Shown here piece by piece: positions 1 to 64,000 of a stretch of 64,000 nucleotides of DNA (position 1 is the stretch's first letter; each line of letters starts with the position of its first letter). Under the pieces are notes generated by a model, which made no database searches, was not told where the DNA came from, and saw only the letters and a list, made by a program, of their open reading frames with translations. Position numbers and translations under genes: made by a program. Source of the DNA: a candidate division FCPU426 bacterium (GTDB taxonomy: Bacteria > Oederibacteriota > Muellerivitia > Muellerivitales > Muellerivitaceae); assembly GCA_963771075.1 (NCBI GenBank), contig CAVYSE010000018.1, positions 198,642-262,641 on the forward strand. The letters are read 5' to 3'.

Positions 1-1
1 G

Positions 2-250
2 AGGGGTTATGTCCTACATTTCACTACAGGCTCCTGGGAGATCAAAAAGGCGGATTTTTTCCCCCTGGACTTCAATATGTTGGACAACCAAGCGGACGTC
101 GTTTTTTCGGCGTATCGAAATTCATTCGAAATGCGTCTAAAAGAATCAGACCAACTCCTGAGTCCGCCGGACCGCGTGAGGGGTTTGGTTGTCGTGTGGG
201 ACGCCAAGGGCCAGAAACATGGTTATTGGATCGATGTGCCGTTCAATTAA
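2..250 (+). CDS. 3' end of an upstream gene (partial, runs off window start); product unknown
   Basis: Open frame from window edge to TAA at 248-250 (…LVVVWDAKGQKHGYWIDVPFN*); not in ORF track because no Met start; coding-like composition. Confidence 0.3.
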   Translation, partial: RGYVLHFTTGSWEIKKADFFPLDFNMLDNQADVVFSAYRNSFEMRLKESDQLLSPPDRVRGLVVVWDAKGQKHGYWIDVPFN

Positions 251-263
251 AAGGAGGATGTTC

Positions 264-890
264 ATGAAGAAAAAAGCCGGTTGGATGGGGGCCTTGTGGG
301 GCGGGGTGCTTTTACTGGCCGTCCAGGCGCAAGCATTGACGGTGGGCCAAAAAGCGCCGGATTTCTCATGCCCGGACAGCAACGGAAAGTCCGTGGCGAG
401 TTCGAGCTTGAAAGGGAAATTCGTTGTCCTGGAGTGGCACAACGCGAGTTGCCCCTTCGTGAAGAGCCAGTACCAGGGAAAAATGGAAAAAATCCAACAG
501 GTTTGGACGAAAAAGGGAGTGGCCTGGTTCTCGGTCATCTCCTCCGCGCCGGGCAAGGAAGGCTCCATCACCCCTGAAATGGCCAATGAGGACGTGAAAA
601 GCCACGGTTCCATGCCGACCGCCACCCTGATGGATCCTTCCGGCAAGGTGGGCCATCTATTCGGGGCCAAGACCACGCCCCATATGTTTGTGATCAACCC
701 CAAGGGCATTCTGATCTATGACGGGGCCATTGATAACGCGCCGCTGGAAGATGCCCTGTCGGACAAAAACAAGAACGGCGATGCCTATGTGAATTACGTG
801 GATCAGGCCCTGACCCAGGCCATGGCGGGACAGGAAGTCACGGTCAAGACGACCGCCCCCTATGGCTGTCACGTTAAATACAAAGAATAA
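264..890 (+). CDS. secreted thioredoxin-fold (redoxin-like) protein
   Basis: AAGGAGG RBS at 251-257 then ATG 264; signal peptide MKKKAGWMGALWGGVLLLAVQAQA; thioredoxin-fold motif region …FVVLEWHNASCPFVKSQ…; in frame with the 189..890 ORF. Confidence 0.65.
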   Translation: MKKKAGWMGALWGGVLLLAVQAQALTVGQKAPDFSCPDSNGKSVASSSLKGKFVVLEWHNASCPFVKSQYQGKMEKIQQVWTKKGVAWFSVISSAPGKEGSITPEMANEDVKSHGSMPTATLMDPSGKVGHLFGAKTTPHMFVINPKGILIYDGAIDNAPLEDALSDKNKNGDAYVNYVDQALTQAMAGQEVTVKTTAPYGCHVKYKE

Positions 891-1099
891 ATTTCCAATG
901 ATCCCATCGGATTGGGACGGGATTCCAAGCATGAGAATTTCTCATGACGGGCGTTCCGTTCCAAGTTCGGTGGTATTCTTTGCGAAGTGTTCGCCCCTTT
1001 TTAACTCCGGTGCTTTCGACTTATTATGTTTGAAGAAAAAGGGTTGGTGTCTTGCGAACCCATTTATAAGTAAGTTCTGAAAAAATATTTTTGAAGGTT

Positions 1100-2344
1100 A
1101 TGAAAATGGGAATCCGATCGGGATATGCAATGCCGTGGCCCCAATCCCTATTCGCGTTTCTCTTTGTTTTTTTAAGTTTGGCCCCCCTCTCCCTTTCCGC
1201 GCAAACGTCAGGCGACTACTGCCTTGCCAGCGACACGGTCAACAACATGATGTATGTGAATCCCTGCTCCGCGACGACCGTTCAGTCGCCTCCCCCTTCG
1301 GACAGCGGAGGTTTGAATTGGCTGTCTCCCGGATACAACCTGTCCTCGGTGGGCGGATGGACCACCCCTGCCCTCATTTCTCCCCTGGGGCTTGGCTGGT
1401 ATGCCCTCTGTCCACCCGATGGAGCCACGGGCATCAACTGGATTGGATATGACACGAATGGCGATAATCCCTGTGGAACTTCCACCGACCTCGTGGCGAA
1501 CGAGTATTTCATCAACACGTTCACGATCCCGGCAGGGTGCGCGGTGACCCAAGCGCAACTAGTCTTGAACTGTGACAACTATGTGACCGTCTGGCTGAAC
1601 GGGACGCAATTGGGAGCGGCGGGAATCCAGGGTTCCCTGTATAGCGGATGCACCGGCTTGACGGTGCCGGTGCCTTTGATCGGCTCGGCGCCCTTTCAAG
1701 CCGGCACAAACGTGCTGGCATTCAATTTGGTCAATGAACCGGGATTCGGGTACAACCCCCAAGGGCTGACCTACCAATTCTGCTACAGCCTTTCCTGCGG
1801 GACGCCGACCCCCTCACCCACGGTTACCCCCACACCGCCTTTGAGCTACACGCCGACCCCAAGCCCGACTTGGACCCTGACGTTTACTCCCAGCAACAGC
1901 CCGACGATTACCCCCACTTGGACCCCGACCCCGACCCTTACGCTCACCCCGACCCAAACCCTTTCCCCCACCATCACTTTGACTCCCACGATTACCTTGA
2001 CCCCCACCGTCACCCTCACCCCAACCGCCACCATTCCCTATGTCGACGTTTTCTACGTCAATCAGAACTTCTTTCGCCCCTCCCAGGGCCCAGTCTCGAT
2101 TAACGTGCAATACTCCGTCTTTCCGGGACCCTATTCCCTGAAGGTTTACAATACGGCGGGTGAATTCATCCTAGATCTTTCTAAAGACGCGAAAGATCCC
2201 AACCCGATGAACTCCCCGATCCATGAATGGTATGCCTGGAATGGGACGAACTGGAATGGGGATAACTGCGCTAGCGGAGTTTATATTCTTTATCTCATCG
2301 AGCCGGAGAAGGTCAAATTGAAGAAAATCATCCTGGTCCGATAG
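1100..2344 (+). CDS. secreted protein with Thr/Pro-rich linker and C-terminal T9SS type-A-like sorting domain (FlgD-Ig-like)
   Basis: Signal peptide (…LFAFLFVFLSLAPLSLSAQ); [13 protein letters not shown]… linker; C-terminal …VFYVNQNFFRP…SLKVYNTAGEFILDL…NGDNCASGVYILYLIE…KKIILVR resembles Por_Secre_tail. Confidence 0.6.
   Translation: MKMGIRSGYAMPWPQSLFAFLFVFLSLAPLSLSAQTSGDYCLASDTVNNMMYVNPCSATTVQSPPPSDSGGLNWLSPGYNLSSVGGWTTPALISPLGLGWYALCPPDGATGINWIGYDTNGDNPCGTSTDLVANEYFINTFTIPAGCAVTQAQLVLNCDNYVTVWLNGTQLGAAGIQGSLYSGCTGLTVPVPLIGSAPFQAGTNVLAFNLVNEPGFGYNPQGLTYQFCYSLSCGTPTPSPTVTPTPPLSYTPTPSPTWTLTFTPSNSPTITPTWTPTPTLTLTPTQTLSPTITLTPTITLTPTVTLTPTATIPYVDVFYVNQNFFRPSQGPVSINVQYSVFPGPYSLKVYNTAGEFILDLSKDAKDPNPMNSPIHEWYAWNGTNWNGDNCASGVYILYLIEPEKVKLKKIILVR
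1800..2035 (+). repeat. Thr/Pro linker-coding low-complexity repeat (ACNCCNACNCCN)
   Basis: Direct reading of DNA and translation; generates spurious antisense ORFs. Confidence 0.8.
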
Positions 2345-2367
2345 ACAAGCAGATGGGGCTGGAAAAA

Positions 2368-3111
2368 CTAAAACTTCAAAAAGACTTTTAAATAATCCCA
2401 AAATTCCGAAGGCCCGGCAAATCGCAGGTCGATTTCCCCGTCCGGTATGCGGCGGCCCACGGCGATCTTGATCCCTTTTTTCCCCAATACCCTCATCGCT
2501 AAAAGATCCGCTTGGTCGTCCCCGGCCAGGATGGGCAGGTAACCCGGATAGGCTTTCAAAATCCTGGCGACGGCGCCGGCCTTGCTGAACCCCTTGGGCA
2601 GGGCCTCGATCATTTTCTTGCCGGGGTGCAGTTCCCAACCGGTCTGGATGACGGATCGATTGAACCTTTCGCGGTACACCTTCCAAATGCGCTTTTCCTG
2701 GCCTGCCGTCAATTTCATCCCACGGTAATGAAGGGTGGAGGAAAATGGTTTCTTCTCGATGTGGATGCCGGGAAAGACCCGGGGCAGGTCCTGGACCGAA
2801 CGCCATAAACGCAAGGCTTCCCGGCGGTAATGGCCTTCCTGTTTCCTTGTCGCGAAACGGATTCCCATGGGCATCCGGCTGGCCTCGAAGCCGTGGGTCC
2901 CCGCGATGGGAAGGGTTCGCAAACCCGATACGCGCCGAAGGGAAGCGGCGTAACGTCCGCTCACCAATATCACGGGAAATCGCCTGGCCAGGGACCGCAA
3001 AAGGGACCGGCGCCCAATCGTCAGGTTGGACTTTTCGGGATCGTGGGTGAAATCGGCCAGGGTCCCGTCGTAATCCAGCAAAAACAAAAGTTTGGGGTGG
3101 GCGATTCTCAA
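2368..3111 (-). CDS. otsB: trehalose-6-phosphate phosphatase (HAD-IIB)
   Basis: LLFLLDYDGTL HAD motif I near N-terminus; overall OtsB-like length (247 aa) and …AGDDQADLLAM… motif. Confidence 0.75.
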   Translation of the reverse strand: MRIAHPKLLFLLDYDGTLADFTHDPEKSNLTIGRRSLLRSLARRFPVILVSGRYAASLRRVSGLRTLPIAGTHGFEASRMPMGIRFATRKQEGHYRREALRLWRSVQDLPRVFPGIHIEKKPFSSTLHYRGMKLTAGQEKRIWKVYRERFNRSVIQTGWELHPGKKMIEALPKGFSKAGAVARILKAYPGYLPILAGDDQADLLAMRVLGKKGIKIAVGRRIPDGEIDLRFAGPSEFWDYLKVFLKF

Positions 3112-4070
3112 GGGATCAGGACGATCTTCCCATAGGCGCCCGGGGCCATTACGTCCAGATGCGCCTGGGGCGCGGCGGAAAGGGGCAGTTCCTTGCCCAC
3201 CACGGGTTTGAGGGAACCCTCGGTCAAGCCCCGGACCAGGTCCTCGTGGATTTCCCTCAGTTCCTCCTCGGTGGCATTGGCGAGGGTCATGCCTAATATG
3301 GACGCGTCCCGCGTCATGGTTTCCCGGGGGTTGATCTCCACCGGGCCCCGGCTTCCGATGACCACCACCCGCCCGAATTTGGAGAGGTAGGCGAGGTCCT
3401 TGCCCAAATTGACGTTGGCCAACATTTCCAAAATGACCTGAACGCCTTTTCCGGCGGTCAGGCGGGAAAGTTTCTGAGATATTTCCGGATCATGGTGGTT
3501 CAGGACGTGGTGGGCGCCCGACGACTTGGCCAGCTCCAGGCCCCGTTCCGTGCCCGCGGTGCCGATGACCGTCAAGCCGGCGCGTCGGCCCAATTGGACC
3601 GCGGCGGTGCCCACCCCCCCGCTGGCCCCGTGGATCAGCAGGGTTTCACCGGGTTTAGCCCGGGCTTTCGCGAACAGGGACTGGTGGGCGGTGCCGTAGG
3701 GCACCCCCAGTGCCGCGCCCTGGGAAAAAGTTATTTTTTCAGGAAGGGGATGGACATTGGATTCCATGACCAATGCCCATTCGGCGTAGGAGCCGGTCAA
3801 GGCCCGGTTGAAGTAAACACGCTCGCCGGGCGTGAATTTCGAGGCGCCCTCCCCGGTGGATTCCACAAGCCCCGCTCCGTCGGACCCTGGCGTATAGGGA
3901 AGGGAAGGTTTGGATGGATAGTTCCCGGTGTGGATGTAAGTGTCCACCGGGTTGACGCCGGCGGCCTTCACCCGGACCCATACCTGGCCCAGGCCGGGTT
4001 TCAAGTCGTCGGTGTCCTGGATCTTCATGACTTCGGGTCCGCCGAAATCCTGCACACGGATGGCTTTCAT
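3108..4070 (-). CDS. qor: NADPH:quinone oxidoreductase / zinc-type MDR dehydrogenase
   Basis: MKAIRVQDFGGPEVMKIQD… N-terminus; GASGGVGTAAVQLG Rossmann motif; 4-bp overlap with otsB (operon). Confidence 0.8.
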   Translation of the reverse strand: MKAIRVQDFGGPEVMKIQDTDDLKPGLGQVWVRVKAAGVNPVDTYIHTGNYPSKPSLPYTPGSDGAGLVESTGEGASKFTPGERVYFNRALTGSYAEWALVMESNVHPLPEKITFSQGAALGVPYGTAHQSLFAKARAKPGETLLIHGASGGVGTAAVQLGRRAGLTVIGTAGTERGLELAKSSGAHHVLNHHDPEISQKLSRLTAGKGVQVILEMLANVNLGKDLAYLSKFGRVVVIGSRGPVEINPRETMTRDASILGMTLANATEEELREIHEDLVRGLTEGSLKPVVGKELPLSAAPQAHLDVMAPGAYGKIVLIP

Positions 4071-4563
4071 GAAGGCTCCTTGGGATTTTGGTTAGTCATG
4101 ATAGTGAGGGGTGACCCGGGTCTCAAGGCTCGGCCGCTCAATTCAAACCGAGGGGCTGGGTCTGGAAGTAGCGGTCGAAATATCGGGGGACGGTCCTGCC
4201 TGGGGACCTATCGGATTGCGTGTTCACCCCGCCTTTCCATTCCCGAAGTAGGGCCTTTAGTTCGATGGGGGCGGTGGCTTCAAAATCCTCCCTCGTAGAT
4301 TGTTCCTTCGTTTGGATCTCGTTCATATTTTCCCCCTTTTGGAAGCTGAGACGGTTCGGGTTGGGAATCAGTACTTTTGCCCTTGGGGAAACCTAAGAAT
4401 CCAACTGACAAATATCAACGGATCGTAAAAAGGGGGTATTCATAAGGAATAATAAGGCGATTTGAACGAATTAATGGCTGCAACTTTTTAAATGGGATGT
4501 TCGTCTTATTTAACGGGAAGTAAAAGATCCCAAATTCAAATTGAAGTCACTTGGAGGACTCAA

Positions 4564-4782
4564 ATGAAAAAGTTCATGGTTGCTTTGATGGCAGTGTTGT
4601 TCCTCGGCAGCACCGGCATGGTTTTCGCCGATGATGCGCCGGCCGCCGCTACTACGCCCGTTGCTAAGACGATGAAGGCGAAGAAGCACGTCAAGAAAAT
4701 GAAGAAAGCGAAGAAAGAAGCCGCTGCCGCTGCCGCTCCCGCTGCTCCTGCCGCCGCTTCGACGACTCCTGCCGCGAAGTAA
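4564..4782 (+). CDS. small secreted Lys/Ala-rich low-complexity protein
   Basis: GGAGGA RBS at 4551-4556, ATG 4564; signal peptide MKKFMVALMAVLFLGSTGMVFA; followed by tandem-hairpin terminator. Confidence 0.45.
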   Translation: MKKFMVALMAVLFLGSTGMVFADDAPAAATTPVAKTMKAKKHVKKMKKAKKEAAAAAAPAAPAAASTTPAAK

Positions 4783-4796
4783 GCTTTTCCGTACAG

Positions 4797-4860
4797 CGGG
4801 GAAGGCCCGGAAGGGCCTTCCCCAAGCCTCCGCCCCTTCGGGGAGCGGGGGCTTTTTTAT
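4797..4860 (+). terminator. tandem hairpins, second followed by T-run (rho-independent terminator)
   Basis: GGGGAAGGCCC-GGAA-GGGCCTTCCCC perfect 11-bp stem, then CCCCTTCGGGG…GGGGGCTTTTTTATTTT. Confidence 0.6.
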
Positions 4861-5184
4861 TTTCAGATACCTTCCTTTGAATTTATCCAAATCTATGTTT
4901 CGATGAACAACCCACGATAAAAATTATATTTTCGTTAAGTATAAAATTTCCCGGAGCAAGATAACGATTTTAGTAAGAGCGCCTATTCAATGATTTGATT
5001 TTATGAAAGGTTTTCTCCCTCCGATTTTTGGAAACGTTTTCAAATCTTCATCGTTTCTATACGCCATCTTTACTGCATCTTTACCGGATTAAAAAATATT
5101 AAACGGTAATCTTAATTCAGACGAGACGCTTCCTTTTCCACCTAACTTTTCCGAAATCGATTACAAACGACTCGAGGTTGTTGA

Positions 5185-8100
5185 ATGGCAGTTATTGGTA
5201 ATCTCACGCGGGTCGTTCATCCGCTCATTTCCGATTTAATAAAGGAAGCCTTTAAACGCTCGTGCCTGGTTGTTTTCGTTTTTTTGTTTGCCCTCTTCAT
5301 TCCATCCCTCTCGAGAGCGCAGGTTTGGCCGAACGGTTGTTTTACCAGCGGCACCGCCGATTGGACGTCGGTCGCCAACGCTGGCCCCACCGCTACCGCG
5401 GGGGGCGCGGCTGTCCAGGGCGGCGCCCCCGCCAATGGGGACTGCATGCCGCAGATCCTTCCCGTGAGCAATACCACCGTCTATCCGGGTCAAGCGGCGG
5501 CAGGCACGGCCCCCAACACCGCGGGGCGGCTTCCCATGGTCCCCGCCGGACAGACCACGGCCATCCAGCTCTTTTCAGGCCATGGGGATTCCGGGCCCGG
5601 GGACTGGGCTCGGGTTTGCCAGACGGCGACCGTTCCCACCGACGGGAATACCTGCCTGACCTTCGACTTGGCCGCCGTCATCGAGAATTATCATTATGAA
5701 CAAGCCGTTTTATGCGGCGGGAACGATCAAAACGGCGACGCGTTCCTGGAGGTTCGGGTCCTCCTGGGGACGGCCAATTGTCCCGACCAGCCTTCCCCCC
5801 TCCCGGTCCTGGACGATATCGTCATCAACTGGACCTATCTGGTGGGAAGCGGGTTGATCCAGTATTCAGGTGTGGTGGGAAACAACGCGGGGTCTTTCGG
5901 GGCCGCGACGGGATGCGTCATCAACCCCGCGGCACAAAATTGCGGGGCGAACGCCCCGGTGAGTTGGGGGTTTTTGCCCTGGACCCAATATTCCATGAAC
6001 CTTTGTAAATACGCCGGGCAAAACATCACCCTGGAGGTCACCCAATATGACTGCAACGAGGGGGGCCACTACGGCTGGGGTTATTTCGACTGCCCGACCT
6101 GGACTTCCTGCGCGCCCGCTTCCATCACCTTGACCAAATCCAACAACCCCACCGGCCAGGTCAGCGAGGGCCAAACCATTACCTATACCCTCAGCTACAA
6201 GAACAACAGCACGAGTTATACGGATGGGGTGGTGATCTACGATAGCATCCCCACGGGGACGGGCTATGTTTCGGGGTCCCAGGCCAGTTCGCCCTATATG
6301 CCGGAAACTTTCACCATGCCCGCCGCCATTGGCCGGGGCGGCGGCTCCGTTTCGTTGGTGGGTTGGGACATCGGCTACTTGAGCGCAGGTGCCTCCGGGA
6401 CCCTTTCCTTTGAGGTGACCGTAGGGGCCTTGCCTGTGGGTGCCTGCGAGGAAGTTCTGGTGAACCGGGCCTCGGAGACCGATTTGCTCACCTGCTATTT
6501 AACCCAGGGACTCCTGACCTCCAATGCCGTCACTAATATCGTTGGGTCCACCTGCACCCCGACACCCTCGGTTACACCCACGCCCACCAAGACGCCCACC
6601 AAAACCCCCACCCCTACCCTCACGCCGACCAATACTCCCACGCCCACCCCCACCCGTACCCCGACCAACACCCCGACGAATACTCCTACACCGACCCCCA
6701 CCCAAACTCCAACCAATACCCCAACACCTACCCCAACGAACACCCCTACGCCTACCCCAACGCCGACCAACACACCTACGAATACTCCCACTCCGACTCC
6801 GACCATTACGCCGACCATTACTCCTACGATGACACCCACTTCCACGCCAACTAATACTCCAACGACGACCCCGACGAACACCCTCACAAATACCCCGACC
6901 CCGACAAATACGCCTACGTCCACCCCCACTCCCACCCCCACCCATACACCGACGAATACTCCCACAACCACCCCCACCCTCACGCCTACCAACACCCCGA
7001 CGAACACCCCCACTCAAACCCCCACCAATACTCCAACGAATACGCCCACCCCCACACCCTCGAATACTCCCACGCCTACGCCCACTTATACCCCCACGAA
7101 TACACCCACGAATACGATGACTCCAACCTCCACGCCGACCCCGACCGTGACCTATACCTATACCCTAACGCCCACCTTCACTTGGACGCCCGTTTTTACT
7201 ACCACTCCCACACCCAGTCCGACCGTGACTTCTACAAATACTTTTACCTCTACCTGGACCGCTACGAACACCGATACCGTCACCCCGACCTCGACCCCTT
7301 CCCCGACCCCGACCGTGACCTGGACTTCAACTTATACAAATACCCCGACCCATACCCTCACTTCGACATTGACCTGGACCTCTACGATGACCCCTTCTTC
7401 CACCTTTACTCCCACCCCCACCCCGACCCTCACCTCCACCCTCACTCCCTCGAATACTTTCACAACGACCCCCTCTTGGACTTTGACGGAAACATTCACC
7501 TTCACGGCTACGGCCACTTCCACGAATACGCCCACAATCACCTGGACATCATCTTTCACGTCCACCCCAACCCATAGTCCAACCTCGACTTCCACTTGGA
7601 CACCGACCGTGACCTATACCGCTACACCCACCCTTACCGCGACCCACACTCCGACCTTGACCTGGACCCAAACCCCGACGAATACCTTGACGATCACTTG
7701 GACCCACACTTCAACACCCACGCCTACTTTCACTGCCACCTCGACGAATACCCCCACGGCCACGACGACCTGGACGCCGACGATGACCGCCACGGGGACT
7801 TCGACTTCAACCGGCACGGCCAGCCCGACGGTCACCCCGACCTCGACCCCGACCGCCACTTCCACGGGCACCTTTACCCTGACCCCGACCATCACCCTCA
7901 CGCCCCTCACTCTTTTCTCCAAGCAGGCTTCCACCTCCCTGGCCACCTCGGGGAATACGGTCAATTTCCAGTTGAACCTGGTTCTTCCGGTGGCCTTGCC
8001 CGCCGGGGCCGTCATCACGGACCAGCTTCCCGCCGACGTGACCTTTTCCGCTTTCTTGCAAAGCCCCTCCGGCACGGCCGCCGCCCAGTCGGGTTCGAAC

Positions 8101-9168
8101 CTCACCTGGACCCTGCCCGATCTTGTCCCGGGTACCTACGCCCTGAACTACTCGGTGGTCCTGAAGAACTTCCTTCCCAATGGGGAAAAACTGGTCAACC
8201 AGGCGCAAATCCAATCCCCTTCGCTCCCGCCGCTCTCGACCGCCGCCACCGTTATGGTCAATGGGCAGTACTCCATCCAGTTGGGTGTTTATAACGAGGC
8301 GGGGGAATTGATTTACAGCTTCCCGGCCACCCAGATGACCCAGGCCGTCCCGTCGCTCCAGGCCCCCGCCACGCTCATCCAGGTCATCGGGGATACGGTG
8401 AAGATCTACACCGACGGGGTACTCCTGGGCCAATGGAGCGGCACCACGAATTCGGGGACACCGGCCACCAACGGCACCTACTTCATCCAGGCGACCAGTG
8501 TCGCCAACCAGGGTTCGGTACGGTCCACCGCGCTTCCGGTGGAGGTGGACTGGTCCTTTTCGACGGTCTCGGTGCAGGTATTCAATGAGGCGGGGGAGGT
8601 GGTCCGAAACATCTACACCACCTTGACGGCCCCGGTGAGCGCGCAAATGTCGTCCGTGGTCCTGTCCAACAGCTCCTTGAACCCCTACTCGGGCTCCCCC
8701 CAAACCGACCAGACGGTCCTCACCGTCACCGATACCCGGGGTGGCGCCGTGAGCCTCGCCTGGGACGGGAGGTCCGATAACGGCTCGGTGGTGACGGCAG
8801 GGCAGTACCTCCTCTCCGTGCGTTGGACGAACGGGACGGGTGGCGAACAGGTCATCACCAAGGTCCTCACCGTCATGGATAACGGCGGCCCCTCCGGGCT
8901 CATCGCGGCCCGCCCGAATATCCTCAAGGGGGAGGGCGCCAGCACCCTTTTCGTTTCGAGCCAGCCGGGTTTGAACGTCCATGTCCAGGTTTACGACCTG
9001 GCCGGGGAACTGGTCTACGCGGCCACCGGCGGCCCCGGAACGAGCGAGGCGGGGTGGACGCCGGGCCGGCTGACGGCCAGCGGGTATTACCTGGCGGTGG
9101 TGGAATTGACCGACGGTTCCGGGAACCGGATCGGGCGCCAGACCCTGAAGCTGGCCGTGGTTCATTAA
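5185..9168 (+). CDS. giant secreted protein (1327 aa): Cys-rich unknown N-domain, DUF11-like Ig domain, ~440-aa TP linker, three C-terminal FlgD-Ig/T9SS-like domains
   Basis: Hydrophobic signal-like segment [18 protein letters not shown]; …[27 protein letters not shown]… (DUF11-like); three repeats of YxxAGELIY / [11 protein letters not shown] / [12 protein letters not shown] Ig modules at C-terminus. Confidence 0.65.
6550..7910 (+). repeat. ~1.36-kb Thr-Pro (TPTPTNTPT…) linker-coding low-complexity DNA
   Basis: Direct reading; source of long artefactual ORFs on the minus strand (6495..7013, 7332..7595, 7614..8105). Confidence 0.9.
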
Positions 9169-9190
9169 AGTGATCGTCGAAGGAGCCGGT

Positions 9191-9355
9191 ATGGAAAACC
9201 AAATGGGACAAAGTGGGGACGGCTCCAGAACCGATCTGGGCTTGGACAAACTCTACGAGGAACTTGTCTATTCCGTCGCCAAGGAAATCGAGTTGGAACG
9301 CCAAAAAATCTCGATGAATCCCCTCGAGCAGAAGGGTCTTTTACCACCTTCCTGA
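9191..9355 (+). CDS. possible small protein (54 aa)
   Basis: AAGGAG at 9180-9185 then ATG 9191 (MENQMGQSGDG…); 23 bp downstream of the giant gene; weak. Confidence 0.2.
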   Translation: MENQMGQSGDGSRTDLGLDKLYEELVYSVAKEIELERQKISMNPLEQKGLLPPS

Positions 9356-9588
9356 TTTTTCGTGAAGGTTCGTTGTTCCAAGGAAAAAACTGAATTTCGG
9401 CCTTCCCTATTCCCTGAAACCCCTTTTATCCCTTCATTTGGTCCGAATCAAAGAAAATCCATTCTCCGGGGAAGGCAAAGGTTATACCGATTCTTTACTG
9501 GAACGGGTGCGAGTCTCCTGTGAATCTATGAGGCCGTATTTATAATGCGGTCTGAGATATCGAAATCCGCGGTTATGGGGTTTGAGCG

Positions 9589-10743
9589 ATGAGAGTTTTG
9601 CCGAGTGATCCGCCGATAGGGTTGGCTGGGAAATTCGTTGGTTTTCTGGGGATGGTTTGGGCCACCGCGTCCCTGTGCCTGGGCCAATGTCCCGATAACC
9701 CGATATTCACCCCCACTTCCTGGAGCGATCATAACGGAAGCGCCACCTCCGGCTCCCCCTACACGGTGGTGGGTCAGGGGTCGAATAGTGCCGGGCAATT
9801 CTCCGAAAGCGGTTACGCCGATTTGACGACCGGGGTGGGAAACGGCCAGATCCTGGCCGAAGTGGTGGCCATCACGGGAACGATGTCCACGGGTTCGGCC
9901 GCCGGCATTTTCATCCGCAGTGATGTCACTCCCGGTTCGGACGGCCCCCTGCTGTGGATCGACGGGCCGCTCAGCCAGTTTTACCAATTCGACGCCCGGA
10001 TCAACGACGGGGGCCTCACCGAAATTCAATCCGGTTCCTGCGTCCTCCCCTATTGGCTCCGGCTCCAGAACTCGGGTAATGTTTTTTATCCCTCGGTCTC
10101 CACCAACGGGTCCAGTTGGGCCGCCTTGCCGGCCCTGGATTTGAGTTCCGATCCCCGCTTTTCCGCCGGCACCACCCTCGCCTACGGATTGTTTGCCTGG
10201 AGCGGAAGCAACTCAGGCTCCACCACCGCTGTTTTCGACAACCTCTGCTTCAACGACTCTTTCACCCCCTATCCCACCCTAACCCCAGCCATGACCCCCA
10301 CTTCGACTCTCACGCCCAACACGACCCCCACCCCATCCCCCACCCCGACTGTTTCCCCAAGCTTGACCCCCACGATGACGGGGTCTCCTCTTTTAACCGC
10401 CACCTGGACCCCATCCCCCACCCTGACCGACACCCCTCTAACCTCCAACTATCCCACGCCAACCCCCACCCCGGGCCTCAAGGTCTGGCCCAACCCCTTC
10501 ACCCCCCAGCTGCCTTCCAACAACACGGCCCATTTTTCCCTCCCTTCCTCCCACGGATCCGGCAGCGTCCTGATCGCCGATTTGTGGAGAAGACAGGTTC
10601 GGTCCGTTCATTTCCAGGCGGGGGTGGATGTCCAATGGGATGGGAGGGACAACAACGGAAATATCGTCACCTCGGGGGTTTACCTCTACCTGCTTGAATC
10701 CGATGGCGGGGTGAGCCGGGGAACCGTTACAGTAATGCGATGA
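9589..10743 (+). CDS. secreted concanavalin-A-like (DUF1349/GH43-C-like) domain protein with TP linker and T9SS type-A-like CTD
   Basis: …YWLRLQNSGNVFYPSVSTNGSSW… resembles DUF1349 WLRLxRxG…DG..W motif; C-terminus KVWPNPFTP…WDGRDNNGNIVTSGVYLYLL… matches Por_Secre_tail consensus. Confidence 0.6.
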   Translation: MRVLPSDPPIGLAGKFVGFLGMVWATASLCLGQCPDNPIFTPTSWSDHNGSATSGSPYTVVGQGSNSAGQFSESGYADLTTGVGNGQILAEVVAITGTMSTGSAAGIFIRSDVTPGSDGPLLWIDGPLSQFYQFDARINDGGLTEIQSGSCVLPYWLRLQNSGNVFYPSVSTNGSSWAALPALDLSSDPRFSAGTTLAYGLFAWSGSNSGSTTAVFDNLCFNDSFTPYPTLTPAMTPTSTLTPNTTPTPSPTPTVSPSLTPTMTGSPLLTATWTPSPTLTDTPLTSNYPTPTPTPGLKVWPNPFTPQLPSNNTAHFSLPSSHGSGSVLIADLWRRQVRSVHFQAGVDVQWDGRDNNGNIVTSGVYLYLLESDGGVSRGTVTVMR

Positions 10744-12553
10744 ATCAAAAGCCGATATATAAAAACAGGGTCGATCCCCACCTATCGACGAGTCTTTGCG
10801 TTTTAATGATGGCTTTGAGCCCTCTCGTTTCGGCGCAATCGGCATTTTTAGATTTCAGCACTCCCGCCCGGGAAGCCGCCCTGGGGGGAACGGGGTGGCC
10901 CTTCCCGAGGGCACTTCCAGCCTGGCTTTCAACCCGGCTGGACTGGGGGATGACGCCATTTTCAAGGTCTCCGCCCGGTACGAAAACCTTTTTTCAGGGA
11001 TCGGCGGGGATGACCTCTCCACAGGGAACCTGTCGGCGGTCTTTCCCCTGGAAACCGGGGACGGCCTGGGTTTTTCCCTGGACCATTTCGGATCGAATAA
11101 TCTGGAGCAAGACCGTTTGCAGGCGGCCTTCGGGAAAAGTTTCGGGTCCGATTCACCTTTAAAGCCCCTGAAGTTGGGAATCCAATTGTCCTACCTGCGC
11201 GAGCAGTTCACCCTCTCGGCCCCCCTGGCCGGTATCAACCCCGGTAATCTTTCCTCCGGAGCTTTCTCCGTGGGGGCCGGGGCCCTCCTCGAGGCATTTA
11301 CCTGGGCGACCCTGGGGATTTCCGCCGAGAACCTGAACCAGCCCAACCTGGGGGTCGTTGGAGTGGATGAGGTGCCCCTCTTTTTGCGCTACGGCGTCGC
11401 GGCGCGTCCCCCCGTGGGATCGGACCGGCTTTCCCTTACCTTCGCCCAATCCCTCAGCCAAGGGAACCTGGACAGCCAGGGGGGCGCCGAGTGGGTTTTC
11501 ACCGATTGGGGGGTGGCCCTGCGGGTGGGGGGCGACGCCAACATGGGCGTGGTGGGGTTCGGCTGGGAAAACGACGGATTGTCCATCGATTACGCCTATC
11601 AATTTTCCTGGAACCAGGCCCCCTCCCTGGGCGGGGTGGGATTGCCGGAAAGCCACCTCTTGGAAGTGGGTTTCGCCTGGGAAAATCCCCCGAAGGGGGA
11701 GGACCGGCTGTTCGCCAAGCTGGTTTCCCAGGCCCAGCGGGCCCAGGGGGATCAGAGGTGGAAGGAGGCCTACTGGGATTACCAGGAGGCCAGCCTCCTG
11801 AAACCCGCCGATCCCTTGGTCATCCAGGAGCGCGCCACGGCCTTGAAACAATACAATCTCCAACGCGCGGATTCTTTTTACCAGGCGGGGAAGCAAGCCG
11901 AGGGTCAGGGCTATTTCGTCGAGGCCCAGCGCAATTACGAGTGGGCGGTTTCCCTGGCCCCGGCCATGCGCTCCTACGCCGAGGCGAGGGACCGGGTGAA
12001 AAAGGCCATCACCCAGGGAGCCCTGGGCGACCCCAAGGTGCGGGACCTGCTGGAAAAAGCGGTGGCTTTGGTGAAATTGAACGACGCCAGGGACGCGATG
12101 AAAAAAATCAAGGAAGCCCTGGCCCTCTATCCCGGGGACGCCTTTCTCCAATTCGTGGAAAGGGCCTTCACACCCAAGGCCGCCACAGCGACCGAGAAGG
12201 AGGACAAAAAGCTCCAGCAATTGGCGGCTGAAGCCGAGATTTTCCGGGGCAAGGGCCGCATCGACTTGGCCCGGGAGGCCTGGCAGGAAATGCTCAAGAA
12301 GGACCCGGCCAACTCCCTGGCCAAGGAAAACCTCTCGCAAACCGAGGCGGGCGGTTCGGCCCCGGTCCTGACCGAGGCCCAGAAAAACCAGGTTCAGGGC
12401 CTGCTTCAAAGCGGAGTCAAGGCCTACGCCGATGGGGATACGGAGTCGGCCGTGAGGGATTGGGAGGAGGCGCTCCAGGTCGACCCTCAAAACGTGAACG
12501 CCTTGAACAACCTGACGCGCGTCAAGATGGAAGAGGGGGAGGGCAAGAAATGA
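10740..12553 (+). pseudogene. PorV/FadL-like outer-membrane beta-barrel with C-terminal TPR-like domain; interrupted by a -1 frameshift in a G6 run (10883-10888)
   Basis: Frame A (10740..11162) gives signal peptide + …SAFLDFSTPAREAALGG; frame B (10796..12553) continues NGVALPEGTSSLAFNPAGLGDD… (classic N-terminal barrel motifs); adding one G joins the two frames; ATGA overlap with upstream gene. Confidence 0.55.
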
Positions 12554-13950
12554 GGCTCACGACCCGTTTTTCCCTCAGCCATAGCCTGGTGGTCGTGGTG
12601 GCGCTGACCGTGAGCTTCTTCCTGGTCTATGGGGGGGCGCGGCTGCTTTACCTTCGGCAGGCGAGGGTTTCTCAAAGCCAGGAACTTTCCGATTTCGTCC
12701 TGGCCGCCCGGGAATCCCTGATCCAGCACGAGGATGTGGCGGTGTTGAATTTCATGAAGTCCGCGATCCGCCACCCGACCCTGGCCTATGTGGCCTTTAC
12801 CAACCCCACCACCGGCACCTCGGTGGTCCTGCCTCCCGAATACCAAAAGGAAACATTCACGGCTCCTGAAGCCGGGAAGGAATCCCCCCTCCGGCTGAAA
12901 CGCAGGGGACTGGAAGTGCAGGAATGGGCGGACTCTATCCCCTTGGGGGGAGGGGGGATGGGACGGGTATGGCTGGGCTATTCACTGCCGGCCATGGAAA
13001 AGGACCTGAGGGATCAGACCTCCCGGTGGATGAATTTGGAGATGGAAGCGGGGGCGGCCGCGCTTTTAGCGGGGTTGTTGGTGTCCCTGATCCTGGGCCG
13101 GCAAATGGCGGCGCCCTTGAAAAAGATCCGGGAAGGCACGCACCTGGTGCGGGAAGGCCGGTTGGGATCGCTAGTGGAGGTGAAAAGGCGGGATGAGATC
13201 GGGGATCTGGCGAGGGATTTCAACGCCATGGTGCGCCAGCTCAAGGAACTGGACGAGATGAAACGGGATTTCATGGCGGGCGTCACCCATGACCTGGGCA
13301 CGCCCCTGCACGCCATCCGCAGCGCCATCAACTACCTCCAGGCCGGGGACGCCGGGCCCCTGACGGAAAAACAATCCGAGTACCTGCTGATGGTCTCCAA
13401 CAGCACCGCCCACCTGACCGCCTTCATCAACAACCTCCTGACCACCGCCCGCATCGAAGCCGCCAAGGTGGACCCCTACCCGGAACCGGTGGACGTCTTC
13501 GCCCATGTGAAGGAACTGGTGGACCTCTACCAGTCCCAGGCTGCCGAGAACGGGGTCCAATTGACGCTGGTCAAGAAGACCCATTACATCTCACTCGTCG
13601 CGGATGTGACCATGTTCCGCCAAATCGTCCTGAACCTGCTGTCCAACGCGGTCAAGTTCACCCCGAAAGGGGAAGTGGAGGTGATTCTCGCGGAGGAAGA
13701 GGGGAACTTCATCCTGCAAGTCAAGGATACGGGCATCGGCATCGATGCCACCCAGCAAAAGCTGATCTTCGACAAGTTTTATCGGGTCCACCAGCCGCCG
13801 GGGATGCCCGCCCGGCAGGGAAGCGGCCTGGGCCTGACCATCGTCAAGGGCCTGGCCGAGGCGCACGGCGGCCGGGTGGAAGTCAGAAGCGAATTAGGGA
13901 AGGGCAGTGATTTCAAGGTGATCCTGCCCAAGCAACCGGGGCGGGCCTGA
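12550..13950 (+). CDS. sensor histidine kinase (TM–HAMP–HisKA–HATPase_c)
   Basis: ATGA overlap with upstream stop; N-terminal TM helix; H-box …FMAGVTHDLGTPLHAI…; G-boxes …GSGLGLTIVKGLAEAHGG…. Confidence 0.8.
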   Translation: MRLTTRFSLSHSLVVVVALTVSFFLVYGGARLLYLRQARVSQSQELSDFVLAARESLIQHEDVAVLNFMKSAIRHPTLAYVAFTNPTTGTSVVLPPEYQKETFTAPEAGKESPLRLKRRGLEVQEWADSIPLGGGGMGRVWLGYSLPAMEKDLRDQTSRWMNLEMEAGAAALLAGLLVSLILGRQMAAPLKKIREGTHLVREGRLGSLVEVKRRDEIGDLARDFNAMVRQLKELDEMKRDFMAGVTHDLGTPLHAIRSAINYLQAGDAGPLTEKQSEYLLMVSNSTAHLTAFINNLLTTARIEAAKVDPYPEPVDVFAHVKELVDLYQSQAAENGVQLTLVKKTHYISLVADVTMFRQIVLNLLSNAVKFTPKGEVEVILAEEEGNFILQVKDTGIGIDATQQKLIFDKFYRVHQPPGMPARQGSGLGLTIVKGLAEAHGGRVEVRSELGKGSDFKVILPKQPGRA

Positions 13951-13975
13951 CCCGCCCTTCAATGAAGAAGGAGAT

Positions 13976-14668
13976 ATGAAACAACCATCGATTTTGATGA
14001 TTGAGGACGATCCAACCGTTTCCACCGTGACTCGGGACCTCTTTATAAAGGAGGGGTACGAGGTGAAGGGTGTTTCCAGGGCCTTGGACGGCTGGGACGC
14101 CCTGCAAAAGGGTGATTTTGACCTGCTGGTGCTCGATTTGGGGCTGCCCGACATGGATGGGTTAGAACTTTGCGCCAAGATCAAGAAGGACCCGGTCAAG
14201 GGAGCCATTCCCATCTTCATCCTGACGGCCTTGGGTTCCTCGGAAGACACGGTCAAGGGGCTGGAGGCGGGGGCAGAGGATTACCTTTCCAAACCTTTCA
14301 ATGAGCGGGAATTCCTGGCCCGGGCCCGGGCGATTCTCAGGCGCCGGGAACCCTTGTTAAGGAAGGAAGAGGAGATCATTTCGGGCGCGATCCGGCTCTC
14401 CATTAATTCCCATGAGGCCTGGCGGGGGAAAGAACCCGTCCAGCTCACCCTTCGGGAATTTGACATCCTCAAGGTTTTTCTGGCCAACCCCGGTAAGAGC
14501 CTGACTCGGGAGGAAATCGTCAAGATGGCCTGGGGGCCCAACACGACCATTGTGCCCAAGGTGGTGGATGTGCATATGGGCCACTTGAGGGCCAAGTTGG
14601 GACCGGAGGGGAAGCGGATCGCGACTGTTCCGCAGGTTGGGTACAAACTGGTGCCTCCCAAGGCTTAA
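13976..14668 (+). CDS. OmpR/PhoB-family response regulator
   Basis: Receiver domain …ILMIEDDP…DLLVLDLGLPDMDG…; C-terminal winged-helix …LTLREFDILKVFLANPGKSLTREEI…GYKL. Confidence 0.85.
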   Translation: MKQPSILMIEDDPTVSTVTRDLFIKEGYEVKGVSRALDGWDALQKGDFDLLVLDLGLPDMDGLELCAKIKKDPVKGAIPIFILTALGSSEDTVKGLEAGAEDYLSKPFNEREFLARARAILRRREPLLRKEEEIISGAIRLSINSHEAWRGKEPVQLTLREFDILKVFLANPGKSLTREEIVKMAWGPNTTIVPKVVDVHMGHLRAKLGPEGKRIATVPQVGYKLVPPKA

Positions 14669-14845
14669 AGACGTAAGGTGAAATGTTTTTCTCCTTCTCC
14701 CCTACGAGGGAGAAGGTTGGGATGAGGGGGAAGGGTGTAAGTAAAACACCCCTCACCCTATCCCATATTTCCCTTTTGGGGATATAAAAAGGACATATGG
14801 GACCATACCGACCTCCATAAAAGCTAACTCAATGGAAGGTCGGCA

Positions 14846-14880
14846 TACCCTCTCCCTCAAGGGGAGAGGTTTCGTTTTAT
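14846..14880 (+). terminator. hairpin + T-rich tail
   Basis: CCCTCTCCC-TCAA-GGGGAGAGG followed by TTTCGTTTTA. Confidence 0.4.
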
Positions 14881-14958
14881 ATGTGTTTGCCGATGGTAGG
14901 TTTCTGGTTGAAAATTTAGCTATAATCCCACCCTCCAAATAGCCTCGAAGGGAAAACC

Positions 14959-16479
14959 ATGACCTATCGAAATGTCGTACGGCATCTGCCAACGCTGGTC
15001 TATTCATCCATCCTCCTCCTTTCGGTGAACGCCCTCCGGGCCGAAGCTCCGGCGGCTTCCGGAATGGACCTGCCGGTCATTGAAAAAAACCTCAGTAACG
15101 GCCTCAAGGTTCTGGTGGTGGAGGAACCGGGCATTCCGGTCGTCTCCTTCTCCTATATGCAGCCCGTCGGGGCCCAGGACGCCCCCAAGGGCAAAACCGG
15201 TCTTCCCCACATGCTGGAACACATGATGTTCAAGGGCACCCAGACCATCGGCTGCAAGGATTTCTCGAAGGAAGAGCCCATCCTGGAGGCGCAGGACCAG
15301 GTGGCCCAGGCCACGAACGAAGAAAACGCCAAGCTCGATCCCGATCCCCAGAAGCTGAAAGACCTGGCGGAGAAAATGAAACAGCTCCAACTCGATGACC
15401 GGCAATGGGTGGTGAAGGACGAGCTGGATTCCATCTATACCCAAAACGGGGGCCAGAGCCTGAACGCCTGGACCAGCCAGGACGCCACCAATTACACCGT
15501 GACCCTGCCCGCCAACAAGGTGGCGCTCTATGCCGCCATCGAGCAGGACCGCCTCACCCACCCGGTTTTCCGCGAGTTTTATTCCGAACGCGATGTGGTG
15601 GCCCAGGAAAGGCGTTGGCGCTCCGAATCCAATCCCGAGGGCAAGCTTTACGAGGCGCTGGAATCCACCGCTTTCGCCGCCAGCCCCTACAAGGACCCCT
15701 CCATCGGTTGGATGACCGATATCCACAAGCTCATGCGGCCCGACGCCGTGAACTTTTACAAGAGCACCTACCGGCCCGACCGGGGCGTCCTGGCGGTGGT
15801 GGGCGGGGTGAAGGCGTCCGAGATCTTTCCGCTCTTTGAGAAGACCCTGGGCCAGGTGCCCAACCCGCCGGTCGCGCCCTTGACCCAGGCTTGGACCCAG
15901 GAGCCCCCCCAGGCGGGCCCCAAGTCGGTCCGGGTCCGATTTGACGCCGACCCGATGGCGATCCTGGCCTGGCATATCCCCAATTTCCCCCATAAAGATT
16001 CGGTGACCCTGGACGTGCTTTGCGACATCCTCACCAGCGGCAATACATCCCGGTTGGTCAAAAACCTGGTCCTGGAAAAGAAAATGGCGACCTCCATCAG
16101 CGCTTCCACCGGGTTTCCGGGCGACCGGAACCCCGATTTGATGGTGATGCAGTTCGACCCGGCCGCCGGGCAAAAGAATGAAAAGATCATCGCGGCCATC
16201 GAGGCCGAGATCGCCTCCATCCGAAAGAAGGGTGTGACCCAGGAGGAATTGGACCGGGCGCGCCGAGGCGCCGAATCCTCCTACCTTTGGGGCAAAACCA
16301 GTCCCTCGGGCCTCGCGACCGACCTGGCCTACAACCAGGCGGTGCATGGGGATTGGCGTTATTTGAAAACCTACATTGAGATGGTGAGGGCCACGACCTC
16401 CGAGGATATCAAGCAGGCCGCGGGGAAATACCTGGTGGAAACCAACCGCACCACCGCCACCCTGGAAAGGGGGAAGTAA
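14959..16479 (+). CDS. M16 family zinc metallopeptidase (pitrilysin-like), active subunit
   Basis: Inverted zinc-binding motif HMLEHMMFKGT (HxxEH); signal peptide; 506 aa. Confidence 0.8.
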   Translation: MTYRNVVRHLPTLVYSSILLLSVNALRAEAPAASGMDLPVIEKNLSNGLKVLVVEEPGIPVVSFSYMQPVGAQDAPKGKTGLPHMLEHMMFKGTQTIGCKDFSKEEPILEAQDQVAQATNEENAKLDPDPQKLKDLAEKMKQLQLDDRQWVVKDELDSIYTQNGGQSLNAWTSQDATNYTVTLPANKVALYAAIEQDRLTHPVFREFYSERDVVAQERRWRSESNPEGKLYEALESTAFAASPYKDPSIGWMTDIHKLMRPDAVNFYKSTYRPDRGVLAVVGGVKASEIFPLFEKTLGQVPNPPVAPLTQAWTQEPPQAGPKSVRVRFDADPMAILAWHIPNFPHKDSVTLDVLCDILTSGNTSRLVKNLVLEKKMATSISASTGFPGDRNPDLMVMQFDPAAGQKNEKIIAAIEAEIASIRKKGVTQEELDRARRGAESSYLWGKTSPSGLATDLAYNQAVHGDWRYLKTYIEMVRATTSEDIKQAAGKYLVETNRTTATLERGK

Positions 16480-18023
16480 TGAAAACCATTATTAAAAAAA
16501 TTAACCCACAGCCAACGCAAAGCCGCAAAGCCGCAAAGAACGGCCTTTTATTACTCGAAGTATTCAATTCTCGTAACGTCTTTACGGCTTTCACCCTTAA
16601 CAGAGGTGTTCGTCCTTCTTGGCGTCTTGGCGTCTTTGCGTTGGGATTTGTGGTTTCGTCTTTCGCCTTTGCCAATCCGCCCCAGTTTCCGCCCGAGAAC
16701 CCGTTGGAAATTCAAGTTCCGGCCTTCTCCTTTAAAACCCTTTCCTGTGGGATCAAGGTCCTCTATTTGCATGACGACCGGCTTCCGATCGTCTCCGGGT
16801 CCCTGCGTATTCCCGGGGGGAACGTCACCGACCCGAACGGAAAAGAAGGGCTGTCTTCCTTCACGGCTTCCTTGCTTCGAAACGGCGGCGCGGGAAAGTT
16901 GAAACCGGGGGCCTTTGACACGGCCCTGGAAAACAAGGCGATTTCCCTGGGTTGTTCCAGCGAGCAGGAGGATTTCAACGCGACCTTCTCCTGCCTGTCG
17001 GAGGACCTGGAAGCGGCCTTGGGATACTACGCGGATATGCTTCGTCGGCCGGGTTTCGACGCCAAGCGGCTGGCCGCCGAAAAGCTGGACCAGGCGGAAG
17101 CCAACCAACGCGTCGAGGACACGCCGGACGCCATCACGAGGGTGCTTTTCACCAAGAGCCTCTTCGGCCATTCCGCCTATGGGCGGTGGGGAAGCCCCGC
17201 GACGGTCAAGCGCTTCACGGCCCAGGACGTGAAAAGTTTTTACAAGACCCATTTTGGGCCCGAGGGGGCCTTGCTGGTGGTGACGGGGAAGTTCTCGGAA
17301 GAGGAGGTTTCGGCCCGGCTGGAAAAATTGTTCGAGGGATGGAAGGCCCAGCTAAAGCCCGCGGCCTTCACGGACGCCCAGCCCCTGGGCCCGGCGATCT
17401 ATTTCTTCCCCAAGGACGTCACCCAGGTTTTCATCCGGTTTGGCCTGCCGGGCTTGAAACGCCACGACCCGAACGACATCCCCCTGCAGGTGGCCAACTA
17501 CGTGCTGGGCGGCTCCGGTTTTACCTCCCGGCTCATGCGGGAAATACGTTCCAACCGGGGGTTGGCCTATTTTGTGGACAGTTACTTCCTGCCCTATAAC
17601 ATCCGGGGTCCCTTCCAGGTGGTGGGTGGAACCCGGCCGGACTCCGTCAAGGAATACCTGACCCTCATGTTCGGCCAATTGGCCCAATACGCCAAGGAGG
17701 GCCCGACGGATGCCGAAATGGCCGCGGCCCAAAAGGGGATGATCGCGGAATACGCCTATAACTTCGAATCCTCTTTCACGCTGGCCAATTACGAGGGCTC
17801 CCTGGCCTTCAACGGATATCCGGATGATTACCTCGCCACCTACCGGGACCAGGTCGGCGCGGTCACAAAAGAGCAGGCTGCCGCGGCGGTTCGCCAGATC
17901 CTGGACCAGAAAAATTGGGTGCTGGCGGTTTGCGGGCCGGCCGGGTTGGAGAAAGACCTGGCAGGGTTTGGGAAGGTCGTGACGGTGAAGAGCGTTTTCG
18001 ATCCGCTTCCCAAGATGGAATAG
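16479..18023 (+). CDS. M16 family peptidase, second (likely non-catalytic) subunit
   Basis: Overlaps upstream stop (TAATG); M16-like length and composition, no HxxEH motif; paired arrangement typical of M16B heterodimers. Confidence 0.7.
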   Translation: MKTIIKKINPQPTQSRKAAKNGLLLLEVFNSRNVFTAFTLNRGVRPSWRLGVFALGFVVSSFAFANPPQFPPENPLEIQVPAFSFKTLSCGIKVLYLHDDRLPIVSGSLRIPGGNVTDPNGKEGLSSFTASLLRNGGAGKLKPGAFDTALENKAISLGCSSEQEDFNATFSCLSEDLEAALGYYADMLRRPGFDAKRLAAEKLDQAEANQRVEDTPDAITRVLFTKSLFGHSAYGRWGSPATVKRFTAQDVKSFYKTHFGPEGALLVVTGKFSEEEVSARLEKLFEGWKAQLKPAAFTDAQPLGPAIYFFPKDVTQVFIRFGLPGLKRHDPNDIPLQVANYVLGGSGFTSRLMREIRSNRGLAYFVDSYFLPYNIRGPFQVVGGTRPDSVKEYLTLMFGQLAQYAKEGPTDAEMAAAQKGMIAEYAYNFESSFTLANYEGSLAFNGYPDDYLATYRDQVGAVTKEQAAAAVRQILDQKNWVLAVCGPAGLEKDLAGFGKVVTVKSVFDPLPKME

Positions 18024-18034
18024 GGAGTTTTAGG

Positions 18035-18328
18035 TTATTGAGTTCGTGAGGCGGTCCCGGCGGGAACCGCGACAGGCGCTGCCTTGGGTTTGGACTTGTG
18101 CTTGTGGGTCGCTTGGGTTCCCGGGCAAGGGATGGGGGTTCCTTGGGCGTTCAGGCAAAGGGGTTGTCCATTGGGGCCGGAACCCGGGATGATCGTGTAA
18201 TCCACATGCCCAAATTGGGGCGTGGAGGTGGGAACCGGAACGGCGGTTGAATTCGGCGCGGGATCGGCCCATATACTTCCAATGACCATCCCTAAAATGG
18301 ATAAAACCAAAAATAGTTGAAGTTTCAT
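18035..18328 (-). CDS. small secreted hypothetical protein
   Basis: Internal Met MKLQLFLVLSILGMVIGSIWA signal peptide; Pro/Thr-rich, two Cys. Confidence 0.4.
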   Translation of the reverse strand: MKLQLFLVLSILGMVIGSIWADPAPNSTAVPVPTSTPQFGHVDYTIIPGSGPNGQPLCLNAQGTPIPCPGTQATHKHKSKPKAAPVAVPAGTASRTQ

Positions 18329-18501
18329 CGTCCATCTCCTTTTCGTGTCGAAGGGGTCATTAAAGCCCTGCCCCAACCGCACCATTTTGACACCAATCGC
18401 CGCAAAGAGAGAAGCATCGTTCGAAAAAACACGGGCGAATTCTTTGATTGATAGTTGGTGGGGTTTTCCCTAAAATTCAGCCCTCTTATGGCTTTTGACG
18501 G

Positions 18502-18576
18502 GGCCCCATCGTCTAACGGTTAGGACGGATGGTTCTCAGCCATTAAATCGGGGTTCGATTCCCCGTGGGGCTACCA
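18502..18576 (+). tRNA. tRNA-Glu (anticodon CTC)
   Basis: Hand-folded cloverleaf: acceptor GGCCCCA/TGGGGCT (G1·U72), D-stem GTCT/GGAC, anticodon stem GATGG/CCATT with loop TTCTCAG (CTC), T-arm CGGGG-TTCGATT-CCCCG, discriminator A, encoded CCA. Confidence 0.85.
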
Positions 18577-18585
18577 AAACAAATA

Positions 18586-18626
18586 ACCCGGGTTCATGAA
18601 AATGAATCCGGGTTTTCTTTTTGTGG
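18586..18626 (+). terminator. hairpin + T-run downstream of tRNA
   Basis: ACCCGGGTTCA-TGAAAA-TGAATCCGGGT then TTTCTTTTTG. Confidence 0.55.
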
Positions 18627-18675
18627 GACCCCACGGGGCCGAAGGGTGCGGGAAACAGATGTTTCCCGGTCGTTG

Positions 18676-18779
18676 GATGGGGTATATAGCGGGTCATTTC
18701 CCCTATAAACGGTGCTACCCCGGGGTGGCTACCAAAAAATGAACCCAGGTTCGCAAGAACCTGGGTTTTCTTATTTTTG
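18676..18779 (+). repeat. degenerate copy of tRNA-Glu 3' end (…CCCCGGGGTGGCTACCA) plus paralogous downstream terminator hairpin
   Basis: …ACCCCGGGGTGGCTACCAAAAAATGAACCCAGGTTCGCAAGAACCTGGGTTTTCTTATTTTTGCCCCACGGGG parallels tRNA 3' end + terminator + CCCCACGGGG at 18561-18650. Confidence 0.6.
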
Positions 18780-18946
18780 CCCCACGGGGTGGGACGCCGG
18801 GGCCACTATGCCCCGGCACAGACAAGATTAGGCCGAGACTTGCGGTCTCGTCCTAGTCGAAAGCTTGAAAACGGGAGTTTTCCTCTCTAGATAATCTTTT
18901 TCTGAAGGGTACATAGGGGTTCTACCCTATGGGCGGTAGCCAAGAG

Positions 18947-19008
18947 GGATGGGGGGAGATAGCGGGGGTTTTTCCCCTGTGAGCGGTGTTACCCTGGGGT
19001 GGCTACCA
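18947..19008 (+). repeat. second degenerate tRNA-3'-end-like unit (…CCTGGGGTGGCTACCA), homologous to 18676-18734
   Basis: GGGATGGGGGGAGATAGCGGGGGTTTTTCCCCTGTGAGCGGTGTTACCCTGGGGTGGCTACCA aligns with unit at 18676-18734. Confidence 0.55.
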
Positions 19009-19046
19009 TATTTGTTTTTTCACCCTCAGAAGTGCTCAAAAGCTCG

Positions 19047-19352
19047 ATGAACAAAGTCGTTTCGGCGGTTCCAAATTCTCCATCCGAAAATTCATTTCCT
19101 CCGGGGAACAGTTACCATCCCTTGAAAAAATACCGCATCCCCCTCACCAATAGCATACTTTCCGATAAGGAGATTTGGGGCGACCGAGGCAACCAACCCA
19201 TAATGCTTCGCCCTAACGACATGCCCCTCTACGGTCTGCCTGTTGCTACCATTTACGACATGATTTATAGGGCATCTGAGACACAAGACCCGATCCCTTT
19301 TATAAAACTAGGTCGCAAAACCCTTATGGCGATTGGAGAAGATGGTCCTTAA
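19047..19352 (+). CDS. AlpA-like excisionase/HTH regulator (possibly truncated)
   Basis: C-terminal …LYGLPVATIYDMIYRASETQDPIPFIKLGRKTLMAIGE resembles AlpA/Xis motif (…STIYR…FP.PIKLG.R…); located just past the tRNA/att-like repeats. Confidence 0.35.
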   Translation: MNKVVSAVPNSPSENSFPPGNSYHPLKKYRIPLTNSILSDKEIWGDRGNQPIMLRPNDMPLYGLPVATIYDMIYRASETQDPIPFIKLGRKTLMAIGEDGP

Positions 19353-19584
19353 GTGTCAAGTGTTGTCCTGACCCCATTTTCGTAACCTGGACGATGCCTT
19401 TCCCCATGCCTTGCGGCTTGTCGTCTCGGAAACCGTGCCCCATTCCCGGCGGATGATCCGCTACCTGCAAGCCTGGGTCCGGGAGAAAGACCTTTCTTGG
19501 TGGTTTGTGAGTGATTTTCAGAAGCTGACGACCCGGCCTTTCGAAGACTGCTGGTATCAAATCAACCATCCCTTGGTGCAATAG
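19321..19584 (+). pseudogene. start-less coding-like fragment (…RMIRYLQAWVREKDLSWWFVSDFQKLTTRPFEDCWYQINHPLVQ*)
   Basis: Open frame without upstream Met, overlaps end of preceding ORF in another frame; likely gene remnant at island edge. Confidence 0.2.
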
Positions 19585-20121
19585 GGGGTTCCTGGCCGTG
19601 GAAAAAATGTCCTACGGTCTTTCATTCGGACGGAACTACAAATTTTAATCTTTCGGCTTTTTTGGAGGTGTTTTCCCATGTTCCGATGGCGAGCCCCCCT
19701 ATCTATGCATCAAGTACGGATGCAAGAAACGATAGGGGGGCTCGCCCTCTCCACACGGGAAAACTAGGAGAAGTTATTTTTTAAAAAAAGGATGAGACAA
19801 ATTCAAATTAAAATCAAATACAAGAGCAAGGCAAAACAAACCGGAGCAGTATTCAGAGGGGGTAGGTTGGAATGGAAGTGGTGGGGTAGTTGGTGGTAGG
19901 TGGTTAGAAGAAGGACTGGTAATGAAAGTAATAGGCAAGGGTAGGTTGTTGGTAATAGCTGATTAAACAGGGGGTTAATCCTTCCTTGTAGCGTGAGTTT
20001 TGTATATGGAGGGTCGGTTTTTGGGGAATCATTTGAGGAAGTATAAAATCTCGGTTGTTTTGTATGGCTGCCAAAGGATAATAGACACATCAACTTCAGC
20101 GCATGAACCCAGTCGGAAGGT

Positions 20122-20448
20122 TTGGAAATGACACAAGATCAGCTATTACCTGAAATGGTAAAGCGCATTAGGCAAGAAGTGGAACCTTTGCGGGTTCTTC
20201 TTTTCGGAAGCCGCGCCCGTGGTGGAAATCGCCCGAACAGTGATTTTGACTTATTAGTTATCGCGCCCTCCAACCTGCCCAGGTGGAAAAGGACCGTGGG
20301 GCTTTACCAAAAGCTTTCCGGTTTGGGAGTCGCCAAAGACATTGTTTGGTGGACCCCGGAAGAAATCGAGGAATGGAAGGGCGTTAAAAGCCACTTCATC
20401 ACGACGGCCATGCGGGAGGGTCAGGTCCTTTATGAAAAACCCGCATGA
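20122..20448 (+). CDS. minimal nucleotidyltransferase (MNT) antitoxin-type protein
   Basis: …LLFGSRARGGNRPNSDFDLLV… (GS-x9-DxD NTase motif); overlaps HEPN partner. Confidence 0.75.
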   Translation: MEMTQDQLLPEMVKRIRQEVEPLRVLLFGSRARGGNRPNSDFDLLVIAPSNLPRWKRTVGLYQKLSGLGVAKDIVWWTPEEIEEWKGVKSHFITTAMREGQVLYEKPA

Positions 20449-20818
20449 TCATTCCCGGGGACTTCTGCTAAAGGCTTCAAACGATTTATATTCTGCGGAA
20501 GATATTCTTACCGGCGGTCGTGCCTTTGACATGGCCTGTTTTCATGCCCAACAAGCCGTTGAAAAATGCCTTAAAGCTTTATTGGCGTCCGCTGATGAGG
20601 AATATCCCCTGCGCCATGACCTAGGGGAATTATTGGAGCATGTTAAGACCCGGTTCCCTGATCTGGATTTACCCTTAGAGGAGATTATGAGACTTGCCCC
20701 CTATGCCGTTGAGGTCCGTTATGACGATGAGTTTTATCCGAACCGAGAAGATGCACAAAAGGCGATTGAAACGGCCCGGTTGATAAATGAAAAGGTAACA
20801 GCGCATTTGAAACAGTAA
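20432..20818 (+). CDS. HEPN domain protein (toxin partner of MNT)
   Basis: ATG at 20432 overlapping MNT stop; …CFHAQQAVEKCLKALL… and …YAVEVRYDD… (Rx4-6H-type HEPN region). Confidence 0.7.
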   Translation: MKNPHDHSRGLLLKASNDLYSAEDILTGGRAFDMACFHAQQAVEKCLKALLASADEEYPLRHDLGELLEHVKTRFPDLDLPLEEIMRLAPYAVEVRYDDEFYPNREDAQKAIETARLINEKVTAHLKQ

Positions 20819-20835
20819 ATTTTAAAAGGACTTTT

Positions 20836-21165
20836 ATGGCACTTATTCAATGCCCAGAATGTAAGACAGATATTTCAGATAAAGCCGCTAGTTGCCCTAA
20901 ATGTGGGAATCCCATGATAGTTTCAAAGGCATCGGAAAATTCCGATAAACCTGATGGGAATTTACCGAGAAAATATGCAAATGTGGGTTTTATTTTAGGA
21001 ATAATACTTTGGTGGGGTGGGTGTGCACAATTTCGAATCGATTTTGAATTTAATGATTTACCTACTTTAATATTTTATGCTCTTTTAAGTGGTGCTGCTT
21101 TTTCTGCCTTTGGGTATTTAATGGGAGTGGCCAGCTCAAAAAACGTTAAAAGCTTTAAAAAATGA
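20836..21165 (+). CDS. zinc-ribbon domain membrane protein
   Basis: CPECKT…CPKCGNPM zinc ribbon, then hydrophobic helix; AT-rich island DNA. Confidence 0.45.
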   Translation: MALIQCPECKTDISDKAASCPKCGNPMIVSKASENSDKPDGNLPRKYANVGFILGIILWWGGCAQFRIDFEFNDLPTLIFYALLSGAAFSAFGYLMGVASSKNVKSFKK

Positions 21166-21794
21166 ACAAATCACTATTTTTATTACTCGGTTTCCTTTTT
21201 CTTGTTCCGCTACTTGGGTTTACTCAAGACGTTTCCTCAGTTATGTCATCCTTAAAAATCAAAAACAATGATGATCTTAAGAATTCATTGGCAGACATGA
21301 ATGCTGGCTTGAACTTATATTTTCAAGAAGATTATAAAAATTCCGCGATTATTTTTAAAAGGGTTGAGGAACAAGGAGAAGGAAGATCCCCTAAATGGTC
21401 GATTGAAAATGGAGTTGTAGGAACTTTTGCGGGTTATGTATGGATCAGCTGTATTAATAAAATTTTAGATAAAGAGAGCGTTAATGAATTGGTTAGTGAT
21501 GGAGTAATGATTGATTTTATTAAAACCCAGTTGGACCTTTATGGTCAAAGCGGGACGGGTGCAAGGGCATGTTTAACATCATATCAATCAAGCGAAGCAA
21601 ATGAAGGACTCAATCAGACTTCTTTGGGTAACATACACGATGGTGATTTTGCTGTATTTGAAGAAGTAACAAATAACAGTAATAAGTATATGTGCGAACT
21701 TGAGTATGGTTCTGATGGTTCGATCCATGTAAAAGCTTGGAAACGTCCAGGGTTGTTGCAAAAGCTTTGGCAGAAAATATCTGGTGGGAATTAA
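21162..21794 (+). CDS. secreted hypothetical protein
   Basis: ATGA overlap with upstream gene; signal peptide MNKSLFLLLGFLFLVPLLGFTQ. Confidence 0.5.
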   Translation: MNKSLFLLLGFLFLVPLLGFTQDVSSVMSSLKIKNNDDLKNSLADMNAGLNLYFQEDYKNSAIIFKRVEEQGEGRSPKWSIENGVVGTFAGYVWISCINKILDKESVNELVSDGVMIDFIKTQLDLYGQSGTGARACLTSYQSSEANEGLNQTSLGNIHDGDFAVFEEVTNNSNKYMCELEYGSDGSIHVKAWKRPGLLQKLWQKISGGN

Positions 21795-21800
21795 CATTTT

Positions 21801-22406
21801 TTGACTGGGGTTGAATTGAAAAAACCTATCTTGTTGGAAAACAGCCGTCTCCGAAAATCGATTAAAACGGCTCGGAAAAACTGGAAAAATTGGAAAGATG
21901 TGTATGAACACCATGGCCCAAGATATAAAAATCCTCTACTTATTTGTCCAAATAGGTTTAGAGAATTTTGCAAAGAATATTCTGTTATTCGGACAATACA
22001 AAAAGGAAATGTTGAGGGATTACGAAAACGGCTGGCCAAAATAAACTCATTTGAGTTGGCCATTAAGGACAACACGGGCAAAACATTTGATAGATTCGAA
22101 AAGCGGTTGAGGCCGAAATTTGGAATTCATCACAAGAATAGGTTGACTTCGGTATTGTCGAAGGTTGCAGCTTTCTTAAAACCACAAGTATTTGTTGCCT
22201 GGGATCAGTACGCCAAGATAGGAGTAAAAAAGGTTCTTAGTCAAAAAAGCGCTATCCAAGTAGACACTTACGAGAATTACATTGGGGCTTTTGAAATGGC
22301 CTGGAAACAACATAAACCTGATGCGCCAACAGTAATAAAAGGGGTCAGTCATCAATTATTAATATTTACAAGTTGGAGGCAATCGGTTAGCTTGTCGGGG
22401 CTATGA
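21801..22406 (+). CDS. hypothetical protein
   Basis: 201-aa ORF, 4-bp overlap with downstream transposase gene. Confidence 0.4.
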   Translation: MTGVELKKPILLENSRLRKSIKTARKNWKNWKDVYEHHGPRYKNPLLICPNRFREFCKEYSVIRTIQKGNVEGLRKRLAKINSFELAIKDNTGKTFDRFEKRLRPKFGIHHKNRLTSVLSKVAAFLKPQVFVAWDQYAKIGVKKVLSQKSAIQVDTYENYIGAFEMAWKQHKPDAPTVIKGVSHQLLIFTSWRQSVSLSGL

Positions 22407-23344
22407 GAAAACCTAGACTTCTTTATCTCGGCGGCTTGTACCACGTGATTGCCAGGGGAAATCAAAGGCAAAAAACATTTTTGGCCAAGGTTGATTTTCT
22501 TAAATATCTGGAACTATTAGGCGAGCATTTGGAAACGCGTGAAATAAGGCTTTATGCCTATTGCCTGATGCCCAACCATGTTCATCTGTTGGTAGAACAA
22601 GCCGGTGATTATCCCTTGTCCCGGTATATGCATCGGCTCCAAACGGCTTATACCCAATTCTTCAACCGGACCCATAAGAAAGTAGGCCATCTTTTTCAGG
22701 GTCGGTATAAGGCCATATTGGTGGACAAGGATTCATATCTGTTGGAATTGGTTCGATACATTGGGTTGAATCCGTTCAGGGCGAAATTGGAGGAAAAGCC
22801 GGGAATATATCCCTGGACCAGCCACCAACAATATTTGGGCCGAGAGAATAAGCCATTGGCGAAAGTGGAAGTTGAACCAGTTTTGGCTCTTTTCAGCAAA
22901 ATGAAGAAAGAAGCCCAAAAGGCCTATTTGAGGTTCGTCAAGGAAGGCATGGGGGAAGGCCATCGGGAGGATTTGTATGATGTCCGGCAGGGACATATTT
23001 TGGGGGACCAGGAATTCGAACAAAAAGCGCATCAAAAGGCCCAACGTCCGCTGTCAGGTGCGAGTTTGAAGGTGAAGAAAACATTACCTGAAATATGGAA
23101 AGTACTTTTGAAACGGGAAGGGCATAGTGAAGATCCGACAGGCCATCGCCGAAGCCGTTTAATGGAAGAAGCGGCCTATCTAGCGTTTGAGGGTTGTGGG
23201 ATAAGCCAAAGAGAGATAGGGGTATATTTTGGGAAAAATCAAAGCGCAGTCAGCCAGGCCATTAGGCGTTTGGAGATGAAGTGGAAAGAACAGCCCGGGG
23301 AAAAGGAGAAGTGGTTTCGATGGGCGCGACATTTAGAATATTAA
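22403..23344 (+). CDS. HUH-Y1 transposase (IS200-like / REP-associated tyrosine transposase family) fused to DnaA-C-like HTH domain
   Basis: …YHVIARGNQRQKTF…YAYCLMPNHVHLLVEQ (HuH) …QGRYKAILVDKDSYLLELVRYIGLNPF (catalytic Tyr region); C-terminal …AAYLAFEGCGISQREIGVYFGKNQSAVSQAIRRLE resembles DnaA C-terminal HTH; hairpins downstream (23480-23545). Confidence 0.65.
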   Translation: MRKPRLLYLGGLYHVIARGNQRQKTFLAKVDFLKYLELLGEHLETREIRLYAYCLMPNHVHLLVEQAGDYPLSRYMHRLQTAYTQFFNRTHKKVGHLFQGRYKAILVDKDSYLLELVRYIGLNPFRAKLEEKPGIYPWTSHQQYLGRENKPLAKVEVEPVLALFSKMKKEAQKAYLRFVKEGMGEGHREDLYDVRQGHILGDQEFEQKAHQKAQRPLSGASLKVKKTLPEIWKVLLKREGHSEDPTGHRRSRLMEEAAYLAFEGCGISQREIGVYFGKNQSAVSQAIRRLEMKWKEQPGEKEKWFRWARHLEY

Positions 23345-23629
23345 TATATGATGACTGACCCCGTTCACCCGTTCATGTGGAGATCATTTCGGATAAATCT
23401 CAAATACGGGTGGCTTCTTGTGAGCCGTCCGATGGTTACTTGAAGTTTTATCCACCGATTGAATATTTCGACATTAAGGCAAGGGTAACCAAGAAGAATA
23501 AGAAGTCTTAATTCTTCTTTTGGGGGGAAGGTCTTCCCCCTGGCCTCCGCTACCTTCGGTGATCCTCGGCACACCCCTTTCGCCTGGGGCTTTGCCCCAA
23601 ACCCCTAAATTAAGTTAGGAATAATTAAC

Positions 23630-24178
23630 ATGAACGCATTTGAACAGATCGTATCCGACATCATGCAAAGAAAGGGTTACTGGACTCGAATCGGGTACAA
23701 GATTGAACTCAAGAAAGAAGAAAAGGTGGCAATAGGAACCCCGTCTATGCCCGACCTTGAAATAGATGTGTTGGCCTATAAGGCCAAGACAAATGAACTA
23801 ATATGGATTGAGTGCAAATCTTATCTAGATTCAACGGGGGTTCGTTTCGAGGACTTGCTACCAGATGGCAAAAACGCATCGAGGTATAAAATATTCACGG
23901 ATAAAAACCGTAGAGAAATTGCCTCGGATGCTCTTAAAACGCAGTTGGTGAATGAAGGATTCGCGAATCCAAATCTTACGGTGAAACACTGGCTTGTAGC
24001 TGGAAAAGTGGTTTCCAAAGACCAAGAAAAACTAGAAAAGCATTTTGTTGATCAAGGTTGGGAGTTGAAAAATCATGAATGGCTATTAACGGAATTAAAG
24101 GAAATATCGAAGGGCAGTTGGGACGACAATGTTGCTTCAACCGTGGCAAAGCTTTTTTATCGAAATCAGAAAGAATGA
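23630..24178 (+). CDS. PD-(D/E)xK nuclease-fold protein (hypothetical)
   Basis: …PSMPDLEIDVLAY…LIWIECKSY… fits D-x(n)-(D/E)-x-K restriction-endonuclease-like core. Confidence 0.45.
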   Translation: MNAFEQIVSDIMQRKGYWTRIGYKIELKKEEKVAIGTPSMPDLEIDVLAYKAKTNELIWIECKSYLDSTGVRFEDLLPDGKNASRYKIFTDKNRREIASDALKTQLVNEGFANPNLTVKHWLVAGKVVSKDQEKLEKHFVDQGWELKNHEWLLTELKEISKGSWDDNVASTVAKLFYRNQKE

Positions 24179-24218
24179 AAACAGGAAACCTTTGAAACTG
24201 AAAATTAGGAAAAAATAA

Positions 24219-25268
24219 ATGGAAAAATGTTTATTTTGCGATTCGGACTGCACAGTGAAGATGGAGGTGGCAAACACTGGCTCTGCACCACGACCTTATT
24301 TGTGGGTCGGGTGTTCCTTTTGTGGGGATTACTTTTTTTCGGAGACCTTGATGGGGGAAATTTCTGCCCGTCGTCAATCAATGTCGCCGCAAAGTAAGGT
24401 GAATTGCTCCTTTCGTTGTTTGAATATCAAGGGGGAACATATTGGAACGGGAGGGTTAAAACCTTATCCCTTTTGGACAACGAGGGCAGAATATGACGCT
24501 CTTATGGCGACGAAATCTTCTAATGACGTTGTGCTGATAATAGAAGATGTTGAATTTGAATTCGTCGATCATGCGGAAAAACCATTCGTTTTTTTGGAAA
24601 TGATTGCTAGAAATTTGGAGCACAAAGGGGCTTTTGAATATTTTAATTTTAATAAAAAGCACTTAACGTTGGCAAAAATTGGAACAGAAAATGAGCTTCA
24701 GAAAATTATTCATTTTCTTTTGGAAAAGAATTATGTAAGTTCTGGAAAACTTGGCCACGCTTTACTAGAACAGCTCAACGAAATTATGCATAGCAAAGGG
24801 TTGAATCTAACTGTGGGTGGGTGGGCGGCAGTAAAAGAGAGAAATTCTGGAATTAATTCCAAAAAGGTATTTATTGCCATTAAGTTTGAGTGGCCAACGG
24901 CTGAGGAACCTTTGCGTCTGGAAGTGTTACGGGCTATTCAGGAAGCTTGCGATGCAAACGGATTTGTTGCCCAAATTGTAAACCAAAATACAACCGGGTA
25001 CATTACAGACCAAATTATTGCTGATATTAAAAATTCTCGGTTTTTAATCGCGGAATATACACATCATAATCATGGGGTTTATTACGAGGCTGGTTTTGCA
25101 AAAGGCCTTGGAAAATCTGTTTTTAACTTGGTAAGAGAAGATCATGAAAAAGATTTCCATTTTGATGTACGTCAAGTTAACCGGCGCACCTGGACTACGG
25201 CCACTGATTTAAAGGACAAGCTTCGATCCTGGATTGCAGCTTCTGCCGCAGAAAACAGTTTGAGGTAA
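24219..25268 (+). CDS. zinc-ribbon + nucleoside 2-deoxyribosyltransferase-like (NDT/SLOG-TIR-like fold) domain protein
   Basis: N-terminal CLFCDSDC…CSFCGDY Cys cluster; C-terminal …VFIAIKFEW…RFLIAEYTHHNHGVYYEAGFAKGLGKSVFNL… matches NDT-family E-x-G-[YF]-A…GK-x-V motif by eye. Confidence 0.45.
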   Translation: MEKCLFCDSDCTVKMEVANTGSAPRPYLWVGCSFCGDYFFSETLMGEISARRQSMSPQSKVNCSFRCLNIKGEHIGTGGLKPYPFWTTRAEYDALMATKSSNDVVLIIEDVEFEFVDHAEKPFVFLEMIARNLEHKGAFEYFNFNKKHLTLAKIGTENELQKIIHFLLEKNYVSSGKLGHALLEQLNEIMHSKGLNLTVGGWAAVKERNSGINSKKVFIAIKFEWPTAEEPLRLEVLRAIQEACDANGFVAQIVNQNTTGYITDQIIADIKNSRFLIAEYTHHNHGVYYEAGFAKGLGKSVFNLVREDHEKDFHFDVRQVNRRTWTTATDLKDKLRSWIAASAAENSLR

Positions 25269-25314
25269 AACATGTGTATCTGTTACCAACTAAAACTGCT
25301 TAAGGAACGATGAT

Positions 25315-25992
25315 ATGAACATTGATTTAAAAATGAATGAAACAAACCAAGCCTCAGTCCCGAATTCGGTTTACAGGTTTATTCCCATTCATCGGCTTTG
25401 GGAAATAATTGCCTCCAAAAAACTATATTTTTTAAGAAACACTAAATGGGAAGACCCGTTCGATGGTTATATAGCCGAACAGTGGTGTGAAAAGAATGGA
25501 AGATCCTATGAAAATTTTAGGAACAAGATTTATTTTTTATGCTGTACAACCGATAAACACATTGAGTTCTTTTGGAGGGCATATACACCAAATAAAGACG
25601 GAGTAAGGATTGAGATTTCTGTTTCTGAATTGTTAAGTTGTGCGCCAGGAATGAAGGCTCGCTTAATCCATTATGATAAAAGAGATAATCTTCAAGAAAT
25701 CATTTCGAAAGTAAAAAATGAAGCGTCATTGCTTACTGAATATTTTTTTTATAAAAGAGAAACATTTCAATATGAAAAGGAGCTTCGATTTTATTTTCGA
25801 AAAAAAGATCATTCTTCGGATGTTTTGGAGGTTCCGTTTGATCCGGCTAAAGTGCTTAAGAGTATTGTTTTTGATCCAAGAATGTCTAAACCTGTTTTCA
25901 AACTTCATGAAAAATTTATTGAACCTCATTTACCAAATGTCACCATATACCGCTCTAATATTTTTGATCCAAGGGGAACTTTCAGGTCATGA
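25315..25992 (+). CDS. DUF2971-like protein (hypothetical)
   Basis: …VYRFIPIHRLWEIIASKKLYFLRNTKWEDPFDG… resembles the DUF2971 N-terminal signature (recalled from memory, unverified). Confidence 0.4.
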   Translation: MNIDLKMNETNQASVPNSVYRFIPIHRLWEIIASKKLYFLRNTKWEDPFDGYIAEQWCEKNGRSYENFRNKIYFLCCTTDKHIEFFWRAYTPNKDGVRIEISVSELLSCAPGMKARLIHYDKRDNLQEIISKVKNEASLLTEYFFYKRETFQYEKELRFYFRKKDHSSDVLEVPFDPAKVLKSIVFDPRMSKPVFKLHEKFIEPHLPNVTIYRSNIFDPRGTFRS

Positions 25993-26195
25993 AAGACTTT
26001 CCCTTTTGGCGCGGTGCCATTTACAACGCTAAAACCCAGATTACACTTAAAGCTGTTGGGGAAGACCTCTCCAAATTCCAAAAACAATCCGGACTTTTCG
26101 TTGACGAGGAAGCCAAACTAACCGGCGACCAGCTGACCACCCTACGAAAACAGTATTCTGAAAAGATGAAAAAACTCGTTGTCGAAAGGATTTGA
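25989..26195 (+). CDS. small hypothetical protein (68 aa)
   Basis: ATGA overlap with upstream gene. Confidence 0.3.
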   Translation: MKDFPFWRGAIYNAKTQITLKAVGEDLSKFQKQSGLFVDEEAKLTGDQLTTLRKQYSEKMKKLVVERI

Positions 26196-26346
26196 AATGA
26201 ATGAACCAAGTTCTTTACCAACACAACAAATAGGGAAGCTTGGGGAATTACTTGTTCAATTGTAAACGCCGGTCCAAAAGTGTGACGGTCTGAGGGGCCA
26301 AAAAGGCGGTCGAAAAGTGTGACACTCCCCGAATATCCGGGAAGAT

Positions 26347-27904
26347 GTGGGGTTTTCAACGATGAAAACCACGCCACCGGAAGGAAAAGGAGTGTACAAA
26401 GACATGGACCAATGGACGGAAATCCGCAAGAAAATCCTGGTGGAAGGGGTCTCCAAGCGCCAGGTGATGGAAGAAGAAGGCATCCACTGGGAAACCCTCA
26501 AGAAAATACTCGCCCATAGCCAGCCGCCCGGCTACCAGATGAACCAGGAGAGGCCCCAGCCCAAGATTGGGCCCTTCCTGGGCCGAATCAAGCAAATCCT
26601 CCAGGACGATAAGCACATCCACAAAAAACAGCGCCATACCGCCAAGCGCATTTTCGAGCGCCTACGCAAGGAGGATGGCTACACCGGCGGCTATAGCCAG
26701 GTCAAAAAGGCCGTCCGGGGGATCAAACGAAGGAATAGCGAGGTGTTCGTGCCGTTGACGCACCGGCCCGGCGAGGCCCAGGTGGACTTTGGGCACGCCC
26801 TGGTCAAGCTCAACGGCGTGTTGGTGAAACGCCCCTACTTTGTGATGGCCTTGCCCTATTCGGACGCTTTCTTCGTGCAGATATTCGAGCGGGAAAGCAC
26901 GGAGTTCGTCTGGGAAGGCCACATCCGGGCCTTCAAGTATTTCGGTGGCGTACCCTGGCGGATCAGCTACGACAACGCCAAGACCCTCGTGAAGAAGTTG
27001 ATCGGGGTACACGAACGGGAATTGACGCGGGGTTTCCAGCAGTTGGTGAGCCACTATCTCTTCGACCACCACTTCTGCACCATACGCCGGGGCAACGAAA
27101 AGGGTGTGGTGGAAGGCGGGGTGAAATATGTGCGACTGAATTTCATGGTGCCGGTTCCGCAAGTGGGAAACTTGGAGGAACTAAACGAAAAATTGGTGGT
27201 GAACTGCCGTGAGGACTTGGAACGCAAATTGCGGGGTAAAGGACTTCCCAAGGGGCAACTTCTAGACGAGGATAAGGCCCATTTCAGGCCCTTGCCGGCC
27301 GCTGTTTTTGACGCCTGCATCAAGCAGTCCACCACGGCCACTTCCTTGTCCCTGGTGCGCTTCGACACCAACGACTATTCCGTGCCGACGGAATGGGCAC
27401 ACCATCCGGTAGTGGTGAAGGGATACATCGACCGGGTGGATGTCTATTACAGGGAAAAGCGGATTGCGACCCATGATCGTCTGTGGTGCAAGGAAGGCGT
27501 GGTCTTCAATCCGGTGCATTATTTGGCGATTTTGGAAGGGAAAACCGGGAGCCTTCGATCATGCCAGGCCCCTGGAAGACTGGAATCTGCCAGAGAATTT
27601 CGCCCTCCTGCGCCGCCGCATGAAAGCCAAGGAAAAGAGCCACGGTGAGGGAACACGGGAATTCATCAAGACGATGCGGCTTTTGGAAAAACATTCCATG
27701 GGCAGGCTCCACCGGGCGGTGAAGAAGGCCGTGGGGATGGAAATCTATACCCGCGACGCTGTCGCCCAATTGCTCTACTCCAGGGAAGATTTCAGGCTGA
27801 CCACCTTCAGCTTGGCCGGTCGTGAACACTTGCGACGAGTGCAGGTGGCTCGAACGGATCTCTCGGCCTACCGCGAACTGATGGCAGTGGGGGGTGAAGC
27901 GTGA
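26347..27904 (+). pseudogene. istA: IS21 transposase IstA, +1 frameshift in A4 run (27541-27544)
   Basis: N-terminal HTH + DDE region (…GEAQVDFGH…YSDAFFV…); frame 1 ends …HYLAILEGKTGSLRSC…*, frame 2 (27440..27904) continues …KGKPGAFDHARPLEDWNLPENFALLRR… typical IstA C-terminus; removing one A restores …LEGKPGAFD…. Confidence 0.75.
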
Positions 27905-28692
27905 GCACTTCCAAAAACACTCTCCTGCTGGAACATCACCTCAAGAAACTCAAACTGCCAACGATGCAGCGCGAGTACGACAAGATGGCCCAACTCTGCC
28001 GCACCGAGCGTAGCGACTATCCGCAGTACCTTCTCAAGCTGGCCGAGCTGGAACTTCTGGATCGGGAGCGCCGGGCCAAGGAGAGGCGCATCCGGGATGC
28101 TGGTTTTCCCGTGCTCAAGACTTTGGACACGTTCGATTTCAAGGCCCAGCCTTCGATCAACCAGGAATTGACCCGGGAACTCATGCGGGGAGAGTACATG
28201 GACAAAAAAGAAAACATCCTGCTGATCGGCAACTCCGGAACAGGTAAAACCCATTTGGCCACGGCCCTGGCCTTCCAGGCCTGTTGCCAGGGCCGGGCGG
28301 TGAAGTTTTTCTCTGTTACCGGTCTTGTGACGGAGCTTCTGGAGCGCCGTGAGGAAAAACAATTGGCCAAGTTCCATCGTCAGTTGGCCAGGCTCCACCT
28401 GATCGTCCTGGACGAGCTGGGTTATGTGCCATTCACCAAGGCGGGGGCCGAGCTGCTATTCGAGGTGGTCAGCAAGGCTTACGAGCGGACCAGCCTGCTG
28501 GTAACGACCAACCTTCCCTTCGAAAACTGGGTGGAAATCATGGGTTCGGAGAGGATGACGGGGGCTCTTATTGACCGTTTGACCCATCGGGTGCATATTT
28601 TGGAGGCCAACGGCCAAAGCTTTAGATTAACAGAATCAAAAAAACGGCTCGGCCGGGTTCCCCGGCCGAACAAAGACAAGAAGGATGGATAA
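27901..28692 (+). CDS. istB: IS21 helper ATPase IstB
   Basis: GTG start overlapping istA stop; Walker A …LIGNSGTGKTHLATALA…; …LIVLDELGYVPF…. Confidence 0.85.
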   Translation: MSTSKNTLLLEHHLKKLKLPTMQREYDKMAQLCRTERSDYPQYLLKLAELELLDRERRAKERRIRDAGFPVLKTLDTFDFKAQPSINQELTRELMRGEYMDKKENILLIGNSGTGKTHLATALAFQACCQGRAVKFFSVTGLVTELLERREEKQLAKFHRQLARLHLIVLDELGYVPFTKAGAELLFEVVSKAYERTSLLVTTNLPFENWVEIMGSERMTGALIDRLTHRVHILEANGQSFRLTESKKRLGRVPRPNKDKKDG

Positions 28693-28972
28693 AAGCTAAC
28701 CAACGACCATACACCCTAAAGGCGTATGGAAGGCGGGGGGTGTCACACTTTTGGATCGCCCACCGTCACACTTTTCGACCGGCGGGGACAGACTACGAAG
28801 GATAAAAACACAACAGAACCTAAGCCCTGTCCACAGGGCCTTTTTGCGTCCGGCAGGGAAGGGTGATCCCTCCCCTGCACCCCACCCCTCCTAAAGAAAA
28901 ACCAAAATTCTTATTACTCACTTTTGGTATAGTATTTATTGTGGATTAATCTTTAGGAGTAAGGGGATTGAA

Positions 28973-30175
28973 ATGGAAGATATTGCCAGTCCAAAAGACT
29001 TTTCAGAATACGAAAAAGAAGTCTCGGATAAGTTGGATGAATTTGGAAAAGGCCTTTCCGAAGAATTCTTTCAAGTTCTGAATAACTTGCTATTACATAG
29101 CTATCCCAAAAATCAAGAAAATGGGCTAAAAGCTTTCATGAGTATGTTGGGATTTGGCGCTTCCTTTGTTTTCGATTCCAATGCGATCCAGAGGGTTATT
29201 CGATATGAGTTGAAGGGTGGGAAATCTGCCGCCTTGTCCGCTATGCGGACAGGTTATGTAACCGCACTATCGCCGCCGAATATAGATTATGAAATCGCAA
29301 ATCACGCCGCAGAGATTGCCAAATATTGCGGTGTGGAACCAATAGATGTCCTTAATTTTTACCATGGCAAAATTAGACCATTTATCCAATTGATGGAAGT
29401 TTCGGACCAAGTTTTATACGAAAAAATTAAGTCTGGCATCAAGGACAAGGATGACGCTCCGTTTGTTGCCTTGGGTCTGGAAACCGAATCGATAGGCATT
29501 GTTACCGAGGATGGAGTTGTTAAAGATCAAGAAGGGGTAAAGACTTACCTCTTAGAGGACATCGCCAGGGTCCATGTACATTGTCGAAAAAGAGGAATGG
29601 TTATATTCCTAAGTATCTTAAATGTTATTGCGTTTGTTCTTTTTGTGAAAACAATCATGAGCTTTTTTGGGATGATTTTTCGTTTTGTAAGAAACAACCC
29701 TGGACTGATATTAGGAATTCTGGCGGGCGCAGGGTTAATTTATTTGTTGTTTAGAGAAGAAATTAATCAAAAAATAAAAGAGAATTTTGGCGAGAATTGG
29801 GAAAAAATAAAAGACCAAATGGGTCTTATTTGGAAAGATCTAAGCCCTTACTTGGGAGCGATACTTTTGCAAATTTGCCAAAGGATGCAGGAGACCAAGA
29901 AAGAGTTGGGGCAAATAACTGACGGAAAAACAGAACGGCTTGAATCCTTTCGAAACAGGCAATCTAACACTCTCGTTTCTCTGGACAAGTTGATTGAGCA
30001 AGTTTTATTGGCTCTAAAAAAGCCTTTGAGTTTACGAGAAATCCGAGAGGCGTTGAAATCGGTCGGCTTTAAACCGAGAGGCAAAAACACGATTTATTAC
30101 GAAGTCAAAAAGGCCTTGGTAATGAACCCAAGATTCATTCAGGATACAAATGGATGTTACCTAGTAAATACCTAA
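28973..30175 (+). CDS. hypothetical membrane protein (two central TM helices; possible C-terminal wHTH)
   Basis: 400-aa ORF in AT-rich DNA; stop 22 bp upstream of RM gene, co-oriented. Confidence 0.5.
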   Translation: MEDIASPKDFSEYEKEVSDKLDEFGKGLSEEFFQVLNNLLLHSYPKNQENGLKAFMSMLGFGASFVFDSNAIQRVIRYELKGGKSAALSAMRTGYVTALSPPNIDYEIANHAAEIAKYCGVEPIDVLNFYHGKIRPFIQLMEVSDQVLYEKIKSGIKDKDDAPFVALGLETESIGIVTEDGVVKDQEGVKTYLLEDIARVHVHCRKRGMVIFLSILNVIAFVLFVKTIMSFFGMIFRFVRNNPGLILGILAGAGLIYLLFREEINQKIKENFGENWEKIKDQMGLIWKDLSPYLGAILLQICQRMQETKKELGQITDGKTERLESFRNRQSNTLVSLDKLIEQVLLALKKPLSLREIREALKSVGFKPRGKNTIYYEVKKALVMNPRFIQDTNGCYLVNT

Positions 30176-30196
30176 ATTGATCTCGAAAGAATAAAA

Positions 30197-33100
30197 ATGA
30201 TACGTGGAGACCTTTTTTCTAAAGAGTTTTTGGTTGATGGAATTCGTGAGTTTCCGGAGTGGAATCAACTCAAAGCCGAAACTATTGCCGAGTTTAAAAC
30301 GGCTTTAATTGCCATCTTTTCTAAATTTCCAATTTCCAAAAGCCCAAATGAAGCCACCACTGAACGTGACCTAATTGAACCGATTCTAAAACAACTATCT
30401 TGGGTTGATTACCTTCCCCAACAAACCGCCGCTAAAAAAGGCCGTTCTGATGTTCCGGATTTTTTGTTATTTGCAAATAATGAGGATAAGGATAAAGCGA
30501 ACAAAGAAAATGAAGAATCTAGTCGTTATCGGCATGGTTTATCAATTTTAGAAGCAAAAGCTTGGGACATTTCCTTAGACAGAGGGATAGGCAAAGGAAA
30601 ATCCCAAGGTTCTGTCCCTTCCCATCAAATCCTCCGTTATATGAGTCGTGTGGAGATCCTATCTGAAAAGAAAATTAAATGGGGATTTTTAACAAACGGA
30701 AGGTTTTGGCGAATCTATTATCAAGATGCCAAGTCTCGGTCGGAAGAATTCCTTGAAATGGATTTGAAAGTAATTTTAGGCTTGGAAGGCGCAGGGCCTG
30801 AGTTATTTAATCAGGAGGACTTGTATAACCAAGATTGGCTTAAAGTTTTTTATATTCTTTTTGGGAAAGAATACTTTTTAAAACGGGATGTTGATAGAAA
30901 GTCATTCCATGATCGTGTTGTTGAGACTGCAAAGTATTGGGAAGAACAAGTATCCAAAGGTTTGAGCGATGTTGTTTTTAATATAGTTTTTCCTCTTTTG
31001 GCAGAAGGATTCTATTTGGGTTCAAAAAAAAGAAATTCTTCACCAAAACCAAATCTACAAGAAGTTCGTGATGGAACCCTAACAATTCTTTATCGCCTAT
31101 TATTCGTTTTTTATGCGGAAGATAGATCGTTATTACCTGTAAATGATACGCGTTATGTAAATTATGGGTTGAGGCAAAATATTCGCCAAGACATAGCGGA
31201 TAGAAAAGATAGGCAAGATACTTTCAGCGAAACCCAAACAAATTATTACCAAAGACTTAAAAATCTTTTTAGGGCTATAGATAAAGGGGACGCTTCAATT
31301 GGTCTTCCGCCTTATAACGGGGGCTTGTTTGATAATCTTCAAAATTCACTTATCGAAGAGGTTGAACTCTCGGATCATTTAATGGCTGATGTTATTGATA
31401 ATTTATCCAGGCATGAAGAAAACGGACAAAAGAAATGGATTAATTATCGGGACCTATCTGTGCAACATTTGGGGTCAATTTACGAACGGCTTCTCGCTTT
31501 TGAGTTAGTTCTTAACAAAGGAAAAGTTGAGGTGCGGCCTAGTATCTTTTCTAGAAAAACAAGCGGCGGTTACTATACTCCGGAGGTGTTGGTTCGATTA
31601 ATTTTGAGTAAGACGATAGGGCCAATTCTCGAAGAGAAAAAACAAAAATTCTTATTAAAGGCACAAGAGCTAGGAAAAATTAAATCCAACAAACAGAATA
31701 ATATAAAGGAACTTGAAGAACTTGATCCTGCTGAAAATATCTTAAAATTAAGATTTTGTGACCCTGCAATGGGAAGTGGGCATTTCCTAGTTTCTTTAGT
31801 GGACTTCCTTGCAGATTGCATTTTGGAAGCCACTGTTGAAGCTCAAAATGTTGTTGAGGAAGAATTGGAAGGCTTGAATTATGTTTCGCCCCTTCTCAAG
31901 GAAATTTCTGACATTCAAATCAAAATATCTGAAAAAGGGAAACGACAACACTGGACCATTTTTACAAGCCAATTAGATGACCGGCATATTATTCGGCGTA
32001 TGATCCTTAAACGTTGTGTTTATGGTATTGACAAAAACCCCATGGCCGTTGAACTGGCCAAAGTTTCTTTATGGTTACATACCTTTACAGTTGGTGCCCC
32101 ATTATCTTTCTTAGATCACCATTTGAAATGTGGGGATTCCTTGTTTGGAGAGTTTACTTTTGAATTAGAAGATTATTTAAGGTCGCGGGGTAGTTTAGTA
32201 ATTGATGAAGCGGTGAAAATTGCAAAAGAAGCTGCCCAAGAAATAAAGAACATCGAAGAAATATCAGATATTGACTTGATTGAGATTAAAAACTCCGAAG
32301 AGAAATTTAATGCGATTCGAAAAAGAGTTGATCCGATAAATAAATTTTATAGTTTTGTACATGCTGGACGTTGGATGGTTCGAGAAAACAGTGAAAACAA
32401 AATCCATTTTAACTCGATTTTGGACGGCCAATATGGTGATCCCATTGATGTGGCTATTTCAAAGGATTTGCCTAAAACTATAAAAGAACCCGAAGCTATT
32501 CAATTTTGGAATTCGGCTAGAAAATTAGCTAATGAAGAAAGATTTTTTAATTGGGAAATAGCTTATCCGAGGGTTTGGGATAAATGGGAAGATAAATTAC
32601 CAGTTGGTGGGTTTGATGCCGTAATTGGAAATCCCCCTTGGGATAGGATGAAATTTCAGCAAGTTGAGTGGTTTGAAACTCGAAATCTGGAAATTGCAAA
32701 GGCTACAAGAGCCTCGGAACGGGAAAAGTTGATTGAAAAACTTAAGAAGAACAAAGATCCACTTTGGAATGATTTTGTTCTTGCTGATACCCGAACAAAG
32801 GTTGCGGTAGATGTCGCTCGAAATGAAGGTCAGTATCCCCTTCTCTCGGGAGGTGATGTAAACATTTACAGTCTTTTTGTTGAGCGTTCCCATAGGCTGG
32901 TTAAGAATGATGGGATTGTCGGTTTGGTAATCCCATCGGGGATTGCTGGTGATAAAGGCTCATCCGAATTTTTTAAAAGTTTATCAACCTCAGGAAGACT
33001 GTCGGCATTATTTGATTTCGAAAATAAAAAAGTATTTTTTCCTGATATTCATGCTTCTTTTAAATTTCTTTGTTATGTGGCTGGTGGAAAAGATAGAAAA

Positions 33101-34264
33101 TTCGAAAATACATCGTGCGCTTATTTTCTTCATGATATTGACGAAATCAATGACCCTGAAAGATGTTTCAATTTAACTGCTGAAGACTTTTCCAGAGTCA
33201 ATCCCAATACTGGAACTGCGCCGATATTTAAATCAAAACGAGCAGCGATGTTAACCAAAGATATTTATAAGCGGAATGGCATCTTAAACGACCATAAAAC
33301 TGGAAGCGCATGGCCAATAAAATATTTCAACATGTTCCATATGACGAACGATTCAAACCTTTTTAAAACCCGAGAAGAACTCGAAAAAGATAATTTTTAC
33401 CTCGTGGACGAAGGGAAAATGAAAAAAGGGAAATCGGAATATTTGCCGCTTTACGAAGGCAAAATGGTTCAAGCTTATGATCACAGAGCAGCGGGAATTA
33501 AAGTTAACTCGGAAAATGTAAATCGACCAGCACAACCAGTTTCCACCTCTTTTGCAAATCATTCTGACCCTGAGTATTTCCCAACTCCACAATTTTGGGT
33601 TGAAGATAAAGAAGTTGATTCGAGATTAGCTGTTAATGAAAAAGATAAGCCTGGTTGGTATCTTTCTTTTAAAGACGTAACAGCTTCAACGAATATTAGG
33701 TCAATGATTTCTTCTTTTATACCGCGAAGGGCCGTGGGAAACACTTTACCCTTAATTTTATTTTCCGAAAATCGAAACGAATTGGGGCCTTTGCTTTTGG
33801 CGAATTTTAATTCTCTCCCGTTCGATTTTTTGTGTCGTCAAAAAATCCAGGGACAACATCTAAATTGGTACATAGTAGAACAAGTTCCGGTTATTTCTCC
33901 AACAAGGTTCGATGAGGTCATTGGAAAAAATAAAATCGGGGATCTAATTAGAAAATGCGTTTTAGAGTTAACTTACACTTCAAATGATATGAAAAAATTT
34001 GCTGAAGATATGGGTTTGATGCAGGGTCCATTTTCCTGGGATGAAGAAAAAAGGCGGCATTTGAAAGCAAGGATTGATGCGTTATTCTTTATGCTGTATG
34101 GCTTAGAAGATGATGACGTTAAATTTGTAATGGAAGACTTTTCAATAATTAAAAAAGAAGATACTGAACAGTTTAGCGGTAAATTCGTTACTAGAGATTT
34201 GGTTTTAGGATATATGAGAGCTTATAAGGCCGGTGACGTTGATACGAAGTTGAGTCTTAAGTAA
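30197..34264 (+). CDS. Type IIG/IIL restriction-modification fusion enzyme (MmeI/Eco57I-like): N-terminal PD-(D/E)xK endonuclease + gamma-class N6-adenine methyltransferase + TRD
   Basis: …SDVPDFLLFANN…LSILEAKAWD… (D…EAK nuclease core); MTase motif I …RFCDPAMGSGHFLVSL…; motif IV …DAVIGNPPWDRMKF… (NPPW); 1355 aa. Confidence 0.75.
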   Translation: MIRGDLFSKEFLVDGIREFPEWNQLKAETIAEFKTALIAIFSKFPISKSPNEATTERDLIEPILKQLSWVDYLPQQTAAKKGRSDVPDFLLFANNEDKDKANKENEESSRYRHGLSILEAKAWDISLDRGIGKGKSQGSVPSHQILRYMSRVEILSEKKIKWGFLTNGRFWRIYYQDAKSRSEEFLEMDLKVILGLEGAGPELFNQEDLYNQDWLKVFYILFGKEYFLKRDVDRKSFHDRVVETAKYWEEQVSKGLSDVVFNIVFPLLAEGFYLGSKKRNSSPKPNLQEVRDGTLTILYRLLFVFYAEDRSLLPVNDTRYVNYGLRQNIRQDIADRKDRQDTFSETQTNYYQRLKNLFRAIDKGDASIGLPPYNGGLFDNLQNSLIEEVELSDHLMADVIDNLSRHEENGQKKWINYRDLSVQHLGSIYERLLAFELVLNKGKVEVRPSIFSRKTSGGYYTPEVLVRLILSKTIGPILEEKKQKFLLKAQELGKIKSNKQNNIKELEELDPAENILKLRFCDPAMGSGHFLVSLVDFLADCILEATVEAQNVVEEELEGLNYVSPLLKEISDIQIKISEKGKRQHWTIFTSQLDDRHIIRRMILKRCVYGIDKNPMAVELAKVSLWLHTFTVGAPLSFLDHHLKCGDSLFGEFTFELEDYLRSRGSLVIDEAVKIAKEAAQEIKNIEEISDIDLIEIKNSEEKFNAIRKRVDPINKFYSFVHAGRWMVRENSENKIHFNSILDGQYGDPIDVAISKDLPKTIKEPEAIQFWNSARKLANEERFFNWEIAYPRVWDKWEDKLPVGGFDAVIGNPPWDRMKFQQVEWFETRNLEIAKATRASEREKLIEKLKKNKDPLWNDFVLADTRTKVAVDVARNEGQYPLLSGGDVNIYSLFVERSHRLVKNDGIVGLVIPSGIAGDKGSSEFFKSLSTSGRLSALFDFENKKVFFPDIHASFKFLCYVAGGKDRKFENTSCAYFLHDIDEINDPERCFNLTAEDFSRVNPNTGTAPIFKSKRAAMLTKDIYKRNGILNDHKTGSAWPIKYFNMFHMTNDSNLFKTREELEKDNFYLVDEGKMKKGKSEYLPLYEGKMVQAYDHRAAGIKVNSENVNRPAQPVSTSFANHSDPEYFPTPQFWVEDKEVDSRLAVNEKDKPGWYLSFKDVTASTNIRSMISSFIPRRAVGNTLPLILFSENRNELGPLLLANFNSLPFDFLCRQKIQGQHLNWYIVEQVPVISPTRFDEVIGKNKIGDLIRKCVLELTYTSNDMKKFAEDMGLMQGPFSWDEEKRRHLKARIDALFFMLYGLEDDDVKFVMEDFSIIKKEDTEQFSGKFVTRDLVLGYMRAYKAGDVDTKLSLK

Positions 34265-34384
34265 TAAATTCAAAATTATCAAATCAGCCCAGAGTGACCG
34301 ACATTTTCTTAAAAAACATCTTTTGCCTGCACATGGCCCTCCCAAAAAGGATGGTGTGCAACCACTGACAAACACTTACCGGGC

Positions 34385-34413
34385 GACTATTACGATAAAA
34401 TGGTCGAAATCCT
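34385..34413 (+). repeat. 29-bp direct repeat, copy 1 (GACTATTACGATAAAATGGTCGAAATCCT)
   Basis: 28/29 identical to copy at 35586-35614; the pair flanks the zraP-like gene. Confidence 0.85.
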
Positions 34414-34847
34414 GATTTCTGGCCTTCGGCCTGTTCAATTTCGACACGTAGCAACGTCTGCTTGAGGGCAGACGGCTACGAGACAGATTGTGGACCAGCA
34501 ATTGGAGGCAGAAGTCCATTAATCGCAAAATGGCTCCGCCAGCTATTCGACTTCTGCACAATTCACCTTTGCTTGAGAGCAAAGGGAATAGAAGGCGGGG
34601 ATCAGGCTGGCTTATGTTTTGAATGAGATTTTTAAGTAAGGATTTAACCACGAAGGAGCGGAGGCGCGGAGACACAGAGTAAAGAAGGAGAGAACCACCC
34701 CCCCTTAAACAGCCGCCTTGATTTTCATGACTGGTGACTGTTATTTGCTCCTTTATCACGTCATATACAGCGACACTTTCTCAATCTACCCCCGTCATAA
34801 CCTCGTAAGTTTTTAATCTTATAAGCAAAAATCTTGGAGGTTTTTTC

Positions 34848-35480
34848 ATGACGAAGTTACTCAAAAACATAGGTCTGGGCGTTCTCGCCTCAGGTCTTTT
34901 TTTTGGTTCGGTTCTGGCTGTTTATGCGGATGATGCCGCAACGAAGGATGATAACGGCACAGCCCAAAAGGGCGACCATGGATGGAACAAAAAGGGTTGT
35001 GGGGATATGTGGAAGAAAAAGTTCGGTTTAACCGACGACCAATCCCAAAAACTCAAGGATCTTTTCAAGAAACAACGCGAAGATACCCAGGCCCTGGCCG
35101 ATCAAGTCAAGGTAGACACAGACACACTGAGATTGAAGGTGGATACCAAGGCTTCTGATGATGATATCAAAGCTCTCTTAGACACCCTCTCGGCTGATAA
35201 AAAGCAATTGAAGGCCAAGCGTGAAACCTTTAGCGACCAGTTCAAATCCATCCTGACACCCACCCAGCAAGCCAAATTCCTACTCGAAAAAAGGGGACAT
35301 TGGGGCCATGGAAAGTTTGGTTGTCCCGGCGAATTGAAAGGCCAGGGCGGTCCTGATGGCAAAAAGGGAACTGGCGTGAAACATAAAGGACACGGGAAGA
35401 AGAAAGGCGCTTCTACCGCTACCTCCACACCCACCGATAACGACGCATCCGCCACCCCGGCTTCTGGTGACACCAACTAA
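34848..35480 (+). CDS. Spy/CpxP/ZraP-family periplasmic protein with His/Gly-rich tail
   Basis: GGAGG RBS; signal peptide; LTDDQSQKLKDLFKKQRED… and LTPTQQAKFLLEK… (LTxxQ motifs); C-terminal …HKGHGKKKG…; terminator at 35505-35541. Confidence 0.55.
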   Translation: MTKLLKNIGLGVLASGLFFGSVLAVYADDAATKDDNGTAQKGDHGWNKKGCGDMWKKKFGLTDDQSQKLKDLFKKQREDTQALADQVKVDTDTLRLKVDTKASDDDIKALLDTLSADKKQLKAKRETFSDQFKSILTPTQQAKFLLEKRGHWGHGKFGCPGELKGQGGPDGKKGTGVKHKGHGKKKGASTATSTPTDNDASATPASGDTN

Positions 35481-35504
35481 TCCATCTTTTTAATAAGCAG
35501 GTCA

Positions 35505-35541
35505 AAGCCTTCCAGCTCCCCCGCTGGAAGGCTTTTTTTTG
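35505..35541 (+). terminator. rho-independent terminator
   Basis: AAGCCTTCCAGC-TCCCCCG-CTGGAAGGCTT followed by TTTTTTTTG. Confidence 0.7.
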
Positions 35542-35585
35542 CCAATTTTTCTTCCAATGCCCTACAAAAGACCCTTATGCAAGGG

Positions 35586-35614
35586 GACTATTACGATAAA
35601 ATGGTCAAAATCCT
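35586..35614 (+). repeat. 29-bp direct repeat, copy 2 (GACTATTACGATAAAATGGTCAAAATCCT)
   Basis: See copy 1. Confidence 0.85.
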
Positions 35615-36087
35615 TCTCAACAAGCTTTTCAAGTAAATGAGAAAAGGGGGCCAGGCCAACAGATAACACTTTAGGATGTTCACCTTTAATTACGTCCTTT
35701 TTCGGGTATCGCGTACATCACCCCGCCATCAACATCAGCTGACAGTCCGCCCATGAACCAGAACTCTACGAGTACGGTTCAGGGCGCGGCAGCCCTTCGA
35801 GAGCCTCAGGGCAGGTCGACAGGGAAGGCCCCAAAAGACAGACGGCCCCAATTGTCCGAAGCAATTGGGATCACCAAAACTTGCCTCTCACCTTGTGGGT
35901 TCGAGGCAGGAGACAGTCCGTAGCCCTTCGATGGTTCGATGCACTACGTTTACTCACCACTCAGGGCGGGTTGGTTTTTGGCTATTGGAGATTGGGAAAA
36001 AAACAAGAATAGAGAAGGTGCTCCGGGCAAGTGAAGTTAGGGGTTAGAAGTTTTAGACAATGCTAACAACCAAAAGCCAACATGGTT

Positions 36088-36492
36088 TCAAACGCGCCAA
36101 ATTTCCAAAAACTCCGATGGGGATACGATGCGGGTTTTGCCGGCCGATCCATGGGGAAAATCCTTTTTATTTCCAGTGACCAGGTAATCCGTTTTCGAGC
36201 CCAGGGCCACTTCCGCGAAAGCCTCATCCGTTGGGTCCGGAAGCCGTTTTTTGAGGGGAAGGGACGAGCCTAAGAGTCCCTTGGTCTCAAGAACGGCCAA
36301 TAGGCGCGCTGTTTCGGCGGGATCAAACGCGAATTTCGGCCGGGCTAAGACCAGGTGATATTCCAGGAGAATCCGGACGTCATAACAAACCTGGAAACGC
36401 CCGGCGACCGCCATTTGAATGACCGTTCCGGAAGGGCCGCTGGGTTTGATCAGCCCTGAAACCAAAATATTAGTGTCGAGTACGGCCTTCAA
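36088..36492 (-). CDS. PIN-domain toxin (VapC-like, TIGR00305-type)
   Basis: MKAVLDTNILVSGL… N-terminal PIN motif; …DYLVTGNKKDF… C-terminal acidic residue; TTG start in ORF track. Confidence 0.7.
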   Translation of the reverse strand: MKAVLDTNILVSGLIKPSGPSGTVIQMAVAGRFQVCYDVRILLEYHLVLARPKFAFDPAETARLLAVLETKGLLGSSLPLKKRLPDPTDEAFAEVALGSKTDYLVTGNKKDFPHGSAGKTRIVSPSEFLEIWRV

Positions 36493-36614
36493 CCGCGAAG
36501 GCTCCGGCGCACCTTGCGGATTTCATCCTGGATCTCATGATCGGTCATCAAAGTCAAACGCGGGTGTTTTGAACGTCCACTCGCCAAAGAAGCGTGGCGA
36601 TTTTTAGATGACAA
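36489..36614 (-). CDS. putative small antitoxin upstream of PIN (overlapping stop/start)
   Basis: Hand translation of minus strand: MLSSKNRHASLASGRSKHPRLTLMTDHEIQDEIRKVRRSLRG*, stop overlaps PIN start. Confidence 0.3.
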   Translation of the reverse strand: MSSKNRHASLASGRSKHPRLTLMTDHEIQDEIRKVRRSLRG

Positions 36615-36760
36615 CATCGCGTTTAACAAGCCAATTTGATAAACGGCTCGGCTTTTAATCTAATAGACTTAATTGAGGTAAAAAATAAGGACATTAAGGC
36701 TTATATAAATATAAATAAGTGAATAAAAACCTTATATTTAGGCTATAATAAAAGACATTT

Positions 36761-37930
36761 ATGAGGACATTTAAAGAGACACATCCGTGGATAAAATTCG
36801 ATTTCGACCTAAAAAAGGCCGATTCTGGGCTTTGGCTTGCCCTGGGAGAGGCCGATTCCAAGTGTGAGCATATCGCCGGGGTACCTTTAAGGCCGCAAAC
36901 CGCCAAAGAATTACTAACTTTGTATCTGGCCCGTGGCATCAGGGCCACGACTGCTATTGAGGGGAACACCCTTTCCGAAGCAGAGGTTCTTAGCCGTATC
37001 GAGGGTAAAAAGGTATTGCCCCCTTCCAAGGAATACCTGGGCATTGAGATAGACAACATCCTTCGCGTTTATAACCGGATGGTCGAAGGCATTATCCAAA
37101 AGAAAATTGGCTTACCCGATGCGGAAACCATCTGCAGTTTCAACCGCGAAGTACTGAAAGATCTTCAACTTCAAAAAGATGTCGTGCCTGGCACGATCCG
37201 CAAACACGGGGTAGGCGTCGGGCTTTATCGGGGCGCGCCGCAGGAGGATTGCGAATACCTTCTTGAGCGTCTTTGCGAATGGATAAGGTCAAAAGATTTT
37301 CCCGCGTCTCGATACCCGGGTGTGGTCGGCGGGGTTATCACCGCGGTGGTCGCTCACATTTATTTTGAATGGATTCATCCCTTTGGCGACGGTAACGGCC
37401 GGACGGGCCGTTTAATTGAACTTAAAATTCTTTTGGAGTCAGGTATTCCGCAACCAGCGGCCCATCTTTTAAGTAATCATTACAACGCGACCAGGACTGA
37501 ATATTACCGGCAGTTGGAAAATGCCAGCGTCAATGGCGGCGATATCCTTCCGTTTCTTCAATATGCGGTTCAGGGTTTTGTGGACGGTCTTCGAGAACAA
37601 TTAAAAACTATACGAAAACAACAATTTGATGTTACTTGGAACAATTACATTTTTCGAAAATTCAAAGACAAAGAAGGTAAAAACGACAAAAGGAAACTTC
37701 TGTTAATGTTGGCGCTCTCCAATGTTGAAGGAGAAATCTCAACCCGGGAAATAACCCGCTTAAATGCTGAGTTGGCTTTGGCATATCGAGATAAGACAAG
37801 TAAAACATTAACCAGGGATTTAAACGACCTCAAGGAAATGGATTTGATTGAATCAAAGCGCGGGAGCGTAAAAGCCAAGAGAGAAACAATTTTGGCTTTC
37901 CTGCCCCTTCGAAAAGAATGGTTCTTATGA
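36761..37930 (+). CDS. Fic/Doc family protein (AMPylase-type) with C-terminal wHTH-like region
   Basis: Canonical Fic motif …HPFGDGNGRTGRL…. Confidence 0.85.
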   Translation: MRTFKETHPWIKFDFDLKKADSGLWLALGEADSKCEHIAGVPLRPQTAKELLTLYLARGIRATTAIEGNTLSEAEVLSRIEGKKVLPPSKEYLGIEIDNILRVYNRMVEGIIQKKIGLPDAETICSFNREVLKDLQLQKDVVPGTIRKHGVGVGLYRGAPQEDCEYLLERLCEWIRSKDFPASRYPGVVGGVITAVVAHIYFEWIHPFGDGNGRTGRLIELKILLESGIPQPAAHLLSNHYNATRTEYYRQLENASVNGGDILPFLQYAVQGFVDGLREQLKTIRKQQFDVTWNNYIFRKFKDKEGKNDKRKLLLMLALSNVEGEISTREITRLNAELALAYRDKTSKTLTRDLNDLKEMDLIESKRGSVKAKRETILAFLPLRKEWFL

Positions 37931-38382
37931 AAATCCCCTATGTGATCGACAACCAAAATAACCGCATGGCCGACATATTAAGCGCGCTCCTGACGGAACA
38001 CCGAGACCGGTCCTTGGATGTGGCGACCGCTTAATTTACGGTTGGCGGTTTTGGTTTGTTGAAAGAAGGTTTGTCCCATTTTGGAAGTTTTCGTCCTGAC
38101 TTCTTTTGTTTTAGGGTTAGTCATTAATTATTTATATTTTCTTTGCGCTTTGCTTATCCCACGGATTGTTTTATAGGATCAAGTGACAGTCCCGATGATC
38201 CCCCCGATAAGTCCCGACAGTCCCTCATCAAACAAAAACTGTTGTCTTTTTGTCCGATTGAAAGGTTCAACCAACCCGCCGGCCTAAAAAAATAAACCCC
38301 TGTTCATTTTTTGTTTTTCTTCTCTTTTCCCCGGGTGTTTACTAAGCCCATCTACCACGCAATTCTATTTTTGGAGGTCCCC

Positions 38383-41300
38383 ATGACTTCAGCCGCGCCC
38401 AGCCAGCCGCAGGTCGAAACTCCCGTCCCGCCGGATATCCGAATCTTCCAAATAGGGGACTTGTTCGTTCCCGATTGGAACCCCAGGAAAACCATCATCC
38501 CGTGGGATTTGGCCAACCTGGTCGCCTTTATGAATTCGGGCGGGAAACCGCCCCGGATCACCGTTTGGAAAGGGGAAGATAAACTCTCTCGGGCCGAGGC
38601 CACAAGCCAAGGCCCAGGGTTGAGAAGTGCCGGTTCCATAGGGGAAGAACAGGCCTCTCGGGCCGAGGCCACAAGCCAAGGCCCAGGGTTGAGAAGTGCC
38701 GGTTCCATAGGGGAAGAACAGGCCTCTCGGGCCGAGGCCACAAGCCAAGGCCCAGGGTTGAGAAGTGCCGGTTCCATAGGGGAAGAACAGGCCTCTCGGG
38801 CCGAGGCCACAAGCCAAGGCCCAGGGTTGAGAAGTGCCGGTTCCAAAGGGGAACCGGCCCAATGGGCAATTATCGAAGGCCAAATGCGTTTACTGGCCGC
38901 CCAACAGCTGGGCTGGACCCACATGGAAGCCGAGGTGGTGGATTGCACCCTGATCGATGCCAAGACCAGGGCCTTTACCTCGAACAACCAAAATAAGCCC
39001 TTATGGCTCGATACGGATCTGGGCATTACGATGCTTTTTTACGAATTAAAGAACCAGGGTGTCACCCAAGAGGCTTTGGCAGGTAGGTTGGGTAGGTCAG
39101 AATCCAAGGTTAGCAGGGCTATAAAGATCACAAATGCCCTCACTCAAGTTTCCAAAGACCTAATCTACCAAAATCTTCAAAAAACCCTTAAAAATGGAGT
39201 TGCGCCTCGCAAGTCGAAAAATAAGGGTTTTTTGATTACCGAAAACCACCTATTGGCTTTGGCCGATTTGGAGGACCCTGCCAAGGTTGAAAAGGCCCTC
39301 GGGGTGGTTTTGGATGACTACCTGACTGAGGCCCAAACCAAAAACCTTATCAAAAAGATCAAGGCGGGGAATACACCGGTAACCATTGACTCCGATAAGC
39401 CGGTAAAAATCGCCGTTGAAACCCCCAAGGCCGATGTGGGGGTACCCAAGGTAGATTCCCCAGCCCAAACGGCCAATTCCCCATCGGAGCTGGCGCCGTT
39501 ACCCGTTGATCCTTCGGACCAAGGGCTTCAACATGCCCCTGACCCGAGGTCTCAAACCGAAGGACACGGTTTGGGTGTACCCACCCCTAAACAAGGGATG
39601 GGTACAGGTTCGGCCCAGCCCGCCCCCGAAGTTACCCCCCAAAACCCTTCCGCCGAAGGTAGTGACTCTACTCCTCTTATAAAAACCCCAGAAGAGAAGG
39701 ATAAAGAAGATGTCCAACAAGCGCCCCCCACCCCTCCAAAATCCGGCTTCTGGAATGCCCTGAAACAAGTCTGGCAGGGCTTTGCCGGGGCAGGTCTTAA
39801 AGCCTTCTTTGCTTCTGGCCCGAAGCCAGCCGATTCCACTATGGAATCGGCACAGTCATACCAAGCCCCCAATGGGCTTGGTACAGCCCAACCTTCATCA
39901 CCCGTTTTGAGAACGGGTGATGGGGCGAATCCCGGGCCTCAGCTTGGGGTTTCGGCCCAGACGCAAGCCAAGGCCATCGAATCGGGTGACCCAGTTTCTA
40001 AACAGACTGATGCCCCAGGATCTAAAACAAATCCTGGGGAAGTTTCATTCTTTTGGGGCACAATGGCTGGCATCCCCTGGATCAAGGCCATTCGGGCAAA
40101 GATCAAATCAGGGCAAGACCTCACCCTTTGGGAAAAGCTGTTTCTGGTGGCGGCCTTCTTTGGGCGGATCTTGCATTGGACCTGGCATAAGACATGGCCC
40201 CGGACCAAGTGGTTCTTCGGGTTGGTTTGGCAATACATGAAAATAGGCTTGAACGCCACCCTAAGGTTCTTGGGAGAAGTGGTGGGCAAGCCCGCCAAAA
40301 AAGTGATCCAGGGCGTGGTGGGTATCGTCTTGGTGTTGGGTCTCGCTTATGGGCTCTATCTATTCTTCTTCCACCCGGCGGGGCTAAGGGGCTTGTTGAG
40401 CCGGACCGCCTCCGGGGCAATCCATTGGGTAGGGTCTTGGGTAAACCCTTGGGAAGGGGATACGCACACCGATTCAACTAAGGAATCGGTGCAATCATAC
40501 CAAGCCCCCAATGGGCTTGGTACAGCCCAACCTTCATCACCCGTTTTGAGAACGGGTAATGGGGCGAATCCCGGGACTCAGCTTGGGGCTTCGGCCCAGA
40601 CGCAAGTTTCGAGACAAGCCTTGGCAGTACCCATATCTAAACCAGATATGGGTATGCCGGTGCCGACTGCGGTACCTACCGTAGTTCCCACGCCTGAGAT
40701 TGTTAAAACTAAACACCTAAAACTCAAAACTTCTAAATCTTTGAAAAAGGCCGTTCCGGCGGCTGTGGTTTCAAATCAAAACCCAACACCTAAAACCGAG
40801 AACACGGCCGCATCATCGGCCCTACCCGGCGCACCCGCCACGGGGGAAGAGGCGGCGTGGGTGGCCGAGCTCATCCCCGCTTTTCACCCGCCCTTCCTGG
40901 TGAAGCCTTTGGATCTTCAGCCCGACCCAACCATTTCCCCCGTCATGGTCCAGAAAAGGCTTTCCGAAATCCAAGACCCCGAAAGGTTCCGTGTTTACGT
41001 GGGGCATGACCGCCAAACGGTGAAATCCATGAACGTGGACGATGGCGGAATGGACCTATTCTTCAACGGCTCCTTCGGCGGGCTTTTGGGCGACTCATCC
41101 AGCTTTCGGTTCTTCTGGGAGGACGTGCAGGGCATCCGCCTGGCGACGGTGGAGGTTTCGGGCGACAAGCCGCAAACGCTCTGCTTTTGCGCGCTGGAAG
41201 TGAAGACCAAGAAAAAAATGGCGGCCTTCGAGTGCGATCCGGGGGACGTGGCCCATTTGGTGTCGGCCCTGGCGGCGCAGTTCAAAAGCTCCACGAAAAG

Positions 41301-41682
41301 GGAGGTATCGGTGGCGCCCCTGCCTTACCTGAACCAGGGTATGTGGCTGGGCGGGCAGAACCAGGTGGATGGGATGTGGTGGGAAAGCCCGGCGGGGCGG
41401 TCGCAAGAGGTGAAACTGCGCTTTACCCCGGCGGACTGGCAAAGGCCTACGACCGGCGGCGGAATCCGCCTGGGGGATTACCTTTGGAGCCTGGGCGTGA
41501 ACCAGGATAACCAAACCGGGAAGGATGAATTTCTCAGGCAGTTGGGCGGAATGGCCTCGGGACCGGCGACCCTATTCGTGGTGGGCCCGGAGGATTGGCG
41601 CAAGGCCCGGAATGCCGAGACCGGCCCCGAAAACGATCCATTCAATCCTCCCCGCAGGGCGGTGCGGCTGGCGGCGCCGTGA
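38383..41682 (+). CDS. large ParB-like (ParB/Srx N-domain + HTH) membrane-associated protein with internal tandem repeats and long Pro-rich/unknown C-terminal region
   Basis: GGAGG RBS then ATG 38383; …FVPDWNPRKTIIPWDLANLVAFMNSGGKPPRITVW… (ParB box I-like) and …AIIEGQMRLLAAQQLGW… (GERRxRA-like box II); HTH …GVTQEALAGRLGRSESKVSRAI…; two hydrophobic helices (~res 590-700). Confidence 0.5.
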   Translation: MTSAAPSQPQVETPVPPDIRIFQIGDLFVPDWNPRKTIIPWDLANLVAFMNSGGKPPRITVWKGEDKLSRAEATSQGPGLRSAGSIGEEQASRAEATSQGPGLRSAGSIGEEQASRAEATSQGPGLRSAGSIGEEQASRAEATSQGPGLRSAGSKGEPAQWAIIEGQMRLLAAQQLGWTHMEAEVVDCTLIDAKTRAFTSNNQNKPLWLDTDLGITMLFYELKNQGVTQEALAGRLGRSESKVSRAIKITNALTQVSKDLIYQNLQKTLKNGVAPRKSKNKGFLITENHLLALADLEDPAKVEKALGVVLDDYLTEAQTKNLIKKIKAGNTPVTIDSDKPVKIAVETPKADVGVPKVDSPAQTANSPSELAPLPVDPSDQGLQHAPDPRSQTEGHGLGVPTPKQGMGTGSAQPAPEVTPQNPSAEGSDSTPLIKTPEEKDKEDVQQAPPTPPKSGFWNALKQVWQGFAGAGLKAFFASGPKPADSTMESAQSYQAPNGLGTAQPSSPVLRTGDGANPGPQLGVSAQTQAKAIESGDPVSKQTDAPGSKTNPGEVSFFWGTMAGIPWIKAIRAKIKSGQDLTLWEKLFLVAAFFGRILHWTWHKTWPRTKWFFGLVWQYMKIGLNATLRFLGEVVGKPAKKVIQGVVGIVLVLGLAYGLYLFFFHPAGLRGLLSRTASGAIHWVGSWVNPWEGDTHTDSTKESVQSYQAPNGLGTAQPSSPVLRTGNGANPGTQLGASAQTQVSRQALAVPISKPDMGMPVPTAVPTVVPTPEIVKTKHLKLKTSKSLKKAVPAAVVSNQNPTPKTENTAASSALPGAPATGEEAAWVAELIPAFHPPFLVKPLDLQPDPTISPVMVQKRLSEIQDPERFRVYVGHDRQTVKSMNVDDGGMDLFFNGSFGGLLGDSSSFRFFWEDVQGIRLATVEVSGDKPQTLCFCALEVKTKKKMAAFECDPGDVAHLVSALAAQFKSSTKREVSVAPLPYLNQGMWLGGQNQVDGMWWESPAGRSQEVKLRFTPADWQRPTTGGGIRLGDYLWSLGVNQDNQTGKDEFLRQLGGMASGPATLFVVGPEDWRKARNAETGPENDPFNPPRRAVRLAAP
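38586..38855 (+). repeat. perfect in-frame tandem repeat, 69 bp x ~3.9 (encodes SRAEATSQGPGLRSAGSIGEEQA x4)
   Basis: Identical 69-nt units starting 38586, 38655, 38724, 38793; last unit diverges at its 3' end. Confidence 0.9.
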
Positions 41683-41724
41683 GGGAGGCGGCGGCCTGGA
41701 ATAGAACGATAAACGAACGGTGAT

Positions 41725-42047
41725 AAATTTTTGAATGCTTATCCGAACAGCGCCCGCTAGTTACGCGAAAACGGCTTTTCAATATTCCCCCCTTCCCCCA
41801 TGCCCCATTGGAAAGAATGACATGGGGCATGGGGACGTCCCCATTTACATTTTTTAATACTTAATGGTGAAATGGGGGTGAAAAGGGGGGAAGGGGGGTA
41901 TTAGCCGTTACGGTGGAATTGGCGGAAAAGCTAACTCCCCCTTTTTCCCCCTCTTTCAGAGGGGGAGAACAGTGTATGGCCTGCGGATGAATACAAAAGT
42001 CCATTAACCAACGGGCGCTGTTCGGATAAGCATGAATTTTTGAAATT
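41725..42047. repeat. MITE-like palindromic element: 22-bp perfect terminal inverted repeats (…TTATCCGAACAGCGCCCG / CGGGCGCTGTTCGGATAAGCAT…) enclosing nested internal palindromes
   Basis: IR-L 41725-41756, IR-R 42012-42047; internal CCCCATGCCCCA…TGGGGCATGGGG 12-bp stem and AATATTCCCCCCTTCCCC…GGGGAAGGGGGGTATTAG arms. Confidence 0.5.
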
Positions 42048-42172
42048 GACTGAAAAACAGGATTTTGCGGATTTTCCCTTTTTATCCCCCTTGCGACTCT
42101 ATGCTAAAATTCCATGCTTTTATTTGAGAAACAAAAGCCGCTTATTTGAAATGAACGGGGAGCGAATCCGGT

Positions 42173-43519
42173 TTGAAAGCTATGAATATGAAAATCCGAA
42201 CGCTATATATTTCCCTCGCTCTTTCGGGGATCTTATTCAATCCCCATCAGGTTCAAGGCCAAGAAACCCGCGCCCTCGAGGATGTCTTTCCCATTATTTC
42301 CCCTTCCTATAACCTGCCCGGAAGTGATGATACCCGTTTCCAACATTTGAACTTCAGGTTTGGGTGGACCGACAAAGCCCCCTTTCAAATCGCGGTTCAA
42401 ATCTCAAACCCGACCTATGGGGATCAAAAGATCAAATTCGCCGTAAAAGACCTAACCACATCCCAATCCGTTTTATTGGATCCGGACCACAACGCGTATT
42501 TTATCAACGAAACCCTGCGGCCGAATTCGGAGGGGAACATTTGGTCGGGGGAAGTTAAAAGCCTGTCGGATGAATTCGCGTTAAAGGTTTGGGACGCTAA
42601 TGGCGATTCGTTCCAGAAAGACCCCATTACGATTTTAAACGAATGGACGGACCCAACCCGCTTCCTCAAGTCGCGTCACTCCAAGAAACCCGGGGCGACG
42701 CCAACCCCCAAGGGGGATAGGCCCGCCGAATCCGTAGGCCGAACCACCCAGCCCATGGCTCCTGACAATATCACGCCGCCCGGGAACACTGCCACGCCCA
42801 CCCTCACCCTTACGGCGACCCCCTGCCAAACTCCCGCCCCTTTTTTCAAATGCGCTTTGTCGCTTCTGGGGGATTCTTATACGGGTTATGGCGGAACGAG
42901 CCCGGACGATAAAAGCTATAGGAGCCTGACCATCCAAACGATGCAAAGATGGTATCCCGGGGTGGAATGCAATATCGGTACGGAGTTCATTCGGGAGGGA
43001 GCCGAACCCGGGAGCTGGGCGAATGAAATAGGCCTTCGGTTGGATCAATTGATCCAAAACAATAAAAACCTTCCGATCGCTTACATGGTATTTCAAACGG
43101 GTAACAGCTGTTTTTATTACGCGCCGGATCCGGGCCATGACGGCTGCAAAGGGGCTTCCGTCTCCCAAGGCGTTTCTATTTCATATATATATAAAGAGAA
43201 TATGGATAAAGTGATCAGGACCCTATATTCCAAATTGCCCAATGTCCATTTGGTGGTGCTGGACATCGCGGATACGTCCGGGGGGGCGGGCCATTTTGCT
43301 CCCCCGGAAGTATATGAGGCGTACCGGCAACGGCTTTTTGAGCTGAAAACCAAGTATCCGCGGATGAGAATCGCCGATATTTATAAGGCGATCGGCGACC
43401 ATAGCGAGTATTTTAACCATAATCCAACGCTTGATAAGGAACACCCGAATGAAGCGGGGTTTGCCATTTACGCAAGATGTGTTTTGGACCAGTTTGCCAA
43501 TTGGCCTTTCAAGCCGTAG
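42173..43519 (+). CDS. secreted SGNH/GDSL-family hydrolase with N-terminal beta-rich domain and short TP linker
   Basis: Signal peptide; …LSLLGDSYTGYGG… (GDS block I); …DKEHPNEAGF… (DxxHP block V). Confidence 0.55.
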   Translation: MKAMNMKIRTLYISLALSGILFNPHQVQGQETRALEDVFPIISPSYNLPGSDDTRFQHLNFRFGWTDKAPFQIAVQISNPTYGDQKIKFAVKDLTTSQSVLLDPDHNAYFINETLRPNSEGNIWSGEVKSLSDEFALKVWDANGDSFQKDPITILNEWTDPTRFLKSRHSKKPGATPTPKGDRPAESVGRTTQPMAPDNITPPGNTATPTLTLTATPCQTPAPFFKCALSLLGDSYTGYGGTSPDDKSYRSLTIQTMQRWYPGVECNIGTEFIREGAEPGSWANEIGLRLDQLIQNNKNLPIAYMVFQTGNSCFYYAPDPGHDGCKGASVSQGVSISYIYKENMDKVIRTLYSKLPNVHLVVLDIADTSGGAGHFAPPEVYEAYRQRLFELKTKYPRMRIADIYKAIGDHSEYFNHNPTLDKEHPNEAGFAIYARCVLDQFANWPFKP

Positions 43520-43594
43520 AGATAAATTTCGCGGTGATTGGGCCTTGAATGAATCAAATTCGCCTGGGCTTGGGACGGAAAGAGGATCGAAGCG

Positions 43595-44731
43595 ATGACT
43601 AACGACCTTTTGGATCTTTTAGGTCAGTTTTACCAGAAGGGACGCTTGAGCGTCCTGAAGCCGACACCCAAGGGCGGTTTTGAGGTGAACGCCACTTTTC
43701 TCCAGCACCTGTGCGGACAAAAGTGCCTGGATATCCCCATACCGGCCGGTCCCGTTTTTTTCGCCCTGGGCTATCAACTGAGCTGGGTTTACGCTTCCTT
43801 CTTCAGGTTTTTCAATCCCGAGGCCGTCGAGAACCATTGGTACGAGAACCCGGGCAACGCGGTCGCCCTCAACCAGGAAGCCCTGGATCTCTTGATCGCC
43901 TTCGCCGACCCCCAAAATGACGACACCCTCCTGTTCGTGATGGTCGAGGTGATGGGAAATCCGCCCGGGAAGGAAGAGCCCCTGAAGGCCAAGATGAGGC
44001 GGCTGGACCTGATTTATGAGACCTTTGACGGCATGGATGTGCTCAAAAAGATCAAACCTTATTTCGCCTTCTGGTCCGCGCAAGTTCCCGACGCCAAATG
44101 GATCAACCCCGGCATGGCCTTTTTAAAGCACTCGCTCGTGAACGGAAAACCCCTGCATATTCCCATGCCCCTGCCCGCCCATGAGCACGGCGGGTCCGCG
44201 AGGGTTGAAATCGACGAACGGGAAGGGCAAATGTGGCGTTACATGAGTAAGCCGGGGACGGGGTCCGCCCGGAGCCCGGAAGCGGTCAAGGTCTCCGAGT
44301 CCTTTTCGATCCCCGCGGCGGCCTCCCCGATGAAGGGCCCGAAAGGGCTGGAGGCCCTCAAGGCCATCCCCCTGATTCCGGTCACCGTGGAAAATGCCCA
44401 GGTCCCGGAGGCTTCCCCAACCGCCCCGGCACCCGCGCTTTCGGAGGCGGCGCCCGCCCCGGAAGAATCCCGCCCGATCCCGGCTTTACCCTTGTCCTCG
44501 GGGTATGAGGAGGTCCCGCCAACGCCGCCGCCCGCGGATATCCGGAAAACCTGCCCGGAATGCGCGGCCGAAAAACGGGGAAACCCAGCGCGTTTTGAAC
44601 CGAGCCAGTCCTGGATCCAGATCTTTTTCCACATCAAGGGGATCAAGCCCAACGGGCACGGGTGGGGCGATTTGGTGGGGGCTGAAAAAAGGGCCCGTGA
44701 AATCAAGGAAACGTTCGACCGGGGAGAGTGA
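43595..44731 (+). CDS. hypothetical protein (Pro/Ala-rich middle, C-terminal CPEC Cys pair)
   Basis: 378-aa ORF with coding-like composition. Confidence 0.4.
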   Translation: MTNDLLDLLGQFYQKGRLSVLKPTPKGGFEVNATFLQHLCGQKCLDIPIPAGPVFFALGYQLSWVYASFFRFFNPEAVENHWYENPGNAVALNQEALDLLIAFADPQNDDTLLFVMVEVMGNPPGKEEPLKAKMRRLDLIYETFDGMDVLKKIKPYFAFWSAQVPDAKWINPGMAFLKHSLVNGKPLHIPMPLPAHEHGGSARVEIDEREGQMWRYMSKPGTGSARSPEAVKVSESFSIPAAASPMKGPKGLEALKAIPLIPVTVENAQVPEASPTAPAPALSEAAPAPEESRPIPALPLSSGYEEVPPTPPPADIRKTCPECAAEKRGNPARFEPSQSWIQIFFHIKGIKPNGHGWGDLVGAEKRAREIKETFDRGE

Positions 44732-44758
44732 CGACCCGGGCCTCACCCTAGCCTCCTG

Positions 44759-45399
44759 CTAGGGGGAATCGGGGTGATGTTTGGAGGATCCCCCGAGAAA
44801 GTCCTTGAGCGTTCCATCGGCACCGCAAGCATGGTAATTCCCGTCGGTCCATAACACCTGAAAGACGGGGGAAGAAACCCCGGATTGCCACCACCAGTAG
44901 CCCTTGAAAAAAGAAAGCCATCGTTTGGCTTTCGTATCCCGCCACCAGTACCTGCCGCCCTTCCAAAGCACCCAATGGAATTCATCCCCGGTGCGCCAGC
45001 CGTACCAATTCCGGCCGGCCCCGTGAAAGTGGCAATAGTTCCAGGCGTATAACCGGTGCCAGGTGTATCCCCCCTCGGTTTTTTCCTTGCGGTTGAGGAT
45101 CTCAATATCCGCGTAAACGTCGGGGTCCATCAGGTTTTGAATGGGCTGTCCCTGGGGGCAATGATCCAAATCGTTACGAACGGTGATAGGGCTCCCGTCG
45201 AAGTATCGCTTGGGCGCGCGGGGGGCTTTCCAATTGAGGCCGTCCGACATTTTGTCCTTTCCGGATAGAGCGGCCGGTTTGGCAATGTGGGTATCGGTTG
45301 CCGCCGGGGCCGACCAGTCTTGGGCGGATAGGGAGGAAGGGACCCATAAAAACAGGGAGAGAACCAGGAGGCTGGCTGGGTTCGACCGGAAGGCGTTTT
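44759..45399 (-). CDS. secreted Trp/Tyr-rich hypothetical protein; start codon uncertain (no in-frame ATG after upstream stop)
   Basis: Signal-like …NPASLLVLSLFLWVPSSLSAQ…; W-rich C-terminal half (…GRYWWRDTKAKRWLSFFKGYWWWQSG…); directly abuts GT39 stop at 45400-45402. Confidence 0.35.
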
Positions 45400-47619
45400 T
45401 CAGGAGGCGGCTCCCTTGGAATCGCTTTGACCTGCCGCGTCGGGGCGCAAGTCGTATAACATCGGCGCTCCCCGGCGTAAGCCGCCCCAACCTCCCGGGG
45501 CCGCTGGCTGCGCCGGTAAGACCCCACCCCAAAGCTTGGGATCCACCGGTACACCGTTTTCGCGAACCCATTGGGAGATCTGCGCCTGGTAACCGCCCCG
45601 GTTCCCGAACATCGCGGGAAAGTTTGGCCGGGGCGCGTTTGCCCCGTTTGTCCCGGCACCGAATGGGCCGCCGCCTCCTTGCAGGAGGAAATAACGCACC
45701 TGGCCTTCCTTCACCATTTCGGCAAATTCATTCGCGGTCACGATCGGGTCCCCGCCCATGAAGCCGCCCAAAGCGATGGCGCTCATGCCGGTTTGAATGA
45801 TCAAAGGCGCCACGGCCTGGCTGTTTTGGGCCGCGACCAGGTATTTTTCGCTTCCGTGGTGGCCCATCAAAAAATCCGCCAAGCGCTGGGTGTTCAAGCG
45901 ATTGGGTTCCCCCCCTCCCCGGCCGAACATTCCATTGTTGTTATTTTCATCGCCCATCATCAACTCGGGATTGGCTTCCACCGACCTTCCGCTTCCCAAG
46001 ACCGGGGAAAGGGCCCAAACCGCGGGGCAGAAGAAGAGGCTTACGACCGCGGCTCCCAGGAACAGCCTGGTTCCGTTGCCCGGCTTGGTGTCGGTGCGCG
46101 TGGCCAAGCCGACCGCCGCGACCGAAATGCCCAGGAGCAGGATGGGAAGCAGGAACAGGGCCCAATCGGGGAACTGGGCCACGATAAAGGCCTGCCAGGC
46201 CGCGCTTAATAATAGGACAAGGGGAAAAAGATTCCGGTTTCCCGATTTAAACTCGACCCAAAGGGCCCGGATGCCGATACCCGAGAGCGCGGCGAAAGGG
46301 GGAACCATCAGGACCAGGTAGTAAAGGTGCGGGGAACCTTGCATGAAACTAAAGACCCCCCAATACATGAACAGCCATCCGGCCCAAAGGAGCAAATGCT
46401 GCCTCACCGGGGGCAGGGGAAGGAGGGTGGGCGCGGGACGCCATGCGATGAAAAACCCGACCAGGGCGAGTGGAAAAAACCAGGCCATCTGGCCGGCCAT
46501 GTTCCGATCGGTCAACCGCAAGGGGCCTGGCTGGCCTGAACCCATGAAGCCGCCTGCGCCGCGTCCACCCCGGCCCCTTCCACCGTTGGGCCTGTTCAAG
46601 GGCTGGTGACTCAATGGCCCTTGGGCCGCATCCGCTGTTTGAGCCGGATTGGCGCGGGCGGCATGATCCGAGGGGAGCGGGGAATCCGGGTTCGAGGGGG
46701 CCGCGGTGGGGGGTGTCGCGGGCCTCTGCCCCCTGGGAAAGGGTCCGCGGTTTCCCCGTAGGATCCGTTGGAACCCGTTCCAGCCGAGCGAAAGGCTGAC
46801 CATGGAATTATCCGGGGTGCTTCCCACATAGGGGCGCTGTTCGGGAGGGGTCAGGTCCACCGTCATCGGCCATGAAAGTGAAACGACCGCCAGGATCAGG
46901 GTGCCATAGGCCAGGTGGGCCAGTTTTTTCCACCAGGTCGCGGGCGCGCCCGCCAAGTAAACCAGGTAAAAAGCGGGGAGCACCACGAAGGCCGCCATCA
47001 TTTTGGTATTGAACGCGACGCCGGCCAGGGCCATGGACAGCAACAAAAGCCACCGGTTGGCCGTTTCAGTGGCGCGAACCAGCGCCCAGGCCGAGCAAAG
47101 AAGGACCAGCACCAGGCAGGCATCCACGTTATTGTAACGGTCCACCGCGACGGAGATGGGTGAGAGGGCCATGACCGCAGCGGCGAAGAGGGCCGCCCAG
47201 GCGTCGAACCGGCGCCGGACCAATGCCCAGACCAGGGCCATCGAGGCGAGGCCTTCCAGCACTTGGGGGAGGATCAAGCTGAATCCCTTGAAGCCGAATA
47301 GGTAGGCACTGAGGGCTTGAGCCCAGAGCGCCACGGGAGGTTTATCCACCGTGACCCAGCCCAAGGGATCGAAAGAAACGAAGAAAAAATTATGCCAGCT
47401 CATCAACATGCTGCGGACCGCTGAGGCGTAATAGGGATTGCCAAATTCGTTTTGGCCGAGGTTCCATAATCGGAAACAGGCCCCCAGCACAAGGAGGACG
47501 GTGAGAAGGGACTTCTCCCAAGGTTGGGTGGAGTCCCGCGATAGGGTTGCGGGTTGGGGCTGGGAACCTGAAGACTTGGAGGATGAACCCGGGTATTTTT
47601 GAGGGCGATTGAGTGCCAT
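45400..47619 (-). CDS. GT-C fold glycosyltransferase, family 39 / ArnT-PMT-like
   Basis: Multi-TM N-terminal half with …NEFGNPYYASAVRSML… loop motif typical of PMT_2/ArnT; 739 aa. Confidence 0.7.
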   Translation of the reverse strand: MALNRPQKYPGSSSKSSGSQPQPATLSRDSTQPWEKSLLTVLLVLGACFRLWNLGQNEFGNPYYASAVRSMLMSWHNFFFVSFDPLGWVTVDKPPVALWAQALSAYLFGFKGFSLILPQVLEGLASMALVWALVRRRFDAWAALFAAAVMALSPISVAVDRYNNVDACLVLVLLCSAWALVRATETANRWLLLLSMALAGVAFNTKMMAAFVVLPAFYLVYLAGAPATWWKKLAHLAYGTLILAVVSLSWPMTVDLTPPEQRPYVGSTPDNSMVSLSLGWNGFQRILRGNRGPFPRGQRPATPPTAAPSNPDSPLPSDHAARANPAQTADAAQGPLSHQPLNRPNGGRGRGGRGAGGFMGSGQPGPLRLTDRNMAGQMAWFFPLALVGFFIAWRPAPTLLPLPPVRQHLLLWAGWLFMYWGVFSFMQGSPHLYYLVLMVPPFAALSGIGIRALWVEFKSGNRNLFPLVLLLSAAWQAFIVAQFPDWALFLLPILLLGISVAAVGLATRTDTKPGNGTRLFLGAAVVSLFFCPAVWALSPVLGSGRSVEANPELMMGDENNNNGMFGRGGGEPNRLNTQRLADFLMGHHGSEKYLVAAQNSQAVAPLIIQTGMSAIALGGFMGGDPIVTANEFAEMVKEGQVRYFLLQGGGGPFGAGTNGANAPRPNFPAMFGNRGGYQAQISQWVRENGVPVDPKLWGGVLPAQPAAPGGWGGLRRGAPMLYDLRPDAAGQSDSKGAAS

Positions 47620-47856
47620 GGAATTCCTTGATTTTAGCTATGAATTAAGGGTTTTTGAGAGTGCGGGAGCTATTCAAAAACATCTTTGGACGCTTCTTTT
47701 GGACGTTTCATATAAAGGAGAAGGGCCGTGCGGGGTTTTTGAAACCATGAATTAACCCCATGGGGGGCGGGTCTCGTCTAAAATCATTAAACCCCAATTG
47801 GGGGGAAGATGAAAGGGCCGTTCGGCCCGACATACCTTTGAAAAGTTGGAGGAAAA

Positions 47857-48513
47857 ATGAAAAAGAGTCTAAGGATTCTAGGCTTCACGGGTCTTTTGGT
47901 GTTGGGTTTCGCTTTTCGGGGCAACGCCCAGGTGAATGTGGGAGTCGCCATAGGCGCCAATGGGCAATTGGACGCTTTCCACCTTGCCATCGGCGATTAT
48001 TTCAAGGTTTCCGAACAGCAGGTTCAAACCTGCCAGGAAAGCAACATCCCGGATGAGCAACAGCCGGTCGTGTTCTTTATCGCCCAGAGGGCCGGAGTCG
48101 CCCCGGAGGCGGTCCTTTTTCTGCGGGCCAAGGGATGGAGCTGGATGCAGATCGCGTACCATTTCCGCCTCAACCCCCGAATCTTTTACACCCCGGGGTC
48201 CTATGCCGGGACGCCCTATGCGCATGGTTATAACGCCTTCCAGGCACATGGCCGAATCAACCTTTCGGACGCCGACATCGTGAATTTCGTCAATTTAAAG
48301 TTCATGTCCGAGCATTACGGCCATGAACCGGCGGAAATCGCCCAAATGCGCGCCCAAGGAAAGAGCTTCCGGGACATCAATGACGGGTATGTCCAAAAGA
48401 AGGAAGCGGTGGAATGGGACGCCAAGCAAGAACCCCATCGTTTTGGAACAAGGTACGGCGATAATCGCCCGGATGACCGGCGCGATGACCACAGGGACGG
48501 CGACCAGCGCTGA
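47857..48513 (+). CDS. secreted hypothetical protein
   Basis: GGAGG RBS; signal peptide MKKSLRILGFTGLLVLGFAFRGNAQ. Confidence 0.5.
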   Translation: MKKSLRILGFTGLLVLGFAFRGNAQVNVGVAIGANGQLDAFHLAIGDYFKVSEQQVQTCQESNIPDEQQPVVFFIAQRAGVAPEAVLFLRAKGWSWMQIAYHFRLNPRIFYTPGSYAGTPYAHGYNAFQAHGRINLSDADIVNFVNLKFMSEHYGHEPAEIAQMRAQGKSFRDINDGYVQKKEAVEWDAKQEPHRFGTRYGDNRPDDRRDDHRDGDQR

Positions 48514-48539
48514 GGGCCTGGTGAGGAAATCCGGTATCC

Positions 48540-49949
48540 ATGCCTGACGAATCGTCGGAGGTTCCCTTCAGGGGGGGTGGGACGGTCATCCTGGAGGCGG
48601 GGCCTGATCCGGGACAATTGCTTTTAAAGCTGGAGAGCCTTCGGGCGGCTGGCCCGGGGAGGGTCCCACCCATCCTCGTGCTGGTCCGCCCCGGCTCGAA
48701 TGCCCCGATCCCTCCAACTCTTTTGAATCAGTTTCCATCGCTCAAGGGCCTGGAACTGGGTCCCCAGTGGCGGAAAGAACTCCACCGTTCCATCCCGACC
48801 CGCCTTTTTGCCTACCTGCCGGCGCAAAGCCCCTATTCCCCGCCGCCTTGGGATGAGGCGGGGAAGGGGGACTCTTTCCTCCTTCCGTGGTTTCCCCCGC
48901 CCCTTTTGCCTGTGACGGCCCAGATGACCCTGCTTCCCCCGGTTTCGGGATGGATCGCGGATAAAGACCTGCTTTTGAGGGAAATCCCGGGCGAGGGCCT
49001 CCCCACCTTGCGGGATTTTGAGAGCCTTTCGGCTTCCGATCCCCTTTCGTCTTCCCATCCCCTTTCGTTCTCCTATCTTTCCGCCCCGGCCCTCCCTTCA
49101 TTTGAAGGGTCTCCGTCCGATGAACCGCCTTTCGGCGGTAAGCCGTACCGGATCCAAAAAAACTCAAGGGTCTTGGGGATCGTCCCTTATTACCAATGCC
49201 GGCCTTGGTTGGAGGAATGCCTGAGGTCCTTGGTGGGCCAAACCCGCCCCTTGGATGGGATCGTGGTCGTGGATGACGGGACAGGGGAACCCCCGCTGGA
49301 CCTGGTGGGAAAATTCAACCAGGTGACCCTCTGGGGGTCGGCGCAAAACGTGGGGCCCTATCGGATCGCCCAATCGGTCATCGAGGCGACGCAATACGAC
49401 GCTTATCTTTTCCAGGACGCGGACGATTGGTCTTCCCTGGACCGCCTGGAACGCCTATTGGAAGCGGCGCAAAGTTCGGGCGCGGAATTGATCGGCACCC
49501 AAGAGCTCATGTACCTGACCGAGAACCTTTTTCCCAACGCCTATGCGAGGGACGTGAACCGGGCCCTTTCAAGGTCCAAGGGATACGCCTTGCTTCACCC
49601 GAGCAGTTTGGTATCGAGGGACCTGGTCATGCGCCTGGGCGGATACTCCTCCGGCATGCGCTTCGGCGGGGATTTGGAATTTCAACTGAGGGCCATTTAC
49701 GCGGCGAGGGTCCGCAACCTGGACCAGTTCTGCTATTTCCGGAGGATCCGGCAGAATTCACTGATCACGTCCGAGGCGACGGGGTTGGCCAGCCCCGCGC
49801 GCAGGGAACTGCAGGGCCGCATTTGGGCGAGGGCGGATGAAAACAGGGAGAGAACGGCGGGGGGGAAAGAAGCCCTGCTGAAACCCATCGCCCCGGCGGG
49901 GACCCTCAAGCTGGATCATTTGATGGGACCCCCACTGAAACGGACTTAG
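48540..49949 (+). CDS. glycosyltransferase family 2 domain protein with Pro-rich N-terminal extension
   Basis: …LGIVPYYQCRPWLEECLRSLVGQT…IVVVDDGTGE… and …FQDADDW… (DxD). Confidence 0.6.
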   Translation: MPDESSEVPFRGGGTVILEAGPDPGQLLLKLESLRAAGPGRVPPILVLVRPGSNAPIPPTLLNQFPSLKGLELGPQWRKELHRSIPTRLFAYLPAQSPYSPPPWDEAGKGDSFLLPWFPPPLLPVTAQMTLLPPVSGWIADKDLLLREIPGEGLPTLRDFESLSASDPLSSSHPLSFSYLSAPALPSFEGSPSDEPPFGGKPYRIQKNSRVLGIVPYYQCRPWLEECLRSLVGQTRPLDGIVVVDDGTGEPPLDLVGKFNQVTLWGSAQNVGPYRIAQSVIEATQYDAYLFQDADDWSSLDRLERLLEAAQSSGAELIGTQELMYLTENLFPNAYARDVNRALSRSKGYALLHPSSLVSRDLVMRLGGYSSGMRFGGDLEFQLRAIYAARVRNLDQFCYFRRIRQNSLITSEATGLASPARRELQGRIWARADENRERTAGGKEALLKPIAPAGTLKLDHLMGPPLKRT

Positions 49950-50002
49950 GGTATGGCCGATGGGTTTGGCCGAACGGTGGGACGCCCCGCCGCGGTTAAG
50001 CG

Positions 50003-50368
50003 CTATTGGCAGGTCAGGACGAAACCCGGGTTCCCTCCGTTGGAGGCGAGCTGGTAGCAGGGGTTGCTGACGGAAACGGTCTGGCTTCCGCCGCTGATGG
50101 TGTAATTGCAGGCGGTGTTCACATAGGGGCATTGAACGCCGATCTTGTGGTTGCCCGAGCTGACGTTGGAGTAGAGGGTATAGGGCCCCCCGGTCGCGGT
50201 CTCAATGACGGAACTGCCCCCGTCAAGGGTAAAGGTCACTCCGCAACCCGTGTCGTTGTAAATATTAGCCAGGATATTGGCGGTGGACGAGCAGGACCAA
50301 TGGGCGGCGGCGAGCATCAAGAGGGCGCCGAATATCAGGGCGGGTAAGGCGTAAAGAAAGTTTTTCAT
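50003..50368 (-). CDS. small secreted Cys-containing hypothetical protein
   Basis: Signal peptide MKNFLYALPALIFGALLMLAAAHW; 8 Cys. Confidence 0.45.
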   Translation of the reverse strand: MKNFLYALPALIFGALLMLAAAHWSCSSTANILANIYNDTGCGVTFTLDGGSSVIETATGGPYTLYSNVSSGNHKIGVQCPYVNTACNYTISGGSQTVSVSNPCYQLASNGGNPGFVLTCQ

Positions 50369-50500
50369 GTGTCGCTCCAACGGTAGGTTATCGGCCTTGC
50401 GGATATTTTAGACGTTCCGGGCCAATAAAAGTGCCAAAATTAACATTCCGCCCTTTGCTCCCTTGAATAGGCCGGGTAGCATAGGCCGATCCTCCTGAAG

Positions 50501-52288
50501 GTGAACCGCATGAAGTTGAAATTCATTTTATTAATTCCGGCGTTTTGGGCCCTGAGCCCCGTCCTTGCGCCCGCCCAGGGTTTGCCACCGCGCGCTTATG
50601 ACCTGCCTTCGCTTCGGGCCCAATTAACCTCTTATATTCAGGACCAAGTCAAGAAAAACCACGTAAAAGGCCTCAGCCTGGCGGTGGTGGACGGTTCAAA
50701 CCTGGTCTGGTGCGGGGGATACGGTTGGGCCGATGAGAAAAACAAGGTTCCCGCCACCGGCGATACCCTTTACATGGCGGGGGGGATCTCCAAGGTCCTG
50801 ACGGCCCTGGAGGTGATGAAACGGGTCGAACTGAAAAAACTGAAGTTGGACAAGCCAGTCCAGGCCTATCTCCCGGACTTTTCAATCCATGACCGGTTTT
50901 CCCGGCCGCGTCCCATCACCCTGCGATCCTTGCTGGCCCACCATTCGGGCCTGCCCGCAGCCTACCTGAAGGGAATGTTGTCCCCGAAACCCATGGGCCT
51001 GGCGGAGCTGGTTTCGGACCTGAGGGAGGATTCCCTGGTGGCGCCGCCCCAAACCCAATTTCGCTTTTCCTACCTGGATTACGACCTTTTGGGCAGGATT
51101 CTGGAGACCCAAGGAAACGCCGAATTCCCGGAGGTGATGCGCCGGGACCTGCTGGAACCCCTGGGGATGGAATCCTCGACCTTTGACGTGACCCTCGAGA
51201 TGGAGAACAAGCTGGCCAAGGGCTATCTGCGCGGGAAGGTCATGCCGCTTTCCCGCATGAGGGATTTGCCCGTGTCGGGCATGGCCTCCACCGCCAACGA
51301 CCTATCCCAATTCATGCGGGCGATTTTGGGCGGCCGGACGGTGTCCGGGAAGCCCTGGATCATGGAAAAGACGGTGGCCTCCATGTTTGAGCCCCAATGG
51401 CCGGGAATGCCCATCGATTTGGGGCAAAAGGTGGGGTTGGGATGGATGCTGAGCGGGTGGGAGGTGCCGGGGGCGGAACAGGTCGCCTGGCACGAGGGAA
51501 GCCTCTCACCCTATTGCTCCGAGATGGCGGTGCTTTACCAGCAGAAGTTGGGAGTGGCGCTTCTTTCGAACTCCTCGGAGGCGAAGAAGGCGGCCCGGGA
51601 TATCGTCACGGGGGCGTTGAAGATGCTGATCCAAGCCAAATTCGGCACCGCGGAAAATACAGGGGAGACGAAAAAAGCCGCGCCCAAGGAAATCAAGATC
51701 AAACCGGAGGCCCTCGCCCCCTATACGGGATTCTATTCGGCTTTCGGCCAGGTGACCCCCATGGAGCAGCACGGCACCCATCTTTCCATGAGGCTGTTCA
51801 ACGCCAACATCGACCTGGTGCCGGTGGGGGAAAACCTCTTCATGCCCCGGGTCAAGTATCTCCTCTTTTTCCACTATGATTTTCCCGAATTTATGGTGCG
51901 GTTCCGGACCCTCGAGGACCGGCGATTGGCGGTGTTGGATGGCTTTTCCGTGCCGGTGGCTTTCGAGCGAATCGATCCCGTCCCCGTCCCGCCCGCTTGG
52001 GATTCGGTGCTCGGGGAATATGCCCTGGATAACCCGGATGACCTGGTCACCGTCTCCAACGTGGATTTATCGGTGAAAAGAGGCGTCCTCACCGCCAGCC
52101 TCAAATTCAGCAACAAACCCTATGACGTCAAGAATTACAAATATGACATGGCCTTCACGCCCCTGTCGGAGAACGAGGCGGTGGTGCCCGGCTTGTTTTT
52201 AACCGACGGCGGGACGCTTCGCGTGACGCGGGAAAAGGGCCGGACCCGGCTGTTTTATTCTGGATATTGGTTCACGAAAATTAAATAA
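50501..52288 (+). CDS. beta-lactamase-family (class C/PBP-like, PF00144-type) serine-hydrolase-fold protein with C-terminal extension
   Basis: Signal peptide; …TLYMAGGISKVLTALEVM… aligns by eye with AmpC …TLFELGSVSKTFTGVL…; …LLAHHSGLP…. Confidence 0.65.
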   Translation: MNRMKLKFILLIPAFWALSPVLAPAQGLPPRAYDLPSLRAQLTSYIQDQVKKNHVKGLSLAVVDGSNLVWCGGYGWADEKNKVPATGDTLYMAGGISKVLTALEVMKRVELKKLKLDKPVQAYLPDFSIHDRFSRPRPITLRSLLAHHSGLPAAYLKGMLSPKPMGLAELVSDLREDSLVAPPQTQFRFSYLDYDLLGRILETQGNAEFPEVMRRDLLEPLGMESSTFDVTLEMENKLAKGYLRGKVMPLSRMRDLPVSGMASTANDLSQFMRAILGGRTVSGKPWIMEKTVASMFEPQWPGMPIDLGQKVGLGWMLSGWEVPGAEQVAWHEGSLSPYCSEMAVLYQQKLGVALLSNSSEAKKAARDIVTGALKMLIQAKFGTAENTGETKKAAPKEIKIKPEALAPYTGFYSAFGQVTPMEQHGTHLSMRLFNANIDLVPVGENLFMPRVKYLLFFHYDFPEFMVRFRTLEDRRLAVLDGFSVPVAFERIDPVPVPPAWDSVLGEYALDNPDDLVTVSNVDLSVKRGVLTASLKFSNKPYDVKNYKYDMAFTPLSENEAVVPGLFLTDGGTLRVTREKGRTRLFYSGYWFTKIK

Positions 52289-52324
52289 TCGGGGCGGTCC
52301 CGGGGCCTCACGCCCCTTATCCGA

Positions 52325-52873
52325 ATGGGGCGATCCGCAGGAACAAAAGGCTGGAACATGGAAAACCAATTCAAACTGACCCCGGAGCAGGAGTCGAGGA
52401 ACAAAACCCAGGCCTGGCAGGGAACGGGTTTTATGCTGCTCGTGTTCATCGCGGTGGGAGGGCTGGGGACCTACCCTCTTTTAAGGGGCGCGGACGGGAA
52501 CCATTCCAACCTTCTCTTTTTCTGGGGTTTGCTGGGAATCATCTATGTCCTCAGCAGCGTGGTGGGTTTACGGTCCATGAACGAAAAGATGGTGATCCGG
52601 GTGGAGGCGGGGCCGGATGCGATCCTCCTCACCACGAAAAAGAGCCCGGAAACCATCCCCTACGCGACGATCAAGAAGATGGAGATCCAGACCGACCTGG
52701 AGGGGAAAGTGATTTTGATTTATTTAAGGGCGCAGGAAAGTAAAAAGGCCAAACCGGGAGAAAGGCCTTACCTGTTGTTGGAGGGGTTTGAGGGGATGGA
52801 CCTCTTGGCCCGTGAAATCGAGAAAAAAATCAAGGCTCCCGGCGTGGTGAGCCGAACCCAAAAAACAGGATGA
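52325..52873 (+). CDS. hypothetical membrane protein
   Basis: Two TM helices near N-terminus; 182 aa. Confidence 0.4.
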   Translation: MGRSAGTKGWNMENQFKLTPEQESRNKTQAWQGTGFMLLVFIAVGGLGTYPLLRGADGNHSNLLFFWGLLGIIYVLSSVVGLRSMNEKMVIRVEAGPDAILLTTKKSPETIPYATIKKMEIQTDLEGKVILIYLRAQESKKAKPGERPYLLLEGFEGMDLLAREIEKKIKAPGVVSRTQKTG

Positions 52874-52900
52874 AGCCGCGGGCGGCTTAGGCGCGGCGGC

Positions 52901-54181
52901 CTAAGCCCGGTCCTGGATGGCGACGTAGTCCCGTTTCAGGGGCCCCTGGTAGACCTGGCGGGGACGGGCGATCCGGGTGTCCTTATCATGCCGCATTTCG
53001 CGCCAGTGGGCCAGCCAACCGGGCATCCGGCCGATGGCGAAGAGAACCGTGAACATGTTCACGGGGAAGCCCGCGGCCTTCAAGATCAAGCCCGAGTAAA
53101 AATCCACGTTGGGGTAGAGCTTGCGGCTGAGGAAATAATCGTCGTGGGTGGCGATTTCCTCCAGTTTCAAGGCGATATCGAAGGTGGAATCCAGCATGCC
53201 GGGGCGTTTCAGGAGCTTGTGGCACAAGTTCTTGATGATGGCCGCGCGGGGGTCGAAATTCTTATAGACCCGATGGCCGAACCCCATCAGTTTTCCCTTG
53301 TTGTTCTTGAGGTCCTCCACGAATTTCTCGGGCGTGGTCTTGGTATCGCGCAGGTGTTCCAGCATCTCGATGACTTCCTGGTTGGCCCCGCCGTGGAGCC
53401 TGCCCCAGAGGGCGCTGATGCCCGCCCCCATGACCGCGTAGATATTGGCCAGGCTGGACCCGGCCATGCGGACGGTGGAGGTGGAGCAGTTCTGCTCGTG
53501 GTCCGCGCTTAAAAGGAAAAACAAGTCCAGCGCCTGCACCACGTCCGGGTCCAATTGGTAGTCCTTGACGGGCGACGCGAACATCATGTTGAGGAAGTTT
53601 TCCACGAATTTGAGCTTGTTGGAGGGGTACACCACCGGTTCGCCGATGGACTTCTTATAGGAAAAGGCCGCGATGGTCCGGATCTGGCTCATCAGGTTGG
53701 CGATGATGATTTCCTCCGAGGCCGGATCCAGGTTGTCCTTGACCGGGTAGAAGGCCGAAAGGGAAGCGGCCACGCTGGTGAGGATGGCCATGGGGTGGGC
53801 GCCCTTGGGGTAGCCGGTAAAGAAGTGAAGCATGTCCTCGTGGATCAGGGAGGACTTGTTGAGCCTTTCGGAGAAGGATTGAAGATGGGCCTCGCTGGGC
53901 AGCTCGCCGTACATGAGCAGGTAGGCGGTTTCGGTGAAAAAGGATTTTTGGGCCAGTTCCTCGATGGGGATGCCGCGGTAACGCAGGATGCCCTTGTCCC
54001 CGTCGATGAAGGTGATGTTGCTCTGGCAGGAACCGGTGTTGCCGTAGCCCGGGTCGAGGGTAATGTAGCCCGAGTCGTTTCTCAGGGCGGAGATGTCGAT
54101 CGCTTTTTCGCCTTCCGTCCCAATGATGATGGGATACTCGTAGGTCTTGCCTTCCAGGATGATTTTCGCTTTATCCGCCAT
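52901..54181 (-). CDS. gltA: citrate synthase
   Basis: …GFGHRVYKNFDPRA… citrate synthase signature; 426 aa. Confidence 0.9.
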   Translation of the reverse strand: MADKAKIILEGKTYEYPIIIGTEGEKAIDISALRNDSGYITLDPGYGNTGSCQSNITFIDGDKGILRYRGIPIEELAQKSFFTETAYLLMYGELPSEAHLQSFSERLNKSSLIHEDMLHFFTGYPKGAHPMAILTSVAASLSAFYPVKDNLDPASEEIIIANLMSQIRTIAAFSYKKSIGEPVVYPSNKLKFVENFLNMMFASPVKDYQLDPDVVQALDLFFLLSADHEQNCSTSTVRMAGSSLANIYAVMGAGISALWGRLHGGANQEVIEMLEHLRDTKTTPEKFVEDLKNNKGKLMGFGHRVYKNFDPRAAIIKNLCHKLLKRPGMLDSTFDIALKLEEIATHDDYFLSRKLYPNVDFYSGLILKAAGFPVNMFTVLFAIGRMPGWLAHWREMRHDKDTRIARPRQVYQGPLKRDYVAIQDRA

Positions 54182-54393
54182 GATAGACCTCCCCGATAAG
54201 ATGAGGGCATTGTAAGGAAAGTTATCATGGAGGGAAGAGGCTTTTTCAATATTTCTTCAATGAAAATGGATTTCAGGGCACGAAGTCACTCCTGGAAACC
54301 GGATCGGAAGCCGGGCCGGTTGAAAGGGCGCGCCCCCGCCAAACTTTTTAGGTGGAAAGTACGGATTGAAAACCGTTTTTTTCTTGAGAAGGA

Positions 54394-54600
54394 ATGGAAA
54401 ACCCTAATAATGACCCCATGCATAAGGCCCAATACCAGCTGCGCGATTTGCTGATCCACAAAAAAATAGAAATTGTGGGCATGGTCGTTTTCGTGGACCG
54501 TAAGAACGCCGTCTATCGGGTCTGTGTGGATGACGACATGCCGGTGGAGAATTGGGGCTTTCATGAGGTCGATCTCTACCAGAAGAATTTGGTCCCCTAA
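54394..54600 (+). CDS. small hypothetical protein (68 aa)
   Basis: GGAATGG RBS-like; compact ORF upstream of GH9. Confidence 0.3.
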   Translation: MENPNNDPMHKAQYQLRDLLIHKKIEIVGMVVFVDRKNAVYRVCVDDDMPVENWGFHEVDLYQKNLVP

Positions 54601-54751
54601 TCCCCTTTCATTCGGCCCCCCCTTGGCCTTTTTAAAAGGAATTAAAGGCGAAACCCACCTTCGGGAAGTTTCAGCCGTCTTTTCAAATAAATCCCCTGGT
54701 TTTGCGATAAAATAAAGCGAGTTGTTTCCCTTCATCCACCGTTGGAGCCTT

Positions 54752-57700
54752 ATGCGAATCGTTTTAAGACCCTTGCCCTCTATATATTATTTCGCCCTTG
54801 CCTTGACCTTCCTGGCTCCCGGCGCTTTCGCCTCGACCGTTGCCGGCCACATCAAAACCGATAACTTCGGATACCGGACGACCGACTCGAAGATCGCTTA
54901 TTTCACGGAAAACCCCGGTTCGGCGGTTAGCCTGGTGAATGCCAGCTCCGGCACGGCGGTTTATGGCGTCCCGGCGGCGGATATCATCAGCAAGGGGACG
55001 GACCCCACCTCGATCACCGGCGACACGGTTTGGTGGGTCGATTTCTCCGCCTACACCACGCCTGGAAGCTATTACGTCCTTTCGACCAGCTTGAACGAGC
55101 AGTCCTACACGTTCCAGATCAACGACTGTATCTACCAGGCGCCTATGACCGCCACCCTGAAGGCCCTCTACTACCAGCGTTGCGGATGCGCCCATCCCGC
55201 CCAATACGCGGGAGCCAATTGGTCCGACAGCGGCGTCTGCCACTCGCAGGACGCGGCTTGCGGGCCCGCCTCCGGATGCACCTTTCCAAACACCTACGGC
55301 ACCTTGAACCTGGAGGGCGGTTGGCACGACGCGGGGGACTTCAATAAATATATCGGCTCCACGCCCACCGGCGCCTGCGCCAATTGGGGCGGGGACTCCG
55401 GGGAAGCCCTCCACGACCTGCTGACGGCCTATGAGTGGAACCCCGCCCTTTTCCAGGGCCTCTCCTCCAACATTCCCGAGTCGGGGAATGGGGTCGCGGA
55501 CATCCTCAACGAGGCCATGTGGGAACTGACTTGGTACCAGAAGATGCAGATGACGGATTACCATGTTTTGTCGGTGGTGCATGCCACGGGCGGGGGAGGC
55601 CAGTCGCCGCCCAGCACGGACACCCAAACCCGCTATTACTACCCGCCCAACCCGGCGGGGGAGGCCCAGTTCGTGGCCATCATGTCCCACGCCGCGAGGG
55701 TTTTATCGGGGGTCCCGGGTCTTGCCAGCGCCGCGGTGTCGTTTAAGACCGCGGCGGAAAACACCTGGAACGCCTTCGTGTCCTCGGCCCCGGTGACCAA
55801 CCAGCAGTTCTGGGCCGCCGCCGAGATCTTCCGCATGGAGGAGGCCCTGGGCGGGTCGGCCGCGATCGAGAGCAAAGCCCAATCCATCGTGGACAACTAC
55901 CAGAACTGGAACGGATTTTGGCTCAACGAGGACCTGTTCCAACAGAACTGGGGCATGCTGGCCTATATGCAGGCCACGAACGCCACCGCCTCGGTGGTGG
56001 CCAACATGAAGGCGGATTGGGGCAACCTGGTCGCCAACATCTTTTCGGTAAACGATATTTACAACTCGGGAATGAACACTTACGACTATTTCTGGGGAGC
56101 CGATGAGGTAAAGATGAATTACGCCCTGGAGCTGTTATGGGCGGCCAAACTGAACATGACCGGGAGTTCCAGCGCGGTCACGTGCCAGCAGCAAGCCGAG
56201 AATTTCCTCCATTACATGAATGGGGCCAACCCCCTGAACATGACCTTGATGACCAACTCCAACGCCATCGGCGCTTCCCACGGCGTCTGGCGCATTTACC
56301 ACCAATGGTTCGGGAATTACAATCCCGTCAACGGCCCCGGCACCTATTCCTACGACAATTTCATCGGCAAACCCGTGTCGGTCCTGGATCCCCTCTATCC
56401 CTATTTTTCAGGGGTGGACGCCTGGGGCGTGAGTGACAGCGGACCCTCTTCCTTCGGACCCCCGCCGGGTATCGTTCCGGATGGGCCGAGCCATGGTTAC
56501 GTGGATTCCAATGGAAAGGCCCAGCCGCCCCTCTTGTCGGGCGGAGGGGCGCCGCCCTATGAGAAGGATTACCGGGATTGGGATTTTGTCGACAGCTCCG
56601 GGGTTTCTACCATTCCTTGGGTCGTGAACGAAACGGGGCTTTATTACACCGCCTCCTACATGATCGTAGCTTCGGCCTTCACCAATGCCTGCGCCACCGG
56701 GGCGACATCCACCCCCACCCGGACCGCTACCCTCACCCCCACGAGGACGGCCACAGGCACCGCTTCCCCAACCGCAACCTTGACCCTTTCGCCCACCCGT
56801 TCGATAACCCCTACGGCGACTTCCACGGTCACGGCGACCCTGACCCCCACGGGTTCATTAACACCTACCATCACCTTGACCACCACGCCCACCCGGTCGA
56901 TGACGCCGACGCCAACCCGCACCTTCACCTCCACCCCCTCCACCACGGGTACCGCAACCTTGACCGTCACCTTAAGCGCTTCGCCCACCCGTTCGATGAC
57001 CCCCACGGCGACTTTCTCGGCCACGGCGACCTCGACCACCACGGGTTCCCCAACATCGACCGCCACCTCGACCCTTACCCCCACCCACACGGCGACACCC
57101 CCTTCGTCACCTACCCTTACGGCGACTTCGACCACCACCGGGTCGGCCACCTCTACCCCCACCTCGACCTTGACGGGTACCGCGACCTCGACCGTCACCT
57201 TAAGCCATTCGCCCACCCGGTCGATGACCCCCACAGCGACTTTTACGGTCACGGCGACCCCGACCGCCACGGGTTCCTCAACATCGACCGTTATCTCGAC
57301 CCTTACCCCCACCCGCACGACGACACCCACTTCGTCACCTACCCTAACGGCGACCGCGACCACCACCGGGTCGGCCACCTCTTCCGCCACATCCACCGCG
57401 TCCCGCACCCCAACCGCAACGGCGACTTCCACGGGTTCCTCCACCGGCACCCTATCCCCGACCTCCACCCCTACGGCTTCCAGGACCCCGTCGGTGACGA
57501 TCACCGCTACGCCCTCCATTACCTTGACCTCGACGCCGTCCACCACCCGCACTCCCACTTCTACCTTGAGCCCCACGGCCAGTTTCACAGCGACGATCAC
57601 AGGCACTTCGACCCTGTCGTCCACGATCACACCGACCCCGGTTCTGAGTTACACACCCAGCGATACCCCCACGATCACCCAGACCTTCACGGTAACCCTT

Positions 57701-58777
57701 ACCCTTAGCCTGACCCCCTCTCCGACGTCCTCCCGAACACCCACCTCGTCTTATACCGAAACCGCCACTTCCACGGCCACCTTGCCACCCACCTTTACCA
57801 ATACACCCACATCTACCGCGATATGGTCCATCACCTATACATGGTCGCCTACTACCACCCCCACCTTGACCTGGACCCCCACCTTCACCTTCACACCGAC
57901 ATTCACGCTAACCCTCACCAATACTCTGTCGCCGACTTCCACCGGCACACCCACGGCCTCCCCGACCCCCACCCCTACTTTCTCCAACACCTCTGCGCTA
58001 ACGGCCACTCCCTCTCCGGTCTTTACCTTGACCACCACGGGAACTTGGACCACGACCTGGACTTCCACCCCCACCGCCACCCTTTCCGCCACTTCCTCGG
58101 CCACTTGGACTGCAAGCTTGACGTTCACCGCGACCCCGCCCTTCAGCTCTACCTGGACTCCCACGGGGACGGCCACCCATACCTCCACCGGAACGAGAAC
58201 TTGGACGGCTACGGCCACACCCAGTTGGACCTTCTCCTTCACTGAAACCTCGACGTCCTCCCTTACCCCAACCCGTACAATTACCCCCACGGTCACCGCC
58301 ACGTCCACGGGCATGGATACGGCGACCTGGACAAGTACTTTGACCTTTTCCTTTACGCCCTCTCCCAGCGCGACTTCTTCTTGGACACCCCTTTGGACGG
58401 GAACCCCCACGCCAAGCGCGACGAACAGCCAGACCGCGACCTTGACCCCCAGTTGGACCCCGACGCCCGTTCCCACAACAGCCCTAACGGCCACTGTCAC
58501 CCTCACTCCCCTGTCCCAACCGGCTCTTTATCCCAACCCGGTCACCGGAAACACGGTCAACCTGTCGATTCCCTATGGAGGAAACGTGCAGGTGAATGTT
58601 TACACCCTGGCCTTCCGAAGGGTGATCCACCTGACCCTCAACCAAATGGTCCCGGGCGCGGTCGTTTCCTTGGGACTGACGGATGATTGGGGGAAGCCCA
58701 TTTCCGACGGCCTTTATTACGTGGTGGTCACGGGGCAGGGAAAAAGGTGGATCGGTAAGTTGCTGGTCTTAAGGTGA
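54752..58777 (+). CDS. secreted glycoside hydrolase family 9 endoglucanase with N-terminal Ig-like domain, ~600-aa Thr/Ser/Pro linker and T9SS type-A-like CTD
   Basis: Signal peptide; GH9 signature …[17 protein letters not shown]…; C-terminus [19 protein letters not shown]…[23 protein letters not shown]. Confidence 0.8.
56700..58500 (+). repeat. Thr/Ser/Pro linker-coding low-complexity DNA (GH9 gene)
   Basis: Direct reading; spurious antisense ORFs 56656..57630 and 57835..58506. Confidence 0.9.
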
Positions 58778-58928
58778 GCCAGGGAGGTACCCGTTTAACT
58801 TTTTTGAACCGGTTCAGGCCTTTGCCCTATGTTCCCGGATGTTAAAATGGGTTTGTCGGATGAAATCCCCTTGGCCTGAAATCCTTACTTCTTGAAATCA
58901 AATTTGTATTTCGTTTCCCCGGGAAAAA

Positions 58929-61900
58929 ATGAACAAGTTAAAACCCTTTTTATACGGCGTAATTTTGGTTGGGTTTTCCCCGGCGCTTTACGCGGCGGCC
59001 GTTACCTTTACGGTCGATCCGACCCAAAACAATAGCCCCATCTCCCCCTATATTTACGGTTCGAACAGCGCCATCACGAACGTCGCCAATACCTATTACC
59101 GGTGTGGCGGAAATCGTCTTTCCGCCTATAACTGGGAAACCAACTGGTCGAACGCCGGGAGCGACTACTATTACGAGAACGATACCCTGATGGGAAGCCT
59201 CTCCTGGGGCCCCGGGGGAACGGCGGTGACCTTTCTAAACCAAAACAAGGCCAGGGGGGCGGACTCCCTTTGGACCTTGGCGTTGGCTGGCTACGTATCC
59301 GCGAATGGCGAGACCCCCGTGCAGGTTCCAACCGCCGATTTCATGGCCGCTCCCGGGCAAACCGACCCCCACGGCAATTTCTTTCCGGTCACCTTCGTGA
59401 AGGGTTCGCCCTTCGCCGACCCGCCCAACACCGCCGACGGGGTGGTCTATATGGACGAGAGCGTCAACTACTTCGTCAACCACCTGGGCAAGGCCGGAAG
59501 CGGGGGGATCCGGTTTTACGACCTGGACAACGAGCCAGGCGCCTGGTCCGCGGTTCACCAAGAAATCCATAATTATCCCGTCAGCTACATCGAGGTCGCG
59601 ACCAAGGGCATTACCGTGGCGACCCAGACGACCGCGCTGGATTCGGGCGCCCAGATCCTCGGGCCGGTCGCGGACGGCTGGTCCGACATGATCAATTTGG
59701 GCGGAGCACCCGACGCGGGAAATTACTCAGCCTATAACACCAACAACACCTGGGTGCCCTTCCTGAACTATTACCTGGCCATGTTCCAGCAGGCTTCCGC
59801 CACTGCGGGGCGGAGGCTTTTGCATTACCTGGATTGCCATGTTTACTCCGAGGGCACGGACGCCGCGGGTAGCCGAATCAACGACGCGGATGTCAGCCAG
59901 GACGCGGCCACGACCCGCATGCAGCTTCCCCGGGAAATGTGGGACCCAACCTTCACGGAGAACAACTGGATTTCCTGCTGCGTCCCCCATTATGGTCCCC
60001 TGACGCTCATCCCCCGGCTCCAGGCCGCCGTCAGCCAGTATTACCCCGGCACGAACCTGGCCTTCACGGAGTACGACTACGGGGGAGGTGGCGACATTTC
60101 GGGCGGTATCGCCCAGGCGGACTTCCTGGGCATCCTGACGAAGGTCCCGGGCACCCTAGCCTCCATTTGGGATGTGGGGGCGGGCCAGCAGTACCTCACC
60201 TGCGCCTTCAACTTTTACCTCGACTACGACGGGTCGGGGTCCAAGTTCGGGGACACCTCCATCCTGGCCAATTCCAACAACGTGCCCGAGGCCACGGTTT
60301 ACGCCGCCAAGGACAGCAGCCACCCCGACCGATTGAACGTGATCATCCTGAACAAGGATTACACCAACAACAATACCGCCAGCGTGACCCTCTCCAACCT
60401 GGGAACGGGCCAGCAAATCGCCTCCATCCGGGCCTTCCGATTCGACTCGGCGATTTCCGTCATCACCGCCTCGACCGCGCCCTCCTTCACGGCCAACACC
60501 TTTACCGATACCCTCCCTTTTCGTTCCGCGAGCCTTTACGAGCTGACCCTCAGCCAGGGCTTCTTCACTTCCACCCCCTCGGCCACCCCGACCCTGACGG
60601 CCACCACCACCGGCACCCAACCCACCCTTACCCGTACCCCCACGGTGACCCTGACCCCCAGCATCACTCTCACCCCTATCGCCACCCTGACGCCCACATT
60701 CACCGCCACCCAATGCGTCCAGTTGCTCAATGGCTGTGAATCCCTGACGGAGAACGGGTCCTGGTCCGGAAGCAACTCGAACCTATCCCTATCGACCACG
60801 GATGCCACCCAGCTCACCCACAGCCTGCAGGCGGCGGTGACCAACAACCCGGCGGGTGGGTGGAACGACCAGGTTTTTAACCTTTCGGGCTTTACCCCCA
60901 CCAATTGGTCGAATGTGAGCCAGCTGATGGTGGATATCAACGTGCCGGCAGGCCTGATCGGTTCCTCCTATAGCCAGTTTTACCTTTTCGCGGACTCGGC
61001 CCCAACGACCTACGAGCAGGAACTCGCCACCAACGGGGTCAACGTGGTGGCGGGCCAGAACAACAACCTGACCTTCAACATCAGCCTCACGGGGGCCTTT
61101 AACCCCAGTTCCCCCATCACGAAGCTTTATTTTATTTACAACAACAACGCTCCCACGGGGGCCGGGACCTACGGAAGCTTTTACGTGGATAATATCCGGC
61201 TGGTGGCGGCCTGCGGGACCGCTCCCACCCCGACCTCGACGCCCAGCCGAACCGCCACACCGACCCCCAGTATGACCGGGACCCCGACGATGACCGTCTC
61301 CACCACCCCGACTTCAACGCGTTCGCAAACACCGACCTTTTCCCCCACGGTGAGCGCTACCTGGACCGGTACGGCCACCCTTACCCCGCCCGCAAACACC
61401 GCCACGGCGACCCCGTTTAATTCCCCTACCCCCACTCGAACGATGACCCTGACCGCGACTTCCACTTTCACACCTACGGTCCCTTTCACCTGGACGGCGA
61501 CGGGGACCTATACCATGACGCCGACGGCAACCCTTTCCCCCACCCCCACAATCACCCTTACCCCGTCCCCTTCAACGACCCGAACACCCTCCGTGACTTT
61601 GAGCCCGACCGCCACCTCCACCCCAACCCTATCGCCTTCCGTCACCCAAACACCGCCATTAAGTTACACACCCACACAATCCCCCACGATCAGCCTGACG
61701 CCCACCCCGACCTCAACGGGCACCCTCACCCGGACGCCAACGGCGACCAACACGGGAACCCCAACCTTTACCCTCACCCAGACTCCAACGGGAACCTATT
61801 CCGCCACTGCTTCACCCACAATAACCCCCTCGCCCACCCCTACTTCGACCTGGACAACCACCCCAACCAAAAGTCCCACTGGCACCATGACCCCCACGGA

Positions 61901-62579
61901 TACCCTTTCGCCCTCGGCATCCTTCACCGTCACCTTGACCCCGACTTCAACGATCAGCTGGACCGCGACCTCGACCGGGACTCAAACGGAAAGCCCCACC
62001 GGGACGCCGCCGCCTACCCTAACCCTTTCCCCCACGTCGACCGGAACGGCCACCCCGACCCTGACCCCAACCCACACCTGGTCGCCCACCTTCACCGCCA
62101 CGCCTACCGGGACAAATTCTTATACCTCGACGGCAACGCCGACAAATACACCCACCCAAACGAACAGCCCGGTTCCGGCGACCCTCACACCCAGCGCCAC
62201 GCTGGTCTTTACCGGAACCTATACCTTGACCGCGACCATTACCCCGACGGTGACCTTGAGTCCCGCTTTCACCGGGACCGCGACCCGGACGGCTACGCCG
62301 GTTCTATTGCCGCAGTCCCAACCAGTGCTCTATCCCAACCCCGCCCTTGGAAACACGGTCAATCTGTCGATTCCCTATGGAGGAAACGTGCAGGTGGTGG
62401 TTTACACCCTGGCGTTCCGAAAGGTGATTCACATGAACCTTTCCCAACAAGTTCCCGGAGGGGTGGTGGTCTTAAGCCTGACGGATGATTGGGGTAAGCC
62501 CATTTCCGACGGCCTTTATTACGTGGTGGTCACGGGGCAGGGAAAAAGGTGGCTTGGGAAATTGCTCGTCCTGAGATAA
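58929..62579 (+). CDS. secreted glycoside hydrolase family 44 (endoglucanase/xyloglucanase-like) with CBM-like middle domain, long TP linker and T9SS type-A-like CTD
   Basis: …ISPYIYGSNSAITNVANTYYRCGGNRLSAYNWETNWSNAGSDYY…, …FYDLDNEPGAWS…, …AFTEYDYGGGGDISGGIAQADFLGILTK… match GH44 (Paenibacillus polymyxa GH44-type) blocks recalled from memory. Confidence 0.75.
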   Translation: MNKLKPFLYGVILVGFSPALYAAAVTFTVDPTQNNSPISPYIYGSNSAITNVANTYYRCGGNRLSAYNWETNWSNAGSDYYYENDTLMGSLSWGPGGTAVTFLNQNKARGADSLWTLALAGYVSANGETPVQVPTADFMAAPGQTDPHGNFFPVTFVKGSPFADPPNTADGVVYMDESVNYFVNHLGKAGSGGIRFYDLDNEPGAWSAVHQEIHNYPVSYIEVATKGITVATQTTALDSGAQILGPVADGWSDMINLGGAPDAGNYSAYNTNNTWVPFLNYYLAMFQQASATAGRRLLHYLDCHVYSEGTDAAGSRINDADVSQDAATTRMQLPREMWDPTFTENNWISCCVPHYGPLTLIPRLQAAVSQYYPGTNLAFTEYDYGGGGDISGGIAQADFLGILTKVPGTLASIWDVGAGQQYLTCAFNFYLDYDGSGSKFGDTSILANSNNVPEATVYAAKDSSHPDRLNVIILNKDYTNNNTASVTLSNLGTGQQIASIRAFRFDSAISVITASTAPSFTANTFTDTLPFRSASLYELTLSQGFFTSTPSATPTLTATTTGTQPTLTRTPTVTLTPSITLTPIATLTPTFTATQCVQLLNGCESLTENGSWSGSNSNLSLSTTDATQLTHSLQAAVTNNPAGGWNDQVFNLSGFTPTNWSNVSQLMVDINVPAGLIGSSYSQFYLFADSAPTTYEQELATNGVNVVAGQNNNLTFNISLTGAFNPSSPITKLYFIYNNNAPTGAGTYGSFYVDNIRLVAACGTAPTPTSTPSRTATPTPSMTGTPTMTVSTTPTSTRSQTPTFSPTVSATWTGTATLTPPANTATATPFNSPTPTRTMTLTATSTFTPTVPFTWTATGTYTMTPTATLSPTPTITLTPSPSTTRTPSVTLSPTATSTPTLSPSVTQTPPLSYTPTQSPTISLTPTPTSTGTLTRTPTATNTGTPTFTLTQTPTGTYSATASPTITPSPTPTSTWTTTPTKSPTGTMTPTDTLSPSASFTVTLTPTSTISWTATSTGTQTESPTGTPPPTLTLSPTSTGTATPTLTPTHTWSPTFTATPTGTNSYTSTATPTNTPTQTNSPVPATLTPSATLVFTGTYTLTATITPTVTLSPAFTGTATRTATPVLLPQSQPVLYPNPALGNTVNLSIPYGGNVQVVVYTLAFRKVIHMNLSQQVPGGVVVLSLTDDWGKPISDGLYYVVVTGQGKRWLGKLLVLR
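62322..62579 (+). repeat. ~255-bp CTD-coding segment ~90% identical to 58520-58777 (GH9 CTD)
   Basis: Direct DNA comparison of the two gene 3' ends. Confidence 0.8.
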
Positions 62580-62699
62580 AAATTTCGGTCCGCAAGTTAT
62601 TCTTTGTTTTTCTTTGGTAAAAGGCATGGTTTTCATTCCACCTTCATTAAAATTCGTGCGCCGGTTAGCCGATAAAGAGTTAAAATAGGGTTGTAGGAA

Positions 62700-63047
62700 G
62701 GGTTCCGAGGGTAGCGCCCATGGGCGCGGCGGGGACTTAAGGTCCCAAACCGATAGGGAACCCGGTCGCCGAAAGCCGGATGACTGGAAAGGGTTTCAAA
62801 GTGGGCACCCTCTGGGGTGCGGCGGGAACTGAGGTTCCAAAGCGCGGAAAACCCGGCCTGGTTGGTTCGGTGGACTCTTGAAGAGTGGTTGTGGTTTGCG
62901 AAGTTTGTTTTTGAAGTGAAACGGGTAGGAGTTAGTACAATCGTCGGAAGGGTTCAAGGGTTACGCCGAATGGCGCGGGGCAAAGGCCCAAAACCAAGTA
63001 AGAATCCTGCTGAAGATATTGCTAGTGTAGAGGGAAGGTCGCAGTGA
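62700..63047 (+). ncRNA. candidate structured RNA (unknown class) ending at a rho-independent terminator
   Basis: No plausible ORF; duplicated module [GC palindrome]–GCGGCGGGRACTKAGGTYCCAAASCG at ~62725-62766 and ~62798-62842; many GC hairpins. Confidence 0.3.
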
Positions 63048-63049
63048 AG

Positions 63050-63093
63050 TCGGCCCTGGGGCGCCTGCCGGCCCCGGGGCTTTTTTATTTCTG
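63050..63093 (+). terminator. rho-independent terminator
   Basis: GGCCCTGGGGCGCCTGCCGGCCCCGGGGC followed by TTTTTTATTT. Confidence 0.55.
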
Positions 63094-63271
63094 GGCACCC
63101 ATCCTGAATGAACTGTTGTAGGACCTTATTAACATCCGCTCCAACTCAAACCTAGGAATTCAGGGCAAATGGGTTGAACGTTTTTGGGGGCCAAGCCTCG
63201 CAAATAATAGAGATTGTTCCTCTATATTGATCTTCGGCGAGTTTTGGTCCTGTCGGTAAAGCGCTGGACCC

Positions 63272-63808
63272 TTAAATGAACTTGTGGCGGATCGTCAGGT
63301 TCAAGGCCACGAAGAGGCCAAGCGCGCATTCCATCCCGAAGGCGATGAACAGCCGTTTTCGGATTTGGGGGTCTGGCGAGAAGATGGCAGATAAAAAGTC
63401 GAAGGGTGCCAGGAAAATCACCGCGAAAATGCGGACGATGACTAGAAACAAGAATAGGTCCACGGGAACGTTTTTCATCACGGCCTCCATTGGGAGAAGC
63501 AAATTCAGGGTGACCCCGGCTATCTCCATCAAGGGTCCGGTGGCCGCCAGCCCCAGCACGGCCCAGGAATAACCGCGCCAGAACCAGGGGGCCTTTCGGA
63601 GAAAGAAGAGCGCCAAGAGGGTGGGAAACAGGGCGGCGACGCCCGAGACCTCAAAAAAGAGAATGGCCGAGCCTTCGGCGTACATCCCGGAAGATTGGTT
63701 GGCCCAGGCCGGGGCGAACCGTTCATGCAGGTCCTCAACTAGCAGGCCTAGCCCAAGCGCCGCTACATAACCCAACAGGACTAGAGCCACTTTGAAGGTT
63801 GTTTTCAT
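63272..63808 (-). CDS. hypothetical integral membrane protein (4-5 TM helices)
   Basis: 178-aa hydrophobic ORF with N-terminal MKTTFKVALVLLGYVAALGLGLLV. Confidence 0.5.
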   Translation of the reverse strand: MKTTFKVALVLLGYVAALGLGLLVEDLHERFAPAWANQSSGMYAEGSAILFFEVSGVAALFPTLLALFFLRKAPWFWRGYSWAVLGLAATGPLMEIAGVTLNLLLPMEAVMKNVPVDLFLFLVIVRIFAVIFLAPFDFLSAIFSPDPQIRKRLFIAFGMECALGLFVALNLTIRHKFI

Positions 63809-64000
63809 GGGTCCAATTTAGCGCAAAAAGGGGAGCGGGAGCGTCTGTTTTTTAGTAACCGGGATGGCTAGATGGGTACTCGTAAACCAAGGTGATCAAA
63901 ATGAATCAGATCGATTTACACGAAAGGGGAACGCCATAACTGTTCAGGGAACGGTAAAGCAACCTCAACACGAGGTACTATTAAAGTAAAGAAATAAAAT

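Follow-up and report, generated by a model that had tools for sequence, protein, structure and literature searches.

The DNA studied here, a stretch of 64 kb that we refer to throughout as the window, contains a region of low GC content that begins at about 19 kb, just past a tRNA-Glu (CTC) gene that is likely to be the island boundary. Between about 19 and 34.5 kb the GC content is 32–48%, against 55–63% in the flanks, which bears out the original description of this DNA as AT-rich and foreign-looking. A repeat of the 3' end of the tRNA-Glu gene, as the far border of the island, was not found within the window. The features of the region, including the block of four open reading frames at 23630–26195 (here called P1 to P4), are as follows.

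18502–18576, plus strand: tRNA-Glu (CTC), found by ARAGORN and Rfam, directly upstream of the low-GC island
20122–20818, plus strand: MNT/HEPN pair (nucleotidyltransferase 20122–20448; HEPN ORF listed at 20342–20818)
22403–23344, plus strand: IS200-like Y1 transposase gene, 313 aa (Pfam Y1_Tnp, E 6.3e-16)
23377–23511, plus strand: C-terminal gene remnant of 44 codons, from the ORF lists
23630–24178, plus strand: P1, ORF of 182 aa
24219–25268, plus strand: P2, ORF of 349 aa
25315–25992, plus strand: P3, ORF of 225 aa
25989–26195, plus strand: P4, ORF of 68 aa
26254–28790 (approximate ends), plus strand: IS21-family element with IstB, an IstA-like ORF and terminal inverted repeats
28973–30175, plus strand: PIN-like protein, 400 aa (PIN_2, E 1.8e-4; score 22.2 bits, cut-off 22.4)
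30197–34264, plus strand: Eco57I/MmeI-type fused restriction-modification (RM) enzyme, 1355 aa (Eco57I, E 1.5e-24; MmeI_Mtase, E 1.2e-5)

The company that the block keeps is that of a defence island, as had been supposed: besides the RM enzyme there is the MNT/HEPN pair (Pfam NTP_transf_2, E 1.3e-11; HEPN, E 4.4e-27) and, in the same island, a gene for a Fic protein identified by Pfam, while the PIN-like protein falls just short of the Pfam cut-off. The two insertion sequences said to lie on either side of the block were likewise identified. The IS200-like Y1 transposase shows weak HTH-type matches in its C-terminal part. The IS21 element comprises an IstA-like ORF (26347–27648) with an apparent continuation in another frame (27440–27904), IstB (27901–28692) and terminal inverted repeats at 26267–26331 and 28734–28784, with Pfam matches to IstB_IS21 (E 1.1e-68) and Mu-transpos_C_2 (E 1.9e-19). 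Within the block the genes are tightly packed on one strand, with gaps of 40 bp between P1 and P2 and of 46 bp between P2 and P3, and the start of the small ORF P4 overlaps the end of P3 by 4 bp, all as originally described. No convincing terminator was found between the four genes; given this and the short gaps, they may be co-transcribed at this locus, so that some local cooperation is conceivable.

The assignment of P1 to the PD-(D/E)xK nucleases was upheld by both alignment and structure prediction. Its motif reads D46-x14-E61-C62-K63, with D46, E61 and K63 invariant in 23 family members, and the AF2 model (pLDDT 92) gave Foldseek matches to Upx, AF1548, MunI, MspJI and FokI, so that the motif sits on a predicted restriction-endonuclease-like fold, the combination by which the superfamily is recognized. 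There was also a profile match to the nuclease domain of Card1 (E 0.005). P1 does not qualify as an Mrr-type (type IV) restriction enzyme: its match to Mrr_cat scored 19.8 bits, below the cut-off of 21, and it has no N-terminal DNA-recognition domain, for which there is no room because the nuclease motif begins within the first 46 of the 182 residues. The family was found in only about 100 of 185,579 species genomes, in unrelated phyla and with no fixed context. When the neighbours at 79 independent loci were clustered no recurrent family emerged, and 148 neighbouring genes examined by Pfam fell into 91 families, each seen at most three times. Some of these neighbours are housekeeping genes. 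P1 is best read as a solitary nuclease of the PD-(D/E)xK type, passing from genome to genome unaccompanied.

P2 had been described as a zinc ribbon fused to a nucleoside 2-deoxyribosyltransferase (NDT)-like domain, and this description is sound. The zinc-ribbon cysteines C4, C7, C32 and C35 of the translation are placed on predicted beta-strands; they are followed by a helical, winged-helix middle region and, at about residues 216–348, by a C-terminal domain with an NDT/TIR-like N-glycosidase fold. The match to PF05014 (E 1.2e-4, 22.7 bits) did not reach the gathering score of 28.8, but 28 of 30 family members match this model at E ≤0.01, and the top structural matches of the confident model were NDT, BcmB, DNPH1 and MilB, with TIR domains ranking next; the predicted structure of the C-terminal domain is thus of the NDT type. 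The invariant residues of the family are E290 and H314-F315-D316. E290 aligns with the glutamate of the GVGYELG motif of DNPH1, and lies in the G-x-x-x-E-x-G motif of NDT-type enzymes, the glutamate of which we take to be the catalytic residue.

A word-indexed search, which returned 52 matches, had made the P2 family appear rare; this was overturned by an exhaustive profile search, in which at least 4,919 representatives (clusters at 50% identity) with one architecture were found at E ≤1e-30. Relatives occur on 50 viral contigs (IMG/VR), in prophages and on plasmids; a tblastn search of a phage genome collection with P2 gave no match. Within two genes of 35 P2 homologues (a non-redundant set after collapsing at 85% identity) we found type I RM M/S subunits in five cases, integrases in five, Eco57I in two, and DUF4238 and ThsB_TIR once each, counts that are only partly independent because the loci on viral contigs share phage ancestry. 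Upstream of close homologues, at a short spacing, there is often a gene acting on nucleic acid, such as UvrD or AlbA_2. Relatives of P2 are labelled nucleoside 2-deoxyribosyltransferase in RefSeq; PADLOC v2 does not include the family, and a limited literature search found no paper presenting the family as a defence system. Judged by context and predicted fold, P2 is a probable single-gene phage-defence gene, which would most likely act as sensor and effector in one protein: the N-terminal part would recognize a phage cue, whereupon the C-terminal domain would break the N-glycosidic bond of NAD+ or of a nucleotide and so starve the infected cell.

The membership of P3 in DUF2971 (PF11185) was confirmed at 33.3 bits against a gathering score of 22 (E 1.3e-7), and a second match, to the PADLOC profile PDLC04993 for PDC-S31 (E 6.3e-37), joins residues 7–221 to positions 5–238 of the 245 in the profile. 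Because of this match, the statement that no named system corresponds to these genes is only partly right: it fails for P3, which matches a PADLOC candidate. In the Pfam searches that had been proposed as a check, P3 was above its cut-off and the Mrr_cat match of P1 and PF05014 match of P2 were below theirs, and the proposed structure comparison supported the predicted folds of both P1 and P2; none of the four proteins had an informative match in NCBIfam. DUF2971 proteins are predicted to have an ADP-ribosyltransferase fold with an ExE motif (PMC12522546). In P3 the two glutamates, E154 and E156, are invariant in five relatives. P3 has only five close relatives in the protein collection; a first metagenome scan with P3 alone returned nothing, PDB sequence searches returned nothing relevant, and a literature search for 'PDC-S31' found no paper. 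PDC-S31 is catalogued in PADLOC as a stand-alone candidate, and Aristaios, a DUF2971 protein encoded by a single gene, is a validated antiphage system that works by abortive infection (PMC11381338). P3 is probably a single-gene phage-defence gene of the PDC-S31 type. By analogy with its family, it would most likely act alone as an abortive-infection toxin. It would have the ADP-ribosyltransferase fold predicted in the literature, and once infection has occurred its ExE motif would serve in the modification of a target, either nucleic acid or protein.

P4 has no match in Pfam, PADLOC or PHROG and only one, at chance level, in NCBIfam. Its homologues at two loci (L141 and L076) are 60–72% identical to it, and others were found on 12 metagenome contigs; none of those on the contigs adjoins a DUF2971 gene, and four are directly followed by an SRAP gene. 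We therefore read P4 as, at best estimate, a small gene conserved in this lineage of bacteria, with SRAP as a frequent neighbour, and not as a dedicated partner of P3.

The original prediction went further than the individual genes and proposed that P1, P2 and P3, accompanied by P4, cooperate in a single abortive-infection system, whose sensor and effectors would be a nuclease, an enzyme that processes nucleotides and a DUF2971 protein. The single strand, the tight packing, the lack of a clear terminator and the defence-island setting all speak for such a system, as does the preservation of the entire block as a unit in one related metagenome-assembled genome (MAG) of candidate division FCPU426. 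However, that segment of 2.9 kb is the sole other copy of the block and is 99% identical to it, so that the two are one element and the second copy adds no independent evidence. Moreover, the families are not neighbours elsewhere. At the 79 independent loci of the P1 family, drawn from many phyla, neither P3 nor any one of 52 proteins of the P2 family had a tblastn hit, and none of the 59 loci of the P2 family has P1, P3 or P4, absence being judged by BLAST-level similarity within 3–6 kb, at which a very divergent or distant partner would escape. The nearest relatives of P3 also have other flanking genes, and both PDC-S31 and Aristaios stand alone. The adjacency across unrelated genomes on which the prediction had itself staked the proposal is thus lacking, and on this neighbourhood evidence we rejected a three-gene system, which we consider very improbable. 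As P1, P2 and P3 are never together elsewhere, they look like separately acquired genes. The flanks of the copy in the MAG, which differ on both sides, suggested that the block might be a mobile cassette. The blastn match to the MAG contig (L010) spans 23375 to 26253 of the window; its left breakpoint lies within a gene of 178 aa, of which the remnant at 23377–23511 is the truncated form and which is intact in L010 (2229–2765), its right breakpoint is the end of the IS21 element, and the DNA past this element does not carry on the L010 sequence. These block boundaries are better explained by IS-mediated rearrangement than by a cassette.

Cooperation might also be confined to pairs of genes, with P3 and P4 forming a toxin–antitoxin-like module in which P4 neutralizes a P3 of ADP-ribosyltransferase fold, and P1 and P2 perhaps a pair of nuclease and N-glycosidase. 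The 4-bp overlap is suggestive of the former, and the DUF2971–P4 order does recur once, in L141, at 54% (P3) and 72% (P4) identity; for the latter, the tight upstream genes of close P2 homologues, UvrD and AlbA_2 among them, offer a parallel. Yet the 13 other P4 loci (L076 and the 12 contigs) have neither P2 nor P3, although L076 carries a P1 homologue, and P4 is elsewhere coupled to unrelated upstream genes, often standing before SRAP. One P3 relative (in L144) has no P4. An obligate P3–P4 pair was rejected because P4 is usually elsewhere and L144 lacks it. With regard to the macrodomain antitoxin of DarTG, P4 has no Pfam match, to a macrodomain or to any other recognizable family, and no macrodomain was found in the neighbouring ORFs. 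The P1 and P2 families never co-occur. We regard two-gene modules as unlikely. If the genes had a role outside defence, P2 would be an enzyme of nucleotide salvage or nucleoside modification that carries a regulatory domain, P1 a nuclease of DNA repair or of a mobile element, and P3 an ADP-ribosyltransferase that is either secreted or regulatory. The RefSeq label of the P2 relatives and the housekeeping genes among the P1 neighbours are in line with this, and some DUF2971 proteins, a minority, have been predicted to be secreted effectors (PMC12522546). Against it stand the zinc-ribbon and winged-helix-like region of P2, for which the solved NDT, DNPH1 and MilB structures have no space, the occurrence of its family in prophages and plasmids and next to genes of RM and TIR type, the sparse occurrence of P1 across unrelated phyla in no fixed context, and the full-length match of P3 to the model of a defence candidate. 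We doubt, therefore, that these are non-defence genes.

The explanation that we hold with good confidence is that 23630–26195 is part of a horizontally acquired, IS-scrambled mosaic island beside tRNA-Glu, in which the genes are mutually independent and do not form one system; the adjacency of P1 to P4 would be local and recent. The defence roles of P2 and P3 are predicted ones, and we consider them probable, for P2 on context and fold. A three-gene system, if real, would have been a new defence architecture; as the evidence does not support one, a mosaic island of the usual kind remains. The useful lead is P2, as a single architecture recurring in thousands of clusters in a setting of prophages, plasmids and RM genes. 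We advance tentatively, as a serious possibility that we would not yet favour, that the P2 family is a large unrecognized single-gene defence family in which a zinc-ribbon/winged-helix sensor controls an NDT/TIR-like N-glycosidase that destroys the NAD+ or nucleotide pool upon infection, and that the copies in type I RM operons are a second line, firing once RM is disabled. The anticodon nuclease PrrC is a second line that fires when an RM enzyme is disabled. If P2 were indeed an immune protein that depletes nucleotides or NAD, the TIR/NDT/SLOG group of immune enzymes would gain one more branch, and a widespread mis-annotation as nucleoside 2-deoxyribosyltransferase would be corrected. P1 poses a second, smaller puzzle, being a nuclease that travels by itself and in which no module for specificity or control can be seen.

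Compared with known systems, P1 has the same D...ExK motif and fold as the catalytic domain of Mrr, AF1548, one nuclease domain of Upx and the nuclease domain of Card1, Upx being a defence protein with two PD-(D/E)xK nuclease domains (PMC13099982), but it is a bare protein of 182 aa that lacks a recognized DNA-binding, sensor or NTPase module and a partner gene, and scores below the Mrr_cat cut-off. P3 matches the PDC-S31 model over nearly its full length, has the Pfam domain in common with Aristaios and retains the ExE motif of the family, and at 225 aa it is shorter than Aristaios (316 aa). For P2, the effector of retron Ec86 (Retron-Eco1) offers a precedent: it serves in defence, contains an NDT-like domain and is reported to cause depletion of adenine and adenine derivatives (bioRxiv 10.1101/2023.08.16.553469), and the P2 domain is NDT-like by predicted structure. 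Ec86, however, depends on a reverse transcriptase together with a non-coding RNA, and near P2 neither was found: no reverse-transcriptase domain was detected in the ORFs scanned at 20–44 kb, and the sole Rfam match in the window was the tRNA. Nor was a retron effector among the PDB sequence matches of P2 or the 50–60 structural matches listed. The P2 domain also lies near the TIR fold of the single-protein TIR-like NADases of defence (Swarozyc/DUF4062 and the TIR effectors of CBASS and Pycsar), and NADase activity is putative for it, but by sequence profile it is closer to NDT than to TIR, its domain order and auxiliary domains are different, no cyclase family was found among the ORFs scanned at 20.1–30.2 kb, as CBASS or Pycsar would require, and no other signal-generating partner was recognized beside P2. 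The closest likeness in fold and in the aligned glutamate is to the N-glycosidases NDT, DNPH1 (Rcl) and the CMP hydrolases MilB and BcmB. P2 differs from these in its invariant HFD motif, which has no mapped equivalent in them, in the 215-residue N-terminal zinc-ribbon and winged-helix-like region that it adds (the solved NDT, DNPH1 and MilB matches being of 113–166 residues), and in a genomic context that is mobile and defence-related, not metabolic.

Four consecutive forward-strand ORFs, P1 to P4, are present in the ORF list where the original prediction placed its gene block, and they occupy an island that was also correctly recognized as foreign and rich in defence genes:

18502-18576, tRNA-Glu (CTC), immediately preceding the island
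19000-34500, low-GC island of ~15 kb
23630-24178, + strand, P1, 182 aa, predicted PD-(D/E)xK nuclease
24219-25268, + strand, P2, 349 aa, zinc-ribbon/winged-helix/nucleoside deoxyribosyltransferase (NDT)-like protein
25315-25992, + strand, P3, 225 aa, DUF2971 protein
25989-26195, + strand, P4, 68 aa, overlapping P3 by 4 bp

The P1-P2 and P2-P3 intervals are 40 bp and 46 bp, respectively, and because a simple scan revealed no convincing terminator between the four genes, a shared transcript is possible on sequence grounds. GC content is 32-48% across ~19-34.5 kb compared with 55-63% in both flanks, and the location of the tRNA gene beside this stretch is as expected of a tRNA-associated genomic island; neither an integrase ORF nor a repeat of the tRNA-Glu 3' end was found in the window. 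Also within the island are genes for an MNT/HEPN pair, a Y1 transposase of IS200-like type, a PIN-like protein and an Eco57I/MmeI-type restriction-modification (RM) enzyme, together with an IS21 element that has IstB and terminal inverted repeats; a Fic protein gene lies just outside the island.

Other features of the island were observed in passing. The IstA frame of the IS21 element is apparently split (26347-27904), so that a 433-aa ORF (26347-27648) is overlapped in a different frame by a 154-aa ORF (27440-27904) that ends where IstB starts, which points either to a frameshift that may have inactivated the transposase or to an error in sequencing. The Y1 transposase (22403-23344), at 313 aa, is long relative to the short classical IS200 TnpA, and its C-terminal part has only weak helix-turn-helix-type matches (MarR_2, Bac_DnaA_C, Sigma70_r4). 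Upstream of the block, at 20836-22406 in the same AT-rich DNA, are three more co-directional ORFs joined by 4-bp overlaps or 6-bp spacing, encoding a zinc-ribbon protein that ends in a hydrophobic tail, one of 210 aa whose N-terminus is hydrophobic, and one of 201 aa; no family match was obtained for these other than the zinc ribbon.

The proposal that P1, P2 and P3 constitute a single abortive-infection-type system is not supported, as the three families are not linked in other genomes. A scan for P1 homologues in one genome per species gave 101 loci from many phyla. Eighty of these were retrieved, and, excluding the contig with the same element, none of the remaining 79 gave a hit to P3 or to any of 52 P2-family proteins. 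No neighbour family of P1 recurred: 148 flanking genes fell into 91 Pfam families, each seen no more than three times, with integrases, methylases, SIR2 and BrxA mixed with plain housekeeping genes. Conversely, tblastn searches with P1, 120 P1-family proteins, P3 and P4 gave no match in any of 59 P2 loci. P2 relatives also occur on 50 viral contigs. The closest P2 homologues, from seven metagenome loci, variously adjoin genes for UvrD, an AlbA_2 protein, a prophage terminase, a TacA/acetyltransferase pair with DUF4238, or unknown products, none of which resembles P1, P3 or P4.

The adjacency that was to be sought elsewhere was found in one other place, the candidate division FCPU426 metagenome-assembled contig CAWKIF010000020.1, which is 99% identical in nucleotide sequence across window positions 23375-26253 and is therefore the same element, providing no independent evidence for linkage. 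To left and right, its flanks are unlike those of the window. On the left the break falls inside a 178-aa gene, of which the final 44 codons remain in the window; on the right it coincides with the IS21 end, and beyond IS21 the window DNA does not continue the metagenomic sequence. These features point to IS-mediated rearrangement. This copy also has 13 gap openings that fragment P1 and P2 and alter the end of P3, most likely long-read assembly errors. The match suggests a related FCPU426 genome as the source of the window.

The region is best read as an ordinary mosaic island in which P1 is a solitary gene. Its predicted model is confident (pLDDT 92) and resembles one nuclease domain of Upx, a defence protein with PD-(D/E)xK nuclease domains (PMC13099982), as well as archaeal AF1548, MunI, MspJI and FokI. 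The motif D46-x14-E61-C62-K63 is invariant across 23 aligned relatives, and the P1-family profile matches the Card1 nuclease domain (E 0.005). P1 is accordingly predicted to be a PD-(D/E)xK nuclease-fold protein, with no further recognizable module; its Mrr_cat match is slightly below the Pfam cut-off, and it belongs to the superfamily but is no typical Mrr enzyme.

Searches of Pfam, PADLOC and PHROGs returned nothing for P4, its NCBIfam match is at chance level, and the protein is more conserved than the surrounding genes. It was considered as a partner of P3, of which only five close relatives were found. At locus L141, a SRAP gene is followed by a DUF2971 gene (54% identical to P3) and a P4 homologue (72% identical). 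However, P4 homologues occur without DUF2971 at L076 (where a P1 homologue lies 1.3 kb upstream and a SRAP gene nearby) and on 12 metagenome contigs, in four of which SRAP is directly downstream, and L144 encodes a P3 relative (38% identity) without P4; an obligate pairing was therefore rejected. Other genes upstream of P4 homologues encode products such as a Sel1-repeat protein or a sigma-54 activator, and P4 behaves as a small lineage gene near which varied accessory genes have landed, rather than as a partner of P3. P4 and a YedK-like SRAP gene recur together in the lineage (L141, 3576-5235; L076, 2996-5755; L148, L151, L152 and L153), either adjacent or split by accessory genes, namely DUF2971 in L141 and the P1 homologue with membrane proteins in L076, and the site looks like a variable insertion hotspot.

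P3 belongs by sequence to a catalogued candidate defence family, scoring above the Pfam cut-off for DUF2971 and aligning over almost its whole length with the PADLOC candidate PDC-S31 (E 6.3e-37). DUF2971 has a predicted ADP-ribosyltransferase fold akin to those of DarT and AbiGi and bearing an ExE motif (PMC12522546); residues E154 and E156 of P3 are conserved without exception among its relatives.

P2, a candidate from a large unstudied family, is the part of the region that merits experiment. Its model is confident (pLDDT 88.6), with C4, C7, C32 and C35 on predicted beta-strands in a zinc-ribbon-like arrangement. In the C-terminal domain (approximately residues 216-348), GVYYEAGFA of the family profile aligns with GVGYELGRA of DNPH1, placing invariant E290 on the catalytic glutamate of DNPH1. 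PF05014 matches 28 of 30 family members and the PADLOC 'TIR effector' model 23 of 30; the domain therefore appears intermediate between the NDT and TIR families and closer to NDT, although P2 itself, with a predicted NDT-type fold and the glutamate, falls below the Pfam gathering score. A word-indexed search gave only 52 homologues, whereas exhaustive searching of 1.84 billion representatives with a profile yielded 25,886 matches at E<=1e-3 and 4,919 at E<=1e-30. Among the 150 best, almost every alignment spans close to the entire profile, in proteins of ~290-350 aa; the family is large and has a single architecture. Relatives labelled 'nucleoside 2-deoxyribosyltransferase' are found on Bacillus mycoides and Leptospira plasmids, the latter adjoined by SEFIR protein and large methyltransferase genes. 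When the two nearest genes in either direction were surveyed at 35 non-redundant loci, type I RM M and S subunits were present at five, integrases likewise at five, Eco57I-type enzymes and UvrD helicases at two each, and DUF4238 and a ThsB-type TIR protein at one, which is the usual defence-island signature, with counts somewhat inflated by related phages. On viral contigs L091, L093, L136 and their relatives, several P2-family genes lie directly 3' of type I RM hsdM/hsdS, an arrangement reminiscent of PrrC, the anticodon nuclease embedded in an RM locus. In a further set of related viral contigs (L101-L116), the P2 homologue is followed at ~700-1200 bp by a 168-aa ORF, probably the source of the single ThsB_TIR Pfam match in the survey, so several nucleotide-enzyme genes stand together in these prophage regions.

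P2 was also considered as a component of a retron, CBASS or Pycsar system, and was placed outside all three because no reverse transcriptase (ORFs at 20-44 kb), nucleotide cyclase (ORFs at 20.1-30.2 kb) or retron non-coding RNA (Rfam, window) was found nearby. P3 and P2 probably each act alone. By analogy with Aristaios, a Lactococcus DUF2971 protein validated as a single-gene abortive-infection system (PMC11381338), P3 would be an abortive-infection toxin with an ADP-ribosyltransferase fold. In P2, the zinc-ribbon/winged-helix part would detect a phage signal and the C-terminal domain would then cleave the N-glycosidic bond of NAD+ or a nucleotide, an action with known parallels in the NDT-like effector of retron Ec86 (bioRxiv 10.1101/2023.08.16.553469) and the TIR-like NADase Swarozyc (bioRxiv 10.64898/2026.05.01.722283).

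Follow-up and report, generated by a model that had tools for sequence, protein, structure and literature searches.

What does a ParB-like protein do beside a defence island, encoded directly after a Fic gene, when at 1099 aa it is of atypical size? The prevailing view of ParB-fold proteins is that of soluble DNA clamps gated by CTP. A preliminary description of this locus, in a candidate division FCPU426 bacterium, had recognised a ParB/Srx-type N-domain followed by an HTH, two hydrophobic helices, a Pro/Gln-rich region of low complexity and a ~270-aa C-terminal domain of unknown nature, and had linked the protein to mobile-element maintenance or to defence. The analysis described here was performed on the whole 64,000-nt stretch of DNA (the window), in which all coordinates are counted, and on the homologues of the gene.

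Reading frame, architecture and family

The gene is intact and forms a single ORF, the possibility of two merged genes having been dispelled: at least 31 homologues (≥550 aa) combine a ParB-like N-terminal part with the C-terminal domain. GGAGG at 38371–38375 lies 7 nt 5′ of the ATG; the longest possible ORF would start at a TTG at 38311.

38383–41682, + strand: CDS of the predicted membrane-anchored ParB/Noc-fold protein, intact, 1099 aa, ATG at 38383 to stop at 41682
39388–40047, + strand: disordered linker 1 (aa 336–555), pLDDT <50, made partly of copies of the repeat R1 (CM matches)
41829–41844, + strand: candidate terminator-like hairpin followed by a T-run, 3′ of the stop codon (consensus scan only)

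The low-complexity sequence noted earlier is confirmed, with pLDDT below 50 at residues 338–554 and 673–812. A strain variant, L009, carries a 99% nucleotide-identical allele with three repeat units as against the four found here, and the two alleles differ at 20 codons (8 synonymous, 12 non-synonymous), 11 of which fall within one repeat copy. A dN/dS estimate between the alleles was discarded, as 20 codon differences are too few.

The gene belongs to a family without a name, from an uncultured soil phylum. Searches with the C-terminal domain returned 239 cluster representatives at E<1e-3, of which 93 remain at E<1e-30, with the domain nearly always at the C-terminus, and the only species-level genome match is to a candidate division FCPU426 MAG. 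Among the 63 members of at least 550 aa, 31 have ParB_N together with the HTH. Another 26 align to the profile in its HTH/helical part only, and as some of these may be truncated, they do no more than hint that the HTH is what stays constant in the family. In many members the nucleotide site is degenerate, and some apparently have no N-domain.

The ParB/Noc-type module

The N-terminal third is a ParB N-domain, in two parts separated by a repeat array, followed by an HTH and a helical bundle.

38413–38580, + strand: ParB N-domain part one with the Box I equivalent (aa 11–66), pLDDT 83–96, profile alignment to Noc
38851–39387, + strand: ParB N-domain part two with the Box II and III equivalents, HTH and helical bundle (aa 157–335), pLDDT >90, PDB profile E=3e-21, Foldseek matches to Noc, ParB and KorB

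The assignment to the ParB-CTPase fold and ParB/Noc superfamily, defined by this N-domain fold and a subsequent ParB-type HTH, was borne out both by profile search and by structure comparison. The family profile matched Noc in the PDB at E=3e-21 and ParB at 4e-18 to 6e-13 (profile positions 12–179 and 199–245), whilst Foldseek comparison of the AlphaFold model gave Noc (7nfu) as the best match, with E=3e-10 and a target-normalised TM-score of 0.59, then ParB and KorB, down to 5e-5. Structures of the M. xanthus ParB mutants Q52A and E93A were among the matches in both searches. Single-sequence Pfam and NCBIfam matches of the protein all fell under the curated cut-offs.

The residues of the nucleotide site have largely been replaced. 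In the HMMER alignment, Noc FQPR, GERRWRA and ENLQRE stand against family nPR, GqmRllA and sNnqne. In the protein itself the equivalent of Box I is PDWNPRK, with N where ParB carries Q, and that of Box III is SNNQNK instead of ENLQRE. The GERRxRA-like box proposed earlier was located, but as GQMRLLA, in which E has become Q, the first R has become M and the third has become L, so that one arginine only is left. The canonical CTP-hydrolysing residues of ParB and Noc (the Box I Q, Box II GERRxRA and Box III ENLQRE) are thus absent from the profile alignment of this protein, and its nucleotide-site motifs, as read from the alignment, are degenerate; other family members have GHRR, GQRR, GKRR or GExR at Box II. 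With the residues for CTP hydrolysis lost from Boxes I–III, the N-domain most likely serves for dimerisation or gating and does not hydrolyse CTP. The N-terminus, MTSAAPSQPQVETPVPPD, lacks the ParA-binding LG(R/K)GL motif.

The C-terminal module, probably PH-like and PDZ-like

The ~270-aa C-terminal domain is a real folded unit, reaching pLDDT 82.7 and pTM 0.77, and, as anticipated, no Pfam model spans it; its description as unknown can nevertheless be refined, as it folds with confidence in the models, probably into a PH-like domain and then a PDZ-like domain.

40846–41295, + strand: PH-like beta-sandwich and C-terminal helix (aa 822–971), AF2 pLDDT >90, Foldseek matches in the PDB
41305–41679, + strand: PDZ-like domain (aa 975–1099), family profile positions 173–245 matching multi-PDZ proteins
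41410–41457, + strand: lineage-specific disordered insert in the PDZ-like domain (aa 1010–1025)

The best Foldseek PDB matches of the PH-like domain were the Sin1 PH domain, the FAK FERM F3 domain and PTB domains (probability 0.9–1.0, with weak E-values of at least 1e-3). Family profile positions 173–245 matched multi-PDZ proteins, annotated as PDZ by Pfam, at E=1e-14 to 1e-6; PDB matches of the PDZ-like domain were weak (E 0.15–2) and almost all PDZ domains, and no Pfam PDZ model matched the protein at E≤1.

Membrane segment and topology

Between the two folded ends lies a membrane module. The earlier claim of two hydrophobic helices holds for one of them, a strong TM helix at about residues 641–663; the preceding helix is amphipathic and weakly hydrophobic.

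40288–40371, + strand: strong transmembrane helix (aa 636–663), Kyte-Doolittle peak of 2.46 at about 641–663, AF2 helix
40126–40284, + strand: long amphipathic, weakly hydrophobic helix (aa 582–634), AF2 helix with pLDDT 76–87, under the hydropathy cut-off of 1.2

Over 40 family members with one strong TM helix, K and R residues flanking it average 3.5 upstream and 2.0 downstream, a modest positive-inside signal. Many members have two hydrophobic peaks ~50 residues apart, and those with an alternative multi-TM module apparently have four hydrophobic segments. Helix 582–634 could itself be a membrane segment, so that it and the TM helix form a hairpin and both protein ends are cytoplasmic, and the four segments of the multi-TM members would also place the C-terminus inside. 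Short entries of the C-terminal domain were checked for signal peptides as a topology clue, and appear to be fragments and hence uninformative. A conserved Cys pair, considered as a disulfide in a periplasmic argument, was dropped because the first Cys is missing in several members.

A mobile repeat, R1, inserted in frame

Much of the extra length of the protein is a small, widespread hairpin-forming DNA repeat, R1, inserted in frame. About ten copies or fragments were found in the gene.

38584–38858, − strand: R1 tandem array, four copies of a ~68-nt two-hairpin repeat (TRF period 69, 3.9 copies, 99% matches; CM matches of 46–79 bits)
39472–39527, + strand: R1 copy in linker 1, weak CM match
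39534–39603, − strand: R1 copy in linker 1, CM match
39829–39877, + strand: R1 copy in linker 1, CM match
39900–39965, + strand: R1 copy in linker 1, CM match
39830–39967, + strand: left copy of an R1-derived 138-bp direct repeat flanking the membrane module, 94% identical to 40469–40606
40469–40606, + strand: right copy of the 138-bp direct repeat, holding R1 matches 40468–40516 and 40539–40604

The tandem array, which TRF places at 38586–38853 and which the preliminary description had set aside as repeats, is read in frame as 23-aa units (aa 68–157). These lie in a loop joining two beta strands of the N-domain and are disordered in the AF2 model (pLDDT about 35). At this site P0005 has one copy, P0002 and P0003 have none, the L009 allele has three, and the gene here has four. 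Across 38 related loci there are 60 CM matches to R1, and in the window 15, two of them outside the gene. The structure is conserved, with 96% of cells paired, compensatory changes in nine of 15 pairs and a covariation score reached by none of 500 shuffles. R1 is also found in frame in genes for DnaE, an FtsX-type permease, an M23 peptidase, a DUF6782 protein and other ParB-like proteins; a possible further case is the N-terminus of an IMS/UmuC-type polymerase. As DnaE is normally essential, R1 insertion does not imply decay. The hosts are uncultured bacteria of soil and peat, one homologue being in the FCPU426 MAG. The repeats that flank the IS200-like gene at 22403–23344 differ from R1. A CRISPR-like reading of the 69-nt arrays was rejected because the “spacer” portion is itself conserved and structured.

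Multi-copy, hairpin-forming and lying in frame within unrelated genes, R1 behaves like the Rickettsia RPEs, which sit in frame within protein-coding genes of unrelated kinds and leave them unbroken (PMC10969869); the likeness is one of behaviour and homology is not claimed. RPEs are about 150 bp, whereas R1 is about 68 nt with two covarying stem-loops, and, unlike RPEs, R1 occurs in either orientation and builds tandem arrays.

An intragenic hairpin, H2, and upstream elements

A second structured element lies within the region encoding the HTH.

39177–39235, + strand: H2, an intragenic 59-nt hairpin in the HTH coding region (inverted repeat; RNA fold)
38238–38276, + strand: conserved upstream block AAAAACTGTTGTCTTTTTGTCCGATTGAAAGGTTCAACC, candidate promoter or operator, near-identical 5′ of the P0005 gene (L001)

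H2 comprises a 14-bp outer stem, with arms TCAAAAAACCCTTA and TAAGGGTTTTTTGA, and an inner stem, encodes QKTLKN...KNKGFLI, and folds as RNA at −26.6 kcal/mol (z=−5.6). Six of seven homologous genes share the outer stem unchanged, the remaining one having two changes in the 3′ arm, and the inner stem has compensatory changes at all seven pairs, with a covariation score that no shuffle reached (0/500). Each family gene has a single H2, and about 290 kb contained no other copy. We infer that H2 is the leading candidate cognate cis site of the ParB-like protein; it may just as well act as an RNA structure or as a recombination junction. A further block, nearer the ATG, is common to L006. In a search of Rfam over 38000–42000, no family was found for either R1 or H2; the same search gave weak miRNA-model matches only, to a palindrome 3′ of the gene.

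The preliminary description had proposed a check for a parS-like site nearby. No canonical parS was found within three mismatches in the 64-kb window, and matches resembling the Noc-binding site were at chance level (six, with 9.4 expected).

Genomic context

The gene lies between the Fic gene (36761–37930), confirmed as preceding it, and a GDSL-like gene. The adjacent defence island comprises SoFic, a type IIG R-M system and PDC-S31 (PADLOC), together with HEPN and PIN genes. L009 shares only 37977–41783 of the window, that is, the gene and its 400-bp upstream region without the Fic side, and the ParB-like gene therefore lies outside the strain-variable defence island. Homologues are often near toxin-antitoxin genes. 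When their neighbourhoods were compared for a shared context, the eight homologous loci proved to have unrelated chromosomal contexts, with no conserved partner gene, and no ParA gene was found in the homologous loci examined or beside the gene itself. The viral contigs and plasmids searched held no relatives of the protein, and PADLOC matched it to no family at E≤1e-3.

Comparison with known systems

The N-domain, HTH and following helices are homologous to those of Noc and chromosomal ParB/Spo0J, the CTP-dependent DNA clamps, and, like Noc, the protein joins predicted DNA binding to membrane association. Noc reaches the membrane through an N-terminal amphipathic helix, whereas the ParB-like protein has an integral TM helix mid-protein; it also lacks the C-terminal dimerisation domain of ParB and Noc, and most of its residues at Boxes I–III have been exchanged. 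It scores 34.2 bits against the Noc model NCBIfam TIGR04285, well under the cut-off of 315, and neither parS nor the Noc-binding consensus occurs above chance. Lacking an adjacent parA, LG(R/K)GL, a parS in 64 kb and that dimerisation domain, it also stands apart from the partition ParBs.

In the bitopic one-component regulators ToxR and CadC, a single TM helix links a DNA-binding domain in the cytoplasm with an extracytoplasmic sensor domain, and GspC has the order TM, beta-sandwich, PDZ. The putative topology of the ParB-like protein would follow the architectural logic of ToxR/CadC, as these are generally described, and the order of its C-terminal half resembles that of GspC; no sequence relationship to either was detected, and the DNA-binding fold of ToxR/CadC is a winged helix, as opposed to a ParB HTH. 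KorB, VirB and BisD, described as CTP-dependent regulators (preprint 10.1101/2025.10.10.680097), likewise have a ParB fold and HTH outside partition, and KorB (8qa9) matched the protein in Foldseek at E=4e-5; they differ in being soluble and of canonical domain order, with no TM anchor or PH/PDZ module. The words “transmembrane” and “PDZ” are absent from the survey of ParB-fold fusions in that preprint.

Proposed role and alternatives

The reading preferred here, tentatively and at somewhat less than an even chance, is that of a membrane-anchored DNA binder, acting as a bitopic ToxR-like regulator or a Noc-like DNA-membrane tether, and in neither partition nor defence. The N-terminal third would be a cytoplasmic ParB/Noc-type module of N-domain, HTH and helical bundle. 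Where ParB usually has its C-terminal dimerisation domain, this protein would instead continue with a long disordered tether, the membrane anchor, a further tether and finally the PH-like and PDZ-like module. We infer a bitopic protein with its N-terminus in the cytoplasm and its C-terminus outside, in which the PH/PDZ module would face the envelope and bind a peptide or envelope ligand, as the ParB/HTH module keeps a specific DNA site at the membrane; such an arrangement would lead to either a ToxR-like transmembrane regulator or a Noc-like tether. Some 200 of the 1099 residues are non-ancestral, derived from in-frame copies of the mobile ~68-nt, two-hairpin R1 and tolerated in the disordered tethers and one surface loop of the ParB fold.

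Topology is where the closest alternative departs from this. In a possible but less probable arrangement, residues 582–634 and 636–663 would form a helical-hairpin anchor, leaving ParB/HTH and PH/PDZ both cytoplasmic. The protein would then resemble Noc as a nucleoid-membrane tether or scaffold, and PH/PDZ would recruit partners from the cytoplasm. The two consecutive long helices given by AF2 suit a hairpin, as do the paired hydrophobic peaks of many family members, the resemblance of the multi-TM variants to four segments, the standing of Noc as nearest structural relative and a Lys-rich stretch, KTKHLKLKTSKSLKK, in the segment following the TM. Helix 582–634, however, is amphipathic, with several charged residues and a hydropathy under the 1.2 cut-off, and the inter-helix segment, which would face outward in a hairpin, is the richest in K and R, contrary to the positive-inside rule.

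Very improbable is a decaying or non-functional gene whose frame stays open by chance while repeats accumulate. That four of the repeat copies lie within a folded domain would fit decay, and so would the degenerate nucleotide site, the C-terminal domain (the most divergent of its family, with its extra insert) and the truncated or split paralogues known (the L004 fragment and L061); yet two alleles keep a 3.3-kb ORF open, the number of copies varies by whole, in-frame 69-nt units, three folded modules are all predicted with high confidence, and DnaE carries R1 in frame. Marginally less probable still is a ParB-like nuclease or CTPase serving the adjacent island, in mobile-element maintenance or in defence together with Fic. 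Adjacency to the island and the toxin-antitoxin genes near homologues speak for such a link, but it finds no backing in PADLOC, in the portion retained by L009, in the neighbours of the eight loci, in viral or plasmid sequence or in a parS, and the link drawn in the preliminary description is accordingly not upheld.

Returning to the preferred membrane-anchored DNA binder, a wider proposal, speculative and rather doubtful as a whole, joins the two hairpin elements to it: an expansion, in a lineage of uncultured soil bacteria, of a transmembrane ParB-fold family with one H2 per gene, together with active building and resizing of protein tethers by R1 in those genomes. H2 may serve the protein as its cognate site, for loading or as an operator, or else be a recombination junction where N- and C-terminal modules are shuffled between paralogues; R1, tolerated even inside the ParB N-domain fold and DnaE, may mark junctions of rearrangement between paralogues.

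Significance

The covarying intragenic H2 provides a clean cis element. R1 represents a second, independent in-frame palindromic element of the Rickettsia style, in a candidate phylum, and its alleles with zero, one, three or four copies at one site in a known fold make insertion tolerance directly testable. A family in which ParB/HTH is fused with a membrane anchor and with PH/PDZ would carry the ParB fold into envelope-coupled DNA binding.

ParB/Noc module

The ParB-like gene runs without interruption for 1099 codons as one ORF (window 38383–41682, forward strand) with GGAGG 7 nt 5′ of its ATG, preceded by the Fic gene (36761–37930), much as the preliminary description had placed it. A second allele, P0001 on the strain-variant contig L009, shares 99% DNA identity and is likewise open, the main difference being three 69-nt units against four.

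Searched alone against curated libraries, the window protein scores below threshold for HTH_ParB (19.4 bits, cut-off 22.6), Noc TIGR04285 (34 bits, cut-off 315) and parB_part (26 bits, cut-off 58). Profile A3, built from seven family N-termini, matches Noc (E=3e-21) and ParB/Spo0J (E=4e-18 to 6e-13) across the N-domain, HTH and next helix. The full-length AlphaFold model has pLDDT >90 at residues 11–66 and 157–335, and Foldseek with these residues retrieves Noc (7nfu, E=3e-10), ParB (6sdk, 7bnr, 6t1f) and KorB (8qa9). Profile and model together support a real ParB/Noc module in the N-terminal third of the protein, bearing out the ParB-type N-domain and HTH initially noticed.

The nucleotide-site motifs are non-canonical, reading WNPR, GQMRLLA and SNNQNK where Noc has FQPR, GERRWRA and ENLQRE. 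At the residues altered in the M. xanthus hydrolysis mutants Q52A and E93A, structures of which are among the matches, the window protein has N and Q. Because of these altered motifs and residues, we infer a non-hydrolysing module, which may perhaps bind nucleotide only weakly. Box II is variable across the family (GQMR, GQRR, GKRR, GHRR, GExR, GDHR), and in 26 of the 63 long members the profile aligns through its HTH/helical part alone. This suggests the HTH as the constant element, and no more than suggests it, since some of the HTH-only members may be truncated.

An in-frame palindromic repeat

The loop that joins two strands of the ParB N-domain contains a 69-bp tandem array, for which the model predicts disorder. 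One unit of this repeat, R1, occupies the same site in the homologue P0005, its DNA 95% identical although the proteins are only ~44% identical; P0002 and P0003 have none there. Matches to the unit in reverse complement occur elsewhere in the ParB-like gene and in homologous genes, and an exact-pattern scan of metagenomes with R1 returned 50 loci. The consensus of ~68 nt from 26 aligned copies, GCCGRTTCCNCTNNGGAAYCGGCAC-AACCAAACC-N-GGGCCTCGGCTTGAGGCCTCGGCCC, forms two stem-loops. Pairing holds in 96% of cells, with compensatory changes at 9 of the 15 pairs; the covariation score was reached by none of 500 shuffles, and slid controls collapsed. No Rfam family matches it.

The R1 covariance model finds 15 matches in the window and 60 in 38 related loci. 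Within the ParB-like gene, the array accounts for four matches and the two tethers for about six others; R1 copies in the tethers include those of a pair of 138-bp direct repeats (39830 and 40469) lying on either side of the membrane module. Copies also occur in frame in other ParB-like genes, and tandem or adjacent copies in four metagenome loci (L028, L036, L037, L046).

R1 in the window and in genes of related loci
38586–38853: tandem array, period 69, 3.9 copies, 99% identity
18796–18861: covariance-model match, apparently intergenic, 220 nt after tRNA-Glu
35847–35914: covariance-model match, apparently intergenic, between the LTXXQ and Fic genes
L016: in frame in DnaE, between the PHP domain and the polymerase core domain
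L017: in frame in an FtsX-type permease
L018: in frame in an M23 peptidase
L045: in frame in a DUF6782 peptidase
L015: at what may be the N-terminus of an IMS/UmuC-type polymerase

R1 is thus a genome-wide element, read in one frame per orientation (forward AGSPMEPAQPNRGPRLEASAQG, reverse AEATSQGPGLRSAGSIGE). It matches the behaviour of Rickettsia palindromic elements (RPEs), which are in-frame palindromic elements within protein genes (PMC10969869); the likeness is one of analogy, and homology is not claimed. Roughly 630 nt (~19%) of the ParB-like gene derive from R1, and part of the unusual length of the protein, together with its “low complexity”, is due to this RPE-like repeat.

A recurrent basic Ser/Asn-rich peptide motif (e.g. 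SKLKHKTSNS…LLTPNS or LQTPNY) is seen in the post-TM linkers of the window protein (aa ~775–800) and many family members, and may be a third DNA-level repeat.

A conserved hairpin within the HTH

The following element, H2, lies inside the HTH-coding region:
39177–39235: 59-nt hairpin, encoding QKTLKN…KNKGFLI

The outer stem of H2 is 14 bp long (TCAAAAAACCCTTA / TAAGGGTTTTTTGA), the inner stem 5–7 bp, and the internal loops are rich in A; the predicted RNA fold is −26.6 kcal/mol (z=−5.6). Among seven homologous genes with N-domains merely 35–70% identical, the outer stem is identical DNA in six, synonymous sites included; L061 shows two changes in the 3′ arm, and the left arm has been lost in L003. 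The inner stem has compensatory changes at all seven pairs, while the encoded loop peptide varies freely. With the H2 covariance model, each family gene bearing the motif yields exactly one copy, and none is found elsewhere in ~290 kb.

H2 is a candidate cognate binding site of the ParB-like protein, the parS within B. subtilis spo0J being a precedent for an intragenic cognate site. It is equally to be considered as a candidate recombination junction and as a candidate RNA element. Protein similarity between subfamilies goes from ~38% immediately before H2 to ~67% immediately after (read by eye from the alignment).

Membrane anchor and C-terminal domain

Disorder is predicted for residues 338–554 and 673–812. 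Of two hydrophobic helices initially proposed, both appear as long helices in the AlphaFold model (residues 582–634 and 636–663), but strong hydrophobicity is confined to residues 641–663 (Kyte-Doolittle 2.46). Averaged over 40 members of the family having a single strong TM, K+R is 3.5 in the 20 residues before it and 2.0 after, and this asymmetry weakly favours an N-in/C-out orientation. The opposite placement would apply to family members with an alternative multi-TM module, which looks like four segments, so that their C-terminus would be inside.

The C-terminal 278 aa, previously a large domain without a recognised motif, form a folded unit (pLDDT 82.7, pTM 0.77, modelled from a six-sequence alignment). 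The first half is modelled as a beta-sandwich with a capping helix, and its best PDB matches are all PH, PTB or FERM-F3 domains (probability 0.9–1.0 but E at least 1e-3). For the second half, the family profile matches multi-PDZ proteins (E=1e-14 to 1e-6), in which Pfam confirms PDZ, and the weak PDB sequence matches are almost all PDZ domains. A PH-like first half and a PDZ-like second half are therefore likely from profile and model. The window copy has an additional disordered insert (aa 1010–1025).

Family and genomic context

An exhaustive HMM search with the C-terminal domain recovered 239 cluster representatives with E<1e-3, of which 93 have E<1e-30; the majority are 580–940 aa long and carry the domain at the C-terminus. 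Subfamily-specific patterns found a single match in 185,579 species-representative genomes, a candidate division FCPU426 MAG, the remaining members being from soil and peat metagenomes; the family is lineage-specific and unannotated. Modules appear to be shuffled among its members: P0021 joins the window protein's C-terminal half to another N-terminus, and P0004 has its membrane module between other ends. On L004, a 5′-truncated paralogue (312–908, reverse strand; 71% identity to window aa 653–887) lies head-to-head with the full P0006 gene (1318–4284, forward strand), with an R1 copy at the junction (1339–1394), which suggests that paralogues have been rearranged through the repeat. The L061 homologue is called as two ORFs, a ParB_N part (2236–2592, 118 aa) and the remainder, P0007 (2692–4656, 654 aa), being either frameshifted or genuinely split.

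Upstream of the ParB-like gene is a low-GC (37–47%) defence island (18502–37977), with no integrase among its scanned ORFs.

Defence island features
18502–18576: tRNA-Glu(CTC), start of the island
20342–20818: HEPN
23630–24178: Mrr-like
24219–25268: TIR-like or deoxyribosyltransferase-like gene
25315–25992: PDC-S31/DUF2971
26347–28692: IS21 istA/istB
28973–30175: PIN-like
30197–34264: type IIG R-M, 1355 aa
34848–35480: LTXXQ
36761–37930: SoFic

Comparison with L009 places the right edge at ~37977: the match is limited to 37977–41783, and the variable island therefore stops short of the ParB-like gene by ~400 bp. PADLOC scores the neighbours as SoFic, type IIG R-M and PDC-S31 and gives the ParB-like protein no match. 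Neighbouring genes differ in every homologous locus examined, with neither ParA nor a recurring partner gene in any, and no relatives were found in IMG/VR contigs or PLSDB plasmids. The suggested link to mobile-element maintenance or defence is accordingly unsupported.

Several further features were observed in the window. A short ORF, MKIPYVIDNQNNRMADILSALLTEHRDRSLDVATA* (37930–38035), overlaps the Fic gene end and resembles the N-terminal remainder of a larger gene truncated at the edge of the island, and a 32-nt direct repeat (34382–34413 and 35583–35614, 94% identical) stands on both sides of the LTXXQ gene. The 25-nt motif GGTYAGTCATYAATTATTWATATTT, with no sequence relation to R1, forms an inverted pair (22343–22367 and, on the reverse strand, 23336–23360) around an IS200-like Y1 transposase gene (22403–23344, 313 aa), an arrangement resembling RAYTs with REPs; a further solo copy is at 38115–38139, 245 nt 5′ of the ParB-like gene. 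Chance predicts no copies of the motif. A terminator-like hairpin lies in the 490 bp that separate the ParB-like gene from the next gene, as does a MITE-like element (41735–42033), whose 29-nt terminal inverted repeats (93% complementary) enclose 241 nt with G-run/C-run palindromes (41868–41958) and weak miRNA-model matches on both strands. Three very large ORFs of 1216–1351 aa (5185–9168, 54722–58777, 58929–62579) have long Pro/Thr-rich repeats with a 12–18-nt period and strong negative GC skew, the latter two sharing a 266-nt 3′ end (58508–58773 and 62310–62575, 83% identical).

The original observation on the ParB-like gene is thus confirmed. Its product presents the ParB fold in a new architecture, with the order ParB_N, HTH, tether, TM, tether, PH-like and PDZ-like. 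Beyond the level of the fold its mechanism is a matter of inference, and the most likely role of the protein is that of a DNA binder or regulator tethered to the membrane, with an N-domain that would not hydrolyse nucleotide.
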